From a virus (Duplodnaviria; Caudoviricetes): a stretch of 58,684 nucleotides of DNA. Of the stretch, positions 1-58,684 are shown piece after piece. The translations under genes were made by a program, and so were the position numbers. The notes under the pieces were generated by a model. That model was not told the origin of the DNA. It saw only the letters and a list, made by a program, of their open reading frames with translations, and did not search any database. The stretch lies in IMG/VR virus record IMGVR_UViG_3300046804_001439, positions 1-58,684 of that record. One strand, given 5' to 3'. Each line of letters starts with the position of its first letter. The stretch's first letter is position 1.

Positions 1-367
1 CCTTAAAGTATCCAAGCCCTGCTCCAATTCCAAATCCAGCTTCTGCTGCAAATGATCCTTGGAGTGATACAACATCGTCTGAACTAGCATTTATGCCTGC
101 AGCTTTAAGACGAATGTCATCAAACTTAGATCCTCCTTCATTTGTTTCGTACTCTCCTATATCTACACCTTTAAGCGAAGCTTGAAACTTTTTATCTGAA
201 TGTTCCTTCTTCTTTATTGCTTCTAGCGTAGCTATAAGCTCTGGCATTGAAAGATTTTCTTCTAGTTCCTCGTAATTTTTCCAATGACCTAAAAGAAAAA
301 CTTCTCCTTCTAAAGCGGCTAGATCGAGTTCTGACCAGCCAGAACCGCTGCCGCTAGAAGGTTTGGG
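1..367 (-). CDS. -1 frameshift extension of tail assembly chaperone (gpGT-like), runs off window edge
   Basis: The -1 frame entered at slippery heptamer C CCA AAC (361..367) is open to base 1 (PKPSSGSGSGWSELDLAALEGEVFLLGHWKNYEELEENLSMPELIA...); classic position downstream of tail tube. Confidence 0.8.
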
Positions 368-657
368 TCGTCAAGTTTAATTCCTCCGCAAACCTCAAGG
401 ATGCGATTCATCGTTGGAACATCAAGAGCGTCTTCCAAAGCTTCTCTGTCTTTTACCAAATCTGGTAATTGTTTTTCTAGAGCAATAGCACATGCGTCGA
501 TAAGAATTGTTAGAGTCTCATCTTCAGTTGTTACTTCTCCAGTTCTTTGAATTGCCGTCATAAATTTACGGAGTTCTTTAATAGATAGTGGTTTGAGCTT
601 TACTGATTGCCCGTTTTGTAGTTGAATTTCTTCTACATTATATACTGTAGTTGCCAA
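319..657 (-). CDS. tail assembly chaperone (gpG-like)
   Basis: 112 aa directly after tail tube gene; RBS AAGGAGG; slippery site near 3' end. Confidence 0.8.
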   Translation of the reverse strand: MATTVYNVEEIQLQNGQSVKLKPLSIKELRKFMTAIQRTGEVTTEDETLTILIDACAIALEKQLPDLVKDREALEDALDVPTMNRILEVCGGIKLDDPNLLAAAVLAGQNSI

Positions 658-717
658 TTTATCCTCCTTGGATAGTCTTAATTATTATAACATAATGATA
701 ATACATATACAAGCAGA

Positions 718-742
718 AAGCCCCCGAAAAATTCGGGGGCTT
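718..742 (-). terminator. hairpin/terminator after tail tube gene
   Basis: AAGCCCCCGAA-AAA-TTCGGGGGCTT inverted repeat ~20 nt after stop. Confidence 0.6.
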
Positions 743-762
743 CCGACATTTAGTTGGTTATA

Positions 763-1485
763 TTACGCTACCAATACACGGTCAATAATTTTTCCGTATT
801 CTTGCCCCTCATATCCCGACATAGCGGTTGGGAGAAGACGGAAGGTTACTGGAAATGTAGTTGGAGTAGAACGTGCCAACGAGAATTGTGACTGTTGTAC
901 AGAAAGAACACGACGTGCATAATATACACGCTCTGTTTGTGAACCTGATGTTGTTGGAGCTTGTCCGACAGCAATTAGCTGACGCTCTGTTGGTGCAATA
1001 CCGAGAGCACCCGCTGCAATACCAAGTGTATCTTTCTTTGATGTTCCAGTACCTGAACTAATAATAGTGTTGGTCTGAGAAATCGCAGTGTTATTTGTTG
1101 GATCATCTGGCTGTCCGAAAATAACTAGAACGTTTTCTAGTGTACCTTCTGACATTTCAGTGGCGATCATAACTTCCATCGCAGACTTGAACAGCTTAGC
1201 TGTATCAAGCAACTGGTCGACGGTTACTGAATCGTATGTTGGATTATAAGTGATCTGAAGACCATTATTTGTAAAACCTACGTTTCTGTAATAGAAAGTG
1301 CCAGAATCAATTGCGTTAAGTGTATTTGTATAGGATGTTCCTGTTACGAATGCACCAGCGCTTGCTGTTCCTGGCTCTGAATTTTCATATGTAGAGTAAC
1401 CTGCTGTTGTTGAGTCAATATTTGAAACGAACAAAGGAGATGCACCTACGAGAATATTTTTCGCATTACCTGCATTTTGTGCCAT
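763..1485 (-). CDS. major tail (tube) protein
   Basis: 240 aa; KNILVGA start, GFTNNGLQITYNP and VTVDQLLD segments typical of actinophage tail tubes; RBS GGAGG; synteny. Confidence 0.8.
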   Translation of the reverse strand: MAQNAGNAKNILVGASPLFVSNIDSTTAGYSTYENSEPGTASAGAFVTGTSYTNTLNAIDSGTFYYRNVGFTNNGLQITYNPTYDSVTVDQLLDTAKLFKSAMEVMIATEMSEGTLENVLVIFGQPDDPTNNTAISQTNTIISSGTGTSKKDTLGIAAGALGIAPTERQLIAVGQAPTTSGSQTERVYYARRVLSVQQSQFSLARSTPTTFPVTFRLLPTAMSGYEGQEYGKIIDRVLVA

Positions 1486-1591
1486 ATTTTATTTCCACCT
1501 CCTGGAATTCTGGATGTTTAATTTTAATCAAGCTGGCTAGGCTTCTTTCCTCTTAGTATAATTTTAGGCCATAAAGGGTCAAAAGGCAAAC

Positions 1592-2101
1592 CTAGGCAAA
1601 TCGACCTTGACCGTTGGTTATTCTAGAATATTTAATTTCAACTATTACGTCTGCCGCATAAAATCCCTGAAGTTCTTCTGAAGGGGCAGTTGGAGATATA
1701 TCGGCTATATATACAGAATGGAATTTAAAGGTATTGAAGTTAGGCAAAGAGAGGTTAACATCCTTTGCAGACTCGTCCATTCTTCTAAATAGATCTGTCA
1801 TAAAGTTCCTAATTTCATTAATTTCAGATATATCTGTAGAGAAAATAGTAAAAAGAATTTGTTCGCAACATACTAACCAGTTGTCATCATAGGACATTCC
1901 AACCTTATCATAAATAATGTGCTTTTTTCCACTTAAAAATTGATTAAGATCTGGTGTTTGCTGAACTGGTATTATTGGAACAATATATTCGCCAAGTTGG
2001 TCGCTATAATAATCGTTATCGTTAAATATTCCTGAATCTACAAGTTCGTCCCAAAAAAACTTTCTAAGCTCAAACATTGCATCTGTTTTATAATTTGTCA
2101 T
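1592..2101 (-). CDS. tail terminator-like protein
   Basis: 169 aa immediately upstream of tail tube; synteny only. Confidence 0.5.
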   Translation of the reverse strand: MTNYKTDAMFELRKFFWDELVDSGIFNDNDYYSDQLGEYIVPIIPVQQTPDLNQFLSGKKHIIYDKVGMSYDDNWLVCCEQILFTIFSTDISEINEIRNFMTDLFRRMDESAKDVNLSLPNFNTFKFHSVYIADISPTAPSEELQGFYAADVIVEIKYSRITNGQGRFA

Positions 2102-2883
2102 AGTGCGCCTCCAAATGCTTGTGATAGTGCTGAGTCAGCTTGATTTCTTATTGAATTTGGAGAAAACTTATACTGAACTTTTTTAATATTTTGAGGTAGC
2201 ATTAATGCTTTAGCCATTTTGGCATTAAAAATTTGTTGAAATCTAGATTTTTTAATAGAATTATTTACAAGATTTCCTGTAAAAAATCTTGAATGAGCTA
2301 GACTAAATTGATTTGTAGCAGATTTTCCTCCAGGTCTTTTTACCATAACAGATTCTCCTTTAGGCATAAATACTGTTTCGCCATCTATTTCAAAAACTAG
2401 CCTCTCCGCATATCTGGGAGATATTTTAAGAGGAATTCCTTTTTCCATAATTTCAGCCTTGTTAATAAACACATGTCTTCTTTTTGATTTATTAGAAGCT
2501 GGTACTAATGATTTAGATGGTAAAAATGAGTATCCTATTTTAAAAGATAGGCCTTCTTGTGATAATATCTTTAAATCAAACAATCTTTTATTCTTATTTC
2601 CTATTCCGCCCCACTCGTAAACATGATGTAAAGACTTTGGCTTTGTCCTAGCAAGTGCATCTATATACTGACCGAAATCCTCATCAATTTGTTTAAATAT
2701 AGTTTGTGTAAATTTAGACTGGAAATTTTTATTTTTAGTAAGGCCAGCTATGACATTTGCTTGATAATATACAAAAGCTGATATCTGAGCAACATTACTA
2801 TCTTTTAAAACTCCTGCCTGACTCCCAGCCATCATTTTTTCCAATCCGCTGGCAGCCTGAACCAACATAATACTATTGTCCAA
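2098..2883 (-). CDS. neck/tail completion protein
   Basis: 261 aa, basic, in head-tail joining block; synteny only. Confidence 0.45.
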   Translation of the reverse strand: MDNSIMLVQAASGLEKMMAGSQAGVLKDSNVAQISAFVYYQANVIAGLTKNKNFQSKFTQTIFKQIDEDFGQYIDALARTKPKSLHHVYEWGGIGNKNKRLFDLKILSQEGLSFKIGYSFLPSKSLVPASNKSKRRHVFINKAEIMEKGIPLKISPRYAERLVFEIDGETVFMPKGESVMVKRPGGKSATNQFSLAHSRFFTGNLVNNSIKKSRFQQIFNAKMAKALMLPQNIKKVQYKFSPNSIRNQADSALSQAFGGAL

Positions 2884-3301
2884 TTTGTTGATTCTCCGAT
2901 CTCTTTAGAGATGAGTTATATCCTAAAATATTACCGAATGGATCTGTGAGTGGAGTTGTACCAACTACTTCAAACACTGTTGGTGTTTCTGTAGGATAAT
3001 TTAATTCTGTCCAAATGCTATTTCCAATAGAATCCACTATGTTTGTTACTTTATCTCTAATAGAAAGTCTTTCTATTGTTCTAACCTGTAAAATTTGATC
3101 ATTAATATAAACATTACTAAAAACCTGCTTGTCTCCAGATCTTCCGCTCACAGAATTACTAACAATTCCCTTTGCATGACATGGAAGGGTTTTAAAATAT
3201 TTCCACTCTCTTTTAATAGCACCAGTAGCAGAATCTTGAGATTGATACTGTCTATATATATCTAACTTCATAGACAATATTGAGTCTATTAAGTCATTCA
3301 T
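2873..3301 (-). CDS. head-to-tail stopper/closure protein
   Basis: 142 aa beta-rich, D-x-x-T-G N-terminal motif, follows adaptor. Confidence 0.55.
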   Translation of the reverse strand: MNDLIDSILSMKLDIYRQYQSQDSATGAIKREWKYFKTLPCHAKGIVSNSVSGRSGDKQVFSNVYINDQILQVRTIERLSIRDKVTNIVDSIGNSIWTELNYPTETPTVFEVVGTTPLTDPFGNILGYNSSLKRSENQQIGQ

Positions 3302-4281
3302 TAGATAATCTCTGCCTTGCTTACCATTACATAATCAATAAGTAATCTGTCGGCATAGGCATTTCCAGTTCCTGAATATGCTTCATCTGTATATTCAAAG
3401 TCCCAATCAAATGTAGATATCTTGCTTATATACTTATTACGCCAAGCTTTGTCTTTAGCAAAATAATCCTTCATCAATTCTATTGCTGCTAATTCTACCT
3501 CATCTGGAACTTTGTCCCAACCAAATCTTCCCTGAACACGATATGGTACATTAGTTTTAAATATTCCTACTCCATCTTCAATTGATGGAGGAATCATCCC
3601 ATTAGCTACATAAACTGTATTATCTAACATTTGTGATCTGTCAACTCTAATTCCATATCCAGTTTCTGTTGTTTTAACAACATAATTCCAGTTATTAACA
3701 TCATTTAGAGTATCAACAAGCAGTATATCATTTGCATATAGCTCATGAAGATTGTGTAGTTTTGCTGGAAGCGGTAAAACATCAGAACCATATCCATAGA
3801 CAACATGAACGTCGTCATATAAATAAAAGTTTTGTCCAGTATAATTTTCTATTTGTTTACGAGCATATCTTTCAGCTGCAACTAATTCACGATATGTTTT
3901 ATAGTTTGGATCAGTCTGATCAGTGCTAAATCCAACATCTTGAATATGATTAAAATCAATATATGGTGTAACTACATAAACCTCATCATACCTAACTACA
4001 GGATATGTTTTAATGCTGTATTCCCACTTTAATTTTAATGTTCTATTTCTATCTGTAAATTGAAATGGGATATTAACAGTATATGTTCCTGGATTTAATT
4101 CATCAGGAACTGCAGTCAAAGTAACTAGTACTGTGTTTGCATTTATTGCTGGATCAATGGCAGGGTCTTCTGTTACATCGTATACCTTAACAACTGGATT
4201 TGAATCGGCGTTTACCGTTTCTCCCTCCCAAAAAATTTTATGGGTTACTGGAGACTGTGAACTGCGTAAAATTTCTGCCAT
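3301..4281 (-). CDS. head-to-tail adaptor
   Basis: AAERYARKQIENYTGQ and GWDKVPDEVELAAIEL motifs typical of gp6/gp15-like adaptors, with extra N-terminal Ig-like part. Confidence 0.65.
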   Translation of the reverse strand: MAEILRSSQSPVTHKIFWEGETVNADSNPVVKVYDVTEDPAIDPAINANTVLVTLTAVPDELNPGTYTVNIPFQFTDRNRTLKLKWEYSIKTYPVVRYDEVYVVTPYIDFNHIQDVGFSTDQTDPNYKTYRELVAAERYARKQIENYTGQNFYLYDDVHVVYGYGSDVLPLPAKLHNLHELYANDILLVDTLNDVNNWNYVVKTTETGYGIRVDRSQMLDNTVYVANGMIPPSIEDGVGIFKTNVPYRVQGRFGWDKVPDEVELAAIELMKDYFAKDKAWRNKYISKISTFDWDFEYTDEAYSGTGNAYADRLLIDYVMVSKAEII

Positions 4282-4293
4282 TTAAAGACAGGC

Positions 4294-4695
4294 TTAGCTA
4301 TAAAACTCCTGGACTTCTTTTGGAGTTGCAAGTCTAAAGCCCTCCTCCTTATCGAAAATTTTTTGAGCGGAATCTTTATGCATTGCTACATAAGGATGCT
4401 CTTTTGTAAAAGTAAATCCCATAATATCATAACGGAAATTTGCTCTTTCCATTCTAACCAAAACGGTGTCTTCTGGGTGTTCCTTTTTAGGGTCAAACTT
4501 TGGAAGAACTTCTTGTGACATGTCTTCCGCCTCTTCTTCAATTTTTTCTATAGTTTTATTATATACTGACCATGTGACTCCCTCTTCTGAGAGTGCTGCA
4601 ATAATGTCTGTTTTATTTTTTAAGCCGTCGATTTCTACACCGAAATCTTCTGCGATCTTTTTTAATTCAGATACTTTTAATGTGTCAAATGACAT
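4294..4695 (-). CDS. Rho-N/HeH-like domain protein after capsid
   Basis: N-terminal LKVSELKKIAEDFGV...KTDIIAAL helix-extension-helix pattern. Confidence 0.55.
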   Translation of the reverse strand: MSFDTLKVSELKKIAEDFGVEIDGLKNKTDIIAALSEEGVTWSVYNKTIEKIEEEAEDMSQEVLPKFDPKKEHPEDTVLVRMERANFRYDIMGFTFTKEHPYVAMHKDSAQKIFDKEEGFRLATPKEVQEFYS

Positions 4696-4745
4696 ATTAG
4701 CTCCTATTTCTACTTAAAACAATTATAGCATTAGTAAATTAAAAT

Positions 4746-4777
4746 GAAAAGCCCCTCAAAAATTAATTTGAGGGGCA
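4746..4777 (-). terminator. intrinsic terminator after capsid gene
   Basis: GCCCCTCAAA...TTTGAGGGGC stem followed by T-run on minus strand. Confidence 0.7.
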
Positions 4778-4803
4778 TTTCTTGCAGATCTAAATCCTAT
4801 ATA

Positions 4804-5856
4804 TTAGGAAGCGACCTTAACGTTCTTGACAACTACCCAAGCGTCAGCTTGCTCAATCTGTACACCAACACGGGTGTATAGAGTGTATTCAATGCTGTCC
4901 TTGCGTGGCCAGAAGAAGCGATAAACTGTAACGTCACGCTTGACACCAATAACTACGTTATTTGGGAATGTCAAGTGGATATCACCGTGATTACCTGTCT
5001 CTCCTGTATAGTCTCCGTCCTGTGCTTCTGGAAGAAGTGGAACTTCAACAATCGGAATACCGAATGCGAATGGAGCTACGTATCCTGCTGGACCACCAAG
5101 TGGTTGTACTTCTTGTCCACGGATAATGCTTGAAGCAATATCTGCAGGGATTGTTTGGTTTGTACCAATGCTGTTGTTGTACAGGAAGTCCTGAATCAAG
5201 TTGGAACCAGCCAAGAAGCGAAGGTCTGAACGACGTTGCTTGTACTTACGTGGAAGTGCCTTAAGTGCTGAATTAAATACAGCACGAGATACTCCTGCAC
5301 CAGCAGCATCGACTACGTGACCGTTAGCCTTTGCCTTCTTTACAACACCATCAAATGCCTTGTATAGGTTATCTGATGTTAGTGATGTGTTACCGTTAAG
5401 GATTACATCTTCAATATCATTACCTGCCTGTGTTGCCATCAGACGTGCAATGTGGTCTTCTAGGTCTGGACCTTCAATATTATCTTCTAGAGATTCTGTT
5501 GAAAGTTCCCAATCTAGACGAAGTTTCTTTGTTGTAAGAGAGATCTTTGAGAAAGTAACAGCAGCGTTTGAACCTGTGTTATCAGCTTCAGTAGCAAGTA
5601 CCATAAGCTTCTCACCTACACCAATGCGATCAATTTCAGTGGTGTCTGCCTTCATACGGACAGTACGAGCCACCTTACCAATTACAGTTGCATCAAACAT
5701 GTAGTCTAGGAATCGTGCAGACTGCTCAGGATTGAGTAGGCCACCTTTACCCTCAGAACCAACATGTACGCCAGTTGTTGAACCAGCAGCACCTGTCATA
5801 TTAGCTGTTACGTTTGTATTTGCTGCAACAGCTTTTTCTAAGTTTTCATTGCTCAT
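4804..5856 (-). CDS. major capsid protein (HK97 fold)
   Basis: 350 aa; GGLLNPEQ, STESLEDNIEG, DIEDVILNG motifs; follows protease/scaffold. Confidence 0.9.
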   Translation of the reverse strand: MSNENLEKAVAANTNVTANMTGAAGSTTGVHVGSEGKGGLLNPEQSARFLDYMFDATVIGKVARTVRMKADTTEIDRIGVGEKLMVLATEADNTGSNAAVTFSKISLTTKKLRLDWELSTESLEDNIEGPDLEDHIARLMATQAGNDIEDVILNGNTSLTSDNLYKAFDGVVKKAKANGHVVDAAGAGVSRAVFNSALKALPRKYKQRRSDLRFLAGSNLIQDFLYNNSIGTNQTIPADIASSIIRGQEVQPLGGPAGYVAPFAFGIPIVEVPLLPEAQDGDYTGETGNHGDIHLTFPNNVVIGVKRDVTVYRFFWPRKDSIEYTLYTRVGVQIEQADAWVVVKNVKVAS

Positions 5857-5877
5857 TATATATTTTCACCTACCTTT

Positions 5878-7212
5878 TTAGTTAAAAATTTCATTTACGG
5901 ATCCGAGGAAAGAACCGTCCCATTTTGATTTGGATTTTGTTATTACTTCCTGTGACCCGCCAAGGTCATAGGACTTCTTAATTGCAGTCTCTGATTCGAC
6001 TGCGTCAACACGCTTTTCAACGCCCTCAATCGTGTTCTTGATATCTTCTACAGCCTTTGAAAGGACTGAGTGTTGTTCTGCCAATTCTGAAATACGAGTA
6101 TCTACGCTCTTGCTGAATGTTTCAACAGTGTCTTTAATTGCTGAAACCTGAGCAGCATTTGCTTCAGATGCCTTGTTAAGAGTATCTGAAAAGAATCCCT
6201 TAAGATCACCGAGCATCTTTGCAAAATCAGGTTCATCAACCTCAACTTCTGATACGTCGGCTGCTTTTTCCAGAACTTCGGCAGAAGCGTCAACAGCTGG
6301 TGCTTCTTCGGCAGCAGGTGCTTCAACAGCAGGTGCTTCCTCAGCAGGAACAGCGGCTGGTGTTTCTTCTACAACAGCAGGAGCTTCTTCAACTGCTGCT
6401 AATGTTTCTGTGTTTTCTGACACTTCATTACCTCCTTCTGCGTTTGCCTGTTTTGCAATTTTGTTTGTATCAGGCAACGGTAATCTTGATTTCTTAAATG
6501 AATCAAGAATCTTATCTATTTCTTTTGCTTTCTTAACGTCATTGGATTCTACCCAACCAATTAACTGTGCTTCTTTTCCGCTAACTGGAGAAACGTATGT
6601 CGAATCTGTAGAAATAAAAACAGAGTCGCTATCTTCACAATAAAAAATATTTTCTGTTACTGTTTCTGCAGCAATTCCTTTAAACATTAACTGACCATTC
6701 ATTTTTTGAATTGACAATATGTTGCAAAGCTCGTTAGCTGGAGAATCTACTACAGATAACTCCATAAGAGCATATTCCTTAATGAAGCGAACTGGCTTAC
6801 CAGTTGACTTGTTAACTTCATTTTCTGAATCAATAATCTTTCCGCCAATTGAAAAACCTTGTAGTGTTCCATCCAAAATCTTTTCCCAAGTATCTTGAGC
6901 GCCTTTTGAAATGTATGCGTCTACATAAACACCATTATAAAATTCTTTTGTATTTGGATCATAATATGTTTCTGGTTTAAATGAAACCATTTTGCCAACT
7001 GCTGTTGATCCATGCATTTCACGAATGTTGCCACGGAAAGAATCAAATGCTTTGATTGAAGCTTCTTGAGTTACAACATCTCCAGTTTGATCCAAGTTGT
7101 CCAACGTTGCAAAACCAGAGACGATTCGCTTTTCACGATTTACTTTAGTAAATGGAACTGAAAGGCTGATATCGTCGCCATGAGATGACCACAAAGACTT
7201 ATGAATATTCAT
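5878..7212 (-). CDS. prohead protease fused to scaffold
   Basis: REMH, GFSIGG, ELSVVDSPAN HK97/XkdF-type protease motifs; Ala/Glu/Pro linker and coiled-coil C-terminus. Confidence 0.85.
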   Translation of the reverse strand: MNIHKSLWSSHGDDISLSVPFTKVNREKRIVSGFATLDNLDQTGDVVTQEASIKAFDSFRGNIREMHGSTAVGKMVSFKPETYYDPNTKEFYNGVYVDAYISKGAQDTWEKILDGTLQGFSIGGKIIDSENEVNKSTGKPVRFIKEYALMELSVVDSPANELCNILSIQKMNGQLMFKGIAAETVTENIFYCEDSDSVFISTDSTYVSPVSGKEAQLIGWVESNDVKKAKEIDKILDSFKKSRLPLPDTNKIAKQANAEGGNEVSENTETLAAVEEAPAVVEETPAAVPAEEAPAVEAPAAEEAPAVDASAEVLEKAADVSEVEVDEPDFAKMLGDLKGFFSDTLNKASEANAAQVSAIKDTVETFSKSVDTRISELAEQHSVLSKAVEDIKNTIEGVEKRVDAVESETAIKKSYDLGGSQEVITKSKSKWDGSFLGSVNEIFN

Positions 7213-7266
7213 ATGATTAATTATAATTTTTTATATATAAAAAGGCAAATAACTAGTCGATCAGGA

Positions 7267-8847
7267 CTACTCGACTTGTCTTCCAGCACCCTGTTCGTTT
7301 CGGGCTTCTCCAGAAATATCTGGGGAATTATTTTGCCTTTCTTGATCCCTGGTTCTTGTATTTCCAGCCTGAGACCTAATCTCTGCCTGTTGCTGAGGCT
7401 TTAAAACTACAACCTCGTCTCCAGAATCAAGCGGAACCATGCCTCTACGAATTCTAATTTCATTAGGCGTAATTACCTGCATTCTTAAATAACGCTCATC
7501 AATCTTAGACTGAGTATCTTCATCGGTAAGAGCTAATTCGTTGAATTTAATTTCTAGAGCATCTGTCATTTCTGCAATTAACTTATTTAGTTTCTTTTCA
7601 AGAATGTCCTGTGCTGGACGACATACCTGCTCTTTAAATGTTTTATCGGCATCTCTTGCTGCAGCTAAATTAATTCCTTCTGGAGTTCCAATCTTATTAA
7701 TTGGAGTTCTGTGAGCCATAAGGATTTCATCACGATTCATCTTTCGATATGTATTAAATGACGAGTCTTGAGTTCCAGCCTCAATTGGCTCCATTTTAAA
7801 TTCAACTTTAGAATCTCCAGTATCTGCTGGAAGAGGAACATATAGAGATCTATGATTTCTTCCCTTTAATCCAACCTGGAAAAATTCAAGTAACTTGCGC
7901 TCTGACTCTGTTGAAAGTTTTGCGCCCTTAACTGTAATAATATAACGAGGGACTGCTTTATTCTCAAAATAATCAAGGTTATACTTGGCTGCAAATTCAT
8001 TTCCAGCCATAGCATTAGAAGCAGCTACAATATCTGGAATTCCATAATAGTTATTTGTTGGAGTATATTTCTTGAGATGAATAATTTCATTTGGACGATC
8101 AGTACCACCAGCAATTGGATTTACTGTTTCTTGATCTCCAAAATTGCGGAAGAATACAGCCTTTCCATAAAGCAATTGAATAAAGCCATCACGAAGACGA
8201 CGCACACGCATAGTCTTAGATGGTATATGTCCTAAATATCCAATTTTTCCAGAAGTTGTTCTTCCAACTTCAAGGTATCCGTTTCCTGTTGCCTCTACGT
8301 CCGTATAAACCTTAATTAATGTTTCTTTAAATGTTTCTTCTTCATTACAATCTTCAAGCCAGCCATGTAGATCTTGTCTCAATCTATTAAGCTTTCTTCT
8401 AGCTCTTTCTAATTGAGTGTCGCTGTCAATTCCATCCATAGCCTCAATTGTTTTTCTAGTTTCAATAAAATCATAACCTAATCCAACAATATTAGCTACC
8501 TTTGCATTAATTGCAGCATAGTTGTATGGTGAAATTTCATAAATAGTAGATAGGTAGTCTAAATTATATTTTGGCTCTATCAAATCAAACATCGAGTAGC
8601 CAGTAATGGCTTGCTGCAATAGATTCTGCTGGGTTTCAGCTCCATCTATTCCAGTAAATCTTTTTTGTAAATCTCTGCTTACTTTTCTTCTAAATGATGG
8701 ACTAAGTCCATTCATTTTTAAAACATCTTCGCCCTCTATTTTAAATGGATCAGTAGTTTTTTCTACAACTGGATTATTAAATCTAACCCAATCTGCAGCA
8801 TTAGAAATTTCAATTTCTTGACTATTTTCTTCGTCTATATGTTCCAT
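7267..8847 (-). CDS. portal protein
   Basis: 526 aa; TGNGYLEV, EIIHLK, YYGIPD, ITPNEIR portal motifs. Confidence 0.9.
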   Translation of the reverse strand: MEHIDEENSQEIEISNAADWVRFNNPVVEKTTDPFKIEGEDVLKMNGLSPSFRRKVSRDLQKRFTGIDGAETQQNLLQQAITGYSMFDLIEPKYNLDYLSTIYEISPYNYAAINAKVANIVGLGYDFIETRKTIEAMDGIDSDTQLERARRKLNRLRQDLHGWLEDCNEEETFKETLIKVYTDVEATGNGYLEVGRTTSGKIGYLGHIPSKTMRVRRLRDGFIQLLYGKAVFFRNFGDQETVNPIAGGTDRPNEIIHLKKYTPTNNYYGIPDIVAASNAMAGNEFAAKYNLDYFENKAVPRYIITVKGAKLSTESERKLLEFFQVGLKGRNHRSLYVPLPADTGDSKVEFKMEPIEAGTQDSSFNTYRKMNRDEILMAHRTPINKIGTPEGINLAAARDADKTFKEQVCRPAQDILEKKLNKLIAEMTDALEIKFNELALTDEDTQSKIDERYLRMQVITPNEIRIRRGMVPLDSGDEVVVLKPQQQAEIRSQAGNTRTRDQERQNNSPDISGEARNEQGAGRQVE

Positions 8848-9185
8848 TATTTACCACCCATATTTTTCATTTCATCTTTATAGTTTCCAATATCCAGTGG
8901 ATCTGGAACTAGACCCCAGTTAAGTCTTTGTTTTTGATACTCAAATTCTTCATCATCTATTTTGCGTCTTCCAGATAAAAATTTTGGCTGTCCTTCATAA
9001 ATGCCATAAGAACTAACTGCTGATGCTAGCAAGTCTATTCTTTGCTTATTACCCTTCATTGAAGTAATAGAAAGAAAATTACCATCATCGTCGCCGATCC
9101 AACGACCATCTGGCATTTCCCAAACATATATGCCAAGCCTGGTCTCCTCTTCGTTGACCTTAGCTCCAATTTTTTTTAAATCCAT
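8847..9185 (-). CDS. hypothetical protein upstream of portal
   Basis: 112 aa ORF translationally coupled to portal (TAATG). Confidence 0.7.
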   Translation of the reverse strand: MDLKKIGAKVNEEETRLGIYVWEMPDGRWIGDDDGNFLSITSMKGNKQRIDLLASAVSSYGIYEGQPKFLSGRRKIDDEEFEYQKQRLNWGLVPDPLDIGNYKDEMKNMGGK

Positions 9186-9247
9186 AGGTTTTTATTTTAC
9201 CACTTTCTAAGACCTAAGTCCAGCTTTTTGTCAGGTAAATGTTCAAC

Positions 9248-10993
9248 TTACCTTGAAGATATAACAATCCAGTCATTATTATAGTATTCAACGCCTGGTT
9301 CTGTCAGGGATATTGCAGGTTCTGCAATACTTGCCAGGGATTTACCAATATAAAGATTATAATGTTCTAGCGCCTTAGTGGGACCTAATATGCTTTCATA
9401 AATTGCTATATTTTTATAAAGATTGCTTGCTCCTCCAGATAATTCATAATTAAATTGAATTTTTCCAGATATTGCTTGTGTAAATTCAAGCACTATGTGG
9501 GTTGGCTCATTTGAAGTCAAATAACTGGCTATATTGGTTATAGAAGACCTATCTTGACCATTGATATAGATAGAGGCTATGTTGGCCTTAGAAAGGGCTC
9601 CAGAGCCGTTCCAGGCCATTCTAGTGACCGTTCCATCACCTGAGTACAACAAAGTATTTGCGGCAGAGGAGTATGGCGTTAAAAATAATTCTACAGATTT
9701 AATTGATTGATCTGTATTTAAATCAAATCCAGTGCCATTTTTTGGCCTAATCCCATTATTATTATGTCTTAGCATAATAGGATAATTTTTAGACCCTAAA
9801 TAATATTCTGAAGAAGATGATATTTCATCCCCATAATTATCTGCATTAAAATATTTTGCTGTATAAAATGTAACACAGAAAAATTCAAGTCTGGGCAGAT
9901 ACTTAGTAGCATCAGTAGTAGACATTGTTATTCTAATATATACTAATGGACTTTCATCAAAATTATCTAAATTATACTGGGGTAACGGTTGCCCATTAAT
10001 GCATTCTGTATAATTAATTCCATCAATACTTGATTCTACTGCTATTCCATAATTATTGCGCCACTCTATTTTAGAGGTTATAAATCCTACTTCTGCTGGA
10101 AATGAAAAAGAATCATTTATAATAAATGTTTTTGATTCCACAGACTCAGTTTGATAAAAAGAAATATATTGTCCAGATAGGTCATAATATGTATTTTCAT
10201 CTATAAAACTAGTAAGACTTTTATCTACTGGGTATGAGTAATCAAATCTACCTCTGATATTTGCGTCAGTACAGCTAAATAAAGTTCCTTTATCTGGATA
10301 CACAACATGAATTGGATAGGTGGAAAGAGATCCATCAATATAATGTTGTTTTATTAAAGTTTGAGATAGGGAATATCTATATACTGCTGGAGCATCAACA
10401 ATAAAATAATCTGACTCAGATTCAGTTGGACCAACTGTTAAATTTAATATAGAGTTAGTAAATTTAAAATCAGATAAGGATTTTGATTTTACCTGAACTC
10501 CATCTAAATACAAAGATATGGATGTTCCAGTATAATTACCGACTATATGTGTTGCTTTTTTTGTATATGTTAGAGCATATCTTACTTGCTCATCAGAAGA
10601 TATTTTAAATACTATATCTCCGTTATCCCAAAATAATCCTATATTATTAGTACTATCTGCAAACAGTGTGGTTTCATTTGAAGAGATTATTGATGGGCTA
10701 ACCCATACTTCTATTGTAAAATCATTATCACTTGTATTTTTTGTTGCTAGTCCGCCATCGGCATCTTTTGAGTAATAGTCATTGCTAGTTGGAATTTCAA
10801 TATATGATGTATTTGTTATTTTTGTTCCAGAAACTCCACCTGGAACAATGGGTAGTAAATTTATAGAATGAGATCCAACATATGTTCCATTATTTCCACA
10901 TCCAGATATATCAGCAGCAATTGTTCCAGAAGATTCATCTAGTGGCCAAAATCCTACTGGATGATCTTTTATTACTTTTAGCTGATATGACAT
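9248..10993 (-). CDS. LamG/concanavalin-A-like domain virion protein
   Basis: GFWPLDESSG, FTIEVWV, HIVG...LYLDG LamG motifs; start reassigned to ATG 10993, 6 nt after a TATAAT. Confidence 0.7.
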   Translation of the reverse strand: MSYQLKVIKDHPVGFWPLDESSGTIAADISGCGNNGTYVGSHSINLLPIVPGGVSGTKITNTSYIEIPTSNDYYSKDADGGLATKNTSDNDFTIEVWVSPSIISSNETTLFADSTNNIGLFWDNGDIVFKISSDEQVRYALTYTKKATHIVGNYTGTSISLYLDGVQVKSKSLSDFKFTNSILNLTVGPTESESDYFIVDAPAVYRYSLSQTLIKQHYIDGSLSTYPIHVVYPDKGTLFSCTDANIRGRFDYSYPVDKSLTSFIDENTYYDLSGQYISFYQTESVESKTFIINDSFSFPAEVGFITSKIEWRNNYGIAVESSIDGINYTECINGQPLPQYNLDNFDESPLVYIRITMSTTDATKYLPRLEFFCVTFYTAKYFNADNYGDEISSSSEYYLGSKNYPIMLRHNNNGIRPKNGTGFDLNTDQSIKSVELFLTPYSSAANTLLYSGDGTVTRMAWNGSGALSKANIASIYINGQDRSSITNIASYLTSNEPTHIVLEFTQAISGKIQFNYELSGGASNLYKNIAIYESILGPTKALEHYNLYIGKSLASIAEPAISLTEPGVEYYNNDWIVISSR

Positions 10994-11063
10994 ATTTATA
11001 TTATACCCTAATAGTATAAAGTCCTCCAAGGTTCTCTTGAAGGACTTTATGCAATTTAAATTA

Positions 11064-11279
11064 TTATTCTTCTGCTGGAACTTCTTCTAGAAGCTCTTCT
11101 AGTGTATGCCCAGAGACGGTTTCTCTAGCACCAGAATTAAGTTCTTCAACTATTACCTCTGCCCATTCTGCTGCGGAATCTTCGCTTTCCCAAGGACCAG
11201 TGGCATCGATAACTTCGCCGTCTTTTGAAATTTCACAGATAAGATCTTCTGTTACTTCAAATGAATATGTTGTTGCCAT
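11064..11279 (-). CDS. small acidic protein (possible fibre assembly factor)
   Basis: 71 aa, RBS AAGGAG, directly after beta-propeller gene. Confidence 0.6.
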   Translation of the reverse strand: MATTYSFEVTEDLICEISKDGEVIDATGPWESEDSAAEWAEVIVEELNSGARETVSGHTLEELLEEVPAEE

Positions 11280-11290
11280 TATTTATCTCC

Positions 11291-13369
11291 TTAAATTGTT
11301 CCTGCAAGAATTCTTGATACTAGAGGGGTTCTATAGTATCCCAGTGCATAGTTTGTTGCAATTTCTTGTAGAATCCAGTTATTTGCTGTAATTGCTACTG
11401 ATACTGGCAAACCTACTTTTCTTGTATAAGTTAAAAGTGTTGTCATTGATCCAGTAAAGAAGTTATACGCTAGTAGATATACGGTAGTTCCAGACATTGC
11501 AATCATATAAACTGCATTCTTTTCTGCACCAATCCAGTAAATTTGCTGAACAGCAGCTGTTAAACCAGAAGGACCAGTAGTAACGTTAGTCCAGTTTGTA
11601 GCATCAATTGACCAATACCAGGAAAATGTTGTTGCTGCTGCATCTGTTCCAAGAACATACGCAAATCTCTTTACTGGCTCTAGCCAGCGAACTAATGCTG
11701 GACCACCAAGAGTTGTAAAGATGTTAACGTTTGCCCAAGATGCTGCGAGTGAGATATCTGCATCTCTTCCTGAGAATCCAAGTCCAGCTGTTAGCGCTGT
11801 ACCAGTTGATGATGCAATTACCCACTTATTTGCGCCGTATGCAATATTTCTTGGGATAATTGTTGCTGATGCAATTACACCAGTCCAGTTTGTAAGATCA
11901 GAGCTAAATCTAACCATATTAGCATCATTTGTTACGTTAGTAACTACGACATATGTTGGAAGACCAGTTCCATAGTTAATTCCATAGTCAATATCAAGTA
12001 CGTTGTATGTAGTTGATGCTAGGTTAAACGAAAGAACCCATGTAGCTCCACTATCTGTTGAATAGTAAAGTCTTCCTGCACGTGTTCCAATAAACAAGAT
12101 ATTGTTTACTGTCTTAATAAACATATAGTCATCTGAAATATTTGTCATATTTACAGTTAATGGACCTGGAGCAATTTTCCATGTTAGTCCATCATCAAAT
12201 GATCTTGCATATACTGGAGTTCCATTTAGAGCAGATGGGTTCCAAATCTTATGAAGTACGCCTGCTCCATCTACTGCCATTCTGTAGAATGAGTTGGTTC
12301 CCATTACAACTTCAGTAATTGCTGCAAGTGGTTGTAGAAGCGACTGAGTCCATGCTGTAGCTGTTGAATCTGTTGAAAGGTTAATTGCTCCAGCAGTATT
12401 CATTTTTACTAAAGTTCCAGAACCATTTGATGAAATAAATGTCTGTGTATGTGCTGTAACGTTTGGAGTAGTTCCAATTGTTCCAGTTGTAGTTACAAGG
12501 TTAAACTGTGTGGTTCCGTCTGTTGTATAAATTGCAGCTGAGTTAGCAACTGTTGCTACGAAACGTGTACCGTTCCATACCAAGTTATTTGTGTTAACTG
12601 CTGCTACAGTACCATACTGACCCCATGTAATACCGTCTGTGCTGAAGCCCTGCTTTGAAGCACCAACTGCTACCCAGCGGCCATTTGCATACTTAACGTC
12701 ATAAATTGCTGTTGCAGCAAATCCTGAAGTTCTTGCTGTCCAAGTCTGACCATCTGTAGATGTTGAAAGAAGACCATTGTTTGATACCGCTACGAATAAT
12801 CCGTTTCCGAATGAAACTGCGTTAGCGTTTGTTGTAGAAAATCCTAGGTCAACCTTTGTCCATGTAACACCATTATCTGTTGAACGAGCAGCATAGTGAG
12901 CGTTTGCAGATCCAACGTCTGAACCTACTACAACCCATGTGCTGTTTCCATATGTTACTTGAGCAAGGTTTCCTTGGGCTCTTCCTAGGAATGTTCCTAG
13001 CGTTCTTTCTGTCCATGTTACTAGATCTGGTGATGTAAATAGAAGTCCAAATCTTGTAATAGCAACCCAAATACCATTATTGTATCTGATATCTGTAATA
13101 TAGTCTGCTTGAAGTGTTGGTCCTGCCTTATAAAATTGTTTGATCGGAAGATTGTTTTCAACTACAGTCCAGCTTACTCCGTCTGTAGATGTATAAATTC
13201 TTGTTCCAGCACTAGTCATAACGTATAGACCATTGCCGTATGTAGTTGTTGGGTTTAATGCCAATGTTGAAATTGGAACGTTTGTTCCGTTATAGTCTGC
13301 GACATGCTCTGGACGCTTTGCAATGAAAACGTCTTCCAGTCTACTTGGTCTTACTCTTGTTAGTGCCAT
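11291..13369 (-). CDS. BNR/Asp-box beta-propeller receptor-binding protein
   Basis: Many S-x-D-G-x-T-W Asp-box repeats and YGNG-x-W/F-V blades. Confidence 0.75.
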   Translation of the reverse strand: MALTRVRPSRLEDVFIAKRPEHVADYNGTNVPISTLALNPTTTYGNGLYVMTSAGTRIYTSTDGVSWTVVENNLPIKQFYKAGPTLQADYITDIRYNNGIWVAITRFGLLFTSPDLVTWTERTLGTFLGRAQGNLAQVTYGNSTWVVVGSDVGSANAHYAARSTDNGVTWTKVDLGFSTTNANAVSFGNGLFVAVSNNGLLSTSTDGQTWTARTSGFAATAIYDVKYANGRWVAVGASKQGFSTDGITWGQYGTVAAVNTNNLVWNGTRFVATVANSAAIYTTDGTTQFNLVTTTGTIGTTPNVTAHTQTFISSNGSGTLVKMNTAGAINLSTDSTATAWTQSLLQPLAAITEVVMGTNSFYRMAVDGAGVLHKIWNPSALNGTPVYARSFDDGLTWKIAPGPLTVNMTNISDDYMFIKTVNNILFIGTRAGRLYYSTDSGATWVLSFNLASTTYNVLDIDYGINYGTGLPTYVVVTNVTNDANMVRFSSDLTNWTGVIASATIIPRNIAYGANKWVIASSTGTALTAGLGFSGRDADISLAASWANVNIFTTLGGPALVRWLEPVKRFAYVLGTDAAATTFSWYWSIDATNWTNVTTGPSGLTAAVQQIYWIGAEKNAVYMIAMSGTTVYLLAYNFFTGSMTTLLTYTRKVGLPVSVAITANNWILQEIATNYALGYYRTPLVSRILAGTI

Positions 13370-13394
13370 TTATTTATCCTCCGCTACCTTAAAA

Positions 13395-13730
13395 TCAAGG
13401 TGTGATTTCTTGACCAAATACGGTCATTGAAAAGTCTGCTGTTGATCCGATAAGAACTATTTTATCGCCAGCTGCAAGTGTGATTCCGTATGTCAAAGCA
13501 ATGGAATCCTGTGCTTGTAAAATTGAATCATAAACTAGATAATGTTTTGCTGCTAGTGTATCTCCAGATGGCAAGACAGCTAGTCTATATGTTAAATCTG
13601 TTGTTGTATTACGATTGCAAATTGATACTGTAGATACAATTGCATTTCCGCCCGTTGGAACAGTATATCCATGAACGGCAGTATTTGCTACAGAAACAGA
13701 TTGCCCTAATACTTTATATGTTGTTGGCAT
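13395..13730 (-). CDS. small fibre adaptor protein (paralog of 21273..21602)
   Basis: MPT...YTVP...N...G-x-E pattern shared with 21273..21602. Confidence 0.6.
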   Translation of the reverse strand: MPTTYKVLGQSVSVANTAVHGYTVPTGGNAIVSTVSICNRNTTTDLTYRLAVLPSGDTLAAKHYLVYDSILQAQDSIALTYGITLAAGDKIVLIGSTADFSMTVFGQEITP

Positions 13731-13740
13731 TGTTTTCTCC

Positions 13741-14145
13741 TTATGCTCCCATTAACATCAATGGGCTAACAGTAATTCCTGCTGCCGCATTTGTAACTGA
13801 ATTTACTGCTGTTGTTTGTGCAGTACTAATTGCACTCAATGCACTAGTCTGTGCTGTTGAAATCGCTCCAGTCGCAGTTGTCTGTGCTGTTGATACTGCA
13901 GATGTTGCACTATTTTGTGCAGTTGTGATTGCGCCAGTAGCATTTGTTTGTGCTGTAGACAATGCGGTAACACCATCTGCTGTTGCTGCTGCAATATCAT
14001 TAACTCCTAAAAGAGTTCCTATCTCATTCAGTGCTTTTGCAATGTAAATGAGATCCTTTGCTGTTAACTGACCAGAAGAATATAGAGCTGTTAGCTCGGA
14101 CTTAAATCCATCAATCTGTGTCGTTAAACTTGTATAATCTGGCAC
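13741..14145 (-). CDS. coiled-coil fibre segment with 11-aa repeats
   Basis: Five TAQ(T/N)xAxxA(I/V)(S/T)-type hendecads; ends PLMLMGA. Confidence 0.65.
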   Translation of the reverse strand: MPDYTSLTTQIDGFKSELTALYSSGQLTAKDLIYIAKALNEIGTLLGVNDIAAATADGVTALSTAQTNATGAITTAQNSATSAVSTAQTTATGAISTAQTSALSAISTAQTTAVNSVTNAAAGITVSPLMLMGA

Positions 14146-14189
14146 TTATATCACCTCTCTCAAAGTATATCATTATTCTATTTTTTATG

Positions 14190-15527
14190 CTATAGCAGAA
14201 GGCTACTTGGGTCAAATGGGGAGTAGTCTTTTCTAAGGACATTTGAGCTTGTCCCTAAAATATCTATGCCCAATTCTAGATCCTCTATTCGCTCTAATGC
14301 TGCTATAAAATCTAAATTTGTATCTAGGTCTAAATTTACATCTTCGACCTGAATTTGTTCCCACGAAATTGTGGTTCCATTGGTTGTTAAATATTTTCCA
14401 GCATTTCCAGTTTTAGATGGAAATACGAAGCCTGAGCCGCCAAGGGCAATTTGCTGTCCCTCAATTGTAACAGAACTATTTACCAAATTCGAATTTGTCA
14501 CAGTCCCAGATGGCAAGGTTACTGTTCCTGTAAATGTTGGGGAAGCCAAAGGAGCTTTCGCATTTAAAGCTGTTTGGGTAGCAGTAGAAACTGGCTTATC
14601 TGCATCTGATGTATTGTCAACATTGGCTAAACCAACCATGCTTTTTGTAATTCCGCCAACAGTACCTGTAAAGGTTGGGTTATTTATATTTGCCTTTAAA
14701 TTTAATGCATTTTGAGTGGCTGTTGAAATTGGCTTAAGTAAATCTGATGTATTATCTACATTTGCAAGACCAACCATTGACTGAGTAATTCCACTTACTG
14801 TTCCAGTAAATGTTGGATTATTTATAGGAGCTTTTGCAGATAAATCAGAAACTAAATTAGATATTTTAGATTGATCAATTGCTGCTGATGCACTAATGTC
14901 AAGATTTACAATTGTTCCATTTGCTATTTTTCCACTTGTGACTGCTGAATCTGCAAGCATTGTTTCTGTTACTGTTCCCGCTGGCAAAGTTACAGTTCCA
15001 GTAAATGTTGGTGATGCTAATGGAGCTTTTGAAGCAATTGAATTTGTAATTGTTGTTGCAAAATTTGGATCATTAGCTAAAGCAGCTGCTAATTCATTTA
15101 GAGTGTCTAATGCTCCTGGTGATGAATTAATTAAATTTGTAACAGCTGTAGACGCAGCAGTGTCGGCATATGTTTTAGTTGCTAATGCTGATGTATCTGC
15201 TATTCCGTGAACATTTGTTGTAGATGAAACGTGTGGTGAAAACTCAGAATCTCTTGCAATATTATCTGGTATTTGATTATCTGGAATTTTAGAATTAGAA
15301 TCTAAAGACGCTAATCCATTTGCAGCACCACGCTTATTTGTAATATATGTATCTAAATAGGATAAAGGGATATTGGCATAATCAGCAATGCTGTTCCAAT
15401 TTGTACCCGTTCCGATTTTAAACTTATTTGTATCTACTTCAATTCCAATTTCACCAGGAAGAAGTATTGGGTTTGCATTAAACCAATTTGATGCTGTATC
15501 TCTACGTATCTGAATTCTAACTGCCAT
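14190..15527 (-). CDS. fibre protein with Mtd-N-like N-terminus
   Basis: IQIRRDTASNW...NPILLPGEIG...KFKIG N-terminus; repeated PTFTGTV and VGLANVDNTSD modules. Confidence 0.75.
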   Translation of the reverse strand: MAVRIQIRRDTASNWFNANPILLPGEIGIEVDTNKFKIGTGTNWNSIADYANIPLSYLDTYITNKRGAANGLASLDSNSKIPDNQIPDNIARDSEFSPHVSSTTNVHGIADTSALATKTYADTAASTAVTNLINSSPGALDTLNELAAALANDPNFATTITNSIASKAPLASPTFTGTVTLPAGTVTETMLADSAVTSGKIANGTIVNLDISASAAIDQSKISNLVSDLSAKAPINNPTFTGTVSGITQSMVGLANVDNTSDLLKPISTATQNALNLKANINNPTFTGTVGGITKSMVGLANVDNTSDADKPVSTATQTALNAKAPLASPTFTGTVTLPSGTVTNSNLVNSSVTIEGQQIALGGSGFVFPSKTGNAGKYLTTNGTTISWEQIQVEDVNLDLDTNLDFIAALERIEDLELGIDILGTSSNVLRKDYSPFDPSSLLL

Positions 15528-16288
15528 TATGCTGCATACCCTCCATCAATTATGTCACCAGTAAATACTGAAGTTGCAGTTCCGCCATCCATAATAACCA
15601 AATTGTCAACAACACGATTTCCATAATCAATATAGTCAACTTGTCTTGTTAACGGATCGTGAGTGTGAACAAGCATTTCTTTTGGTCCAGCAACATCGTA
15701 CCAGATGTTACCATTATACACCTTTATTGTTCTTTCATTAGTATCAAAGTATACGGCTCCTGCTGATGGGGAAACAGGGGCAGAATTTAATGTTTGAATT
15801 GATGTTATTGGTCCCGAACCACTTCCAGAACCAGAAGATGTTAGGATAATTTTATTATCAGCATCATCATATGTTGCTGTTAAATTTACATGGCTACTAT
15901 GATTTAATAATGTTGCTACTAAATCTTGAACTCTTTCCTGAGATATTGAACTACTTAAAGAATTTGTGGAATCATCGTATGTAAAAGTAATTCCATCATG
16001 GCTCCCGCTTGCTATTAATGATGCAAAAGCGTCCTGTGCTCTTTCAGATGTAAAGTATAGATTAGTTGATCCTTCGGCAAAATAGTCGGAGGTTGCTGTT
16101 TCAATTGATCTTATTCTGTAATCATGAGATGTTTGTACATTTGAATTATTTGTACCGACTTTAGCCTGTAAGGCTTCAATTGCATCATTAGCATCAGAAT
16201 GCTGTTTTGCATGTGAAACAATAGCTACTGAGTCTGTTGATTGTGGATTTACAAAATTATCTAACGTTGTTGGATATGTTATTGCCAT
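15527..16288 (-). CDS. fibre/virion structural protein
   Basis: YPTTLD...H...NDAIEALQAKVG and EGSTNLYFT motifs common in phage fibres. Confidence 0.6.
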   Translation of the reverse strand: MAITYPTTLDNFVNPQSTDSVAIVSHAKQHSDANDAIEALQAKVGTNNSNVQTSHDYRIRSIETATSDYFAEGSTNLYFTSERAQDAFASLIASGSHDGITFTYDDSTNSLSSSISQERVQDLVATLLNHSSHVNLTATYDDADNKIILTSSGSGSGSGPITSIQTLNSAPVSPSAGAVYFDTNERTIKVYNGNIWYDVAGPKEMLVHTHDPLTRQVDYIDYGNRVVDNLVIMDGGTATSVFTGDIIDGGYAA

Positions 16289-16294
16289 TTATTA

Positions 16295-19200
16295 TTAAGC
16301 TTGTGCTTCAGTCCAGGATAGTCTGCCAATAACGTCAATAGCTGCAGTACCAATATTTTGTACTACAATTGTCAATGTATCTGGACCATCTGGATATATC
16401 TGAGTATTAGCTGTTGTTCCACCTCCACCCAATATGCTATTTCCTAGATCACGAACGTTATTTAAATCAACGCTTCCAGTAGTTGATACGAAGAATCCAC
16501 CTGTTGTTTCACCACCAGATACTGTTGTAGAGCCACCAGCATAGTCTGCAATTTGTGCAAGGCTTGAGTTCTGAACTGTTGTTACGTCTCTAACAGCATT
16601 TGTCCAGGTTGTAGATGTTGAAGGAACTCCATTCAACACAGCAGTAACGAGCATGTTAGCGCTGGCTGTTCTGGTACTAATATCTAGAGCTCTTAGAATA
16701 AGTTGCATTCTATTAATAAGTTCTCTTGTACCAAAAGCACCAACTATATTTGAGTCTACTGATGGGGCAATTCTAATTGAGAAGAGAGCTCTTGATGCTC
16801 CAGCTGAAATATTTGTTACTGTGCTCTGGCCATATGTAAATAGCAACGATTTATCGTCATCATATCTACCATCCATAATAACAGATGTTCCCCAGTGTGA
16901 CATTGCTGGAGAGAATGTAGGCCATGCTAACTCAACTCCAACTGGAGTTAATGCTGCATATGTATATTGTTGAGGAGTAGATACTCCCATTGGAGCAAAC
17001 GTTACTTGTGGGTTTGCAGTAATTGCAGCACCTGTGAAAGTTAAAGTATTTCCAGAAATATTAGATATATATGTTCCTTCAGCAAAAGCTGTAGTAATTA
17101 CTCTTTGTCCTACCTGTAATCCAGTTGTGCTGGTTACTGTTCCAGTATTTGATCCAACTAATATTGAAAGCTGAACTGCATCTGCGCCTGACTGTGCACG
17201 TGTTAAACCAGTAAAAGATGTAGCGGTCTTACCAGAATAATTCATATATTCAAAGTTATTATTATCTTTGATAACAATTGTTCCAGATGAAGGGAATCCA
17301 TCTGTACTAGCAACACTTAAAGTTGTAGCAGATGTTGATAGGTTAGATGTTATTGTTGTGGTTGGAGGCATGGTCTGAGTCTCATAACGTGCAGGTAAGT
17401 TTCCTGAACGCATATAAGCTTCTGTATTCATATTATTATTTTGTTCTTTATGAACATAAATAATATTACCTTGAGGACCTCTTACTCCCCATCGAATAAA
17501 TCCAGCTCCGTACCAAGAGTAGTCCATATAGAACATCTGCATTTTCGATAGATCGATATTATATCCTGAAGGACCAGCTCCATCGCATTTATCTAAATTC
17601 CATTGAGACTGAGGTACTTTTTTATCAACAGTTTTTGATACTGTAACATATTGTGCTGTTGCTCCTCTATATGCAGGAGAAATTGTTAAAGATGTATCGC
17701 TTGAAATTGAAGCTACTCTATAAGATTGACCACGAAGAACAATATAGTCTCCTGGGGCTAATTGCTTATTAAAATATGTTTGATAAAGATTTGGGTTTGT
17801 TTGAGAAACTGTTGTTGAACCATTTGTAACCGAAACACGACCAGATAGTTGTGATGTTGAGTTTCTTCTTACAACATTAAGAACCTGACCATCATATTCA
17901 AAGAATATGCCGTTCTGTTGATCAAACATTCCAAGTCTTGACTGTGCGCCAAACCAGTTGTTTACAGCAACTGCTGGGAATCCTGATGCAATTGAAGATG
18001 ATGGAGTAGAAAGTGCGGTATATGTAAATGTATTAAATCCAGTAATATTTTGAACAGTAAATGTTCCGTTATATGCAGCTTCATTACATCCACTAATTGT
18101 AATGCTAACTCCAGGAAGGATATTATGCTTTTCTTTTGTTGTAACCGTTACTGTTGTTCCAACTGAAGTTAGACCTTCAATTCCAGCAAATGGTTTTAGG
18201 ATAGTTCCTGAAGAAACCTGAATTCCTTTACCAGACTGATATCTAAAATAACGGCGTGTTTGACGTACTGCTTGCTCATAATTTCCATCAGCATTTGCAG
18301 AAAATAGAACTCCGCCATCAAATGCTCTATGTAGGAACTGACCTTGAGGGCGAACATATATTGTTCCACCAGATACTGATCCAGTAATTGTATTATTTGT
18401 ATAGATAACAAACTGTGTTGGTGAAGGAACAGATACAACATAAAAAGATCCATTTGGTGGGTTCGAGCTTGCTGTAGTTCCAGTAATTGCAACCTCATTT
18501 GATATAGATAGTCCATGAGGAATTGTTGTAGTAATTAAAACTCTGTTTCCAGAATATGAAATTGTTGGAGTTCCGCCGATTGCTGCTCCAGTATAAAGAG
18601 CTCCAGAAAATACTAGGGTCTTTGAAGAATCATAGATCGATGTAATATTTGTATTATTAGCACTTCTTGCTGTATATGTAAATGAGTTTGTTCCGCCACC
18701 CGATTCAATAATAAAGTTTCCATTTGCAACTGAAATATATGTATCTTGAACTGTTATTGGTGTTCCATTTGCAGGAGCAGTTCCAGAAGAAAGGTTAACA
18801 GTAACAATTTTTGAAAGTGCTGGCATTGTAATGCTAGAAATAACAGCAACTGGGTTTGGTGTATTATATGCAAACGGTCTGTTATTGGTCATTGTTAAGC
18901 TTTCCCACTTAGAAGCCTGAACTCCGTACTCAAAATCTGTATCAATCAAAGCTTGTGGCTGAGTTACTCTAAACTTATTAGTTGGGTCAAGCTGTGCATC
19001 AGCTGGGGTAAATGTATCTACTTCTACATCATAAACAATCTGCAATTTATCTGTTGCAGACATTGAAAGAGTATTATACTGAAGAACAATTGTAGTCTTT
19101 TGTGTTCCGTCAGCATTTGTTGAATTAGTATAGGATGTTGTTTTTAATGTGTCGTCAGAAAAATTGAATATTACAATATTCTTTGTAACATTTGTAATAA

Positions 19201-19297
19201 GTACTAGCTTTTCCCTAGGGATAAACTTAGGAATCTCTATAATTCTATTCGCAGGGTCGAATGTATAGGTTGTTTCGCTTAATATGTTTCTAGACAT
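16295..19297 (-). CDS. large beta-rich virion structural protein (1000 aa)
   Basis: Thr/Ser/Gly-rich repeated beta modules; RYFRYQSGKG and SWYGAG motifs. Confidence 0.65.
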   Translation of the reverse strand: MSRNILSETTYTFDPANRIIEIPKFIPREKLVLITNVTKNIVIFNFSDDTLKTTSYTNSTNADGTQKTTIVLQYNTLSMSATDKLQIVYDVEVDTFTPADAQLDPTNKFRVTQPQALIDTDFEYGVQASKWESLTMTNNRPFAYNTPNPVAVISSITMPALSKIVTVNLSSGTAPANGTPITVQDTYISVANGNFIIESGGGTNSFTYTARSANNTNITSIYDSSKTLVFSGALYTGAAIGGTPTISYSGNRVLITTTIPHGLSISNEVAITGTTASSNPPNGSFYVVSVPSPTQFVIYTNNTITGSVSGGTIYVRPQGQFLHRAFDGGVLFSANADGNYEQAVRQTRRYFRYQSGKGIQVSSGTILKPFAGIEGLTSVGTTVTVTTKEKHNILPGVSITISGCNEAAYNGTFTVQNITGFNTFTYTALSTPSSSIASGFPAVAVNNWFGAQSRLGMFDQQNGIFFEYDGQVLNVVRRNSTSQLSGRVSVTNGSTTVSQTNPNLYQTYFNKQLAPGDYIVLRGQSYRVASISSDTSLTISPAYRGATAQYVTVSKTVDKKVPQSQWNLDKCDGAGPSGYNIDLSKMQMFYMDYSWYGAGFIRWGVRGPQGNIIYVHKEQNNNMNTEAYMRSGNLPARYETQTMPPTTTITSNLSTSATTLSVASTDGFPSSGTIVIKDNNNFEYMNYSGKTATSFTGLTRAQSGADAVQLSILVGSNTGTVTSTTGLQVGQRVITTAFAEGTYISNISGNTLTFTGAAITANPQVTFAPMGVSTPQQYTYAALTPVGVELAWPTFSPAMSHWGTSVIMDGRYDDDKSLLFTYGQSTVTNISAGASRALFSIRIAPSVDSNIVGAFGTRELINRMQLILRALDISTRTASANMLVTAVLNGVPSTSTTWTNAVRDVTTVQNSSLAQIADYAGGSTTVSGGETTGGFFVSTTGSVDLNNVRDLGNSILGGGGTTANTQIYPDGPDTLTIVVQNIGTAAIDVIGRLSWTEAQA

Positions 19298-19387
19298 TAA
19301 AATTCTCCTAATATATAATTATGGCCACCAGCCACTAGGGTTCTAATTGAATTATACCATAGGCCATTAATTAAGTCTACGGTTCTA

Positions 19388-19735
19388 TTATTGAAAAAGA
19401 TGCTCGTCATATATGGTAGCCTCGCCAATATTGGCTGGAGGAATAAACTCACCAGATTCAGTTTTAGTCCACATTGCCTTAACGTCTGGCCCAATAATGT
19501 CACCAGTTACGTCTGAGGCAAATACTGTTGAATTTGTTCTTAAAACTTTATTACCTAGCATTTCTTCTACAAAGTAGATTAGTGGGGCATCTACCCATTC
19601 ACCGTCTTGATATTTTTTTGCCATGATAGATTCTGGATCAATAGAGTCCTCTAGCATAATAGAGTTTTCTACAATCCCGCTTGAATTAACATAGGCAAAT
19701 GCTACTCCGTCTTTTAATTGCACCCAATTTGGCAT
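19388..19735 (-). CDS. hypothetical acidic protein (possible fibre chaperone)
   Basis: 115 aa, RBS AAGGAG, ends the 4-paralog block. Confidence 0.6.
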   Translation of the reverse strand: MPNWVQLKDGVAFAYVNSSGIVENSIMLEDSIDPESIMAKKYQDGEWVDAPLIYFVEEMLGNKVLRTNSTVFASDVTGDIIGPDVKAMWTKTESGEFIPPANIGEATIYDEHLFQ

Positions 19736-19744
19736 TTTTTCTCC

Positions 19745-20119
19745 TTATACATATTCTACAACTTCCCACCGACAAGCACCTGTTGCTGTTAATGTAGTTG
19801 AATTAGTTAATGATACACCATATTCCGCTGAAAATAAAGATGTTGATCCTCCAGAAATAGTCCTTGTTCCAATAAAATTAGGGAAAGATCCAGAGCCCAT
19901 AGATCCATTTGAAGAAGCTGCTACTGAACCACCGCTTGGAGTTAATGTTCCAGATTCATTGCTATTACTTGCAACTGTTCCAGCGGAACCAGTTGAAAAA
20001 GATCTAGCGAATGATTTATCTACATTTACTGATGAAATTGTAATTGTTCCAGCAGACGCAGCAACACCCCTTTGTATTGATTTAATTTTTGAAGTTAAAG
20101 GAGGATAGGTATTAATCAT
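19745..20119 (-). CDS. tandem paralog 4 of small IKSIQRG protein
   Basis: IKSIQRG...ITISS...NSTTLTATGACRWEVVEY. Confidence 0.75.
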   Translation of the reverse strand: MINTYPPLTSKIKSIQRGVAASAGTITISSVNVDKSFARSFSTGSAGTVASNSNESGTLTPSGGSVAASSNGSMGSGSFPNFIGTRTISGGSTSLFSAEYGVSLTNSTTLTATGACRWEVVEYV

Positions 20120-20505
20120 TATAAATACTCCACAACTTCATATCTACAAGCACCTGTTGCAGTAATTGTTGTTGAATTTACTATATAGGCTCCATATTCT
20201 TGCACAGTAATAGCTGTAGTTCCTCCTGAAAATGTTCTTGTTCCAAAATAGTTTGCGAACGTTCCACCACCAGCCACGGCATTTCCACCACCGCTTGGAC
20301 CAGCTATGCTACCTCCTGTTGGATTGAGTTGTCCAGATTCATTACCACTAAGTGAAACTGCTCCTCCAGATCCATTGGAAAAAGATTTAATAAAAGACTT
20401 AGAAGTATCAATTGAAGATATTGTTATGCTTCCAGCAGAAGCAAATGAGCCCCTTTGAATTGATTTAATTGGAGATTGCACAGTTGGAAATATTGATGTA
20501 CCCAT
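20119..20505 (-). CDS. tandem paralog 3 of small IKSIQRG protein
   Basis: Start reassigned to ATG 20505 (TAATG overlap); same motifs. Confidence 0.75.
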   Translation of the reverse strand: MGTSIFPTVQSPIKSIQRGSFASAGSITISSIDTSKSFIKSFSNGSGGAVSLSGNESGQLNPTGGSIAGPSGGGNAVAGGGTFANYFGTRTFSGGTTAITVQEYGAYIVNSTTITATGACRYEVVEYL

Positions 20506-20891
20506 TATATATGTTCTATAACCTCCCAATTACAAGCACCTGTCACAGTTATAGTTGTTGAATTAATTAAGTAAGCCCCATATTTTGCTGAAACAAAAGA
20601 GTTTGTATTAGGTATTGTTGCTGTTATGCTTCTTGTACCAGAATAGGTTGGAAATGATCCATTTTGATTTAGGCTTCCGCTTGGAGCACCAACTGCACCA
20701 CCAGCTGGTGTATAAACACCTTCAGTAGTTCCAAGTCCCGCTACTGTTCCAGAAGAGCCAGTAGAAAAAGAATTTACAAAAGATTTAGAAATATCCACCG
20801 ATGATATTGTTACGTTGCCAGCAGAAGCTGCAGTACCTCTTTGAATTGATTTTATTGGAGAAGATGTTAATGGATATAAATTAGATGCCAT
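20505..20891 (-). CDS. tandem paralog 2 of small IKSIQRG protein
   Basis: Same motifs; TAATG coupling. Confidence 0.75.
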   Translation of the reverse strand: MASNLYPLTSSPIKSIQRGTAASAGNVTISSVDISKSFVNSFSTGSSGTVAGLGTTEGVYTPAGGAVGAPSGSLNQNGSFPTYSGTRSITATIPNTNSFVSAKYGAYLINSTTITVTGACNWEVIEHI

Positions 20892-21271
20892 TATGCATAC
20901 TCCACAACTTGCCAGTAACAGGCTCCACTTACAGTTATAGTTGTTGAATTCAAAATATAGGCTCCGAATGACCCTGATGTTAAACTAGTTGTTCCGCCAG
21001 AAAATGTTCTTGTTCCTGTAAGATTTGGATAGGATCCGCTTCCTGGATTAAAGTTTGGTGAAAATATAGCCATGTTGCCACCACTTGGAGTATAAGTTCC
21101 GCTTGTACTACTATTTGTTGCTATTATCCCACTTGATGAATTTGAAAAAGAATTAACAAATGCTTTAGAAACATCTATAGATGATATTGTTATATTTCCA
21201 GAAGAGGCAGCAGAACCTCTTTGCACAGACTTAATTAAAGAAGCTTGCTCTGGAAATACTGATAGTGCCAT
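20891..21271 (-). CDS. tandem paralog 1 of small IKS(V/I)QRG protein
   Basis: Same motifs. Confidence 0.75.
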   Translation of the reverse strand: MALSVFPEQASLIKSVQRGSAASSGNITISSIDVSKAFVNSFSNSSSGIIATNSSTSGTYTPSGGNMAIFSPNFNPGSGSYPNLTGTRTFSGGTTSLTSGSFGAYILNSTTITVSGACYWQVVEYA

Positions 21272-21272
21272 A

Positions 21273-21602
21273 TTATGACAACTCTACTCCGCTCATATGA
21301 ACTGTAAGTGCTGAGTTAACAGAAGCCCACCCGACTACTGTTTGTGTTCCACTTCCACCTAAAACTTGCTTAAGATCAAATGAGGCAATGCTATTTGCTG
21401 GAACAGATACTGCTGTTGCAAGAGCAACCTGTGTTCCAGATGCATCTGGTAATGTTATATTAAATGTAGCTGCAGTACCAGTTATATTGCTAACAATTAT
21501 ATTTGTTAGTACTGTTGTGGTAGATGCAGGAACGGTATAAAGAACTGTTGTATTCGTAGTAGTAAGAGTAGTTCTTGCTAATAGCTTTGATAGTGTTGGC
21601 AT
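21273..21602 (-). CDS. small fibre adaptor protein (paralog of 13395..13730)
   Basis: MPT...LYTVP...SN...SGVELS. Confidence 0.6.
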   Translation of the reverse strand: MPTLSKLLARTTLTTTNTTVLYTVPASTTTVLTNIIVSNITGTAATFNITLPDASGTQVALATAVSVPANSIASFDLKQVLGGSGTQTVVGWASVNSALTVHMSGVELS

Positions 21603-21612
21603 TTATTCTCCT

Positions 21613-23004
21613 TTAGTATGCTTCCATTATTTGCATAATTTCAATGTTTTTATTTATATCAATTCCAAGTCCTGGAACTCTAAGCCTTCTAATATTTACG
21701 CTTCCTAATGTGATTTCATTTTCAGCTGTTACAGAAGACTTTTCTGCAAATGCTCCTATAATTATATTGTTATCTCCACTTGTTGCTGCATTACCAGCAT
21801 TCATTCCAACAGCAGTATTAAAAGATCCAGTAACATTATATAATGAGTTTGAGCCTATAGCAGTGTTGCTTCCTGCTGTGGCTGAAGCTTGTCTTATTGC
21901 TGAAAATCCAATTGCAGTATTAGAGCTTCCTGTTGTATTCATATATAATGCATCTACGCCCAATGCTGTATTTTGCGATCCAGTAGTATTGCTTCTAAGA
22001 GAATCTGCCCCAATTGCTGTTATAGAAGATGATTCATTAAATGCACCAAGGGCGTTTCTTCCTAGAGCAGTTATATAGCTACTACTAGTTTGTCCATAAA
22101 CAGTTCCTAGAGTATTTCCAGCTGCTTGTGAAGTTACTGGTATTGCTGCCCAAGAAGCAACTGTTCCATTTGTAGTCAAGTACTTACCGTTTTGACTAGA
22201 TTGTGATGGCAAAGCATCTATTGTTGTACTTCCGCCTAATGAAACTGCTGATCCGTTTATTGTAATAGAATTATTTGATAAAGCTGAATTTGGAATATTA
22301 ATTAAATTTGCACCAGAAGTATTTGCTGGGAAAGTTACTGTTCCAGTAAAAGTTGGAGACGCAATCGGTGCATATGTTGACGCAGCATTTGCTTGAGACA
22401 AATACGTACTTACGGCTGTTGCAGAATCTAGCTTGTTTCCAAGGGCTGTAGTTATGGTGGCTGCGTATGAGGCATCATCATTTATTGCAGCGGCTAATTC
22501 ATTTAGAGTATTTAGTGTTGTTGGTGCGGCATCAATAATATTAGAAATTTGTGTATCAACATAAGATTTATTTGCTGCATCATTATTTGAAGATGGAGAA
22601 GCTAGGTTAGTTATTTTAAAGTTGCCCGCAGAAAAATCGGCAGAAAGAGCCGAACCAGATCCAATTGTTTTATTAGTTAATGTTTGTGCTGTTGTCTTAT
22701 CAACTACTTTATCTCTATCAACTGAAATGGCTATTGTATTTAACGTATCATTATATGTTACATTGATTCCATCATGTGTTCCGTTTTGTAAAAATGCTCC
22801 AATATAATCCTGTGTTGCTTCATTAACATCTCCTGGAGATATGTTAATATAAGAAAGAGAATTCCAACCTAAAGATCCATTTCCAACCTTTAGTCTATTA
22901 TTATCAGTATTTAATCCAAGTTCTCCAGCCGCCAATATTGGGTTTGCTGCTAACCATTGTGCGTTTGTTCCACGTCTTATCTTAATTGCAATATCTGATG
23001 GCAT
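21613..23004 (-). CDS. fibre protein with Mtd-N-like N-terminus and YadA-head-like repeats
   Basis: IKIRRGTNAQW...NPILAAGELG; C-terminal NT(A)(I/L/V)G 14-aa repeats. Confidence 0.75.
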   Translation of the reverse strand: MPSDIAIKIRRGTNAQWLAANPILAAGELGLNTDNNRLKVGNGSLGWNSLSYINISPGDVNEATQDYIGAFLQNGTHDGINVTYNDTLNTIAISVDRDKVVDKTTAQTLTNKTIGSGSALSADFSAGNFKITNLASPSSNNDAANKSYVDTQISNIIDAAPTTLNTLNELAAAINDDASYAATITTALGNKLDSATAVSTYLSQANAASTYAPIASPTFTGTVTFPANTSGANLINIPNSALSNNSITINGSAVSLGGSTTIDALPSQSSQNGKYLTTNGTVASWAAIPVTSQAAGNTLGTVYGQTSSSYITALGRNALGAFNESSSITAIGADSLRSNTTGSQNTALGVDALYMNTTGSSNTAIGFSAIRQASATAGSNTAIGSNSLYNVTGSFNTAVGMNAGNAATSGDNNIIIGAFAEKSSVTAENEITLGSVNIRRLRVPGLGIDINKNIEIMQIMEAY

Positions 23005-23258
23005 TATGGAGTACCTCCATCAATTGATCCTGGATTTGGCAATGTGTTTCCAGATACAGAGAAAATATCTCCGTCATATGTATGTATGTGACTTAAAATT
23101 CCTTGACCAGCATTTGCTACTGGTAGCCAAGCCTCGCCTGTATAAAAATATAATTCATCATCAGTAGTATTATAGTAGATATCTCCAGCTTTACCGTCAG
23201 TTGGATTTGTTGGAAGGGCTACTGCATTTAAGGGAACTAAGCGTCTTACTGATGCCAC
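23004..23258 (-). CDS. small virion protein
   Basis: GDIYYNT...Y-x-G-x-x-W module and IDGG end, shared with 15527..16288. Confidence 0.6.
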   Translation of the reverse strand: MASVRRLVPLNAVALPTNPTDGKAGDIYYNTTDDELYFYTGEAWLPVANAGQGILSHIHTYDGDIFSVSGNTLPNPGSIDGGTP

Positions 23259-23268
23259 TTATTTACTC

Positions 23269-24243
23269 CTAACCAGTTACTACTACTCGATAAGCTCCGC
23301 TAGATGGTGCTGCAGCAAATTTAACTGTTATTGCAGATGTTGATGTATGTTCAATGTCCACTTCAACTTGTGCAAAAGGTGATAGAACCTCATATACCTG
23401 AACAACAAGATCTTTTGTTCCTAAATTATGTGTTACTGTATAAGAAGTTGCAGATGTTGCAAGTGTTTCTGAGTATTTACGAACAATTGAATGATAGTTG
23501 GCTCCATCATTGGTTAATTGCCACTGATCAGCAGACTCGTTCCATTTCAGATCAACATCATTTTCAACACCACGATGTACCTTAATACCAGCATCAACAG
23601 ATGGGGTATTTTCCTCTGGCATGTCGCTATTAAGATTTATATAGTTATCAGATATATTTACTTGTGTTGTATTTACTGCATTAATAGACCCAGTAACATT
23701 TAGGTCTCCGCCAACATTTAAATTATTTGGAATTGTTACATCATTTGGGAATGATGCAATTGTTGTATTAATTGTTGCATTTTCAGAACCATCAAATGAA
23801 ACTGTACCAGTTACTTGACCAGAAAGACTAATAGTTCTAGCTGTTTGTAATTTTGATGCTGTATCAGCATTTCCAGCTAATGAAGCTGTAATTGTTCCAG
23901 CTGAGAAGTTACCACTTGAATTTCTTTGTACAACAAAGTTTGGAGTGTTTGCAGAAGAAGCATCTATTCCGTGAGTGTGATCAGATCTTGCTACTGATGT
24001 TGCTACGCCTTCAGAAGATGTTCCGCCAAGATTAACCTTTGATATGATAATTCCGCCAGTACCAAAGTCTCCACCCATTCTGGCCCAGTATGTACCATTG
24101 AAGAAGAAGAGAGCATTGTCTACGTTATTATAATAAATCTGTCCAGAAACTGGGCTCGATGGTGCTGAGCTTAAGTTTTGGATTCTGGCATTGGCTAATT
24201 CGTTTTTATTTAAGTCAATGCTTACAAGAAATTTTCTTGCCAT
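23269..24243 (-). CDS. fibre/virion structural protein
   Basis: GQIYYN, ADTASKLQTARTISLSG and VTHNLG motifs. Confidence 0.65.
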   Translation of the reverse strand: MARKFLVSIDLNKNELANARIQNLSSAPSSPVSGQIYYNNVDNALFFFNGTYWARMGGDFGTGGIIISKVNLGGTSSEGVATSVARSDHTHGIDASSANTPNFVVQRNSSGNFSAGTITASLAGNADTASKLQTARTISLSGQVTGTVSFDGSENATINTTIASFPNDVTIPNNLNVGGDLNVTGSINAVNTTQVNISDNYINLNSDMPEENTPSVDAGIKVHRGVENDVDLKWNESADQWQLTNDGANYHSIVRKYSETLATSATSYTVTHNLGTKDLVVQVYEVLSPFAQVEVDIEHTSTSAITVKFAAAPSSGAYRVVVTG

Positions 24244-24255
24244 TTATTTTCTCCT

Positions 24256-24726
24256 CTAAGACAGGTATGCTGTCCCTGAAAATGGTTGTGCCATTATCAG
24301 TGTTAGTTCGTCAACACTATTATAGTCTATTCCAGTCTCTAATACATCTCCAGAGCTAGCCTTAACAGTAACATTTGGCTTATAGCCAAGATTATGATAA
24401 ATCTTAAGAGCCCATTGACCAGGCTCAAATTCTTCAACCTGTGGCAATTCCCAAGAATACTCCATAGTTTGTGCATTTAATGCAATTCTATCAGATGTTT
24501 CCCAAGATCCGTCGGCAGGCTTTGGACCCCAAAACTTTGAAGTTGTTTTATCATAATAAAAGTCTCCAGTTGTACCAATTTCATCACCTGGATCACCTTC
24601 ACCATTTAAAATTGTTTTTCCAGCAGGGCCCTGTGGGCCTGGAGTATAAACAATTACTTCATTTACTTCTTCTGTAACGGCTAAAGTATTTGTCTCAGAC
24701 GTTACTACAATTGTTTCATCAGCCAT
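24256..24726 (-). CDS. virion protein with short collagen-like motif
   Basis: GPQGPAG, GDFYYD, HNLG motifs. Confidence 0.6.
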   Translation of the reverse strand: MADETIVVTSETNTLAVTEEVNEVIVYTPGPQGPAGKTILNGEGDPGDEIGTTGDFYYDKTTSKFWGPKPADGSWETSDRIALNAQTMEYSWELPQVEEFEPGQWALKIYHNLGYKPNVTVKASSGDVLETGIDYNSVDELTLIMAQPFSGTAYLS

Positions 24727-25076
24727 TATATTGTCACCGATCTACTTAAAGTTAAGTATCCTTCTAATAATTTTCTTTTAACGCCAACTTCATCTGTAAC
24801 CATTAGATCGTAAGCTGATTTTGGATAAAACAATTTATTTGTTTCTGTTGGAGTCATTGTTATAATAATTTTTCCTAAATTTGGAATTATTTCAATTCCA
24901 CCATCTTCATCAGAAGTTAATGTAACTGCTAATTTACTTCCGCCTTGAGTGTCACGAACCTGCATTTTTGCAGTAGCATCTTGAAGTACAATTGGATTTC
25001 CACTACTATCTTTATATTCGATAGTAAAAGAAAATGTTGTATTTTGGTCAACTTCAAAATTTTTTACAGATGCCAT
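24726..25076 (-). CDS. BppU-N-like/Ig-fold virion protein
   Basis: DQNTTF...AKMQVR...YDL...LLEG pattern. Confidence 0.55.
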   Translation of the reverse strand: MASVKNFEVDQNTTFSFTIEYKDSSGNPIVLQDATAKMQVRDTQGGSKLAVTLTSDEDGGIEIIPNLGKIIITMTPTETNKLFYPKSAYDLMVTDEVGVKRKLLEGYLTLSRSVTI

Positions 25077-25147
25077 ATTTCTCCTAATAAAAAAAGACTC
25101 CTATGCTTATTTTAGCATAGGAGCCATTTTAAGATGCTATTTAATTA

Positions 25148-25372
25148 TTACTTCTTTGTGAAACCAAAAGCTGGTTCGTTTGTATTTAGCGCTTTTAGAA
25201 TTACTGGCAAAACTGCTGCAATTCCACCCTTAACTAAATCTCCTGGGTCTGTATTACCAGTCATGTAAAGAGCGATGGCTGCACCAAGAAAATGGCGACC
25301 ATAGCTTGCTAACGCTGCTAGAATCTTCTCTTGCATTGTTACCTTTCCATCATTATTTAGATCTTGTTTCAT
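25148..25372 (-). CDS. small membrane protein (holin-like)
   Basis: Two hydrophobic segments, ends LNTNEPAFG; RBS AGGAGG. Confidence 0.5.
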   Translation of the reverse strand: MKQDLNNDGKVTMQEKILAALASYGRHFLGAAIALYMTGNTDPGDLVKGGIAAVLPVILKALNTNEPAFGFTKK

Positions 25373-25442
25373 AAGATCCTCCTATTTCTGGGCCTTGTGC
25401 CCAGGAATTTTGGGTGTTACCCCAATTCTTATTATACGCCTA

Positions 25443-27377
25443 TTAGGCGGAAATGTCTACAATCTCACAATTTCCATCTGAGGTGCAGGCAAGAGTCTGT
25501 GTGCCACTAGTCCCATCTTCTGTTTCATAGAAAGATAAATCTTCCCATCGAATGCTTGATGGCATTTTTGCAAGCAATTCTAAGTATTCTGTTTCTGTAA
25601 CCTCTTGATATGGAGCTTGCTTGTAAGAGTGATCAGAATGCGGTAAAAATGAAATTCCAGATACCTCATCAAAATGCTTATATACCCAAGCACCAACTTC
25701 CATCCATTCATCTTCCTTTACAGAAACTGTAATAGATGGCTTATGTTCACACCATGCACGTTGATATACTAGCCAAGTATTTAGGTGTTCAATTGCCGTT
25801 AAGTCATTTCTAAGAATTGCACCTTCTGGTGCTTTTACTGGAAATGAAAATACATAAGTGTCGTTTGGTTTCATAAAATCATCTTCTACTGGAATTCCAA
25901 CTTCCTTCAAAAATGTAGATAGTGGATCTTTCTTATCACCACGAACTGTGCGAATATAATACTGTGAATGCCATGGATGCATTCCTGAAGAAACTCCTAC
26001 AAGCTGTGAGACAGTTCCAGAAGGTTTAACGCATGTGATAGCAGCAGATTCATTTATTCCAATTTTTTCTGCCTCTTCTTTATTGGTTTCACGAGCATAG
26101 TCACGGAGACCCTCTAAAGCCTCTTCAAGTTTTTTAAGATTTTCTTTTCCAGAAAAAAATTTATTTCCAAACTGACCAGTTAAAGAAACTCCAAGTAGGC
26201 GTTCCTCTTCTGTGTTATCTTTCCAAATCTTACGAAGATACTTAAAGTCTGTAAGAGTAGATTGCCATGTGCCAAGAATTGTGGCTAGGCGAACCTTTTC
26301 TGCTACTGTTTTTGTTGTGTCTGATTCTCTAATAACGACTTCGGATAAATTACAGAACTGATAAGGTCTAAGGATAATTTCTGAGCATGGGTTAGTTCCG
26401 TAGTGGATTTCTGGATCTCTACGACCCCACCTTGCTGCTTGCTTCTGAGCTGCTGCAACATTGTATATGCCACGCTCACCTGATTTTGAATCATATAGGT
26501 TCTTCCATTCAGCAATAAACTGTTCCATTTCTGGTTTGCGAGAATATGCTACTGAGTTATTTGATAATGCTCTTTGTGAATTGTTTTCCCACCAGTTTCC
26601 TGATTTTGCTGCAGCCATTTCAATATCATTAATATTAGACAAGGAAATCATTGCAGAGCGACGAACTCCACCAACAACTACAATTTCGCCAATCTTACAC
26701 ATAATATCATGAGCCTCAATAGGCTTCAACTGGCGACCTGCAGCTGATTTAAACTTTGCAATTGTAAAATCAAAAAGATTAACAAGTGGTTGTGGACCAG
26801 ATGAACGACCACCCATTGTCTTAAGACGTGCACCTGCTGGGCGAAGTTTTGAAACATCAATTGACGGAATCTGTCCTGCCCAAAGCATTGCTAGAAGTTC
26901 ACGGTATGCCTTTGCCCAACCAGTTTTTGAATCTTCTACAACAATAATTGTAGATGATTTTTCAAAAGATTCTGGGACGGCAGGAAGTTTATTAACATAC
27001 TTATATTCAACAGAGAATCCTACACCCGTTCCACACATCAAGATATACATAGTTTCATCAAATGAACGTGGGTTATCTACTGGAACAAACGAGCAATTAT
27101 ATCCTGCTACATGGTCTCTATCTAATGCTGCTCCAGCTGTCATAACTGAACGCATTGATGGCATTACGTTTCGATTATAAACAGCGCTCTTAAGTTCTTC
27201 AACAAGTTTACTTGATGGCTCATAGCTATAATTTTGAAATAGATGATCAAGCATAAAAGCAAAATATCTATCTACTGTTTCACCCCATGTCTCACGACGA
27301 TTTTCTTCAGAGATCCATCTTGCATATCTTGATAATGCAATAAAATTCTCATAGGGATTTTCAATAACTTTTGCCAT
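25443..27377 (-). CDS. nrdJ: class II (adenosylcobalamin-dependent) ribonucleotide reductase
   Basis: YNC, GTNPCSEI, TCVKPSGTVSQL motifs, C-terminal C-x5-C pair; 644 aa RTPR-like; no beta subunit adjacent. Confidence 0.9.
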   Translation of the reverse strand: MAKVIENPYENFIALSRYARWISEENRRETWGETVDRYFAFMLDHLFQNYSYEPSSKLVEELKSAVYNRNVMPSMRSVMTAGAALDRDHVAGYNCSFVPVDNPRSFDETMYILMCGTGVGFSVEYKYVNKLPAVPESFEKSSTIIVVEDSKTGWAKAYRELLAMLWAGQIPSIDVSKLRPAGARLKTMGGRSSGPQPLVNLFDFTIAKFKSAAGRQLKPIEAHDIMCKIGEIVVVGGVRRSAMISLSNINDIEMAAAKSGNWWENNSQRALSNNSVAYSRKPEMEQFIAEWKNLYDSKSGERGIYNVAAAQKQAARWGRRDPEIHYGTNPCSEIILRPYQFCNLSEVVIRESDTTKTVAEKVRLATILGTWQSTLTDFKYLRKIWKDNTEEERLLGVSLTGQFGNKFFSGKENLKKLEEALEGLRDYARETNKEEAEKIGINESAAITCVKPSGTVSQLVGVSSGMHPWHSQYYIRTVRGDKKDPLSTFLKEVGIPVEDDFMKPNDTYVFSFPVKAPEGAILRNDLTAIEHLNTWLVYQRAWCEHKPSITVSVKEDEWMEVGAWVYKHFDEVSGISFLPHSDHSYKQAPYQEVTETEYLELLAKMPSSIRWEDLSFYETEDGTSGTQTLACTSDGNCEIVDISA

Positions 27378-27469
27378 TTTTGTATAAAACTCCTTCTCCG
27401 CCCTGCGGTTAATAAAAAAAATGAATAGGTTCTAATTCTACCAAACTTTATTTAGCGTGTGAAGGGGTT

Positions 27470-28462
27470 TTAAAATTTTTCCTCTAAATGTTTAAAAGCA
27501 TTCTTAGTCAACTTAAGCCAATTATATTTTTCGTGAATTTCAGTCGACTGAGCATAGTAATATCCAGAATATGCTTTAAAGTTTTCAACAACATCAAACA
27601 TTTGTTCTGCTAAATGGCTTTCATCTGGTTTAAACATTTTACCAACATGTGGATCTCCAACAGCTTTTGGTAAAGTCTCAGTTGTTAGTTGAGACTTTAA
27701 CTTTAGTGGGCCAATATATTCTTTATATTCTGCCCATTGATAAGTTGTGATAGTTGGCATTCCAGAAGCAAGTGCTTGTAGTGGAATAAATCCAAAACCT
27801 TCTCCCCAGGTTGGATAAATTAAACAGTGGTGACGATGAAATAGATTAACCAGTTGATCAATATTATATTCGTCTTTAATAATTGTTATGTTGTTGTATA
27901 TATCTGTAGGAAATACTAATTGTCCATATTTATTATAAGACCTTAATGTATGTGTATTATGGGCTTTAACAGTTAAATGATATTTTGGATTATTTCCAAA
28001 AAGCTTTCCAAAAACATCTACTGTCATTTGTCCGCTTTTTCTTGGAGCTGGCTCTCCAACATGTAAAAATCTAAAAACTTCTCCAACCTGTCTTTTATAT
28101 GGTTTCCAAACATCTTCTATTCCATGCGGATAAACCATAATATCTTTTGTTACACCATTATTTTTAAATACTTCTGCATTCCAATTTGATGTTGCCCAAA
28201 CTTCATCACAAATATTCATTGTGTCAGCCCAATCTTTTCTCATTCCAGTTGATTCCCATGGAGTATAACCAATTTGATACTGGCCTCTATGCATTTTATA
28301 AAGATGTGGCTGAGTAAAATTTAATTGAATTTGTGAATTTGGATCTGACCATCTAACCTCATGACCTAATTTATGTAATGAATTAACTATATGTTGTGCT
28401 GCATAACCAAAGCCCACCGCTGGATTTAATCCAGATCTTGGTATGTATAAAGAAATTTTCAT
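27470..28462 (-). CDS. glycosyltransferase, GT4-like
   Basis: PTWGEGFGFIPLQALASGMPTI GT-B signature; TPWES. Confidence 0.85.
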   Translation of the reverse strand: MKISLYIPRSGLNPAVGFGYAAQHIVNSLHKLGHEVRWSDPNSQIQLNFTQPHLYKMHRGQYQIGYTPWESTGMRKDWADTMNICDEVWATSNWNAEVFKNNGVTKDIMVYPHGIEDVWKPYKRQVGEVFRFLHVGEPAPRKSGQMTVDVFGKLFGNNPKYHLTVKAHNTHTLRSYNKYGQLVFPTDIYNNITIIKDEYNIDQLVNLFHRHHCLIYPTWGEGFGFIPLQALASGMPTITTYQWAEYKEYIGPLKLKSQLTTETLPKAVGDPHVGKMFKPDESHLAEQMFDVVENFKAYSGYYYAQSTEIHEKYNWLKLTKNAFKHLEEKF

Positions 28463-28483
28463 TTTATTTTCTGGTCAACTAAC

Positions 28484-28513
28484 TTGACAGTAACTTACTG
28501 TCAATGCTATTAT
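28484..28513 (+). promoter_or_regulatory. sigma70-type promoter with perfect 21-bp palindrome over -35
   Basis: TTGACAGTAA-C-TTACTGTCAA (28484..28504); TTGACA-N18-TATTAT with TGn. Confidence 0.65.
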
Positions 28514-28540
28514 TATAGTTCGTTATCTCTAAAGGAGGAA

Positions 28541-29116
28541 ATGCCGATGGAGAATATAAAAGAGCGATTCAGCGATGTTGCACATAACTGGACTGCTATA
28601 GCAATGATAACATTATTTTTGTTCACAAACAATAGTGTTGTCAGCGTAATTCCAAAAGCGGAGGCTTTAGTTGTAAAACCAGAGCAGACGCAAATGCAAG
28701 AAGCAAAACTGAAAAAAGAAACGCTGGAAAAATTCAGCAACACTGTATATAAGCCTTCAGAGCTTCTTACAGACGAAGAGTTGGTAAAACTTCTCAAAGC
28801 TGTAGGATTTGAAGGTAGCGCCCTTAAAATGGCGTGGGCTATAGCCAAAGCGGAGTCTAATGGACGCCCTATGGCTTATAATGGCAACAGGAATACTGGA
28901 GACAGTTCCTACGGAATTTTTCAGATCAATATGCTTGGAAACCTAGGTATAGATCGTAAAGAGAAATTCGACCTGAGATCAAATGTACTATTGTTTGATC
29001 CAGTAATAAACGCAGAGATAACGTATTATATGACCAAGGGCGGAGATGATTGGTCATCTTGGCCAAATTCGATTGGCAAAGCTAAGAAATTGGTAATGCA
29101 ATTTCCAAAAGTATAA
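28541..29116 (+). CDS. membrane-anchored lysozyme-like lytic transglycosylase (SLT family)
   Basis: AIAKAES, SYGIFQIN, WSSW motifs; N-terminal hydrophobic segment; RBS AAGGAGG before ATG 28541. Confidence 0.8.
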   Translation: MPMENIKERFSDVAHNWTAIAMITLFLFTNNSVVSVIPKAEALVVKPEQTQMQEAKLKKETLEKFSNTVYKPSELLTDEELVKLLKAVGFEGSALKMAWAIAKAESNGRPMAYNGNRNTGDSSYGIFQINMLGNLGIDRKEKFDLRSNVLLFDPVINAEITYYMTKGGDDWSSWPNSIGKAKKLVMQFPKV

Positions 29117-29125
29117 GGAGATGAA

Positions 29126-29338
29126 TTGAAGATACAAGTTGTATCTAAATATTTAACTCTGTCAGAAGAGGGCCTTGTTCCTGGGCTTAAGTGTCCAGTA
29201 GATCAAGGCCTTCTTCTACCTAATCAAGATTTTGATGATAATATATATTTATACTGCTTGTCATGCAGCTATAAAAATAATATGGGGTTAGAGGTATATG
29301 ACAGAATTGAAAGAGCCGTCAAACAACATACAAACTGA
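29126..29338 (+). CDS. small Zn-ribbon-like protein
   Basis: CPVD...CLSC; RBS AAGGAG, TTG start. Confidence 0.6.
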   Translation: MKIQVVSKYLTLSEEGLVPGLKCPVDQGLLLPNQDFDDNIYLYCLSCSYKNNMGLEVYDRIERAVKQHTN

Positions 29339-29414
29339 TGGCGGTAAAATAGTAGAACTCGATGCAATGGGCAGAGAAGTATTTTGGCAGGATATAGGAA
29401 GACCAAATGACTGA
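29298..29414 (+). CDS. 38-aa hypothetical protein
   Basis: MTELKEPSNN...DAMGREVFWQDIGRPND; GAGG upstream; bridges two genes. Confidence 0.45.
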   Translation: MTELKEPSNNIQTDGGKIVELDAMGREVFWQDIGRPND

Positions 29415-29628
29415 AGAAAATAATCCACAACAATCAGAAAACTTAGAAGATAATCTACCTATGGTAAATTATATTATGCTTCATAGGATTTACGACATAT
29501 TAACACTCATTTCTAATAAATTAGTCGGAGCAGAAGATACTTCAAAAATGGTAAGCTATCATGAACAAGGATATTTGCTAGGACCAACTCCAGCATATAG
29601 TCCTCAAGAAAATCAAAACAACTCTTGA
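29407..29628 (+). CDS. hypothetical protein
   Basis: 73 aa ORF in operon. Confidence 0.6.
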   Translation: MTEENNPQQSENLEDNLPMVNYIMLHRIYDILTLISNKLVGAEDTSKMVSYHEQGYLLGPTPAYSPQENQNNS

Positions 29629-29653
29629 CTTTAAATTTATATCATTTTATACT
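29625..29653 (+). promoter_or_regulatory. sigma70-type promoter of sRNA-B
   Basis: TTGACT-N17-TATACT. Confidence 0.75.
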
Positions 29654-29659
29654 ATAAAA

Positions 29660-29758
29660 GCACAGGTTGTAGCATCCCACCACTTTTGCTCCCTGTGTTA
29701 CCCGTTAGGGTAGCAAATCCCAATCGGATCCGCCTCTGATTGGGATTTGTTCTTTTTT
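29660..29758 (+). ncRNA. candidate ~100-nt three-hairpin sRNA (sRNA-B)
   Basis: Own promoter; no ORF; stems GCACAGG/CCTGTGT with AGCA/TGCT (loop TCCCACCACTTT), TACCC/GGGTA, and GCAAATCCCAATCGGA/TCTGATTGGGATTTGT (loop TCCGCC) followed by T-run. Confidence 0.75.
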
Positions 29759-29777
29759 AGCGGTATAATAGACCCAT

Positions 29778-30050
29778 ATGAGATTAAGACATAAAATACA
29801 ACCTTTAAACTCAACAGCAATTAACCTTGTTGTAAGAGAAGCTACTGATGCAATAAACTCTATGTCTATACAAAATGTTTCTAATAGCGGTTTTGCATAT
29901 TTAGGAGCATCTGGAGTAACATCTTCTGATTATGGTATTAAATTATTTCCTGGACAAATATACACAATTGAACTAGCTCCATCAGATGACATATGGGCAG
30001 TGGGAGATTCAGGAGTCTCCGTAGCAATATTTAATATTGATAGATCATGA
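29778..30050 (+). CDS. small beta-sandwich virion-like protein
   Basis: IQN...YLG...VTSSDYGIKL pattern; TATAAT 8 nt upstream. Confidence 0.6.
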   Translation: MRLRHKIQPLNSTAINLVVREATDAINSMSIQNVSNSGFAYLGASGVTSSDYGIKLFPGQIYTIELAPSDDIWAVGDSGVSVAIFNIDRS

Positions 30051-30534
30051 ACACTTTAAATCCAGGTCCGATTCCACAACAACCTCCAGTTCATTGGAGC
30101 CCAACATTTCAAGCAACAGGGTTAACATTTACTGGTACAAATAGCACATATCCAACATATGGTTCAATATATGCCAAATCAGGATATGTTGTGACATTCT
30201 GGATACAAATAGACTTAAGTACAGTAACAAACTTTGGAACGGGACAACTAAAAGTAGATCTTCCTTATTCTCCACATGCTGGAACAATGCATCACTTCAA
30301 TGGATGGATTTGGTATGACCCAATTAATCAGTCAAACCCAGATTTAGCAAATCATATTATTCTAAACGTAGATCATCTTCCAGGATCTCAGACATTAGAT
30401 TTACATTGGCTTGGTGGAGATACTCCAACACCAAAACCAGTTAGAGAGTTTCCAGTAACTGCAAAAAGTCCGTATACTCTAACAACGGCATCTAAGATAT
30501 ACATTAACGGAACATACCTGACAGACATTCTCTG

Positions 30535-30535
<1 letters not shown>
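30047..30535 (+). CDS. fibre-tip-like protein
   Basis: WSPT...G-x-Y-x-K-x-G-x-x-V...LP...INGTY fibre C-terminal pattern; ATGA coupling. Confidence 0.55.
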
Positions 30536-30606
<71 letters not shown>

Positions 30607-30611
30607 ATTTG

Positions 30612-30684
30612 CTGGACCACCAGGGCTCGAACCTGGGACCTAGAAGTTAACAGCTTCCCGCTCTGCCGACTGAGCTATGGTCCA
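30612..30684 (-). tRNA. tRNA-Asn(GUU)
   Basis: Cloverleaf TGGACCA/TGGTCCA, anticodon loop CTGTTAA, T-loop TTCGAGC. Confidence 0.9.
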
Positions 30685-30760
30685 TGAAATATTAATTATA
30701 CTAAATATAGTGCGATTTGAAAAGTGCGCCCGAAAAAAGTGCGGCGGGACTAGAAGAGAA

Positions 30761-30776
30761 TGTTTCACATGAAACA
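30761..30776. promoter_or_regulatory. parS-like centromere site
   Basis: TGTTTCACATGAAACA, 15/16 match to chromosomal parS consensus TGTTTCACGTGAAACA, intergenic. Confidence 0.7.
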
Positions 30777-30796
30777 ATGTGGGCCATATATGATAT

Positions 30797-31099
30797 TTAC
30801 GAAGCTTTACTACGATTCCCAGAAGATCTATTTAATTTACGCATATGCGTTCTAATACGGTGACAATTGCTACATACGATCTCACATTTAGCAATTTCTT
30901 CATCTATCTTTTTCTTGGACAGAGTAGGGATTAGTTCCATTACATTTGCATGCTTTTTACCACGAACGTGGTCAAAGTCCATGACATAATATGGATATTT
31001 AATCCCACAGTCCAAACAAGGAGTCTTCTCCTTAAGCTCTCTAATATACTTAGCCAAAAAAGCCTTCTGCTTGGCTATAGAGACCTTTTCTGTCTTCAT
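30797..31099 (-). CDS. HNH endonuclease
   Basis: CLDC...DFDHV...CEIVCSNCHRIRT. Confidence 0.85.
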   Translation of the reverse strand: MKTEKVSIAKQKAFLAKYIRELKEKTPCLDCGIKYPYYVMDFDHVRGKKHANVMELIPTLSKKKIDEEIAKCEIVCSNCHRIRTHMRKLNRSSGNRSKAS

Positions 31100-31156
31100 C
31101 TTATGGTATTACCTACAAGAGGACTCATATGGCTTAATTATAGCAAGAGAGAATTT

Positions 31157-31276
31157 CTAAGCTTCCCGCCTTTTTAATTTTTCAATACAATTTACACAAT
31201 AATTCTCAAGTACACCTTTATTGTTTAATCTTTCTACATACTTGTCATTATCACAGAAATCACATTTATCATTCAT
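31157..31276 (-). CDS. 39-aa CxxC-CxxC peptide
   Basis: MNDKCDFCDNDKYVERLNNKGVLENYCVNCIEKLKRREA. Confidence 0.5.
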   Translation of the reverse strand: MNDKCDFCDNDKYVERLNNKGVLENYCVNCIEKLKRREA

Positions 31277-31286
31277 ATTAATCCTA

Positions 31287-31834
31287 GTCAACTACAATAT
31301 TAGATTTTATAAAATGTTAATAAAATTTTATTTTTTCATTTGCATGCTTTTTGATGATTGTATAGTGTCATATGGGCAAAGCCTGATCTTACTTCGATTT
31401 CCCGCCCACATTTATCACATTTTACAATCCGATTAGCAGCCATTACCGTATTATATAATTTCCTATTATTCTAGTCAACTGCTTTATATTGATATAGGTA
31501 TCTTTATATATATTATATGTTTTTTTTATTGGATACTTCCAGATTTTTGCAAAGTAAACCCTATACCCTTTTTTCAAAATCAAAAAAGGAACCCCATAAA
31601 TAGCAAGTTATAAGCTCGTATTTCAATGGTTGAACTCGTATAGAGCCACTGCACAAAATCTAGAAGATATGTTACACTTCCGTCATTCCGCCTTGAAGTT
31701 TAAACCCTTGATACTATCTCCGAAAACTGTTCAAGGTCTTTATTGTAACATAGCAAAAATTGCTAGGTCAATAGCTTTGAAAAACTTTTCTGTCAACTGC
31801 AAATCAAGATTTCTAAAATGTTAATATAATTTTA
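31287..31834. repeat. ~44-bp imperfect direct repeat bracketing AT-rich non-coding region
   Basis: GTCAACT(A/G)CAA...AGATTT..TAAAATGTTAATA(A/T)AATTTTA at 31287..31330 and 31792..31834. Confidence 0.65.
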
Positions 31835-32020
31835 ATTTGTATGATCCAGGGTTTGAAAATGTCCGATTTATCCCATTAGTGCGCCCATATGGCGTTATTT
31901 GTGGCGTATATCACAAACTTTTTTTTCAAAATGTCCGACATGTCCGATTTGCGACTTGATAAATGTCAGTGGGTAGGTATATGCTTAAGGTATAGAAAGT
32001 TAAAGAAAGGAAAACTAAAA

Positions 32021-32185
32021 ATGACTAAAGTTTTATCACATCTAGTAAGTAAATGCCAATCCTGTAATTGGACAGGCGAACCGCAGGATATATTCTGCTC
32101 AGTAGATAAATCACACAAAACAGAACAGATGTTCGCATACTATGAAAAAGAAGTAGGATATACCTACAGTAAGGAGATTATCTAA
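32021..32185 (+). CDS. early hypothetical protein (54 aa)
   Basis: RBS GAAAGGA then ATG 32021; CQSC. Confidence 0.6.
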   Translation: MTKVLSHLVSKCQSCNWTGEPQDIFCSVDKSHKTEQMFAYYEKEVGYTYSKEII

Positions 32186-32394
32186 TGAATAGTCTAAATG
32201 TAATCGTAGAACCTAACCATGATATGGCTAGTAGTAATACTAAATCTAATGAGGTATTCCGCCTCGCTAATGGAAACTATATAAGCCGTAAGGCTTATGT
32301 ATATATGGTAGCCTCAGAGGGTCTTATCTCTCACCGCTACCTATCACCTAACGAAAGCCGTTGGGTTATGGAATATAGAAAGGAAGTAGCATAA
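32185..32394 (+). CDS. early hypothetical protein
   Basis: TAATG coupling, RBS AAGGAG. Confidence 0.65.
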   Translation: MNSLNVIVEPNHDMASSNTKSNEVFRLANGNYISRKAYVYMVASEGLISHRYLSPNESRWVMEYRKEVA

Positions 32395-32588
32395 TGTCTG
32401 CTAACTTATACAATATAGAAAGCTTACTAGTAGGTAAGCGTTATCGTAGTCGCTCTGTTGAGGGCGAAATCGTATCTGCTGAAAAGCATCCTAAAGCCGT
32501 ATGGTATCAAGATGCTGAGGCGTATCTAGTAGAGATACGCAAGAATAGCGGGGGATATACCTACCGCACAGTAGCCGTTAGCGTGTGA
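32394..32588 (+). CDS. early hypothetical protein, paralog of 34412..34618
   Basis: MSANLYNIESLL...AVWY...YLVEIR...RTVAV. Confidence 0.7.
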   Translation: MSANLYNIESLLVGKRYRSRSVEGEIVSAEKHPKAVWYQDAEAYLVEIRKNSGGYTYRTVAVSV

Positions 32589-32689
32589 GGTATCTCACAC
32601 CTAATAGGTAGCGTGTCGGCTTGATAATGTCGGTCAAGTCTGATAGTCTAACGACATAACAAAATAAGAACTAAACGAAAAGGAATAAA

Positions 32690-32854
32690 ATGAAAATCAC
32701 TTACTCAGTATGGCAAGGCTCAATTTGTAAGGGCACAGGATTTACCGCTAAGAAAATGTCAGAGGTAATGGATACAATAAAGGAACTAAACAGCACAGAT
32801 GTAAAGCCTAAGTTTGAGGCGTTCATCTCTAAAGTAGAACAGGAAGTAAAGTAA
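32690..32854 (+). CDS. early hypothetical protein (54 aa)
   Basis: MKITYSVWQGS...; RBS AAACGAAAAGGA. Confidence 0.6.
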   Translation: MKITYSVWQGSICKGTGFTAKKMSEVMDTIKELNSTDVKPKFEAFISKVEQEVK

Positions 32855-33042
32855 TGATGACTAAGTGGGATAGTATTCAAGCAGATGTAGCGGATGCCTA
32901 TGTTTGGATGGATGAAGAAGAACAGTATGAAAAACTAATAAAAGAAGAAGAAGATATTTTCGGATTTGCTAAAGCGATTGAAATTGACCACCTAACAGAT
33001 GAAGAAGTAGATGAAGTATTTGATATGTTTGGAGATAAATAA
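32854..33042 (+). CDS. acidic early protein
   Basis: 62 aa, D/E-rich, TAATG coupling. Confidence 0.65.
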   Translation: MMTKWDSIQADVADAYVWMDEEEQYEKLIKEEEDIFGFAKAIEIDHLTDEEVDEVFDMFGDK

Positions 33043-33171
33043 ATGACTATGAATAGACTACTAACTACCGCCGTTCAATTAGTAATGCTAGGCGTTACTA
33101 TTCCGCTAGTATATGCGACATATAAAGACATAAAAGAAAATGGGTTATTTGGTGATATAAATCACAAATAA
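33043..33171 (+). CDS. 42-aa membrane peptide
   Basis: MTMNRLLTTAVQLVMLGVTIPLVYATYK...; RBS GGAG. Confidence 0.55.
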   Translation: MTMNRLLTTAVQLVMLGVTIPLVYATYKDIKENGLFGDINHK

Positions 33172-33398
33172 TAATCGGCGTGTCGGTTTGACTTTTGTCA
33201 GATCGGCCCGCAGTCTTTTGCGGGCGTTATCCACAGGTTTATGCACAGCTGTGGAAAACCCTGAAGTTTTGAGCGCAAGTTATCCACATGACCTAAATCA
33301 CAAAAATAGTTTTGCGACACGCCCGAAAAACACCCCAAAATGTCAGTGGTCTATGTTAGGATACTAGGTATCAAGATAAAAAAAGAAAGGTGGTCAAA

Positions 33399-33590
33399 AT
33401 GACTACACTAAAATACGAAATCCGAGAGATTACTCTCGCAAATGTTTCCGATGAGGAAGCAAATCAAATTGTTTGCGTTTTCTGCGATGATTACGCTTCA
33501 GATACTTTCTGCGGAAAGTGTAATGAATACAAAGGTCTTATGACGCTTGGTGAATGGTTATCTTATACAAATGAAAGTTGGTTAGCATAA
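33399..33590 (+). CDS. early Zn-finger protein
   Basis: CVFC...CGKCNEYKG; RBS GAAAGGTGG. Confidence 0.65.
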   Translation: MTTLKYEIREITLANVSDEEANQIVCVFCDDYASDTFCGKCNEYKGLMTLGEWLSYTNESWLA

Positions 33591-33697
33591 TGAATTTAGA
33601 TGAATTTAGAAATTATGTTCTCGCTCAGCGAGAGGCTTCTAAAAAAGAAGCAATTGAAATTTTATCCGCTACTATAAAGAAAGAGGTATCTGAATAA
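33590..33697 (+). CDS. 35-aa early peptide
   Basis: MNLDEFRNYVLAQREASKKEA...; TAATG coupling on both sides. Confidence 0.55.
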   Translation: MNLDEFRNYVLAQREASKKEAIEILSATIKKEVSE

Positions 33698-33819
33698 TGG
33701 GATACATAGAAATTTTTCGCCTTGATGAACAAGGTGCTGGTTGGGTTGATTTATCAGAAGCCACTTCTGATGAATTACTAAATTTAGAAATTGGTTTATT
33801 TCAGGAAGGTGCTATCTAA
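33697..33819 (+). CDS. 40-aa acidic early peptide
   Basis: MGYIEIFRLDEQGAGWVDLSEAT...; RBS GAGG. Confidence 0.6.
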   Translation: MGYIEIFRLDEQGAGWVDLSEATSDELLNLEIGLFQEGAI

Positions 33820-34001
33820 TGACTATAACAATTGGTGGATTAGGAAAACAAATTTCCGTTTATTGTTTTGTATGTTCTGAACAAATGTCTCATTGGTGCG
33901 TTGCTAGCAGCGGTTCAATTCGCTATGAATGGAAATGCGAACCTTGCGAATTATCTTTGAAATCAGATCGATTTGGAAATGCTAAATTAATTTCTAAATA
34001 A
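33819..34001 (+). CDS. early Zn-ribbon protein
   Basis: CFVC...CEPC. Confidence 0.6.
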   Translation: MTITIGGLGKQISVYCFVCSEQMSHWCVASSGSIRYEWKCEPCELSLKSDRFGNAKLISK

Positions 34002-34221
34002 CGGCGTGTCGACTTGACAAAGTCGATTTCGCCCGCAAAAGCTATGGGGGCGATTTGTCTGTTATGTCCGATTTATGAATTTCCCTGAAAATTCCTGGAT
34101 CTTGTGATTTTTATCACACGACACGCCGTCTCATTTCTTGAGACTACCCGTCAGTATACTTGATAGTAGCGATTTTTTTTGTTAAACTAACGATAGTTAA
34201 AAATTAGAAAGGAATTAAATT

Positions 34222-34314
34222 ATGTCAGATTTTTTAGATTATTTAGATGAAATTTACGAGGAACTCGTAGATGAATTTGGTCATGAAATCGAATCGAATT
34301 GTATTCATGATTGA
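34222..34314 (+). CDS. 30-aa highly acidic peptide
   Basis: MSDFLDYLDEIYEELVDEFGHEIESNCIHD; own promoter TTGATA-N17-TAAACT and RBS GAAAGGA. Confidence 0.6.
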   Translation: MSDFLDYLDEIYEELVDEFGHEIESNCIHD

Positions 34315-34411
34315 TCAAATGTGATGTAAATCACAACCACGCTTCGGCGTGGCAACCCGAAAATGTCAGACCCGTTTGCTATAATTGCGAACATAAAGAA
34401 AGGAAAACTAA

Positions 34412-34618
34412 ATGTCAGCAAATGTCTATTCAATTGAAAGCCTATTAGAGGGCAAATACTATCGCTCAAATTCAGTAAGCGGAGAAATTACTCACGCCGA
34501 AAAAGATAATCGTGCCGTATGGTATGGAGAAAATTGCGAGAGTTATCTCGTAGAAATCCGACCTGATTATGGTTTCAAAAAAGTTTGGCGAACTTTGGCG
34601 GTGCGTGTCGCCGACTAA
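34412..34618 (+). CDS. early hypothetical protein, paralog of 32394..32588
   Basis: MSANVYSIESLL...AVWY...YLVEIR...RTLAV. Confidence 0.7.
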   Translation: MSANVYSIESLLEGKYYRSNSVSGEITHAEKDNRAVWYGENCESYLVEIRPDYGFKKVWRTLAVRVAD

Positions 34619-34670
34619 ATGTCGGTGGCTTCCGCTATAATACAATTACTAAAACGAAAGGAAAACTAAA

Positions 34671-34820
34671 ATGAGCAAAATGAAAAATGCGATTGAAGAA
34701 ATTCTAAATTGCGAGATTTGTGAGGGCACAGGAATTTCTAGCGGTTGGGTATCACCTGACGGAGATTATGATTTTGAGTGGTGCGATTGTAATCCACACC
34801 ACCTAAGCGTGGCGGAATAA
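34671..34820 (+). CDS. 49-aa Zn-finger peptide
   Basis: CEICEGTG...WCDCNP; RBS AAAACGAAAGGA. Confidence 0.65.
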   Translation: MSKMKNAIEEILNCEICEGTGISSGWVSPDGDYDFEWCDCNPHHLSVAE

Positions 34821-34821
34821 A

Positions 34822-34935
34822 ATGGAAATTTTTATCTGCGACAACTGCTCAACACTAGCCACCTTGTCGGTGGTTGGTGATACAATTCAACTAACAAAAT
34901 GTAAATGCGTAAATGAAAGGGAAACTAATGTATAA
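34822..34935 (+). CDS. 37-aa Cys-rich peptide containing an embedded early promoter
   Basis: MEIFICDNCSTLATLSVVGDTIQLTKCKC... Confidence 0.45.
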   Translation: MEIFICDNCSTLATLSVVGDTIQLTKCKCVNERETNV

Positions 34936-35131
34936 AATAACTTGCGCCTATGATGAAAACGCTCCGCATTGGAGTAAAGAATACTCAGATGAACTAAATG
35001 CTCACGAGGAGTTTGCTAAATTTGTTGATTGGGGATTTGCTGAGGAATACGCAACAATAAACCTATTCACACCTAGCGGAAAATGCTACACCAAAATTTT
35101 TCACCGAAACGGAAAGGTAGTAAAGCGATAA
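34928..35131 (+). CDS. early hypothetical protein
   Basis: MYKITCAYD...; RBS GAAAGGGA. Confidence 0.65.
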   Translation: MYKITCAYDENAPHWSKEYSDELNAHEEFAKFVDWGFAEEYATINLFTPSGKCYTKIFHRNGKVVKR

Positions 35132-35319
35132 TGATGACGAGAAAAGACTATGTAGCAACTGCGGAAATTCTAAACTATGTTTCCGATAAAACACACCCAG
35201 CCGTTTTTTCTAAAATGGTTGTAGATTTTGCGGAGATGTTTGCGAAAGATAATCCACGATTTGACGCTAATCGTTTTTATTCCGCAAGCAATTACAAGAT
35301 ACCAAGTTTCAAAAACTAA
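35131..35319 (+). CDS. early hypothetical protein (MTRKDY...DNPRFD family)
   Basis: Recurring small phage protein motif; TAATG coupling. Confidence 0.7.
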   Translation: MMTRKDYVATAEILNYVSDKTHPAVFSKMVVDFAEMFAKDNPRFDANRFYSASNYKIPSFKN

Positions 35320-35337
35320 AAATGAAAAGGACAGAAA

Positions 35338-35472
35338 ATGAAAAACCTAGAAAGAATAAAACGAGTTTTGGAAATTCGCCGTAGTAATGCGGCGCAACCA
35401 ATTCCAAGCAAAAAACAATATAAAAGAAAACCAAAAAATAAACGAGAGGAAAAAATAGAATGGCAACGCTAA
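35338..35472 (+). CDS. 44-aa very basic peptide
   Basis: MKNLERIKRVLEIRRSNAAQPIPSKKQYKRKPKNK...; RBS AAAGGA. Confidence 0.6.
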   Translation: MKNLERIKRVLEIRRSNAAQPIPSKKQYKRKPKNKREEKIEWQR

Positions 35473-35693
35473 AACCAGGGAGCAAAGGCTACCAAACTGC
35501 TATGGCTACAATTAGAAATAATGCTATAAGAAAACTAATTGCTAACCATGAAACTGAATATAAGAAATACTATACAGCAGAAGCAAAAAAAGCTGGTGTG
35601 TATAAGTATTCAAAGCAGCGTGTTCTTGTTTTAGAAAAACAACTAAAGCAATTACAAACAGAAATTAGAAAGCAAAAACAAATCGCAAAATAA
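35460..35693 (+). CDS. basic coiled-coil early protein
   Basis: 77 aa; RBS GAGG. Confidence 0.6.
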   Translation: MATLKPGSKGYQTAMATIRNNAIRKLIANHETEYKKYYTAEAKKAGVYKYSKQRVLVLEKQLKQLQTEIRKQKQIAK

Positions 35694-35872
35694 TTTCTAT
35701 TTGCCCCGTTGACAAAACGGGGTAAATGCCCGCAACTACGTGTGGGGGCCCAAAGCTCGTTACGTCAAGATCCGACACACCCTGAAAATTTGTGAAATTT
35801 CTCACACAAAATAAATTTGAAAAATGTCAGTCCAAACTGCTATAATGGCGGTTTCAAACGAAAGGAACTTCA

Positions 35873-36370
35873 ATGGGTTTAGATATGTATCTCTCTGCTC
35901 GTAAATATGTAAATAAAATAGATTGGTCTATTCTTGATAAACAAGAAGAAACTGATTATGCTGCTGCCACTTTTTCACAATGGAATGATATTGTAAATGC
36001 TGCTGGCTTAAATCATGTAGCAGATGAAAAAGATATTTATGGCGTAAGTGTTAGCGTAAATGCTGCTTATTGGCGCAAGGCTAATGCTATTCATAAATGG
36101 TTTGTCGATAATGTACAAGACGGGGAAGATAATTGCCAAGAGTTTTATGTATCTCATGCTCAATTAAAAGAGTTACTTACTACTTGCCGTCAAGCGTTAC
36201 TTCATAAAGACCCTAAAGAATTAATGCCCTCTTCAGGTTTCTTCTTTGGCTCATATGATATCGACGAATATTATTGGGGTCAGATAAAGGGAACTATCAA
36301 GCAATTGTCCAAATTGACCGAATTGCCTGATTTTGAAGAATTGTCCTTTTACTATCAGTCGTCGTGGTAA
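35873..36370 (+). CDS. conserved phage protein (MGLDMY...YWRKANAIH family)
   Basis: MGLDMYL, YWRKANAIHKWF, GFFFG, YQSSW motifs. Confidence 0.8.
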   Translation: MGLDMYLSARKYVNKIDWSILDKQEETDYAAATFSQWNDIVNAAGLNHVADEKDIYGVSVSVNAAYWRKANAIHKWFVDNVQDGEDNCQEFYVSHAQLKELLTTCRQALLHKDPKELMPSSGFFFGSYDIDEYYWGQIKGTIKQLSKLTELPDFEELSFYYQSSW

Positions 36371-36420
36371 TCTGTCAGTACCCCCTGCTATAATATCCGC
36401 ATAAACGAAAGGAAAAACTT

Positions 36421-36570
36421 ATGTGTGCCGTATGCTATGGAAATGCTCATGGGCTAACTGCCTATTCTATCAAGCCTAATAATCTATGTGTAATCCACTA
36501 TCAAGAATGGGCTCATGAAAAAACTTTTGACGAATTGGAAGGTACTCATGACTATTTTGAACTCTGCTAA
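36421..36570 (+). CDS. 49-aa Cys/His peptide
   Basis: MCAVC...CVIH; extended RBS upstream. Confidence 0.55.
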   Translation: MCAVCYGNAHGLTAYSIKPNNLCVIHYQEWAHEKTFDELEGTHDYFELC

Positions 36571-37288
36571 ATTAAAACGCTCTAACGATAGAAAGGTCGC
36601 TAATGCCGTCTCTAAAAATGGAAAAACCCCAACAATTGCCAACACCTTTGGATTACCCGCAGGAAAAAATTTCTCATGTCCTGGTGCAACGTCTATCTGT
36701 GAGACTGTTTGCTATGCTGGAAAATTGGAGAAAGTATACAAGGGAGTAAGGGCTAATCTCTTACACAACTGGGAATTGCTACGCAATGCAGATATGGATA
36801 CCATGCTGCTATTGCTAGATGAAATGATTGTTGACTTTGTTAACGATTGTGAAAAAAAGTCTGCAGATAAATTATTCCGTATCCACTGGGACGGAGATTT
36901 CTTTAATGATACCTACGCATATGCGTGGAAGACTGTTATCTCTAATCATCCCGATGTTCAGTTTTGGGTATATACACGAGTAAAGTCTGCAGCGCTTATT
37001 CTTAAGGATATTCCTAACCTATCTCTTTATTTTTCTACCGACGATGAAAATAAAGATACTGGACACGAATTAAAAAAGAATAATAATAATATCCGCCTTG
37101 CCTATTTAGGAAAAACTTTTGCTGTCACCGAAAGTACGATGAAAGAATTAACTGGCAAGCCTGGTGCAAAATGTCCCGAAAATAATAAAAGTATTCCGTT
37201 AATTTCTACTAACGGCTCTGCATGTGTATCATGTGGATTATGTGTTTATGGAAAAGCAGATGTTAGATTTAGCGCAACTAAAAAATGA
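36548..37288 (+). CDS. Gp88-family (radical-SAM-like) protein
   Basis: CPGATSICETVCYA, FRIHWDGDF, FWVYTR, C-terminal CP...CVSCGLC. Confidence 0.7.
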   Translation: MTILNSAKLKRSNDRKVANAVSKNGKTPTIANTFGLPAGKNFSCPGATSICETVCYAGKLEKVYKGVRANLLHNWELLRNADMDTMLLLLDEMIVDFVNDCEKKSADKLFRIHWDGDFFNDTYAYAWKTVISNHPDVQFWVYTRVKSAALILKDIPNLSLYFSTDDENKDTGHELKKNNNNIRLAYLGKTFAVTESTMKELTGKPGAKCPENNKSIPLISTNGSACVSCGLCVYGKADVRFSATKK

Positions 37289-37298
37289 GGAGATAAAA

Positions 37299-37412
37299 AT
37301 GAAATACTTTAACGCATTAATGGCCACGGTCCTTGGTGATGAAGATCAGCGTGAAGCTGCGTTACAATATTTAAAAGAAGTAGATCCAGAAATTTGGGGC
37401 CAGGAGGAATAA
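37299..37412 (+). CDS. 37-aa hypothetical peptide
   Basis: RBS GAGGAG; MKYFNALMATVLGDEDQREAAL... Confidence 0.55.
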   Translation: MKYFNALMATVLGDEDQREAALQYLKEVDPEIWGQEE

Positions 37413-37575
37413 AGGGCCCGCAAGTATGTGCGGGGTTTTCCACAGGCTTACGGGTAAATTGTGGATAACCCTAGATTTTGTGAGAAATCTCACAAAGCTG
37501 CGACACGCCGATAATGGATTAGTAAATGTCGGTGGCTTAGGCTATAATTGCGCTATCAACAAACGAAAGGTAAAA

Positions 37576-37827
37576 ATGAAAGATATGACTAGATGGGCAT
37601 TATTCCCATTCACAGTTGACGGAGTAGAATTCGTATCCAAATTAGATATCGAAGGCTCAATGTATCAGCAAGTAAAAAAAGTGCCTGCTCATGTATTTAA
37701 TTCTATGAACGAAAGCGCTATCCGTGAGTTAGTCGGTAAAGTCTCTCTCATGTCTAGAGATGAAATTCAGGTAGAACTAGACCGTGTTAATGAAGGCTAT
37801 CAACAGGCTTATATAGCCCTAGCGTAA
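37576..37827 (+). CDS. early hypothetical protein
   Basis: Start after AAACGAAAGG RBS. Confidence 0.65.
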   Translation: MKDMTRWALFPFTVDGVEFVSKLDIEGSMYQQVKKVPAHVFNSMNESAIRELVGKVSLMSRDEIQVELDRVNEGYQQAYIALA

Positions 37828-37881
37828 TAATGTCGGTGGGTAGGTGTATAATCTACCCACCGCAACAACGAAAGGAAAAAA

Positions 37882-38157
37882 ATGTTATCAACCGCTATTG
37901 AAATCTTAGATGTAACTAGAGATAGTATCTTTGACGACGACATAATGGGATTAGCAGGCGAACTACACACACGCCGAAACGAACTCTCAGATGAAATCTA
38001 TGCTAAGTATTTATTTATGTATTCATCGGCTATTGCTAGTAAAGTAGCAGACGGAGTAACTAAAGTATTACTAACAGAACAACAAATGTCCGACCTTATT
38101 GCTACAATAGAGGAAATGGACAACCTATCCGAAACTATCTTAGAGGAGAACGAATAA
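37882..38157 (+). CDS. acidic early protein
   Basis: 91 aa; extended RBS. Confidence 0.7.
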   Translation: MLSTAIEILDVTRDSIFDDDIMGLAGELHTRRNELSDEIYAKYLFMYSSAIASKVADGVTKVLLTEQQMSDLIATIEEMDNLSETILEENE

Positions 38158-38433
38158 ATGGGAAGTAATCTCGCTTATGACCTTGCGTCAGATGAACTAG
38201 GCTTAGACTTAGAAACTGCTATTGGCTATCACTTACAGGGTAATCATTACCCACCCGTCCCGCTATCTATGGTCGAACCTTGTATTGAGGCTATTGACGC
38301 TTATTGGGACGAGGACTATAACAAACTGATCGAAATGCCTAAAGGTGTAACTTATCGTGGAGATAGATACGCACCCGCTCACGCTATTGTGGAACAGCAC
38401 CACTTAGATGCGTGGCTACCGAATTGTGACTAA
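38158..38433 (+). CDS. early hypothetical protein (HL-x-GNHYPPVP family)
   Basis: RBS GAGGAG; IVEQHHLDAW end. Confidence 0.7.
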   Translation: MGSNLAYDLASDELGLDLETAIGYHLQGNHYPPVPLSMVEPCIEAIDAYWDEDYNKLIEMPKGVTYRGDRYAPAHAIVEQHHLDAWLPNCD

Positions 38434-38503
38434 AATCACATAGGCAGAGGATACCGCTTGTCGGTGGCTTCTGCTATAATCAACCCCTAACGAAAGGAAA
38501 AAA

Positions 38504-38653
38504 ATGAACACACTAGAAATCGGACAGACAATCACAACCGCAAAAAGCGGTGTTGTCGGAGTAATCAAGGCAGTAGATAACCACCCAAGCGGTGTAAGTC
38601 GTGTATTGCTTGATGTTGATGGAACAGAACGCTGGACAAGCGTATCTAACTAA
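38504..38653 (+). CDS. 49-aa beta-rich (SH3-like) peptide
   Basis: MNTLEIGQTITTAKSGVVGVIKAVD...RWTSV; extended RBS. Confidence 0.6.
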   Translation: MNTLEIGQTITTAKSGVVGVIKAVDNHPSGVSRVLLDVDGTERWTSVSN

Positions 38654-38662
38654 ATAAAGATA

Positions 38663-38689
38663 AGACCTGAGTAAGTCTATAAACTACTC
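38663..38689 (+). ncRNA. compact H-type pseudoknot, copy 1
   Basis: P1 AGAC/GTCT, loop CTGAGTAA, P2 GAGTA/TACTC. Confidence 0.6.
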
Positions 38690-38753
38690 CACAACTTTGT
38701 CGGTGGTATCCGCTATACTATCGGCTCAACAACCAACTAACGAAAGGAAACAA

Positions 38754-39176
38754 ATGAGTAGAGGAAAAGCGATAAATGTAAAAATCGCAACTACTAAGGT
38801 AATCAAGGCACTAGAAACTCGCCTTGCGAAACTAAATAAGGATTGGGAAAGCCAATCTGAAAATGAAGCAAAGCACCAAAAGGCTATTGAGAAGTGGCGT
38901 AAGGAAGTCGGTAAGTTTGCTATTGCTAACATAGCAAAAGCAGAAAACTTCCACACAAACTATCGCTCTTGGAACAAAACCCTAAATGTGGATTTTGACC
39001 TAACTTGTGCTGAGGGAGATTTCCCTGCTGAACCACAGCGAGATTTTGAGCAACTTCATCAGCATACTTACAATGAGATGAAAGAGGAAATGGAAAACGC
39101 AATCCGTATTCTCAAAATGACCGACGAGGAAGTAGTTTCTACTTCTACTTACAACGCTATCGCAAGATACTTGTAA
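38754..39176 (+). CDS. early hypothetical protein
   Basis: MSRGKAINVKIAT...; extended RBS. Confidence 0.7.
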   Translation: MSRGKAINVKIATTKVIKALETRLAKLNKDWESQSENEAKHQKAIEKWRKEVGKFAIANIAKAENFHTNYRSWNKTLNVDFDLTCAEGDFPAEPQRDFEQLHQHTYNEMKEEMENAIRILKMTDEEVVSTSTYNAIARYL

Positions 39177-39244
39177 TAATGGCAGGGGGCTAGACAAAAT
39201 CTAGCCCCCAATGCTATAATCTTTATCCCTACTAACAGAAAGAA

Positions 39245-39493
39245 ATGAAAATGAAAAATCGTTTTCGTGTAGAAATCTATGATGAGGACAAGAACAATGA
39301 CCTCACAATTTATTCAGAGCAAGGCGTAGATAAAGAGTATCTAACTGAATTAGTTTTTTCTAATCTCCGCCGCTTCTCTGGAAATATTCGTGCTTATGTT
39401 TATGACCAACTAAAGAAAAAGAAAACAACAGCACTTTATTTACCAATGGAAGTTTTGCCAAAGAAAACTGAACTAACTAAACTGCTGGGCTAA
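39245..39493 (+). CDS. early hypothetical protein
   Basis: 82 aa; upstream TAGACA-N18-TATAAT. Confidence 0.65.
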   Translation: MKMKNRFRVEIYDEDKNNDLTIYSEQGVDKEYLTELVFSNLRRFSGNIRAYVYDQLKKKKTTALYLPMEVLPKKTELTKLLG

Positions 39494-39736
39494 TGATCTT
39501 GGGGCGGGTTTGGAAATAGTGTAATCAGAGCTCTTCCCGCCCCATCTTCCCATCTCAAATAATAAGACGCCCCCACAGCTGCGGGGTTATCCACAGCCTT
39601 ACGGCAACCTGTGGAAAACTCCCAAATTTTTGTGATATTGATCACCTGGACAATTCGGACATAATGAAACTAACTATTTACAATGTCGGTGGGGTCTGCT
39701 ATAATTTGGATTCAAATAAACCTAGAAAGGAAAATC

Positions 39737-40744
39737 ATGGCTCATAACCTTGAAACAAATGGCAACGAAGTTGCCTTTGCTTTGCGTGGAACTCCCGCTT
39801 GGCACAATCTCGCTAACCGAATCTTTAATCAAGATGAAACTGTTAGCACACAACTAATGCTCGATGAAGCAAAACTATCTAATTGGAATGTTTCGCTTTC
39901 TCCTGTTGCTGACCATATTCCCGCAGAATGGAATGATTCAAGCGGTGCTCAATATGTAACTAGAACTAATCCGTTTAATGGCGGAACTGATGTTCTCTCT
40001 GTTGTTGGCTCACGCTATAAAGTGGTTCAGAATGAAGAATTATTTTCATTCGCTGATAATATCCTAGACGGAGATTCTCGCTGTGCTTGGGAATCTGCTG
40101 GTTCTCTAAAGAATGGAAAAGTTGTTTTCGGTTCTTTAACTGTTCCCCGTGAAATGGTGTTAGACCCACAAGGTGCTAACGATAAAACCAAATTGTATTT
40201 AATTGTTTGGACTTCTCACGACGGGTCTGTTGCTGTTCAGGCAGCAATTACTCCTGTGCGTGTAGTTTGCCAAAATACTCTTAATCTTGCTATGCGTAAT
40301 GCTAAGCAATCTTTCAAGATTCGCCACACGCAGACCGCTGAGGGTAAGATTCAAATTGCTCGTGAAACTCTTGGGCTTGCTCTTGGATACTTTGATGAAT
40401 TCGAGAAAGAAGCGCAGGAACTCTTCAAGCAGGAAATTACTGATAAGCAATTCTCTGACCTTATCAAAACAATTTATCCTAAGCCTGAAGATAAATCTAA
40501 ATTGGCTCTTACTAAGTGGGAAAATAAAGTTGTTTTAATTGACGACCTTTATTTTAATTCACCTACTAACGCTAATATCAAAGGCACAAAGTGGGGTGCG
40601 TTTAATGCGCTTACTGAACGCCTTGATTATTTCCGTTCAACTCGTAAGAATAATTCAGAATCTAAGTGGGCTTCTGCTTCAGGTTTTGACCCAATTATTA
40701 CCGCCGAGAAAAATAAAATTCTCAAGTTGGTAAAATCATTCTAA
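39737..40744 (+). CDS. DUF932-family phage/plasmid protein
   Basis: MAH...PAWH, YKVVQNEELF, ESAGSL, SHDGS, TPVRVVCQNTL, IRHT motifs. Confidence 0.85.
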   Translation: MAHNLETNGNEVAFALRGTPAWHNLANRIFNQDETVSTQLMLDEAKLSNWNVSLSPVADHIPAEWNDSSGAQYVTRTNPFNGGTDVLSVVGSRYKVVQNEELFSFADNILDGDSRCAWESAGSLKNGKVVFGSLTVPREMVLDPQGANDKTKLYLIVWTSHDGSVAVQAAITPVRVVCQNTLNLAMRNAKQSFKIRHTQTAEGKIQIARETLGLALGYFDEFEKEAQELFKQEITDKQFSDLIKTIYPKPEDKSKLALTKWENKVVLIDDLYFNSPTNANIKGTKWGAFNALTERLDYFRSTRKNNSESKWASASGFDPIITAEKNKILKLVKSF

Positions 40745-40760
40745 GTAAATAACTTAGAAA

Positions 40761-40788
40761 AAATCCTGAGCAAGATTTAAAACTGCTC
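40761..40788 (+). ncRNA. compact H-type pseudoknot, copy 2
   Basis: P1 AAATC/GATTT, loop CTGAGCAA, P2 GAGCA/TGCTC; compensatory changes versus copy 1. Confidence 0.6.
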
Positions 40789-40795
40789 ACCATTT

Positions 40796-40871
40796 GGTTC
40801 CGTAGAATAGTTTGGTTTAATTCGCTACCCTGTCACGGTAGAGATCACGGGTTCAAATCCCGTCGGAATCG
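40796..40871 (+). tRNA. tRNA-Asp(GUC)
   Basis: GGTTCCG/CGGAATC acceptor, CTACC/GGTAG anticodon stem with loop CTGTCAC, T-loop TTCAAAT. Confidence 0.9.
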
Positions 40872-41002
40872 CAAGCTGAGATTTAAATATCAATATGTGA
40901 GACGCCCCCAGACTTAAAGGCCGATTTTTTGTGTTACGAATCACAAAAATAATCCCTGGAAAAGCTGGACAAATGTCAGTGGGGCCCTGTATAATTCTCG
41001 GC

Positions 41003-41659
41003 ATGACAGAAACCTGGACTAAAAATACATATGCATGCGACCCTGATGAATGTGATACTTTGATCGAAATTACAACATCAGATAAATTTGGATTCCCATC
41101 TGGGAGTGTGAATAATGTCACATGTCCATGTGGACGTAGACCCAATCTTTTGTCAGTGGAGCCTGCTACAATTGCACCAACAATCGAAAGGAATGAAATG
41201 GAAACAACAAGCACAATGCCTGATACGTATAATCCTAATCTTCTTGTTACATACAAGTCGATTAATGATAACTATGAGGCAACATATCCAAGTATAAAGG
41301 TTGTGGACCTAGAGGGAAAACTAGATTCCTTGGTCCGCCTTGAAAAGCAACTAATGAAGAGCAATGGTCAAATTGGTCAGATTATTGATAATCTAACTGT
41401 TGAGGGTTGGTATAATCCAAACACAGATAAAGAAGATATTCTGCGTGACCTTTGCGAAATTCTCGAACACGAGGCTAAGCAAGATATTACAATTACTGCA
41501 ACTGTGCAGGTAGAAGTTACCTATGCATGTCCATTAGACGAGGTCGAAGACTTCGATGCTAAATACTTCTTGCAAGATAACTTAACTGTAGATTCATGGC
41601 ACGGAGACGTTGTTATCGAATCATTCGATGTTGAAGACGCAGATGTGAGTTGGTCCTAA
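41003..41659 (+). CDS. early protein with N-terminal Cys module and in-frame internal start (41198)
   Basis: ATG 41003 is 7 nt after -10; internal promoter and RBS precede in-frame ATG 41198. Confidence 0.65.
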   Translation: MTETWTKNTYACDPDECDTLIEITTSDKFGFPSGSVNNVTCPCGRRPNLLSVEPATIAPTIERNEMETTSTMPDTYNPNLLVTYKSINDNYEATYPSIKVVDLEGKLDSLVRLEKQLMKSNGQIGQIIDNLTVEGWYNPNTDKEDILRDLCEILEHEAKQDITITATVQVEVTYACPLDEVEDFDAKYFLQDNLTVDSWHGDVVIESFDVEDADVSWS

Positions 41660-41871
41660 TGTATTTTGAGTTGACTGCTCCAAACCAGGTGGCCCTGCAA
41701 AGGGCCTACTGGTCTGCAGAAATGATGGGACTAGACCCTCAATTAATTGCACCATTGACATTCAATATTGGAACTGGTAGTATTGAGAAAGTAAGTTCAA
41801 TCAGAGATACATATAATCTAAAAGAAACTTATGTATCAGACTACGAGCCAACAGGATATACAAGGAGATAG
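41659..41871 (+). CDS. early hypothetical protein
   Basis: MYFELTAP...; TAATG coupling. Confidence 0.6.
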   Translation: MYFELTAPNQVALQRAYWSAEMMGLDPQLIAPLTFNIGTGSIEKVSSIRDTYNLKETYVSDYEPTGYTRR

Positions 41872-41873
41872 AA

Positions 41874-42029
41874 ATGGATTACCAAGACGGTTTTGAAGAC
41901 GGTGTTAAATTTGCTCGTGAGGTTATTGTTGCCAATATTAGACAGTGGGCGGAATCATCTGACGATGGACAAATTTATGATGATATCGCTGACAGAATTG
42001 AATTTGGTACAGTAGACTATGACCTCTGA
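41874..42029 (+). CDS. 51-aa acidic peptide
   Basis: MDYQDGFEDG...; RBS AAGGAG. Confidence 0.6.
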   Translation: MDYQDGFEDGVKFAREVIVANIRQWAESSDDGQIYDDIADRIEFGTVDYDL

Positions 42030-42228
42030 GGATCTAAATAAATGGATTGGGTGTGACCAATGTGGTTCCGCCCAAGCTATGTATCTAATTAAATTAATGG
42101 ACGGGGAATTAGCATTCTGTGGCCATCATTTTAATAAAAACAAAGAGGCCCTTGACAAGGTAGCCTATGAAATTATACAATTGAATAAGACAGAAGAAGT
42201 ACCACAAATAGAAAAGGAAGAGGTATAA
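42019..42228 (+). CDS. actinobacterial-type small Zn protein (DUF7455-like)
   Basis: CDQCGSAQA...GELAFCGHH resembles the actinobacterial CDRCGAQA...GELLFCxHH family. Confidence 0.6.
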   Translation: MTSEDLNKWIGCDQCGSAQAMYLIKLMDGELAFCGHHFNKNKEALDKVAYEIIQLNKTEEVPQIEKEEV

Positions 42229-42231
42229 ACG

Positions 42232-42639
42232 GTGGGAGATAGAGCAAATTTCGGATTCGTACAACCGAACGGTAACACAATAGTACTATATGGGCACTGG
42301 GCAGGATATCAGATGTTAGGCAAACTAGCGGACGCCGTCATCGCTGCTCGTCCTCGTTGGAATGACCCAGCATATGCTACACGTATTGCAATTAGCCAAA
42401 TCATTGGCAACGATTGGAATGCGGAGACTGGCTTCGGACTACATGTCAATGAAATCTCAGACAATGAGCACAAGATTGCTATTATTGATTGGGACCAACA
42501 GATATTTAGTCTTCATGAACAGGATGAATTCCGTAACACGGATAACAAGGTCCGTGGCATGAAGAACGAAGCACTTTTCACAATGGACCTTTCGGCATTC
42601 TGTGAGAAGTATGCACTCGAAGGAATGCTAGTCAACTAA
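42232..42639 (+). CDS. conserved actinophage early protein
   Basis: MGDRAN...LYGHWAG...RWNDPAYATRI. Confidence 0.7.
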   Translation: MGDRANFGFVQPNGNTIVLYGHWAGYQMLGKLADAVIAARPRWNDPAYATRIAISQIIGNDWNAETGFGLHVNEISDNEHKIAIIDWDQQIFSLHEQDEFRNTDNKVRGMKNEALFTMDLSAFCEKYALEGMLVN

Positions 42640-42656
42640 TATGCTATAATAGGACT

Positions 42657-42811
42657 AGGTCTTTGTGGCCTGTTCGTTGAATAGTAAGGTGCGGCTATTA
42701 GGCTTCCGCCAAGTCGCTAAGTAATGCAGCTTTTACTTAAATTCCTTTCGTTTTGCTAGCAGCCTTACTTGTTTTAAATCCCCCAGTAGCTTTCCTGGGG
42801 GATTTTTCTTT
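42657..42811 (+). ncRNA. candidate ~155-nt structured sRNA (sRNA-A) antisense to early RBS
   Basis: TGCTATAAT at 42642..42650; 5' hairpin; long stem 42683-42692/42759-42769 enclosing two hairpins and unpaired AATTCCTTTCGTTTT; strong terminator; no credible ORF. Confidence 0.75.
42776..42811 (+). terminator. intrinsic terminator of sRNA-A
   Basis: AAATCCCCCAG/CTGGGGGATTT stem then TTCTTT. Confidence 0.8.
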
Positions 42812-42982
42812 GCCCTCAGCTGGTGAGGGTAACATATCTCTTTTACGGTTGTCAACTATTTTCCCTGAAAATTTCACAATATGAGATCGAGCTCGATCAA
42901 TGTGGTGGGCATCACAGGGATATATTATAGACAAATGTCAGTGGTCGGATATATAATAGGAACCTAAGCGAAAGGAAACAAT

Positions 42983-43759
42983 ATGCCAAATTGGGTATAT
43001 AACACAGTAACAATTCAAGGTCCAAAAGAGGAAATTGATTATATCAAGGATAGATTGAATCGTCCATTTACTTTAGCACAAGAGACATATGGTATGGGTG
43101 ATATTAGTCTTTCAGGATTCCCCACCAAAATTAAGCAGGTTGAATATAACAATCCTGTATTTGCATTCCATAATATCTATTCCTATAAAGATGCTGGAAT
43201 TACTGATGAAGAGTATGCACGTCAACCTGACCGTGGCAATATAGACATGAAGAATGACCCTGATTGGTTCCGCAAGTCTGTTGAATTTGCTAAGACCCAA
43301 AAGGATTGGTATTCATGGAATAATTCCAACTGGGGAACTAAATGGGATGTTGCTGTTCGTGATGATGATGAATATCCTGAAACAGAACTAATTGAATATA
43401 AGTCAGAGGGTGACGATAATTGGCTAGTATATAAATATAATACTGCTTGGTCTCCTGCTGTAACTATCTTAGAAAAACTATCTCATCTTGTTCCGAACTC
43501 TCTTATTACATTAGAATACGAAGAAGAACAGGGTTGGGGTGGAGAGATAGAAATAGTTAGAGGTAAAGTAACAGAACTCTATGACTATGATTCTAAATGC
43601 TATGCATGTGATTCTCTAGATACATTAGATTATTGCGATAATGACTGTGGTCAATTTTGCTCTAATTGTAATCAAGGTTCTTGGCAGGATGAAGAGGCTA
43701 TGGCAAAATGTCAGACCCACATGGTATTATTGGAAACTACAGAAAAGGCGGAAGCATAA
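42983..43759 (+). CDS. YubB/DUF1281-like ferredoxin-fold protein
   Basis: MPNW, WYSWNNSNWGTKWD, TAWSP motifs. Confidence 0.75.
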   Translation: MPNWVYNTVTIQGPKEEIDYIKDRLNRPFTLAQETYGMGDISLSGFPTKIKQVEYNNPVFAFHNIYSYKDAGITDEEYARQPDRGNIDMKNDPDWFRKSVEFAKTQKDWYSWNNSNWGTKWDVAVRDDDEYPETELIEYKSEGDDNWLVYKYNTAWSPAVTILEKLSHLVPNSLITLEYEEEQGWGGEIEIVRGKVTELYDYDSKCYACDSLDTLDYCDNDCGQFCSNCNQGSWQDEEAMAKCQTHMVLLETTEKAEA

Positions 43760-44019
43760 TGGCAGATAGACTAGAACTAAATGACCGTGGTTCATTTTTA
43801 GATGATGAAAATGAAATGGTTATTGGAGCAATTATTCAGGAGATATCTGAACAATTGTTTGAAGATTGGAATAACTCTAATTTAGATGAGGGCACATTCT
43901 ATGCAGATTGGAAGATTGCTGAATTGTCTAATGATAATTATCTAAAAGGTAGATTTAATCAGTTTTATGATTTGACACCTGATGATGATGAATATCTAGA
44001 ATGGGATGAGGAGAAATAA
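43759..44019 (+). CDS. very acidic early protein
   Basis: MADRLELNDRGSFLDDENE...; atypical RBS AAGGCGG; TAATG coupling. Confidence 0.65.
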   Translation: MADRLELNDRGSFLDDENEMVIGAIIQEISEQLFEDWNNSNLDEGTFYADWKIAELSNDNYLKGRFNQFYDLTPDDDEYLEWDEEK

Positions 44020-44171
44020 TGTTAGGATATGACTTAGAGGATTTAAATATAATGATGGATACATTAGGGGATACTCTGACTTCCGCCAAATTAACTAAAC
44101 AGCAACAAGGTGGATTATTAACTACTCTAACATTCTTACAAGGTCTATGGGCAGAGGGGTATTTTGAATAA
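44019..44171 (+). CDS. 50-aa peptide (MLGY...GLWAEG)
   Basis: RBS GAGGAG; TAATG coupling on both sides. Confidence 0.6.
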   Translation: MLGYDLEDLNIMMDTLGDTLTSAKLTKQQQGGLLTTLTFLQGLWAEGYFE

Positions 44172-44494
44172 TGGGACTATATGACGAATCCTGGTGTGTA
44201 GACTGTGGTAAATCACAGCCATATTCACCTGATGATGTAGTATGTGGTTCATGTACATCTGAGGCATATGAATCCCGTTCTAATCATTTAATTGAATATA
44301 TAAAGCTTCATTTAATTAGTCTTGAACAAGACATTGAGAAGTTATCTGATGAAATGGAAAAGGTAGATATGAACTCTAAGGCCTTTAATGATATGGACTT
44401 TGAATATAATAATCTATCAGGGCAGTCTATTGCTACCCGCCATTTATTGTCAGTGGCTAGTGATATACTGGGCATTCAAACAGAGGAGAAATAA
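44171..44494 (+). CDS. Zn-finger/coiled-coil early protein
   Basis: CVDC...CGSC then heptads. Confidence 0.65.
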   Translation: MGLYDESWCVDCGKSQPYSPDDVVCGSCTSEAYESRSNHLIEYIKLHLISLEQDIEKLSDEMEKVDMNSKAFNDMDFEYNNLSGQSIATRHLLSVASDILGIQTEEK

Positions 44495-44787
44495 TGCAAG
44501 AACCAGGAATGTTTACAGAGAAACTGGACCCACACCTACAACGTTTAGTAGACGCTGGAGTTAACGGGCTCGATATCATGCATGGGCATTTGAAGATTCT
44601 CATGCTGGAGGCTGAGGCACAGTATGAAGAAGCACAGCGTATTGAGGAGGAAGACGACTACTCAGACGCAATGCAGTCCATGGAGCGGAAGTACTGGGAG
44701 GGCCAGTGTGACGCTCTAGCACATCTATACAAGTTAACATATGACTTATCATTTGCAATTGCTGATATGAAACGGGAGGAAGAGTAA
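44494..44787 (+). CDS. acidic early protein
   Basis: RBS GAGGAG; YWEGQCDAL. Confidence 0.65.
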   Translation: MQEPGMFTEKLDPHLQRLVDAGVNGLDIMHGHLKILMLEAEAQYEEAQRIEEEDDYSDAMQSMERKYWEGQCDALAHLYKLTYDLSFAIADMKREEE

Positions 44788-45098
44788 TGAAGCCTGGAGA
44801 TAAAGATAAATTAAACCAATGCCTGGATATTCTGGATACTACGGACCTAGGGCTCTCATTGGTCTGGCTGTGGACATGGTCCACGATCAAAAACTTTATG
44901 GCTGATGAAACATTCATCATGAAGAAGACAGAGGATGAGATGTGGGACTGTCTCTGTGAGGCTGTAGACGCAGGCCACGGGTTCTCTCTGGAATACGGGG
45001 CGGAACAACATCATGAGGACGTAATGGAGTGGATGTTGAATCGTGATTACATGGTCGACTCTATGTTTGAACAAGACGAAGAGGAAGACGATGACTAA
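44787..45098 (+). CDS. acidic early protein
   Basis: RBS GGAGG; FSLEYG. Confidence 0.65.
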   Translation: MKPGDKDKLNQCLDILDTTDLGLSLVWLWTWSTIKNFMADETFIMKKTEDEMWDCLCEAVDAGHGFSLEYGAEQHHEDVMEWMLNRDYMVDSMFEQDEEEDDD

Positions 45099-45219
45099 TC
45101 AAGACATAATTAATTTTAAATTAGAATTAGCCCGTGCATGGATTAATAACGGGCAGCACGATTTGGCTAAAGAACTAGTTAGATCTATTATCGAGAGGGA
45201 CGGGGGACAAAATGAGTAA
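45091..45219 (+). CDS. 42-aa peptide
   Basis: MTNQDIINFKLELARAWINNG...; fills gap, RBS GAGGA. Confidence 0.5.
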   Translation: MTNQDIINFKLELARAWINNGQHDLAKELVRSIIERDGGQNE

Positions 45220-45445
45220 TTACGCACCAAGCTTAGAAATCCTGGAAATTGCATATGAAGTATCACCAGGAGGAGAAAGGACATTTGAAGTCTATGATAA
45301 AGATGAATCTGATCCAGTATCTATCCCAATATATGAGACAACATCCTTGACAGATGCTTGTGAATTCTGTTACAATCTCGGTAAGGATTTTATTGTACGT
45401 ACATATGCAGAGTGGGAAATGAGGGAATTACTTGCAGACATTTAG
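45212..45445 (+). CDS. acidic early protein
   Basis: 77 aa ORF. Confidence 0.6.
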   Translation: MSNYAPSLEILEIAYEVSPGGERTFEVYDKDESDPVSIPIYETTSLTDACEFCYNLGKDFIVRTYAEWEMRELLADI

Positions 45446-45671
45446 AGTAATTGGAAGAAGAATGTCCGATTATGCTGCCACCGTAGAAGCAGCAAATGCG
45501 GACCAGGCATATGACATTGCTGCAGATTTAGAGACCCACAAGTGGTCTCAATTGGAAACAGATGATGTGATCGAACCAATTGAGGTGGAGCTCATAGACA
45601 TACAACTAAATAAAGATATAGAAGATGAATGGCCATCAATGGAATCTGGGATTGTAATTGAGGGCAAATAA
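45432..45671 (+). CDS. acidic early protein
   Basis: 79 aa, VEAANADQA motif, TTG start. Confidence 0.55.
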   Translation: MQTFRVIGRRMSDYAATVEAANADQAYDIAADLETHKWSQLETDDVIEPIEVELIDIQLNKDIEDEWPSMESGIVIEGK

Positions 45672-45751
45672 TTTATCTTACGGGGGTATTTACAAATTCG
45701 TGAATATCCGATATAATAAATAAAACACCTATCATAGAAAGGATAGACATA

Positions 45752-45898
45752 ATGACAACAAAGCGAGAATATCTAGCATCAAAGGGAATTACTGTTGGCC
45801 GCCGTGGCCGCTTCTCAGGTGCAGCAAAGCAAGCTTTGGCAGAGGCGGAAAAGAATGGGATCAAGTTCACCGCTGAAGTCAAGACCCCAAAGAAGTAA
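45752..45898 (+). CDS. stand-alone Lsr2-like DNA-binding domain (48 aa)
   Basis: KREYLASKGITVGRRGRFS resembles Lsr2 C-terminal REW-x3-G-x2-V-x2-RGR; own promoter TTTACA-N18-TATAAT, RBS GAAAGGA, terminator. Confidence 0.6.
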   Translation: MTTKREYLASKGITVGRRGRFSGAAKQALAEAEKNGIKFTAEVKTPKK

Positions 45899-45910
45899 AT
45901 AAATAATTCT

Positions 45911-45938
45911 AAAGGGGCTGGCGAAAGTCAGCCCTTTT
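45911..45938 (+). terminator. intrinsic terminator
   Basis: AAAGGGGCTGGC-GAAA-GTCAGCCCTTTTT. Confidence 0.75.
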
Positions 45939-45971
45939 TGATATAATGGCAGGTTCTAAGAAAGGCGGACA

Positions 45972-46256
45972 ATGAACAGTAAAGAAATCAAAGTAGGAGA
46001 ACTCCTAGCAAACTCAGTTGAAGACCATTGGTTCAACCCAGCAACGCTGGGTCATTATCTCAGTCAGCAACCACATTGGACTATCGACAGGGTAATGGAG
46101 GTCGTCTGCTGGATAATTGAGAAGAATGCTCGTATCTATGAGGCAAAGGCGGGGAAACAAGAAATCTCCGAAGGTCTAGCCTTGGCATATAAACTAGACC
46201 AAATCATAGATAAGATAAAAGAAGCAAATAACTTCAACAATATCAAACTGCCCTAA
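45972..46256 (+). CDS. hypothetical protein, last gene of plus-strand module
   Basis: TGATATAAT promoter; RBS AAAGGCGG. Confidence 0.65.
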   Translation: MNSKEIKVGELLANSVEDHWFNPATLGHYLSQQPHWTIDRVMEVVCWIIEKNARIYEAKAGKQEISEGLALAYKLDQIIDKIKEANNFNNIKLP

Positions 46257-46269
46257 ATAGAAACAAATT

Positions 46270-46317
46270 AAACCCAAGTTAGTATGCATAGCATTCTGAT
46301 TTGGGTTTTTTCTTTTT
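46270..46317 (+). terminator. terminator closing plus-strand module
   Basis: AAACCCAAGTTAG...CTGATTTGGGTTT followed by T-run. Confidence 0.65.
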
Positions 46318-46676
46318 CAAAATGTGGGCAGCTTTTCCCGTTTACGGGACATATATAAAATCCCTGAAAATTTGATCTAAATGAAATAAAAACTAATTAA
46401 ATGTATATAGAATCTCACATAATGAGATCCAAATCTGTCAAAATATGGGCCAAATTTGTCGTTTACGACCACATATAAAATGCCCCTGAAGCCTTGACAA
46501 TATGGGCCAAATATGCTCTTTACGACAATATGAAAAAAATCCCTGAAATGTATTGACAAGAATTGGTCAATATGGTAGCAAATTGGGATTACGTCTTATA
46601 TAATGAGATGGCCAATTACATGTATATATCTAAATATAATAATTAGTAATAATTGATAGTAATTTGATAACCATTT

Positions 46677-46703
46677 TACTCCACAATACTCCACTTTACT
46701 CCA
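46677..46703. repeat. 3x TACTCCA at 10-bp period next to AT-rich tract
   Basis: TACTCCACAA-TACTCCACTT-TACTCCA. Confidence 0.55.
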
Positions 46704-46765
46704 TTAAAAAGGGCATATAAAGCCCATACAAGGGAGAAAATGGGAGGGGGTAGGAGAAGTATTAG

Positions 46766-46900
46766 CTACTCTTCAAATGAAATTTGTGTAGCCCATATAG
46801 CGTCTTGATCCTTATCTTGAGCTATTCTTGGGCAATAATCTGGATTTCTATTACATCTTGGAAATAAAGAAGATTTATCGCATTTACATAGACTGGTCAT
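46766..46900 (-). CDS. 44-aa Cys-rich peptide
   Basis: MTSLCKCDKSSLFPRCNRNPDYCP... Confidence 0.45.
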   Translation of the reverse strand: MTSLCKCDKSSLFPRCNRNPDYCPRIAQDKDQDAIWATQISFEE

Positions 46901-47162
46901 TTTTATTACCTAAATATCCACCTATATTGGGATTCATCATCTCTTTGGATACTTTCTTGCCATTGGGATATGTATAATGTAATACTCCAGGTATACTGGT
47001 ATCGAGTATTACTTCTGTCCCCGCCTCAAAATGGTCTGAGCATACGAATTTAATCTCATATCCATATGCATTAATTCCAGTTGACTGCTTTTTACAGATA
47101 TGACATTTAGAGGTTTTGAGTTTATTTAACTCTCTTATTGCATCTAAATATCTTTGGGTCAA
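46884..47162 (-). CDS. hypothetical Zn-binding protein
   Basis: CHIC...CSDH. Confidence 0.55.
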   Translation of the reverse strand: MTQRYLDAIRELNKLKTSKCHICKKQSTGINAYGYEIKFVCSDHFEAGTEVILDTSIPGVLHYTYPNGKKVSKEMMNPNIGGYLGNKNDQSM

Positions 47163-47533
47163 CTATGAGCCTCTACGACAAATCCATTTTCACGATCAAA
47201 CATGACAAACTCCATAGATTCAACTGTAAAGTATTCCTTTAGGGTGTTTATAGCCTTATCTAGGTCTAAGCTTCCGCAGGTATATAGATCGAATTGTAGC
47301 AATCCTGGATTAGGCTCATCCCAAATATGAAAGGCAATATGGCTAGTTTCGATCATAACTATTGCGGTTAGACCCTTATTCCCTTCTGCATCTACATAGG
47401 ATGCAAATGGGCCTTTTATAATCTTCATATCAATTCGGTTGACTAAATCTTTTAGGAAATTAATTCCCTGTTCTTCTGTATTCATTGGATTGGTTACTTT
47501 AGCATTAACCAATAAGTGCTTATGAAATATCAT
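47159..47533 (-). CDS. speD: S-adenosylmethionine decarboxylase proenzyme
   Basis: GLTAIVMIETSHIAFHIW self-cleavage region and DLYTC. Confidence 0.8.
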   Translation of the reverse strand: MIFHKHLLVNAKVTNPMNTEEQGINFLKDLVNRIDMKIIKGPFASYVDAEGNKGLTAIVMIETSHIAFHIWDEPNPGLLQFDLYTCGSLDLDKAINTLKEYFTVESMEFVMFDRENGFVVEAHS

Positions 47534-47938
47534 TTATTTCTCCTTCTTTATTAATCTCCAGGCGTCTCCAGTTACTGGGTCTTCCTGCCATTCTGTATAT
47601 AGCCAATATGGATATCCTAGATTATCGTAGTCATCCCATGCTTCCCCGCTTAAATCCATATTCTCTAAATCCTCTTTTAGCTTAGCCATATCTAATTGAT
47701 ATAGAGTTCCCCAACGCATATATGGTCTACCAAGAATATCATATAATCTCCACCAAAGCTTCAGTCTGAAGTCATTCTGAAATACTCTTTCTTCCGCCCC
47801 CATATTATCTAATAGGTCATGTCTACGTAAACCCAGATAAAAGAACTTCATAGACAATGGCTCAAATAGGTAATTGGCCAGCCATCGCAATGGCAATATG
47901 CGTGTGTTCTGGATTTTAATAGAAATGTCTTCTCTCAT
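47534..47938 (-). CDS. hypothetical protein
   Basis: 134 aa ORF in operon. Confidence 0.6.
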   Translation of the reverse strand: MREDISIKIQNTRILPLRWLANYLFEPLSMKFFYLGLRRHDLLDNMGAEERVFQNDFRLKLWWRLYDILGRPYMRWGTLYQLDMAKLKEDLENMDLSGEAWDDYDNLGYPYWLYTEWQEDPVTGDAWRLIKKEK

Positions 47939-47957
47939 CGCCGCACTTTTCGCTTCA

Positions 47958-48467
47958 CTAATTGCGTGGTATATTCCATAATATTTCCTTATCTTTATTA
48001 TAATATCTAGCTAATACAAATAGTAGATCGGATAGTCTATTTAAATATATTGGGATTAGATCATTAATATTCTCGTATTCGGTTGCCCACCATACCTTTA
48101 ATTCAGCCCTGCGAACTACTGTCCTAGCAAAGTGTATAGAGCCTGTAGGGAGCACAAACGAATTTAATGGCTTTAGCAGGGCGTTAGTACCATCTATATA
48201 GGTCTCTAGTCTATCTATATATTCTTGTGTAATCTTAATCTTATCTGAACCACATAGGTCTGCTCCAAGATCGAATAGGTCATTTTGAACCTGATTAAAT
48301 ATTTTATAATTGCCATCTTGTGGAATTAATCCAATAGCTGAATTTGCTTCATCTACTGCTCCTAGAGCAATAATTATTGGACTGTCTTTCTTCTCCCGCC
48401 GATTATTTGCTAGAGAAGTGGTTCCATCATCACCAGTCTTAGTATAAATTTTAGTTAGATGAACCAC
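47958..48467 (-). CDS. PduO-type ATP:cob(I)alamin adenosyltransferase
   Basis: KIYTKTGDDGTT, GAVDEANSAIG, QNDLFDLGADL, ARTVVRRAE, YLNRLSDLLFVLAR. Confidence 0.92.
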   Translation of the reverse strand: MVHLTKIYTKTGDDGTTSLANNRREKKDSPIIIALGAVDEANSAIGLIPQDGNYKIFNQVQNDLFDLGADLCGSDKIKITQEYIDRLETYIDGTNALLKPLNSFVLPTGSIHFARTVVRRAELKVWWATEYENINDLIPIYLNRLSDLLFVLARYYNKDKEILWNIPRN

Positions 48468-48764
48468 TTACTCAACCTTTGCCATGATATGTTTATGGTT
48501 AATCAATAAATATTTATTTCCTTCTTCATCTTCAATGTCTGTACCTGTGTGGTCTGGGAAATATACTATGTCTCCAATTTTAAGTTCTGGAATAGAAACA
48601 AGGTCCCCTTTGTAATTGACTTCACCAATACCCATATCTACAATTGTTCCAGACTTTGGGCCATAGTCATTAAATGATGCAGAAATAACAAGTCCAGACT
48701 TTGTTGTTTTATCCTCTTCCTGCTTTTTTGTAATTAATAACATCCCGCCTATTGGTTTAATCAT
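48468..48764 (-). CDS. groES: GroES-like co-chaperonin
   Basis: IKPIGG, TTKSGLVI mobile loop, KIGD, YLLI. Confidence 0.8.
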   Translation of the reverse strand: MIKPIGGMLLITKKQEEDKTTKSGLVISASFNDYGPKSGTIVDMGIGEVNYKGDLVSIPELKIGDIVYFPDHTGTDIEDEEGNKYLLINHKHIMAKVE

Positions 48765-48859
48765 AGCATTTCCTTCCACTTATCTGTTTGTCTACATATT
48801 GGACAAAATAACATGCCCAATGGCTTTCCGCAATCACATTCTAAAACACTATTAGTCAT
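48761..48859 (-). CDS. 32-aa Cys peptide
   Basis: CDCG...CPIC; ATGA overlap with groES. Confidence 0.45.
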   Translation of the reverse strand: MTNSVLECDCGKPLGMLFCPICRQTDKWKEML

Positions 48860-48860
48860 A

Positions 48861-49004
48861 TTATTCGTCGTCTAATTCCACATCAAATGGATCACTTAAA
48901 TCTAACTGATTTAAACTTTCTAGAGATTTATATCCTAATATAGTAACTGCAATAAAGCTGGCTATTGCAATTAAAGCTAATGCCAATTTCTTGTTATTGC
49001 TCAT
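48861..49004 (-). CDS. 47-aa membrane peptide
   Basis: MSNNKKLALALIAIASFIAVTILGY...; RBS GGAGG. Confidence 0.55.
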   Translation of the reverse strand: MSNNKKLALALIAIASFIAVTILGYKSLESLNQLDLSDPFDVELDDE

Positions 49005-49264
49005 TTTGGATCCTCCATTATCATGTCTATAATTGCATAGCAGTCACATCCGCCATACCTACATTCAACCATTCGTAGGCCATACTTTCTTTCTTCGCCT
49101 TCTGCTGCCAATAAATGTTGTTCTTGAATAAGAGACGCTACTCTTTCTCGTTCTCTTTTTTCAGCTTTTTTACACCCATTACATGGACACTTCCAAATAG
49201 TTTTCTTATAACTAATCTGATCTCTAGGGTCTCGCCAAGCATTTTCTGCTGCTTCAAGATCCAT
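49001..49264 (-). CDS. hypothetical Cys-containing protein
   Basis: CPCNGC motif. Confidence 0.6.
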   Translation of the reverse strand: MDLEAAENAWRDPRDQISYKKTIWKCPCNGCKKAEKRERERVASLIQEQHLLAAEGEERKYGLRMVECRYGGCDCYAIIDMIMEDPK

Positions 49265-49496
49265 TTTTATTTTCTTCCAAATCTTCTACTAGGCTTTCGT
49301 ATCTTCGTTTCCAAGTTTCAGCTTTTTCTTCAGCATCTAACCATTGTGATTTCATAAAATCATGTTTTTCATATGCCTCATTTATAAGGTTCTGCATATA
49401 ATTAGTTTTAGATGTTATATCTGAATTAGTTGCTTGAGCTCTTCCTACAGCAATTCCAGAAAATAATATGATTAAATCCCAAAGGATCCCCCACAT
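49254..49496 (-). CDS. membrane-anchored coiled-coil protein
   Basis: N-terminal hydrophobic segment; promoter TTGACA-N18-TATAAT; atypical RBS GAGGCGG. Confidence 0.6.
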   Translation of the reverse strand: MWGILWDLIILFSGIAVGRAQATNSDITSKTNYMQNLINEAYEKHDFMKSQWLDAEEKAETWKRRYESLVEDLEENKNGS

Positions 49497-49625
49497 ATCC
49501 GCCTCTTTCTCTATGCCTTAATTATATAGGAAAGTCCAGGGTTTTGTCAATAGAATCATCTATTGTTTTGCTATGTTCTTTAACACAATTCCCGCACTCT
49601 TTACACATATTGCTCCAATAAAGAT

Positions 49626-49658
49626 CCCCATAGGCCCTAATTTGTAGGGCTTATGGGG
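49626..49658. terminator. hairpin/terminator
   Basis: CCCCATAGGCCCTA...TAGGGCTTATGGGG. Confidence 0.55.
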
Positions 49659-49666
49659 AATTGTAT

Positions 49667-49885
49667 TTATACCTTTTTAGATCTTCCAGTTCTTTTTTGA
49701 GGAATACTTGTTTCACGTCTGATGCCATGTTTATTGGTATCAATTCTTGTCAAAGCCCTTTTGTCCTGAACGCCTGATCTAAATTTACCTTGGCTTGGAT
49801 TTTTTCTTCCAACTTCTTGCGAAGTTACTGCTCCAGATGGTTGATTATTTGGAGGAGTATCCATACCTGTTCCATTATCACTCAT
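49667..49885 (-). CDS. basic low-complexity protein
   Basis: 72 aa ORF coupled to upstream peptide. Confidence 0.55.
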   Translation of the reverse strand: MSDNGTGMDTPPNNQPSGAVTSQEVGRKNPSQGKFRSGVQDKRALTRIDTNKHGIRRETSIPQKRTGRSKKV

Positions 49886-50039
49886 TAATAAATCTTTCTC
49901 TTTGTTCTGGAGTTGCAGTCATATTTAATGTAAGACCAGATTCTCCATCACGGGTAACATCAAGCATGCCTCCTGGGATTTTTGCATCTCCCATTCCAGT
50001 GCCTACTGTCTCCATCCCACAACCGCATTCAATGCACAT
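49878..50039 (-). CDS. 53-aa peptide with MCxxCGC start
   Basis: MCIECGCGMETVG...; TAATG coupling. Confidence 0.55.
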   Translation of the reverse strand: MCIECGCGMETVGTGMGDAKIPGGMLDVTRDGESGLTLNMTATPEQRERFINE

Positions 50040-50206
50040 TACATGTTCTCTGATTCTGGATATGCATTTGTTTCTGCACGATTACCCATTTCATATGAAC
50101 CTTCTGCATTAAAGCCTGCATTTCCTTGAGCTGAAACGTCCTTTGCAGGGAAAGCTGACTTCAATGGTTCTGTATAATTTACTGATGGTACATTATTTGT
50201 TGTCAT
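50039..50206 (-). CDS. 55-aa peptide
   Basis: RBS AGGAG; MTTNNVPSVNYTEP... Confidence 0.55.
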   Translation of the reverse strand: MTTNNVPSVNYTEPLKSAFPAKDVSAQGNAGFNAEGSYEMGNRAETNAYPESENM

Positions 50207-50256
50207 TTTATTCTCCTATAGGTTATTAGGCATTTTAGTTGCCTAAACCAATTATA

Positions 50257-50376
50257 TCATTTTTTATACTTGTCATGCCAATGATCAGAACATATTTCTA
50301 TCATTTTTGACTCTGTAGTAGTAAGATGAGTGGCTGGATTATTACATCCAGCCACCTCACATTTATTTTGCCCCAT
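50257..50376 (-). CDS. 39-aa Zn-finger peptide
   Basis: CEVAGC...CSDH. Confidence 0.5.
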   Translation of the reverse strand: MGQNKCEVAGCNNPATHLTTTESKMIEICSDHWHDKYKK

Positions 50377-50506
50377 TAGCTTTCTGTCCGTTATATCCAG
50401 TTTTTTTCTTATTCATTGATCCTGGTTTTTTAAATCCATTACCTTTAGGCATATTTGCTTGTCTTATTGCCAAAGATTTTTGAATTTTATCTAAATGTTT
50501 TCCCAT
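50363..50506 (-). CDS. 47-aa basic peptide
   Basis: MGKHLDKIQKSL...FKKPGSMNKKK; TAATG coupling. Confidence 0.5.
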   Translation of the reverse strand: MGKHLDKIQKSLAIRQANMPKGNGFKKPGSMNKKKTGYNGQKANGAK

Positions 50507-50712
50507 TACTTCTTTTTTGTAGTTTTCTTAGGAGCAGTTTTCTTAGCAGGAGTCTTCTTTGCTGGAGACTTCTTTGCTGGAGCCTTCTTTTTAGCTGCTG
50601 GCTTCTTTGCTGTTTTCTTCACAGTAGTTACCTTTCTTTCTGGCTCATCTAAAATTAGAGGAGTATGCTTTAACTCTTCTGGGAAAAGCCACTTTTTAAA
50701 TTTATTCCACAT
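50506..50712 (-). CDS. histone-H1-like Lys/Ala/Pro repeat protein
   Basis: KKTAKKPAAKKKAPAKKSPAKKTPAKK tail. Confidence 0.65.
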   Translation of the reverse strand: MWNKFKKWLFPEELKHTPLILDEPERKVTTVKKTAKKPAAKKKAPAKKSPAKKTPAKKTAPKKTTKKK

Positions 50713-50843
50713 TATTTTTTATCTATCTTTCTGATTATATAATCAATTACTAGTTGTGGCTTCCAGTCATTTGGAAGCTCAAGATTACGGATTTCTTTTA
50801 CTATGTCCCGTCGAACTTTATCCTGTATGTAATCTTCCACCAT
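50712..50843 (-). CDS. 43-aa peptide
   Basis: MVEDYIQDKVRRDIVKEIRNLELPNDWKP... Confidence 0.5.
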   Translation of the reverse strand: MVEDYIQDKVRRDIVKEIRNLELPNDWKPQLVIDYIIRKIDKK

Positions 50844-50907
50844 ATTATTCTATCATTTATATAATAAGGAGGCAAGACCTTAGTCCTGCCCCCTTATTAA
50901 AATTAGA

Positions 50908-51951
50908 TTACTTTACTAAAGTAACCTTAGCCTTAGGGTTCTTCTTGTTCCACTTAACAGCGAGAGCATTAAACGCCTTCTTAAGGTCAGCGATAGCCTT
51001 TGTGCTTGCAGCGGTTGCTGCTGCTGCATCAGCCTTTAGCTTAGCAATTTCAGCATCCTTAGCTGCTGAAGCCAATTTTGTTGCTTCATGAGCAGCCTTT
51101 TCTGCTGCCAACTGTGCTGCAATTGTTGCAAGTTCTGCTGTAATATCACGAACCTGTACAATCTTTACTGCTGAAGCAGATGGAGTGCTAAATCCAGTAA
51201 CTGCTGTTGCCATGTCTGCAGATGCAGCATATACAACGATTGTAACTGGGCCAGTTGCTGGAGCAACAAACTTAACGTCTGCTGAACCAAAATTTGTTAG
51301 GCCAGATCCAGTAGTTACTGTTGTTGAGTCTAATGTAGCACCATTAGCAATTGCTGAAATTGACTTTCCAGAAATCTTATTTCCAAATACGTCAACTGCT
51401 GAAATTGTTACAGTTACTGATGTACCTGCTGCTGCTGCGTCAACTCCACTTAGAACAAGGTTGTTGATCTTGTCAGTTGTGCCCTGTACAAAATATGTTG
51501 TTGTGGTTCCACCATTTGTAATGGATACTGAACCAATTGCTGTCGTTTTAGTATATACATAAAACGTTGCTGTTGTACCTGTACCAACATTTTGTGACCA
51601 AGTAGCAGCACCTGATGCTGCAGTCTTTGGTGAAGTGCTTGTTGCTACTGCATCAACAATTAAAGCATTTGTTGCAGAAACTGAAACAGATGTTCCAAGA
51701 TCTACTGTTGCGACGAACTTTACAACATCAACATTGTCTACAGAATTATCTGTAGGAACTGGACGTGTAATTGCGCTGGTTGTTGCTGTACCAGCAGTTG
51801 CTGGAGTATCATAATCAGCACCGCCAGCCTTTGCTGCGTTCCAAGTAGTTACTGCTACTGTCATAGGAGCAGCACTTGCAGGTGTTGCCACGAGTGTGCC
51901 CATAGTCATAGCTGCAACTACGGCTAGAGCGATTTTCTTAAATGACTTCAT
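50908..51951 (-). CDS. secreted Ig-like/S-layer-like surface protein
   Basis: Sec signal peptide ending ASA, Ala/Thr/Val-rich beta domains (VDVFGNKISG), C-terminal coiled coil and basic tail; flanking hairpins. Confidence 0.7.
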   Translation of the reverse strand: MKSFKKIALAVVAAMTMGTLVATPASAAPMTVAVTTWNAAKAGGADYDTPATAGTATTSAITRPVPTDNSVDNVDVVKFVATVDLGTSVSVSATNALIVDAVATSTSPKTAASGAATWSQNVGTGTTATFYVYTKTTAIGSVSITNGGTTTTYFVQGTTDKINNLVLSGVDAAAAGTSVTVTISAVDVFGNKISGKSISAIANGATLDSTTVTTGSGLTNFGSADVKFVAPATGPVTIVVYAASADMATAVTGFSTPSASAVKIVQVRDITAELATIAAQLAAEKAAHEATKLASAAKDAEIAKLKADAAAATAASTKAIADLKKAFNALAVKWNKKNPKAKVTLVK

Positions 51952-51999
51952 TTAATTTATTTCTCCTTATCATATCCACCCCTTAATGAGCGTGGAAAC

Positions 52000-52233
52000 T
52001 TAATTTGTGTACGAGTTCCGCCATTGAGACGGTGAGTGATTATCCTCAATTTCATTTTTCATATCAATGTCTTCGTACATTCGAACAACATGCATGCATG
52101 GATCCTGACCATCGTCAAAGCCTTGCATTTCGTGTTCGGACATTGGTAGTCCGTCATGTGTATAGCATACTGGAGGTCCACACCATCCCTTTTCTATCCC
52201 GTATGCAATCCATTCATCAAATGTTAAATCCAT
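52000..52233 (-). CDS. hypothetical protein
   Basis: GW-x-GPPVC-x-THDG...DPC-x-HVVR. Confidence 0.65.
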   Translation of the reverse strand: MDLTFDEWIAYGIEKGWCGPPVCYTHDGLPMSEHEMQGFDDGQDPCMHVVRMYEDIDMKNEIEDNHSPSQWRNSYTN

Positions 52234-52526
52234 TCTGCCAACTCCTTCATCAGGCGGTGTTTTGGCATTGCTCCCACTAAAGTGTGGACTGGATTTCCAT
52301 CCTTAAATAATACCATAGTAGGTATTGTTTGTATAGAGTATTCAGAAGTTTTTATCTGATTCTCATCAACATTTAATTTTCCAACCAAGAGTCGAGTTTC
52401 GGTTGAGAGTTCTTCTAATATTGGATTCATTTTTTTACATGGACCGCACCAGTCTGCCCAGAAATCCACCAATATTAGCGGGTTATCTTTAATTGTTTGA
52501 TCAAAATTTGAGTCAGTAATTATCAT
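52224..52526 (-). CDS. trxA: thioredoxin
   Basis: VDFWADWCGPCK, LNVDEN, IPT. Confidence 0.92.
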   Translation of the reverse strand: MIITDSNFDQTIKDNPLILVDFWADWCGPCKKMNPILEELSTETRLLVGKLNVDENQIKTSEYSIQTIPTMVLFKDGNPVHTLVGAMPKHRLMKELAEWI

Positions 52527-53017
52527 GCTGCCATCACCTTCAACATATGGGTAGGCCAATAATATTGGCATCTGTCACAGCAAGGCCTGTTGTTTTTATC
52601 TGTAACTGATGATGCAAACTCTGCATAAAAAATAGGATCTTTGCGATATAAATTTGCTTTATGTGTAGCATTTACACGCTTAATAGTTGTAGGATTAATA
52701 GCCCACAAAGGAGTCTCATCTCCCCAATTTAAAGATGCACGAGAGCGGGAAAGTTTTTCTAGGTTATCTTTATTTTTATCTGTTTTGATACCACGCATAT
52801 CTGCCAAAACAACAGCAGTCATAGCATAGCGATATAGCTCAGACTCCGCACCTTCCCACATTAAAACCGCTGGGTGATTCCGCCAGGCATTAGATTTAGA
52901 GTTTCCAGTTAATATATTAAGTATTTGATAGCACTCAAGTATTTGTTTATTTAGACGTTTATTGTCTAGAGCATCTAGGCTATCACGCTTAGATGCATAT
53001 GGTAGAAATGTTTGCAT
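52523..53017 (-). CDS. pyrimidine-dimer DNA glycosylase/endonuclease V-like protein (MSMEG_6728-like)
   Basis: MQTFLPY, LDNKRLNKQ, WRNHPAVLMW, H-x-x-NL-x-RKDP, YYWP. Confidence 0.8.
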   Translation of the reverse strand: MQTFLPYASKRDSLDALDNKRLNKQILECYQILNILTGNSKSNAWRNHPAVLMWEGAESELYRYAMTAVVLADMRGIKTDKNKDNLEKLSRSRASLNWGDETPLWAINPTTIKRVNATHKANLYRKDPIFYAEFASSVTDKNNRPCCDRCQYYWPTHMLKVMAA

Positions 53018-53058
53018 ATTCCTATTCTACTAAATAGACATAGGAAAAGTCAATACCC

Positions 53059-53271
53059 TTATGGCTTATCTTTTAATTCTTCTGCTGCTGCGTTAAATTT
53101 ATCCATGAAGCTTTGAATGACAAACAAAGTAGTTTCTTGTGCATTTTTACCAACGGCTTCTGAACTTAATTCATTCTTTTCTTCTTCTGGCATAGCGTTA
53201 TACCAACGCTGATATAGCTCTTTAGCAATATCAATAATTATTGATTCTAATACAGTGGTTTGATTTGACAT
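53059..53271 (-). CDS. hypothetical protein
   Basis: 70 aa ORF. Confidence 0.6.
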   Translation of the reverse strand: MSNQTTVLESIIIDIAKELYQRWYNAMPEEEKNELSSEAVGKNAQETTLFVIQSFMDKFNAAAEELKDKP

Positions 53272-53435
53272 TACTCTTTTGGCTTTCTATCGTACCACTT
53301 GCCAGCGTCAAGTCCTGGAAGCTTAATGCCCTTTGAATCAAGCAATGCTTGTAGGGTAATTTTTAAATATTCTGTTTCAAAATGTAGACGCATGACCTCT
53401 AATTCAAGCAATCTAAGTCTATCTCTTTTATTAAT
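53271..53435 (-). CDS. ~54-aa hypothetical protein (start uncertain)
   Basis: Open frame NKRDRLRLLELEVMRLHFE...LDAGKWY fills the gap; first codon at expected position is ATT. Confidence 0.4.
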   Translation of the reverse strand: MNKRDRLRLLELEVMRLHFETEYLKITLQALLDSKGIKLPGLDAGKWYDRKPKE

Positions 53436-53760
53436 TTTCTGACTCTTCTCTATCTAATGGTGTAGGTGCTGTTGCTAAATTTCCGCATTCAGCACAATAC
53501 ATATCTAAAAAGTATGTGGCAATCTCATATTCTTGAAAAACTACTTTAACAAGCCAAACTTGAGATCCACAAACACATACATGCGTGGGCCTTCCACGCA
53601 AATCCAAAGCAGTTACTTCTTCATCTTCTTGCTCTAGATCTTCTTCTTTATCTAAAATAACTATTTCATATTTTCTGATAAAGTTTTGAAATGAAACATA
53701 TCCTTTTACCATTATGGCTAATACAATAAAAACCATAGACAAAGGAATGATAGTTTCCAT
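53431..53760 (-). CDS. membrane-anchored Zn-ribbon protein
   Basis: N-terminal TM; PTHVCVCG...CAECG...APTP. Confidence 0.65.
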   Translation of the reverse strand: METIIPLSMVFIVLAIMVKGYVSFQNFIRKYEIVILDKEEDLEQEDEEVTALDLRGRPTHVCVCGSQVWLVKVVFQEYEIATYFLDMYCAECGNLATAPTPLDREESEN

Positions 53761-53774
53761 ATGTCTATTATACT

Positions 53775-54341
53775 CTAGACCTCAATAATTGTAAAGGGTG
53801 GTCTTACTGACATGTTAAACTTAGCTGCCGCCTCTAAGGCCATACGTACACGCTTACGTGGAGTCTTGACTTGAGCTGTAGAAAACAAGGATCCAAGTGC
53901 TAGTTCTTGTCCAGCGCCCTCTGACATATATTGCACATCAGCTTCTCCAATATGAAAGTCTGAATCCATTGTAAATATTCGTCCAGCACCTTGAACTGCT
54001 ATTAAAAATATTCCGCCTTCATCGCCATCTTCAGTTCCAGATGTAAAATTGCCATAACCATGTTCTTTAAAAGCATCTTTAACCGATTCAACAAATTTTG
54101 TTCTAATAAATTTATCTAAGTTTCTATATCCAGCAGTTGGAGTGTATTTTGGTGGAGTCCAATTGTATTGAAGAATTTGTCCCATTCTAAAACTATCAAC
54201 AAAACCAATTCCGTATTGACCTACTTTAAAAACTTTAGGATCTGTGCGCTGAAAGATTAAACCAGACTTATCGTCTGATGCGGCAGCGTCTCCGCCCATA
54301 AAGACTTTATTTTCATGAATTAGGGCTACTATGCAGGTCAT
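53775..54341 (-). CDS. Ntn-hydrolase (HslV/proteasome beta-like) protein
   Basis: N-terminal Thr after Met (MTCIVA), GGD, PKVF, GAG...ALG, ALEAA. Confidence 0.7.
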   Translation of the reverse strand: MTCIVALIHENKVFMGGDAAASDDKSGLIFQRTDPKVFKVGQYGIGFVDSFRMGQILQYNWTPPKYTPTAGYRNLDKFIRTKFVESVKDAFKEHGYGNFTSGTEDGDEGGIFLIAVQGAGRIFTMDSDFHIGEADVQYMSEGAGQELALGSLFSTAQVKTPRKRVRMALEAAAKFNMSVRPPFTIIEV

Positions 54342-54369
54342 ATAGCCTAGTATACTATTTTTATTATTA

Positions 54370-54678
54370 CTAGTCCAGATTCTCGCTTATTTCAAGTATA
54401 TTAAGCTGGGACAAGGCATTTTCTAATTCAGATTTAACCTCAATTAATTCCTGAATGGCATTATAGTATTTATCTTTCCACTCAGTTAATTCTTTTTCCA
54501 ATTTATATAATTCTATTTTTAAATCTTTTAAATCTAATTTAAGGTGGTCCTGCTCACGCTCACGCTGACGAACTACTTCCTTTTTATGTTCTCTAACTGA
54601 GGCAATAATCGCTGTACCCATACCGCTAGCCATGGCGGCTAATATGGCTAAAGCAATTGCTGAATAATTATTGTTCAT
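54370..54678 (-). CDS. TM + coiled-coil protein
   Basis: Hydrophobic N-terminus then heptads. Confidence 0.6.
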   Translation of the reverse strand: MNNNYSAIALAILAAMASGMGTAIIASVREHKKEVVRQREREQDHLKLDLKDLKIELYKLEKELTEWKDKYYNAIQELIEVKSELENALSQLNILEISENLD

Positions 54679-54712
54679 TATATTAATAATTATACAGTAG
54701 TTTTAGATATAA

Positions 54713-54949
54713 TTAGACCAAAAGCTCCGATGCAGAAATTTCATTTCCAGCGTATCTTCTCTTTAAAATAAATTCTTTTACAGAATCTGGGCCGTTTGAT
54801 CTACCAGCCAAAATAATAACCCAGCGTGGCTCAAATTTTGAATTCACACATGTTTCACAGATTAAAAGATTAATTGGAAGTAATGAAGATTTTTTAACAT
54901 CTAGTTTATTTTTAGACTTATTGCATGAATAGCATAAAATTTTATCCAC
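54713..54949 (-). CDS. small Zn-finger protein
   Basis: CYSC...CETC...EPRW. Confidence 0.6.
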   Translation of the reverse strand: MDKILCYSCNKSKNKLDVKKSSLLPINLLICETCVNSKFEPRWVIILAGRSNGPDSVKEFILKRRYAGNEISASELLV

Positions 54950-55146
54950 TATTCTTGCTCCTCTACATGCTGATGAACAATTTCATCTACAATTGTGAAA
55001 TCCTCATTTGCAAGTAGCTCCTGATTATCGTGTCCGTGTTTTGTATAATTAACCAATGATGCGTATGCTCCCATTTTTTCTACAGTTCCGTAACAATTTT
55101 CTGAATGAATGTATACAATATGTACAACATCATAGTACTCTTTCAC
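54949..55146 (-). CDS. hypothetical protein
   Basis: 65 aa ORF in whiB operon. Confidence 0.55.
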   Translation of the reverse strand: MKEYYDVVHIVYIHSENCYGTVEKMGAYASLVNYTKHGHDNQELLANEDFTIVDEIVHQHVEEQE

Positions 55147-55450
55147 TTGGCTTACCCTCCAACTCGCATCTTACGCCATATGACTCTATTAATTTCTTTA
55201 CCTTTGTAACGTAATCTATAACCATTTCTTTTTTAATTCCGTCAAACTGTATAAAATTATCTTCATATAATCTCAATGCAAGAAAGTCTGGGTATTTAAC
55301 TATATCCATAAGCAGCATTGCTGGCTTAGGTATTTCGTGAACTCTCTTTTTCATCTCATCAGTATAGAATACAGGCTTATTGGGCTCTCCAGTCCACTGA
55401 TTAATTCCATATTTAAAATGTTCTGCTGGATCTTTTTTATTAATGAACAC
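55130..55450 (-). CDS. hypothetical protein
   Basis: 106 aa ORF in whiB operon. Confidence 0.6.
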   Translation of the reverse strand: MFINKKDPAEHFKYGINQWTGEPNKPVFYTDEMKKRVHEIPKPAMLLMDIVKYPDFLALRLYEDNFIQFDGIKKEMVIDYVTKVKKLIESYGVRCELEGKPSERVL

Positions 55451-55751
55451 CGCTGCCCCTTAGCTTTTTCCATATTTCAGAAGTTTTATGTAAATTTTTT
55501 GATTTATCTATAGTTCCAGATGATAAATATACTCCGCCCCAAACACCGTATTCATTATTATCAATACCACTTTGATAACACATTGATATTACTGGACAAG
55601 ATAAACACATTTCATCTATATTTTTAGCAATATTTGGATCTGCTTCATATTTATCAAAAAACATATTTGTGTCCATCCCTCTACAAAGAGAAAGATCAAA
55701 CCAATTAAAATGTTCTTCGTCTATTCCTAGATCACGTAAAATTTTTGACAT
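55440..55751 (-). CDS. whiB: WhiB-family Fe-S transcription factor
   Basis: C...FF...CLSCPV-x3-C and GVWGG; start reassigned to ATG 55751. Confidence 0.9.
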   Translation of the reverse strand: MSKILRDLGIDEEHFNWFDLSLCRGMDTNMFFDKYEADPNIAKNIDEMCLSCPVISMCYQSGIDNNEYGVWGGVYLSSGTIDKSKNLHKTSEIWKKLRGSGVH

Positions 55752-55959
55752 ATTTTTTTGGAAGTTTCCATACTCCGTTTTGATCAACGACAAAACGTTC
55801 TGCCGTTCCCCACATATCCTGCTTAAATATGCCCTTTATATTTGTAAAACCATTAATATCTTTTTTCCAAATAACTAGATCGTAATTATCCCAATACGGG
55901 ACTATATTTTTTGCCTTCTTGATGAAGACTTCTACACCTAATTCTGTTAGATTTAACAT
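55732..55959 (-). CDS. hypothetical protein, first gene of whiB operon
   Basis: 75 aa; promoter TTGACA-N18-TATAAT at 56028..55999. Confidence 0.65.
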   Translation of the reverse strand: MLNLTELGVEVFIKKAKNIVPYWDNYDLVIWKKDINGFTNIKGIFKQDMWGTAERFVVDQNGVWKLPKKYVKNFT

Positions 55960-56031
55960 GCTGTCCTAAACATAAACCGCAGCATCCCACTGATATATAT
56001 TATACAGTAAATGTTGCGGCTGTGTCAATAC

Positions 56032-57141
56032 TTATTTCCAGTTTTCTGGAATCATGTCGCTAAGACCCAATGCCCTAGCACGACGCTTAATATGCTCCTT
56101 AACTTTTGGATCTGCTCCACCACGACCCCATGAACGAATTGCGTTCATTAAATCGGTTTTATTTCCAATTGGATATGATCCATCTGGCATTGCATGTCCC
56201 TGCTCTGCCATTTGTCTACGCTGTTCTGTTGAAAATTTACGCTTTACTAATTCATATGGATCTAAATCACCAAATAGAGATTTCTTTATTTTAGGCTCTT
56301 CTTTGTCTTCTACATCATAAGCTTTCTCTACTGGGATACAATTTGGAACCATGCGGCCATTTTTTTCCTTCATACCACGTTGAGTATATCCAGTCCAGCA
56401 TTTTTGTAAACTATTATCCCACTTATCTTCATCTTCATTATCAGACTCATAAGTTTCATTTTGATTTTCTGCCTCTAAATCTGTCTGTCCATCCATTTTA
56501 GATACTGGCCAATTTACATCATTTTTTTCTGGATCTCCAACTGGGGCTGGATTTCCATCAGATCCATTTTCGGTTTCCATGTTTGTTCCATCTTCTGATT
56601 CTGAATTATCTTCTTCTGGAACTTCAATCATGCCTTCAATAGCTTCCATTAAATGTTCAATTACCATTCCAAGTTGCTCTTTTGTAACTTCAGGTCTCAA
56701 AGCCTTTTTAATTTCTTCATCGTCATCAATTTCAATTACTGTATCTACTGGATTTATAGCATCGTCTAGCATATCTTTAATTTCTTCAACCAATTCTTCT
56801 TGAGTGTATGATTTTTTCATATTCTTTTCTCTTTCCACAATTTTTCTAGACCAAGAGAAACCAGCATCGCCACCCCAGGCATCCCACATAATTCGACCAT
56901 TAGAGGGATTAGAAGTATTATAAAAGTCCTTGCCCTTTTTGTCTACTTCATGTCTGGAAAAGAAAGAATACATTCTTTTAACAGTAGACAAACTTAATGT
57001 CTCACCACGAGCAAGCTGCCCTGCACGAGTCCAACCTACAGCTGTTCCAGCTCCAGTTGCTTTTCCTTGTTCTTTCCAACGAATAGCTCTTTTAGCAGCT
57101 GATTTCATTCCAGCGGTTGGCTTGTATCCTTCTTTTGCCAT
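56032..57141 (-). CDS. multi-module head-associated-type protein
   Basis: N-terminal TVKRMYSFFSRH...WGGDAG domain, acidic linker, CWTGY...VPNC motif, C-terminal AMPDGSYPI...HIKRRARALG module. Confidence 0.6.
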   Translation of the reverse strand: MAKEGYKPTAGMKSAAKRAIRWKEQGKATGAGTAVGWTRAGQLARGETLSLSTVKRMYSFFSRHEVDKKGKDFYNTSNPSNGRIMWDAWGGDAGFSWSRKIVEREKNMKKSYTQEELVEEIKDMLDDAINPVDTVIEIDDDEEIKKALRPEVTKEQLGMVIEHLMEAIEGMIEVPEEDNSESEDGTNMETENGSDGNPAPVGDPEKNDVNWPVSKMDGQTDLEAENQNETYESDNEDEDKWDNSLQKCWTGYTQRGMKEKNGRMVPNCIPVEKAYDVEDKEEPKIKKSLFGDLDPYELVKRKFSTEQRRQMAEQGHAMPDGSYPIGNKTDLMNAIRSWGRGGADPKVKEHIKRRARALGLSDMIPENWK

Positions 57142-57284
57142 TATTTCTCCTTTACATTAATAACTTTTACAGACTTAACTTCTTCATCTACACCAAATAT
57201 ATCGTTTACATAGTCTGCAGCATCTTCTTCGCTAAATGCCTGAACTTCTACATTTACTTCAAGCTTGATGCTATAATTTTTCAT
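57141..57284 (-). CDS. 47-aa peptide
   Basis: MKNYSIKLEVNVEVQAFSEEDA...; TAATG coupling on both sides. Confidence 0.55.
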   Translation of the reverse strand: MKNYSIKLEVNVEVQAFSEEDAADYVNDIFGVDEEVKSVKVINVKEK

Positions 57285-57859
57285 TATTTAATTTCTTGAT
57301 GACAGGTTGGACAAACTTTTTTTTCTACAGATGAAGCTGCTGTCTTTGCAGATCCTGCACCTTTAAACTTAGGGCGTCCAAATCCAACAATAGAAATCAT
57401 CTCTCCTTGTTTATTTTTTCTAAATGCACGAAGCTTCTTAGAAACCTGTCCGCCATTTCTTTGTGAGCCTTTTTTATCTGGGCTTGTATTGCCTTCAATA
57501 CACCAAACTGTGCCGTCTTCATTATCTTTAATAACAATTCCTACGTGAGAAATTCTATCGACACCATCTGATGGGAAATCAAAATACGCAATATCTCCTG
57601 GTTCTGGATCTGCCAGATCTCCATCAATCCATGCGCCAGCTTTCTTAAATGCTTGTGCTCCACCTGGAGTATAAACAGTATTTGGAACCTTTACACCAGC
57701 TTCATTAGCACACCACATTACGAAAGAGCCACACCATGGCTGGAAGTTAGCCTTTGTAAATGCACCATATTTTGTTTCGTTATCTTTAGGACCTTCAATG
57801 GTTCCTAGTTCTGCTGTAGCAACTTCAATTAAACGTGCTGCTGTACCTTGCTCTGCCAT
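57284..57859 (-). CDS. CHAP-domain endolysin
   Basis: PWCGSFV, PGDI, HVGIV, IEGNT catalytic motifs. Confidence 0.88.
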   Translation of the reverse strand: MAEQGTAARLIEVATAELGTIEGPKDNETKYGAFTKANFQPWCGSFVMWCANEAGVKVPNTVYTPGGAQAFKKAGAWIDGDLADPEPGDIAYFDFPSDGVDRISHVGIVIKDNEDGTVWCIEGNTSPDKKGSQRNGGQVSKKLRAFRKNKQGEMISIVGFGRPKFKGAGSAKTAASSVEKKVCPTCHQEIK

Positions 57860-57861
57860 TA

Positions 57862-58272
57862 TTAGTCCTTATCCCAATCAGTATCAACTGGCTGTTGTTC
57901 TGGCATTTGTCCATCTGGCTTTGCTGCAAGACGTGCCATTGTTGCATCAATTTCTGCTTCAAGCTTCTTATCCGCCTGAGTATTCTTGGCATCCATCTCT
58001 TTATTATCGAGCTGTGCCTTCATAATATCTTTTGCACCACTTTGTCCAATTAATAAACCAGCAAGTGTTCCTGTAATAAATGTTGCTACGCTTCCAAGAA
58101 CATTGAAGAACATCTTATCGTTCTCTGACTGTGCTCCAATTGGTTGCGTTACAAACAAAAGTCCATATAAAATTCCTACCGCTGTAAGGAATAGAATGGA
58201 ACCTAATGTGATTCCTAAAATAAATTTTAATCTAGCGTCCAGATCTTGTGGACTTAGTCTCTCTTTAGCCAT
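57862..58272 (-). CDS. two-TM holin-like protein
   Basis: Two hydrophobic helices, adjacent to endolysin; start reassigned to ATG 58272. Confidence 0.6.
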   Translation of the reverse strand: MAKERLSPQDLDARLKFILGITLGSILFLTAVGILYGLLFVTQPIGAQSENDKMFFNVLGSVATFITGTLAGLLIGQSGAKDIMKAQLDNKEMDAKNTQADKKLEAEIDATMARLAAKPDGQMPEQQPVDTDWDKD

Positions 58273-58483
58273 TTGTAGTACCTGTTTCAGTAGTAGTAGT
58301 TGATGCTTTACCAATTACATCTTTAGTGCATGTGCCGCTTGCTTCACAAATTGGAGGATTGCATTCCGCCTTCTCCCAATTCGCAGGGTCTTGGCATGGG
58401 TATCTATATGAACCCTGAAAGCCGCAGCTAGTTAATGATAGCATTAATAGACCTGATAAAGCAATAGCAGTTATTCTTTTCAT
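58265..58483 (-). CDS. small Cys-rich lipoprotein
   Basis: Signal peptide with LTSC lipobox; RYPCQDP-x-NW...C-x-PP-x-C...C. Confidence 0.7.
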   Translation of the reverse strand: MKRITAIALSGLLMLSLTSCGFQGSYRYPCQDPANWEKAECNPPICEASGTCTKDVIGKASTTTTETGTTNG

Positions 58484-58499
58484 ACTACTATTATATCAT

Positions 58500-58684
58500 T
58501 TATTCGTCTTTATCTTTAGAGCCCTTAGCCCCAAAATAACCGCCAATAATACCTATAAGACCTCCAAGGGCTGTCTGAACAAGGGTCATAACCTCTGCAG
58601 ATACCTCTACAGGCTCTCCTGTTTTTTGAGTTTCTAAAGCTGCAGTTACATAATCTCCTACAATAGCTGTAATAATTGCAATTC
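58500..58684 (-). CDS. membrane protein, 5'-truncated by window
   Basis: ...TLVQTALGGLIGIIGGYFGAKGSKDKDE-stop. Confidence 0.55.
   Translation of the reverse strand, partial: IAIITAIVGDYVTAALETQKTGEPVEVSAEVMTLVQTALGGLIGIIGGYFGAKGSKDKDE

What the first reader, a model, noticed from the sequence alone, without database searches (positions are those of the whole stretch)
42642..42811. Phage sRNA-A carries the exact antisense of the RBS shared by early genes: candidate master translational switch
Seen: a TGCTATAAT promoter, ~155 nt with no credible ORF, nested stems and a strong terminator. The predicted unpaired multiloop segment UUCCUUUCGUUUU (42742..42754) is the perfect reverse complement of AAAACGAAAGGAA at 34651. 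It also pairs over 10-12 nt with the RBSs at 35856, 36403, 37561, 37867, 38489, 38739, 41185 and 42966 (G:U). The AACG extension 5' of the SD is not needed for 16S pairing, yet it is conserved. The sRNA promoter lacks the TGTCRG box of the early promoters, so it may fire at a different time. Inference: one trans-acting RNA silences (or gates) translation of a dispersed early regulon. This would supply a mechanism for start-associated sequences of the kind described, without known function, in cluster K mycobacteriophages.
Basis: partly seen in the sequence, partly recalled or inferred. Interest (0 to 1): 0.92.

Follow-up and report, generated by a model that had tools for sequence, protein, structure and literature searches.

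The report
Phage RNA mirroring early-gene leaders
A large family of uncultured lake phages of actinobacteria keeps a small folded RNA whose exposed loop is the mirror image of the ribosome-binding tag at the front of about a dozen of the phage's own early messages, so one RNA probably controls that whole gene set, though no transcript or effect has been measured.

Summary
At 42642-42811 a TGCTATAAT box, a 5' hairpin, an 85-nt three-way-junction RNA and a terminator lie in a gene-free gap. Its loop UUCCUUUCGUUUU is the exact antisense of the AACGAAAGGAA tag found 12 times (1.1 expected) on the plus strand. Eleven of these sit 7-17 nt after the -10 of TGTCRG early promoters and 3-8 nt before ATG.

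The RNA has no Rfam family. It occurs in at least 120 IMG/VR contigs, once per genome. Helices covary (206 double changes against 74 in shuffles), and CUUUCGUU is exact in 65 of 70 distinct copies.

Natural variants support pairing. Phages whose leaders read AAAGAAAGG have no seed in this RNA. They carry another hairpin with four different stems and the invariant loop ACCUUUCUUU. One phage that lost the seed shows CCUUUCGUU in a new hairpin.

Not shown: a discrete transcript, timing, or repression. The core persists without the seed, so pairing is not its only job.

This scan already followed up the same family on other DNA (e1-6008421, e1-5997635, e1-5997656, e1-6025591). A similar anti-tag hairpin exists in Cluster K mycobacteriophage Adephagia.

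The parts
42232..42639 (+). 135-aa gene of unknown function (phrog_31860) that precedes the RNA
   Evidence: ORF. No Pfam hit; PHROG of unknown function. A seed-bearing RNA follows within 260 nt in 129 of 132 distinct homologues. RNA-library contig X1 record 5 runs from 42543 into the RNA at 42697.
42642..42650 (+). Extended -10-like box TGCTATAAT without the TGTCRG box of the early promoters
   Evidence: Read. Of 142 distinct RNA loci with flanks, 0 have a TGTCRG promoter upstream and 94 have TGnTAnnAT within 15-80 nt upstream. This is a pattern match only.
42657..42671 (+). 5' hairpin AGGUC-UUUGU-GGCCU
   Evidence: A hairpin is present at the same place in many relatives, with a different sequence.
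42684..42768 (+). Conserved three-way-junction core. P1 is 42684-42690 with 42762-42768. P2 is 42691-42696 with 42712-42717. P2b is 42701-42703 with 42708-42710. J2/3 (UAAGUAAU) is 42718-42725. P3 is 42726-42760.
   Evidence: Model R1 scores 85.6 bits, E 4e-16, with one hit per genome. Covariation.
42742..42754 (+). Anti-leader seed UUCCUUUCGUUUU; the invariant part CUUUCGUU is 42745-42752
42776..42811 (+). Intrinsic-terminator-like hairpin plus T-run
   Evidence: A terminator-like element follows 110 of 142 distinct loci.
34653..34663 (+). Leader tag AACGAAAGGAA (13-nt perfect match from 34651). Promoter box at 34620; ATG 7 nt after the tag.
35857..35867 (+). Leader tag, exact; promoter box at 35825
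36404..36414 (+). Leader tag, exact; promoter box at 36373
37562..37572 (+). Leader tag AACGAAAGGTA; promoter box at 37527
37867..37877 (+). Leader tag, exact; promoter box at 37831
38489..38499 (+). Leader tag, exact; promoter box at 38459
38739..38749 (+). Leader tag, exact; promoter box at 38698
41183..41193 (+). Leader tag ATCGAAAGGAA; promoter box at 41151
42967..42977 (+). Leader tag AGCGAAAGGAA of the 258-aa gene just downstream; promoter box at 42936
32002..32012 (+). Variant leader tag AAAGAAAGGAA (G:A mismatch to the seed); promoter box at 31964
34395..34405 (+). Variant leader tag AAAGAAAGGAA; promoter box at 34364

Best explanation
The locus encodes a structured, non-coding, trans-acting 'anti-leader' RNA. 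It is either transcribed from its own extended -10 promoter (about 155 nt, 42657 to about 42811) or carried as the 3' part of the upstream gene's message. Its P3 loop base-pairs with the AACGAAAG(GAA) tag. That tag lies within the first ~20 nt of the short leaders made from the TGTCRG early promoters and contains their Shine-Dalgarno bases. Pairing would cover the ribosome-binding site of about ten early messages at once. This would most likely lower their translation as the RNA accumulates, giving a post-transcriptional early shut-off. Shown here: the conservation, the fold, exposure of the seed, the complementarity, the placement of the tags, and that seed and tag differ together in variant lineages. 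Inferred: that the RNA is made as a discrete species, that it pairs in vivo, and that the outcome is repression. The conserved three-way junction, which persists without the seed, probably serves as a scaffold for a second role such as stability or a protein partner.
For: (1) Enrichment and placement. There are 13 tag sites against 1.1 expected. Eleven of the 12 plus-strand sites lie 7-17 nt after the -10 of a TGTC[AG]G-N10-12-TAnnnT promoter and 3-8 nt before ATG. The window has 19 such promoters with N10 spacing on the + strand and 1 on the - strand. The same layout is seen in complete relatives G001-G005.
(2) Conservation. The RNA lies in the same gap in 69 of 70 aligned distinct intergenic regions with exact CTTTCGTT. 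There is one copy in each of 11 records searched whole or in large part.
(3) Structure. On 70 distinct rows, 95.4% of cells are paired against 79.0% in shuffles. There are 206 double-change cells against 73.8 +/- 8.2 (0 of 500 shuffles reach this). The covariation score is 0.417 against at most 0.086 for slid partners.
(4) Seed. CTTTCGTT is exact in 65 of 70 distinct rows. In the 47 rows with CU[UUCGUU]GG, the flanking pair is A:U in 25, U:A in 21 and C:A in 1, so the stem varies while the loop is fixed. Mean unpaired probability of the seed is 0.66, against 0.42 for all bases, over 58 RNAs.
(5) Targets in relatives. Of 742 distinct promoter-plus-leader contexts, 533 read AAC-GAAAG and 100 read xxA-GAAAG.
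(6) Seed and tag change together. In G006, G009, G015 and G016 most leaders read AAAGAAAGG. AAAGAAAGG versus AACGAAAGG on the gene strand is 8 to 3 in G015 and 9 to 3 in G016; the G006 and G009 leader lists are. Their canonical RNA has an unrelated P3 loop. The single reverse copy of AAAGAAAGG in each of G014, G015 and G016 is the loop U(U/C)ACCUUUCUUU of a different hairpin, and four different stems close that loop.
(7) Seed relocation. G010 has 11 AACGAAAG on the gene strand. Its canonical RNA lacks the seed, and a new 11-bp hairpin shows UUCCCUUUCGUUG in its loop.
(8) Co-absence. In L291-L293 the RNA has a short seedless P3, and 0 of 9 promoters listed carry AACGAAAG; several give leaderless starts.
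(9) Extent matches. Where the seed reads UUCCUUUCGUU, the leaders are G at +1 in 96-100% and A at +2 and +3 in 70-86%. Where only the hexaloop is exposed, these positions are relaxed.
(10) Duplex energy. The leaders give -17.6 to -19.7 kcal/mol, against a mean of -6.5 +/- 2.9 over 23,462 windows on both strands.
Against: No discrete transcript, 5' or 3' end, or timing is shown. The four RNA libraries laid hold contigs of relatives (90-99% alike). One of these runs from the upstream gene into the RNA, which fits read-through or DNA carry-over as well as an sRNA.
Of 142 distinct loci, 37 have no -10-like box and 32 have no terminator-like element.
The duplexes are short and A/U-rich. Two unrelated sites score as well or better: 44761 at -21.8 and 27380 at -19.9.
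Both partners are nearly invariant, so base-by-base covariation rests on few lineages. The AAAGAAAGG phages G006, G009, G015 and G016 are close kin (94-100% identity in a neighbouring protein). G014 carries the variant hairpin but has 2 AAAGAAAGG and 2 AACGAAAGG. L295 has the seed CUUUCGAU although 4 of its 5 listed tags remain AACGAAAG.
The core junction is kept in seedless relatives, so the RNA has a function that does not need pairing.
The loop also resembles the 16S 3' tail, so complementarity to SD-like tags is partly confounded with anti-SD mimicry.
The direction of the effect is pure inference.
Confidence: 0.6

Rival explanations
1. The RNA's real job lies in its conserved three-way junction, for example binding a phage or host protein or the ribosome, or mimicking the 16S 3' tail. 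The anti-leader loop is then an accessory, or a by-product of the tags being Shine-Dalgarno-like.
For: P1, P2, J2/3 and the invariant letters (GGUGC, CUA, UAA-UAAAGC, GCAGCC) are kept in five seedless or altered rows of 70, and in G006, G009 and G015. The RNA is linked to the 135-aa gene in 129 of 132 distinct homologues. The loop shares CCUUUC with the actinobacterial 16S tail (recalled).
Against: The complementarity covers AAC, which 16S cannot reach. Two other, unrelated hairpin scaffolds display the matching antisense of their own phages' tags. The loop is invariant while its closing pairs vary. No protein partner could be named: the neighbour protein has no Pfam family and no fold match.
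Confidence: 0.2
2. It is a cis-acting element: the structured 3' UTR and terminator of the upstream operon, or an attenuator or riboswitch-like leader for what lies downstream.
For: It sits directly after a stop codon and ends in a terminator. Of 142 loci, 37 lack a -10-like box. An RNA-library contig bridges the gene and the RNA. The junction is conserved like an aptamer.
Against: The terminator sequence is not conserved and is missing in 32 of 142 loci. The next gene has its own TGTCRG promoter at 42936, with a repeated intergenic cassette in between. No Rfam riboswitch or leader reaches threshold. A cis role does not explain an invariant loop that mirrors tags kilobases away, nor the variant hairpins.
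Confidence: 0.08
3. The tag acts at the DNA level as an asymmetric operator just downstream of the early start sites, like the stoperators of Cluster A mycobacteriophages (recalled). The reversed copy would be one more binding site.
For: The tag has a fixed position 7-17 nt after the -10 and a single orientation. The paper on Cluster K raises protein or RNA binders as open options for similar tags (PMC3203893, passages seen).
Against: The reversed copies lie in the loops of RNA hairpins whose stems covary, in three different scaffolds. DNA binding does not predict this. The tag contains the SD and keeps an SD-like distance to ATG.
Confidence: 0.05
4. Chance or compositional coincidence between an A/G-rich RBS and a pyrimidine-rich loop.
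For: Short A/U-rich duplexes are common; unrelated sites reach -20 to -22 kcal/mol.
Against: 0 of 100 shuffles reach the motif count. The 8-mer is exact in 65 of 70 distinct RNAs. Variant tag and variant loop co-occur.
Confidence: 0.02

Closest known systems
c4 antisense RNA of phages P1 and P7 (immI region)
   Same: A phage-encoded, structured, trans-acting RNA whose complementary stretches sit in loops and pair around a ribosome-binding site to block translation. It lies on the same strand and in the same transcription unit as what it controls (review PMC12197685, passage seen).
   Different: c4 controls one operon (icd-ant) for immunity. Here about ten dispersed promoters share the tag. There is no sequence or model similarity: no Rfam family reached threshold. 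The host is an actinobacterium, not an enterobacterium.
Start-associated sequences (SAS/ESAS) of Cluster K mycobacteriophages (Pope et al. 2011, PMC3203893; passages seen)
   Same: A private tag that includes the SD, lies 3-7 nt before the start codons of non-structural genes, has one orientation, extends beyond what 16S can pair with, and occurs in actinobacteriophages that carry WhiB. The paper notes a single reverse copy not tied to a gene. In Adephagia that copy is the 10-nt loop of a long intergenic hairpin.
   Different: The tag sequence differs (GGGATAGGAGCCC). SAS are not tied to a promoter box in that paper's passages. No RNA partner has been proposed in print as far as my searches show. 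In Ekdilam the loop has drifted although the SAS has not.
T4 RegA translational repressor (recalled; the T4 review PMC3014915 was seen only in a search listing)
   Same: One phage product turns down translation of many early messages by acting at their initiation regions.
   Different: RegA is a protein; here the candidate effector is an RNA acting by base pairing.
Multi-target bacterial sRNAs that occlude ribosome-binding regions (GcvB; RsaE/RoxS-type C-rich loops), recalled
   Same: One conserved single-stranded seed is matched to a motif shared by many mRNAs.
   Different: Those are host-encoded, target metabolic regulons and belong to other RNA families. Here seed and targets are both phage-borne and tied to one promoter class.

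Membership tests
Any Rfam 15 family (including the C4 antisense RNA family) | Covariance-model score at or above the family's gathering score | tested here: not met
   The whole window at gathering threshold gives only 3 tRNAs. At E up to 10, the best hit in 42600-43000 is NsiR1 at 26.1 bits against a gathering score of 39, driven by the terminator.
tRNA / tmRNA | Cloverleaf or tmRNA architecture found by ARAGORN | tested here: not met
   There are 3 tRNAs elsewhere and none at 42642-42811. None is found at the G006 variant hairpin.
Trans-encoded base-pairing sRNA (functional class) | Discrete transcript with its own promoter and terminator | tested here: inconclusive
   Promoter-like and terminator-like elements are present in the window and in 94 and 110 of 142 distinct loci. 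RNA-library contigs cannot show ends, and one bridges from the upstream gene.
Trans-encoded base-pairing sRNA (functional class) | Conserved, accessible seed | tested here: met
   65 of 70 distinct rows are exact. Unpaired probability is 0.66 against 0.42. The seed is the loop of P3 in the consensus.
Trans-encoded base-pairing sRNA (functional class) | Complementarity to initiation regions of several mRNAs | tested here: met
   12 plus-strand sites, 11 of them promoter-linked, lie 3-8 nt before ATG. The same holds in G001-G005.
Trans-encoded base-pairing sRNA (functional class) | Seed and target change together in relatives | tested here: met
   AAAGAAAGG leaders go with an ACCUUUCUUU loop in G006, G009, G015 and G016. 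Few independent lineages are involved. G014 and L295 are only partly consistent.
Trans-encoded base-pairing sRNA (functional class) | Measured regulation of targets | not testable with these tools
Riboswitch / transcription attenuator | Conserved sensor domain joined to a conserved terminator/antiterminator switch directly upstream of the regulated ORF | tested here: not met
   The junction is conserved, but the terminator is unconserved and absent in 32 of 142 loci. A separate promoter at 42936 drives the next gene.
Cluster K SAS system | 13-bp tag GGGATAGGAGCCC | tested here: not met
   The window's tag is AACGAAAGGAA. The SAS was counted only in Adephagia and Ekdilam.
Cluster K SAS system | Tag a few nt before start codons of non-structural genes, one orientation, one reverse copy | tested here: met
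   Window: 12 forward and 1 reverse, 3-8 nt to ATG. Adephagia: 16 forward and 1 reverse.

The most novel reading that the evidence does not exclude
Anti-leader RNAs are a general device of phages. A phage marks a whole temporal class of its messages with a private 5' tag overlapping the ribosome-binding site, and encodes one small RNA (on interchangeable scaffolds) that displays the tag's antisense in a loop, giving regulon-wide translational control. The unexplained start-associated sequences of Cluster K mycobacteriophages would be the same system, their lone reverse copy being the seed of an unannotated RNA in the gp92-gp93 gap of Adephagia-like phages.
Probability: 0.35. Interest if true: 0.9.

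Novelty: new variant of a known kind. Interest (0 to 1): 0.78.

Why it matters
Temporal control in phages is explained almost entirely by transcription factors, sigma factors and a few protein translational repressors. A single RNA aimed at a tag shared by a promoter class would be a compact post-transcriptional timer. It would also be portable across mosaic genomes: the neighbouring-gene tree does not track the RNA classes.

The family is abundant in freshwater actinophages (at least 120 contigs) and is absent from Rfam.

The parallel found in Adephagia turns a question open since 2011, namely what start-associated sequences are for, into a direct test in a culturable laboratory system. The test is to mutate the hairpin loop and read out the SAS genes.

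Naturally occurring tag and seed pairs (CG and CU versions) could also serve as orthogonal translational switches for actinobacteria.

Tried and rejected
Searches that found nothing useful
- blastn of 42232-43000 against the GenBank phage collection found nothing.
- The first genome pattern, with a fixed 12-nt spacing to ATG, found nothing and was replaced by free reading of the sites.
- Host from genomes: the RNA pattern hit only three 2.9-3.5 kb MAG contigs with discordant labels (Bacteroidia, Polynucleobacter, unnamed), probably mis-binned phage pieces. The actinobacterial host rests instead on a WhiB hit.

Alignment
- MAFFT alignment A1 put the seed of the window's class out of register with the others. 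This was solved by refitting to model R1.

Literature
- My recollection that PAK_P3 sRNA2 targets RBSs was wrong. The paper's passages name a tRNA T-loop match and single phage genes.
- Literature searches for a phage sRNA against a shared early leader gave none. Supplementary files were not opened.

Rejected readings
- Minus-strand gene: no start codon follows the tag, and there is no promoter on that strand.

RNA-seq
- All 24 runs held only 6-12% of the words.
- The four runs laid hold relatives' contigs.
- Stretches without cover (most of 42796-42980) and contig depths are not interpretable.
- No ends were listed.

Variant hairpin
- A 14-nt loop pattern was unspecific: 115 unrelated stretches, and 0 resembled the G006 hairpin. 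Relatives were then found through the neighbouring 343-aa protein.
- In G011 the only same-strand CCTTTCTTT is the RBS of a divergent gene, so no variant hairpin is seen in that 24%-complete record.
- The G006 hairpin region has no Rfam family or tRNA-like call.

Phylogeny and the neighbouring protein
- A tree of the 258-aa neighbour, meant to count independent events, does not track the RNA classes (41 label changes). The careful search was unfinished, so I give no count of events.
- Neighbouring 135-aa protein: the model is confident (pLDDT 86.3), but there is no Foldseek match at E<=0.001 and the best VIA Z is 3.3. The Atlas hits (0.83-0.85) are leads only.

- That loop is not conserved among relatives. 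I did not pursue it.
Full report
WHAT IS THERE

The window is an IMG/VR virus record of 58,684 bases, estimated 52% complete. Late and structural genes lie on the minus strand. A block of small plus-strand genes runs from about 28.5 to 46.3 kb.

The finding lies in the 343-nt gap between a 135-aa gene (42232-42639) and a 258-aa gene (42983-43759). Its parts are:
- TGCTATAAT at 42642-42650
- a 5' hairpin at 42657-42671
- a nested multi-helix fold
- a terminator-like hairpin at 42776-42805 followed by a T-run

The 155-nt stretch folds at -49.5 kcal/mol (z -3.58; 0 of 200 shuffles as stable), and the seed is unpaired in the centroid. No Rfam family reaches threshold, and ARAGORN finds no tRNA or tmRNA there.

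THE TAG

AACGAAAGGAA with up to one mismatch occurs 13 times, against 1.12 expected. Twelve copies are on the plus strand between 32002 and 42967. One is on the minus strand at 42742-42752, which is the RNA's loop read backwards.

Eleven of the 12 plus-strand copies lie 7-17 nt after the -10 of a TGTC[AG]G-N10-12-TAnnnT promoter and 3-8 nt before an ATG. The window has 19 such promoters with N10 spacing on the plus strand and one on the minus strand.

So the tag is the 5'-proximal part of very short leaders and contains the GAAAGG Shine-Dalgarno bases. The host is probably an actinobacterium, because the window encodes a WhiB protein (E 9e-12). From recalled knowledge, actinobacterial 16S rRNA ends in CCUUUCU-3'. 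GAAAGG would then pair with 16S, while AAC lies beyond its end.

CONSERVATION AND STRUCTURE

Relatives were found through the two flanking proteins: 55 loci, and 80 of 208. Both genes flank a gap in 126 loci, giving 71 distinct gaps.

In the alignment of the window plus 69 distinct gaps, 69 of the 70 carry exact CTTTCGTT.

A covariance model finds exactly one copy in the window and in each of ten phage records searched whole or in large part.

On 100 matches (70 distinct rows) the three-way junction is well supported:
- 95.4% of cells are paired, against 79.0% in shuffles
- 206 double-change cells, against 73.8 +/- 8.2 (0 of 500 shuffles reach this)
- covariation score 0.417, against at most 0.086 with slid partners

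P2 alone shows G-C, C-G, A-U and U-A at one position. The invariant letters cluster in the junction and in the P3 loop.

THE SEED

CTTTCGTT is exact in 65 of 70 distinct rows.

In two large classes P3 ends in an apical hairpin, xCU[UUCGUU]GGy. The x:y pair is A:U in 25 rows, U:A in 21 and C:A in 1. The stem therefore changes while the hexaloop does not.

In the window's class the loop is larger and reads UUCCUUUCGUU. Part of it (UUUACUUA) can pair with J2/3 (UAAGUAAA), which leaves the seed single-stranded. Over 58 distinct RNAs the seed's mean unpaired probability is 0.66, against 0.42 for all bases.

TARGETS IN RELATIVES

Complete genomes G001-G005, G007 and G008 have the same TGTCRG promoters followed by (C/A-rich)AACGAAAG and an ATG. 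Of 742 distinct promoter-plus-leader contexts, 533 read AAC-GAAAG and 100 read xxA-GAAAG.

The extent of conservation matches the extent of the seed. With the UUCC seed, the leaders are G at +1 in 96-100% and A at +2 and +3 in 70-86%. With the hexaloop classes, these positions are relaxed.

In the window, the leaders give duplex energies of -17.6 to -19.7 kcal/mol, against -6.5 +/- 2.9 for all 30-nt windows. Two unrelated sites do as well or better.

NATURAL EXPERIMENTS

(a) G006, G009, G015 and G016.
- Their early leaders mostly read AAAGAAAGG. In G015, 8 read AAAGAAAGG and 3 read AACGAAAGG; in G016 the counts are 9 and 3.
- Their canonical RNA keeps P1, P2 and J2/3 but has an unrelated P3 loop.
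- The single reverse copy of AAAGAAAGG in each of G014, G015 and G016 is the loop U(U/C)ACCUUUCUUU of a different, GC-rich hairpin upstream of a DUF932-like gene.
- That loop is closed by four different stems in G006, G016, G015 and G014.

(b) G010. This record has 11 AACGAAAG on the gene strand. Its canonical RNA lacks the seed, and an 11-bp hairpin elsewhere shows UUCCCUUUCGUUG in its loop.

(c) L291-L293. These have a short seedless P3. None of the 9 promoters listed carries AACGAAAG, and several put an ATG 6-8 nt after the -10, meaning leaderless starts. L109 is similar.

(d) Less tidy cases.
- G014 has the variant hairpin but 2 AAAGAAAGG and 2 AACGAAAGG, and no canonical RNA in the 20 kb searched.
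- L295 has the seed CUUUCGAU, while four of its five listed tags remain AACGAAAG and one is AUCGAAAG.

The AAAGAAAGG phages are close kin, and a tree of the neighbouring protein does not track RNA classes. I therefore cannot say how many independent events these represent.

EXPRESSION

Twenty-four RNA runs from 23 studies hold 6-12% of the sampled words of a 1.9-kb stretch. In the four runs laid, the contigs are 90-99% alike, so they come from relatives.

One contig (X1 record 5, 185 nt) runs from 42543 across the stop codon to 42697, and its loose end continues with a relative's P2. Another (X5) covers 42710-42772.

This shows that the region is present in RNA libraries and contiguous with the upstream gene. 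It does not show a discrete RNA, its ends or its strand.

Of 142 distinct loci, 0 have a TGTCRG box upstream of the RNA, 94 have an extended -10-like box, 11 have a plain one and 37 have none. A terminator-like element follows in 110. In part of the family the RNA may therefore be made or processed from the upstream message.

READING

The best-supported reading is a trans-acting anti-leader RNA whose loop covers the ribosome-binding tag of the TGTCRG regulon. Repression of early translation is the likeliest outcome, but this is inferred.

The persistence of the junction in seedless relatives means the scaffold has a second role. The RNA's tight linkage to the 135-aa gene (129 of 132 distinct homologues) makes that protein a candidate partner. 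However, it has no Pfam family, a PHROG of unknown function and no fold match.

COMPARISON WITH WHAT IS KNOWN

It works like the c4 RNA of P1 and P7 (review passage) and, at the level of logic, like T4 RegA (recalled). It is a member of neither.

The closest described phenomenon is the start-associated sequence of Cluster K mycobacteriophages. The paper leaves its function open and notes one reverse copy per K1 genome.

I checked Adephagia:
- There are 16 forward SAS copies and one reverse copy.
- The reverse copy is the 10-nt loop CCUCCUAUCC of a long hairpin in the 432-nt gp92-gp93 gap (z -5.2).
- The region is kept in 137 Mycobacterium phage records.
- The loop is kept in 6 of 9 diverse members, with stem changes on both sides.
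- In Ekdilam the loop has drifted although the SAS has not.

This is a lead, not a result.

EARLIER NOTES OF THIS SCAN

The same RNA family was already followed up on other genomes, with the same reading. That includes the remark that other loops on the same core show a further role. Anti-leader RNAs were also proposed in unrelated phages. I treat these as leads. Everything cited above was recomputed here.

Noticed in passing
L306:33640-33720 (Mycobacterium phage Adephagia JF704105, record about 58640-58720): The single reverse-oriented start-associated sequence of this Cluster K phage is the 10-nt apical loop (CCUCCUAUCC) of a long hairpin in the 432-nt gp92-gp93 gap. The region is kept in 137 phage records. 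The loop is kept in 6 of 9 aligned, with compensating stem changes, but has drifted in Ekdilam, whose SAS is unchanged.
   Followed up: partly
L297:3255-3345 (G006:83255-83345); also L517 about 11165-11265, L518 about 13130-13230 and L520 about 16725-16825: A second RNA type: a GC-rich hairpin upstream of a DUF932-like gene with the invariant loop U(U/C)ACCUUUCUUU and four different stems. It occurs in phages whose early leaders read AAAGAAAGG. No Rfam or tRNA match.
   Followed up: partly
L302 about 2690-2740, minus strand (G010): An 11-bp hairpin with the loop UUCCCUUUCGUUG, in a phage whose canonical RNA lacks the seed. It was not found in the other loci held at that point.
   Followed up: partly
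window 42812-42880: A second conserved element right after the terminator: GCCCnCA...GAGGGTA hairpin, then TTTACG and GTCAA. It is kept in all 70 aligned gaps. Its function is unknown.
   Followed up: no
window 31964-44448, plus strand: A promoter class with a TGTCRG box exactly 10 nt before a TAnnnT hexamer, closer than a -35 box would be. There are 19 copies on the plus strand and 1 on the minus strand. It is shared by all relatives read.
   Followed up: partly
L291, L292, L293: In this lineage several TGTCAG promoters place an ATG 6-8 nt after the -10. These are likely leaderless early messages, as is common in actinobacteria.
   Followed up: no
window 42232-42639: The 135-aa protein linked to the RNA gives a confident AlphaFold model (pLDDT 86.3, pTM 0.83) with no solved-structure match (best Foldseek E 0.3; best VIA Z 3.3). 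In G006 and G015 its distant homologue lies after the RNA, not before it.
   Followed up: partly
window 55440-55793 (-), 36515-37285 (+), 39683-40741 (+): WhiB (E 9e-12), the GP88 family of mycobacteriophages (E 7.5e-54) and DUF932 (E 1.5e-56). Together these point to an actinobacterial host.
   Followed up: no
window 42880-42925 and the same place in relatives: TGTGATCTTGACCACA-like palindromes lie between the conserved cassette and the next promoter in many relatives.
   Followed up: no

Follow-up and report, generated by a model that had tools for sequence, protein, structure and literature searches.

We conclude, with a probability of about 0.55, that sRNA-B, a predicted trans-acting phage small RNA of ~100 nt, takes part in a real and conserved pairing with the leader of the ORF75-whiB mRNA. 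On the evidence of complementarity and sequence conservation, sRNA-B probably acts as an RNA switch on the whiB operon. In both partners, the strand needed for pairing in trans is the one with a fixed sequence, i.e., the 5' side of hairpin 1 in sRNA-B and, in the mRNA, the leader arm of a long hairpin that spans the whiB promoter. The DNA analyzed (hereafter, the window) is a virus record of 58,684 bp, and the features discussed below are listed in Table 1.

The window has a G+C content of 37%, with minus-strand genes at 1-28462 and 46377-58684 and plus-strand genes at 28484-46256. It encodes a ribonucleotide reductase, with Streptomyces and Mycobacterium phages as the best relatives, and three tRNAs, which are the only Rfam 15 matches reaching the gathering threshold there. 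The relatives of the window are metagenomic viral contigs, and a nucleotide search with both loci (sRNA-B and the whiB leader) against 50,697 phage records returned no match. The source is likely a freshwater actinobacterial phage. Phages that infect Actinobacteria commonly encode WhiB-type regulators. The distribution of these regulators in phages is treated in PMC8612146.

Table 1 Features of the sRNA-B, ORF75-whiB and ORF80 loci in the window.
Feature	Position	Strand	Description
sRNA-B promoter	29625..29653	+	TTGACT 29625-29630, 17-nt spacer, TATACT 29648-29653; from a consensus scan
sRNA-B, ~100 nt	29659..29758	+	Hairpin 1 29660-29698; hairpin 2 29699-29712; terminator hairpin 3 29713-29750; U-run 29751-29758
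Conserved seed UUGUAGCAUCCCAC	29667..29680	+	Top of the 5' arm and apical loop of hairpin 1
Hairpin-3 loop AUCCGCCUCU	29728..29737	+	Wider GGAUCCGCCUC invariant in 19/19 covariance-model matches; possible second seed
ORF80 promoter and start region	49494..49550	-	TTGACA 49550-49545, TATAAT 49526-49521; AGAGGCGGAU-AUG 49506-49494
whiB-like gene	55440..55793	-	Pfam PF02467 Whib, E 9.2e-12; PHROG WhiB families; overlaps the end of ORF75
SD and ORF75	55732..55967	-	SD AGGA 55967-55964; ATG 55959 to 55732; first gene of the operon, from the ORF list
Window-specific pairing extension (GUUUAUGUUU region)	55968..55976	-	Pairs with sRNA-B in the window only
Conserved target GUGGGAUGCUGCGG	55977..55990	-	Predicted mRNA 5' end; 14 contiguous pairs with sRNA-B, -24.4 kcal/mol
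Predicted mRNA start, ORF75-whiB operon	~55992-55990	-	From the promoter position
Long RNA hairpin	55975..56021	-	5' arm = promoter spacer, apex = -10 box, 3' arm = leader; U-rich tract 55974-55968
ORF75-whiB operon promoter	55999..56027	-	TTGACA 56027-56022, 18-nt spacer, TG-TATAAT 56006-55999; 12/12 consensus

The features of sRNA-B, taken from its sequence and that of its relatives, indicate a genuine conserved RNA gene with its own predicted promoter and terminator. Of 47 unique upstream sequences in the family, 38 have a -35/-10 pair at a constant spacing from hairpin 1, and TGTGATAAT was recognized by eye in four further ones. The minimum free energy fold of the window's RNA has -43.7 kcal/mol, and a terminator scan placed an intrinsic terminator with a 17-pair stem and a U-run at 29712-29758, which gives the predicted 3' end. 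sRNA-B is kept in six relatives, in which it was located via a downstream 90-aa ORF, and RNAalifold on six sequences revealed compensatory change in 11 of the 33 pairs. Among 69 distinct sequences, which were picked by the exact hairpin-3 pattern and fitted to the model, 92.8% of cells were paired (38-48% in slid controls; 94% for helix 3), both sides had changed in 21 of 33 pairs, and the covariation score was 0.408 (0.168 in shuffles), a value matched by none of 500 shuffles. A covariance model built from the six relatives detected sRNA-B in 13 of 50 whiB-bearing viral records (E ≤1.8e-5), the exact hairpin-3 pattern is present in at least 120 viral contigs, and all 79 newly listed loci with that pattern match the model. 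The reading of this locus as an RNA gene is well supported by the promoter, the three covarying hairpins, the terminator and this wide occurrence. No Rfam 15 family reached its gathering score for sRNA-B, and no description of the RNA was found in the literature listings and abstracts searched.

Within the RNA, hairpin 1 carries the segment facing the whiB leader. The seed at its top is cheap to open (0.95-4.9 kcal/mol for 29671-29682 and 29667-29680, versus 12.0 for 29659-29680), and GUAGCAUCCCAC is found in 16 of the 19 covariance-model matches and in most of 81 family members. The 5' AGCA of hairpin 1 is fixed, while its 3' partner reads UGCU, UGUU or AGCU; the apical loop varies between lineages. 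The family also occurs with other hairpin-1 loops and in records without whiB, and a whiB gene was not found in the sRNA-B records L003/L004, L002 and L006, all of which are incomplete.

On the mRNA side, ORF75 (75 codons) matches phrog_10869, a family of unknown function, and its start region is conserved in relatives. The perfect-consensus promoter in front of it is likewise retained, with TTGACA and TGTATAAT present in the listed relatives. When whiB loci were retrieved by protein similarity, GTGGGATGCT followed the promoter directly in 26 of 58; a 27th locus has it only inside the upstream ORF. Of 62 loci, 35 (24 unique sequences) have GGGATGCT after the promoter, and across all spacing variants the leader motif starts within ~1-4 nt of the predicted transcription start. 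In the predicted fold of the free window leader, AUGCUG can pair with CAGCAU over the start codon of ORF75, a pairing that is missing in most relatives.

The leader is also one arm of the long hairpin around the promoter. Complementarity between the promoter spacer (AGCCGCAACAUUUACUG) and the leader (CAGUGGGAUGCUGCGGUU) gives this hairpin, which has GCCGCA/UGCGGU at the base of its stem and a fold energy of -20.8 kcal/mol and is followed by UUUAUGUUU. Among 35 unique relatives, z is below -2 in 30 (mean z -4.6), and the sense fold is more stable than the antisense fold in 33, by 6.4 kcal/mol on average. G:U pairs account for 118 of 621 pairs. The arms covary, e.g., CCGCAGC/GCUGCGG versus CCGUAGC/GCUACGG, and three loci (L038, L049 and L054) have quite different stems. 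A reading of this palindrome as a double-stranded DNA operator was rejected on the strand asymmetry. Judged by these sequences, the hairpin acts at the RNA level, in transcripts that come in from upstream genes, and is likely the intrinsic terminator of those genes, overlapping the whiB promoter. The place of the leader as 3' arm of this hairpin explains part of its conservation, but not its fixed sequence: the leader arm GUGGGAUGCU is fixed whereas the spacer arm varies, and in one locus (L056) GUGGGAUGCUAC is kept although the hairpin is gone.

RNAduplex confirmed the complementarity that had been predicted between the leader (minus strand, 55990..55968; GUGGGAUGCUGCGGUUUAUGUUU) and the 5' end of sRNA-B (plus strand, 29658..29680; AAGCACAGGUUGUAGCAUCCCAC). 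The two segments pair at 22 of 23 positions with -26.8 kcal/mol, around a perfect 10-bp Watson-Crick core (leader GUGGGAUGCU with sRNA-B AGCAUCCCAC), and the seven remaining differences comprise six G:U wobbles and one A:C mismatch, just as described. The site was also correctly assigned to the predicted 5' end of the mRNA, given the TTGACA-N18-TATAAT promoter and the start derived from it. The exact core 10-mer has two occurrences in the window, one in the leader and the other on the antisense strand of the sRNA-B gene.

The proposed extent of the pairing, 23 nt abutting the SD, is not supported as a whole. The conserved and favorable part is ~14 bp, between leader 55990-55977 and sRNA-B 29667-29680. 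Beyond it, the pairing of leader GGUUUAUGUUU with sRNA AAGCACAGG is missing in relatives, whose sRNAs read GUACUGG there, and the conserved duplex thus stops 7-10 nt before the SD. This extension is also energetically unfavorable, since 12.0 kcal/mol is needed to open the lower stem of hairpin 1, more than the extension yields; the full 23-nt duplex nets ~-6 kcal/mol, compared with -8.8 to -11.7 kcal/mol for the 14-bp core.

To what extent chance can account for the match depends on the comparison. In 12 dinucleotide-shuffled genomes the best hairpin-1 duplexes reached -24.2 to -29.4 kcal/mol, and 2-12 segments per shuffled genome paired with hairpin 1 at -24 kcal/mol or below, versus 9 in the real genome. 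The hybrid energy lies within the range of the shuffled genomes, so the duplex energy in a single genome is not beyond chance. By an arithmetic estimate, a few perfect 10-mers are expected between a 40-nt RNA and 117 kb. When the window leader itself was shuffled, none of 200 shuffles reached the observed duplex energy. In a genome-wide ranking with an 18-nt hairpin-1 query on both strands, the leader was the best non-self site in all three genomes scanned (the window plus two relatives with complete genomes of 104 and 110 kb), by only 0.1-2.3 kcal/mol over the next site. An accessibility-aware scan of the window placed it fourth among the non-self sites (-8.8 kcal/mol). If the mRNA is taken from its predicted start, opening the target costs 5.0 rather than 7.9 kcal/mol, and the total of ~-11.7 kcal/mol would place the leader first, ahead of a next site at -10.9. 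A whole-length duplex scan computed without opening costs left the leader outside the top 25; we discounted this result, as rankings of this kind favor long duplexes with bulges.

Both loci were present in 20 records. Thirteen combine a hairpin-1 loop containing GCAUCCCAC with the whiB leader GGGAUGCU, seven combine another loop with another leader (one of them without hairpin 1), and mixed combinations are absent, though relatedness is a confounder here and three of the 13 records are almost identical to one another. The WhiB tree is poorly resolved and mosaic, allowing no count of independent co-changes. In all 11 canonical pairs tested, the energy of the cognate duplex (-19.3 to -25.6 kcal/mol) was reached by only 0-1 of 200 leader shuffles. 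The expectation that relatives with both loci would retain the complementarity is thus upheld wherever the loop is canonical (13/13 records), but not beyond: three lineages with other hairpin-1 loops are no more complementary to their whiB leaders than expected by chance (48, 81 and 140 of 200 shuffles). A search for the leader motif in five whiB-less records gave three matches, all on the antisense strand of sRNA-B genes.

Compensatory changes between sRNA-B and the leader, suggested in the original prediction as a check, were not found in the relatives examined. In G073 the sRNA reads GACGCAUCCCAC against GCUGUGG in the leader, which leaves a 9-bp core followed by two uncompensated mismatches. 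A deletion variant of the leader, GUGGG-UGCU, is present at four loci; an sRNA-like pattern matching it occurs in 103 stretches, and among the 80 of these that were listed there were no sRNA-B genes. The remaining variation in sRNA and leader is G:U-neutral and uninformative on compensation.

The most obvious alternative is that the two segments are complementary without any function of the duplex. The leader would be kept as a terminator arm and as initially transcribed sequence, hairpin 1 would be kept for some other partner (a host mRNA, a protein or another phage target), and the match would be due to chance or be a relic of common origin. We consider this unlikely, although several results fit it. 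The single-genome duplex energy is at the chance level, compensatory changes with sRNA-B were not seen, and the sRNA-B family exists with other loops and in whiB-less records; the promoter hairpin is conserved, covarying in 30 of 35 relatives and strand-specific in 33 of 35, and the deletion-variant leaders (L010, L016, L029 and L058) keep it perfect through changes in the spacer arm. The common origin would be one with the 5' arm of the hairpin, given a resemblance in sequence (GCCGUAGCAU versus GUUGUAGCAU). However, a hairpin requires its arms to pair but not to keep a given sequence, and here GUGGGAUGCU stays the same although the opposite arm is free to vary, the motif outlives the promoter hairpin in L056, and hairpin 1 of sRNA-B shows the same asymmetry of one fixed arm. 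Two independently conserved motifs of at least 11 nt, situated in an apical loop and at an mRNA 5' end, would rarely be complementary by chance; the estimated probability, not corrected for the search, is on the order of 1e-4 to 1e-3.

It is improbable that sRNA-B works purely in cis, as a leader/attenuator or insulator for the genes at 29778-30535, with a factor on the hairpin-3 loop controlling the terminator. Such a role would suit its position, with the 90-aa ORF following directly both in the window and in all six loci located via that ORF, and an invariant loop, as seen in hairpin 3 in 19/19 matches, is unusual for a plain terminator. But a conserved -10 box (GGTATAAT) follows the U-run, and the downstream gene apparently has its own promoter; the C-rich loop of hairpin 1 and the matching leader 26 kb away would also be left unexplained. 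A role in cis is, moreover, compatible with one in trans. Still less probable is that the shared 12-bp motif GTGGGATGCTRC serves as a double-stranded DNA site through which a phage or host protein co-regulates the sRNA gene and the whiB operon. The motif is identical as a duplex at both loci and lies just downstream of both transcription starts, covering ~+1 to +12 for the whiB operon and +13 to +24 for the sRNA gene. Against this, it is non-palindromic and in opposite orientations at the two sites, has no further copies at promoters, and in the sRNA gene occupies precisely the loop and upper arm of an RNA hairpin that covaries. At the whiB promoter, selection is on the hairpin as sense-strand RNA, with G:U pairs, and not as a DNA palindrome.

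If sRNA-B does pair with the ORF75-whiB leader, the first contact would be made by the C-rich apical loop of hairpin 1 (AUCCCAC), and pairing would then extend into the upper 5' arm (UUGUAGC), giving ~14 bp with the first nucleotides of the mRNA (55990-55977, minus strand). The mRNA would be made from the perfect-consensus host-type promoter. Because the leader is the 3' arm of the likely terminator of the upstream genes, only promoter-initiated transcripts would expose the target: in read-through transcripts from the upstream genes it would be locked in the terminator hairpin with the spacer, and in promoter-initiated mRNA it would be single-stranded. A duplex at the 5' end may then alter translation initiation and/or 5'-end-dependent decay, and thus the amount of WhiB. 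We tentatively favor a repression that would grow as stable sRNA-B accumulates. In the window, binding would instead undo the AUGCUG/CAGCAU pairing over the start codon and allow translation, so that here sRNA-B would be an activator.

A second possible target was noticed for the loop of hairpin 3. The loop shows complementarity to AGAGGCGGAU (49506-49497), immediately in front of the ORF80 ATG, and ORF80 has the only other 12/12 consensus promoter on either strand of the window. The predicted duplex (-28.1 kcal/mol in the window) was reached by none of 200 shuffles. Homologues of ORF80 in G005, G018/G022/G015, G009 and G023 keep GGCGGA before the start at a protein identity of only 38-58%; the homologue in G073 reads GGCGGC (15 of 200 shuffles), that in G034 has lost the motif, and G037 has no ORF80 homologue. 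Among non-self sites for the hairpin-3 loop, the one at ORF80 ranked sixth in the window and fell outside the top eight in G023. (A/U)GGCGGA is also found near the 5' end of five of the whiB leaders that do not carry the first motif (L032, L038, L046, L033/L037 and L312), with GGCGG only in L030/L031 and L052, and the predicted pairing of the hairpin-3 loop with AGGCGGA whiB leaders of other lineages had chance-level energy (48 and 81 of 200 shuffles). We therefore regard ORF80 as a weak lead for this loop. A broader and rather doubtful view would make sRNA-B the founder of a widespread family of two-seed riboregulators in WhiB-encoding, probably freshwater, actinophages. Seed 1, the lineage-specific loop of hairpin 1, would address the 5' end of the ORF75-whiB mRNA, and seed 2, the invariant hairpin-3 loop GGAUCCGCCUC, would address (A)GGCGGA SD/start regions, such as that of ORF80 and the whiB leader where the first motif is absent. 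With the whiB target hidden in read-through transcripts by the terminator hairpin, the RNA could then tell early from late transcripts.

If the pairing of sRNA-B with the whiB leader is real, at least 120 environmental phage contigs carry a conserved RNA family that governs how much of a phage transcription factor is made, and post-transcriptional control becomes testable in phages of uncultured, probably freshwater, Actinobacteria. Independently of the pairing, the RNA family is new to Rfam 15, and the arrangement of a promoter inside a terminator hairpin can be reused as an annotation.

Several known RNAs resemble sRNA-B in part. The c4 RNA of phages P1 and P7, with the icd-ant leader, and the related CI RNA of P4 are likewise small structured phage RNAs with loops complementary to the leader of a regulatory operon. 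There, too, a small first ORF precedes the regulator, and pairing near its start probably sets expression of the whole operon. These RNAs are cut from the same transcript as their targets, whereas sRNA-B has its own promoter and terminator and lies 26 kb from its putative target on the other strand; their sequences and hosts are unrelated to those of sRNA-B. Lambda OOP and P22 sar are, as sRNA-B would be, phage RNAs that pair with the mRNA of an early regulator. They are cis-antisense RNAs, encoded on the opposite strand of the target and fully complementary to it, unlike sRNA-B, which is far removed from its target (29.7 versus 56.0 kb) and would form 14-22 bp including G:U pairs.

C-rich loops are typical of the Gram-positive sRNAs RsaE/RoxS (UCCC loops) and of the actinobacterial 6C RNA, and in sRNA-B the C-rich loop AUCCCAC would similarly meet the G-rich GUGGGAU. 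Unlike these RNAs, sRNA-B is encoded by a phage and has a predicted phage target, with the duplex upstream of the SD and not on it. A duplex at the very 5' end of a message can reportedly stabilize it rather than repress it, as with RoxS and yflS. Neither RsaE/RoxS nor 6C was among the seven weak Rfam matches (E up to 10) around the sRNA-B gene. The best of these was to ctRNA_pGA1 (RF00236), a small antisense RNA that, like sRNA-B, ends in a terminator hairpin; the match to 29688-29762 (E 0.046) scored 21.1 bits against a gathering score of 45, and membership in this family was rejected on that basis. By these comparisons sRNA-B represents a new RNA family, with a predicted function that would place it among the phage-encoded trans-acting base-pairing sRNAs.

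The promoter of the whiB operon is enclosed by a long RNA hairpin that shows conservation and covariation and folds stably on the sense strand only. This hairpin probably serves as the terminator for the upstream genes and overlaps the promoter that follows. A terminator-promoter overlap is common to this operon and the 3' end of sRNA-B, a predicted phage RNA of about 100 nt whose third hairpin is its terminator. There, the -35 element (TTGGGA) of a candidate promoter is also the descending arm of the terminator, and the -10 element is invariant among the six closest relatives.

The region upstream of ORF75, the first gene of the whiB operon, differs among the whiB loci of related viral contigs (L numbers), some of which have a tRNA gene directly upstream of the ORF75 homologue. 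This gene replaces the promoter, hairpin and leader in L022 and L045, and it follows a promoter and hairpin in L054/L055/L059. In L019 (about 2900-3000), just ~50 nt separate the canonical leader from the whiB match, and ORF75 appears to be missing.

Features of the phage genome and of related whiB loci
Feature	Location	Strand	Remark
Hairpin enclosing whiB-operon promoter	55975-56021	-	-10 box at apex; U-run 3' of hairpin
Candidate promoter overlapping sRNA-B terminator	29740-29769	+	-35 TTGGGA, -10 GGTATAAT
Second perfect-consensus promoter, driving ORF80, with the ORF80 start region	49494-49550	-	Consensus match
Leader-motif copy (9-10 nt) in upstream 369-aa ORF	56878-56887	-	
Leader-motif copies in relatives' upstream ORF	L022 2030-2039; L026 2180-2189		
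High-ranking predicted hairpin-1 site before 353-aa ORF	39680-39706	+	In spacer of promoter-like site
High-ranking predicted hairpin-1 site in GroES-like gene	48731-48750	-	Codons 4-10
(A/U)GGCGGA leaders	L032, L038, L312, L046, L033/L037		Just 3' of whiB-operon promoter
GGCGG-only leaders	L030/L031, L052		Just 3' of whiB-operon promoter
tRNA genes (n = 3): Thr-TGT, Asn-GTT, Asp-GTC	30534-30684 (-), 40796-40872 (+)		

The leader motif, which is complementary to the hairpin-1 loop and 5' arm of sRNA-B, recurs inside the upstream 369-aa ORF, where it reads GTGGGATGCC (GTGGGATGCT in two relatives) within codons for MWDAWGG; this copy could be an extra pairing site or a coding coincidence. Two other predicted hairpin-1 sites also ranked highly, and at the one in the GroES-like gene the pairing is not preserved in relatives.

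In whiB leaders without GGGAUGCU, (A/U)GGCGGA is often found close to the 5' end; this motif is complementary to the hairpin-3 loop of sRNA-B (UCCGCC), with energies at chance level. The same invariant loop (29728-29737, +) is complementary to the SD/start region of ORF80, AGAGGCGGAU-AUG. Most relatives with an ORF80 homologue keep GGCGGA at this start, while one has GGCGGC and one has lost it. The loop, GGAUCCGCCUC (29728-29740, +), presumably resembles the anti-SD region at the 16S rRNA 3' end and might therefore pair with SD-like sequences generally.
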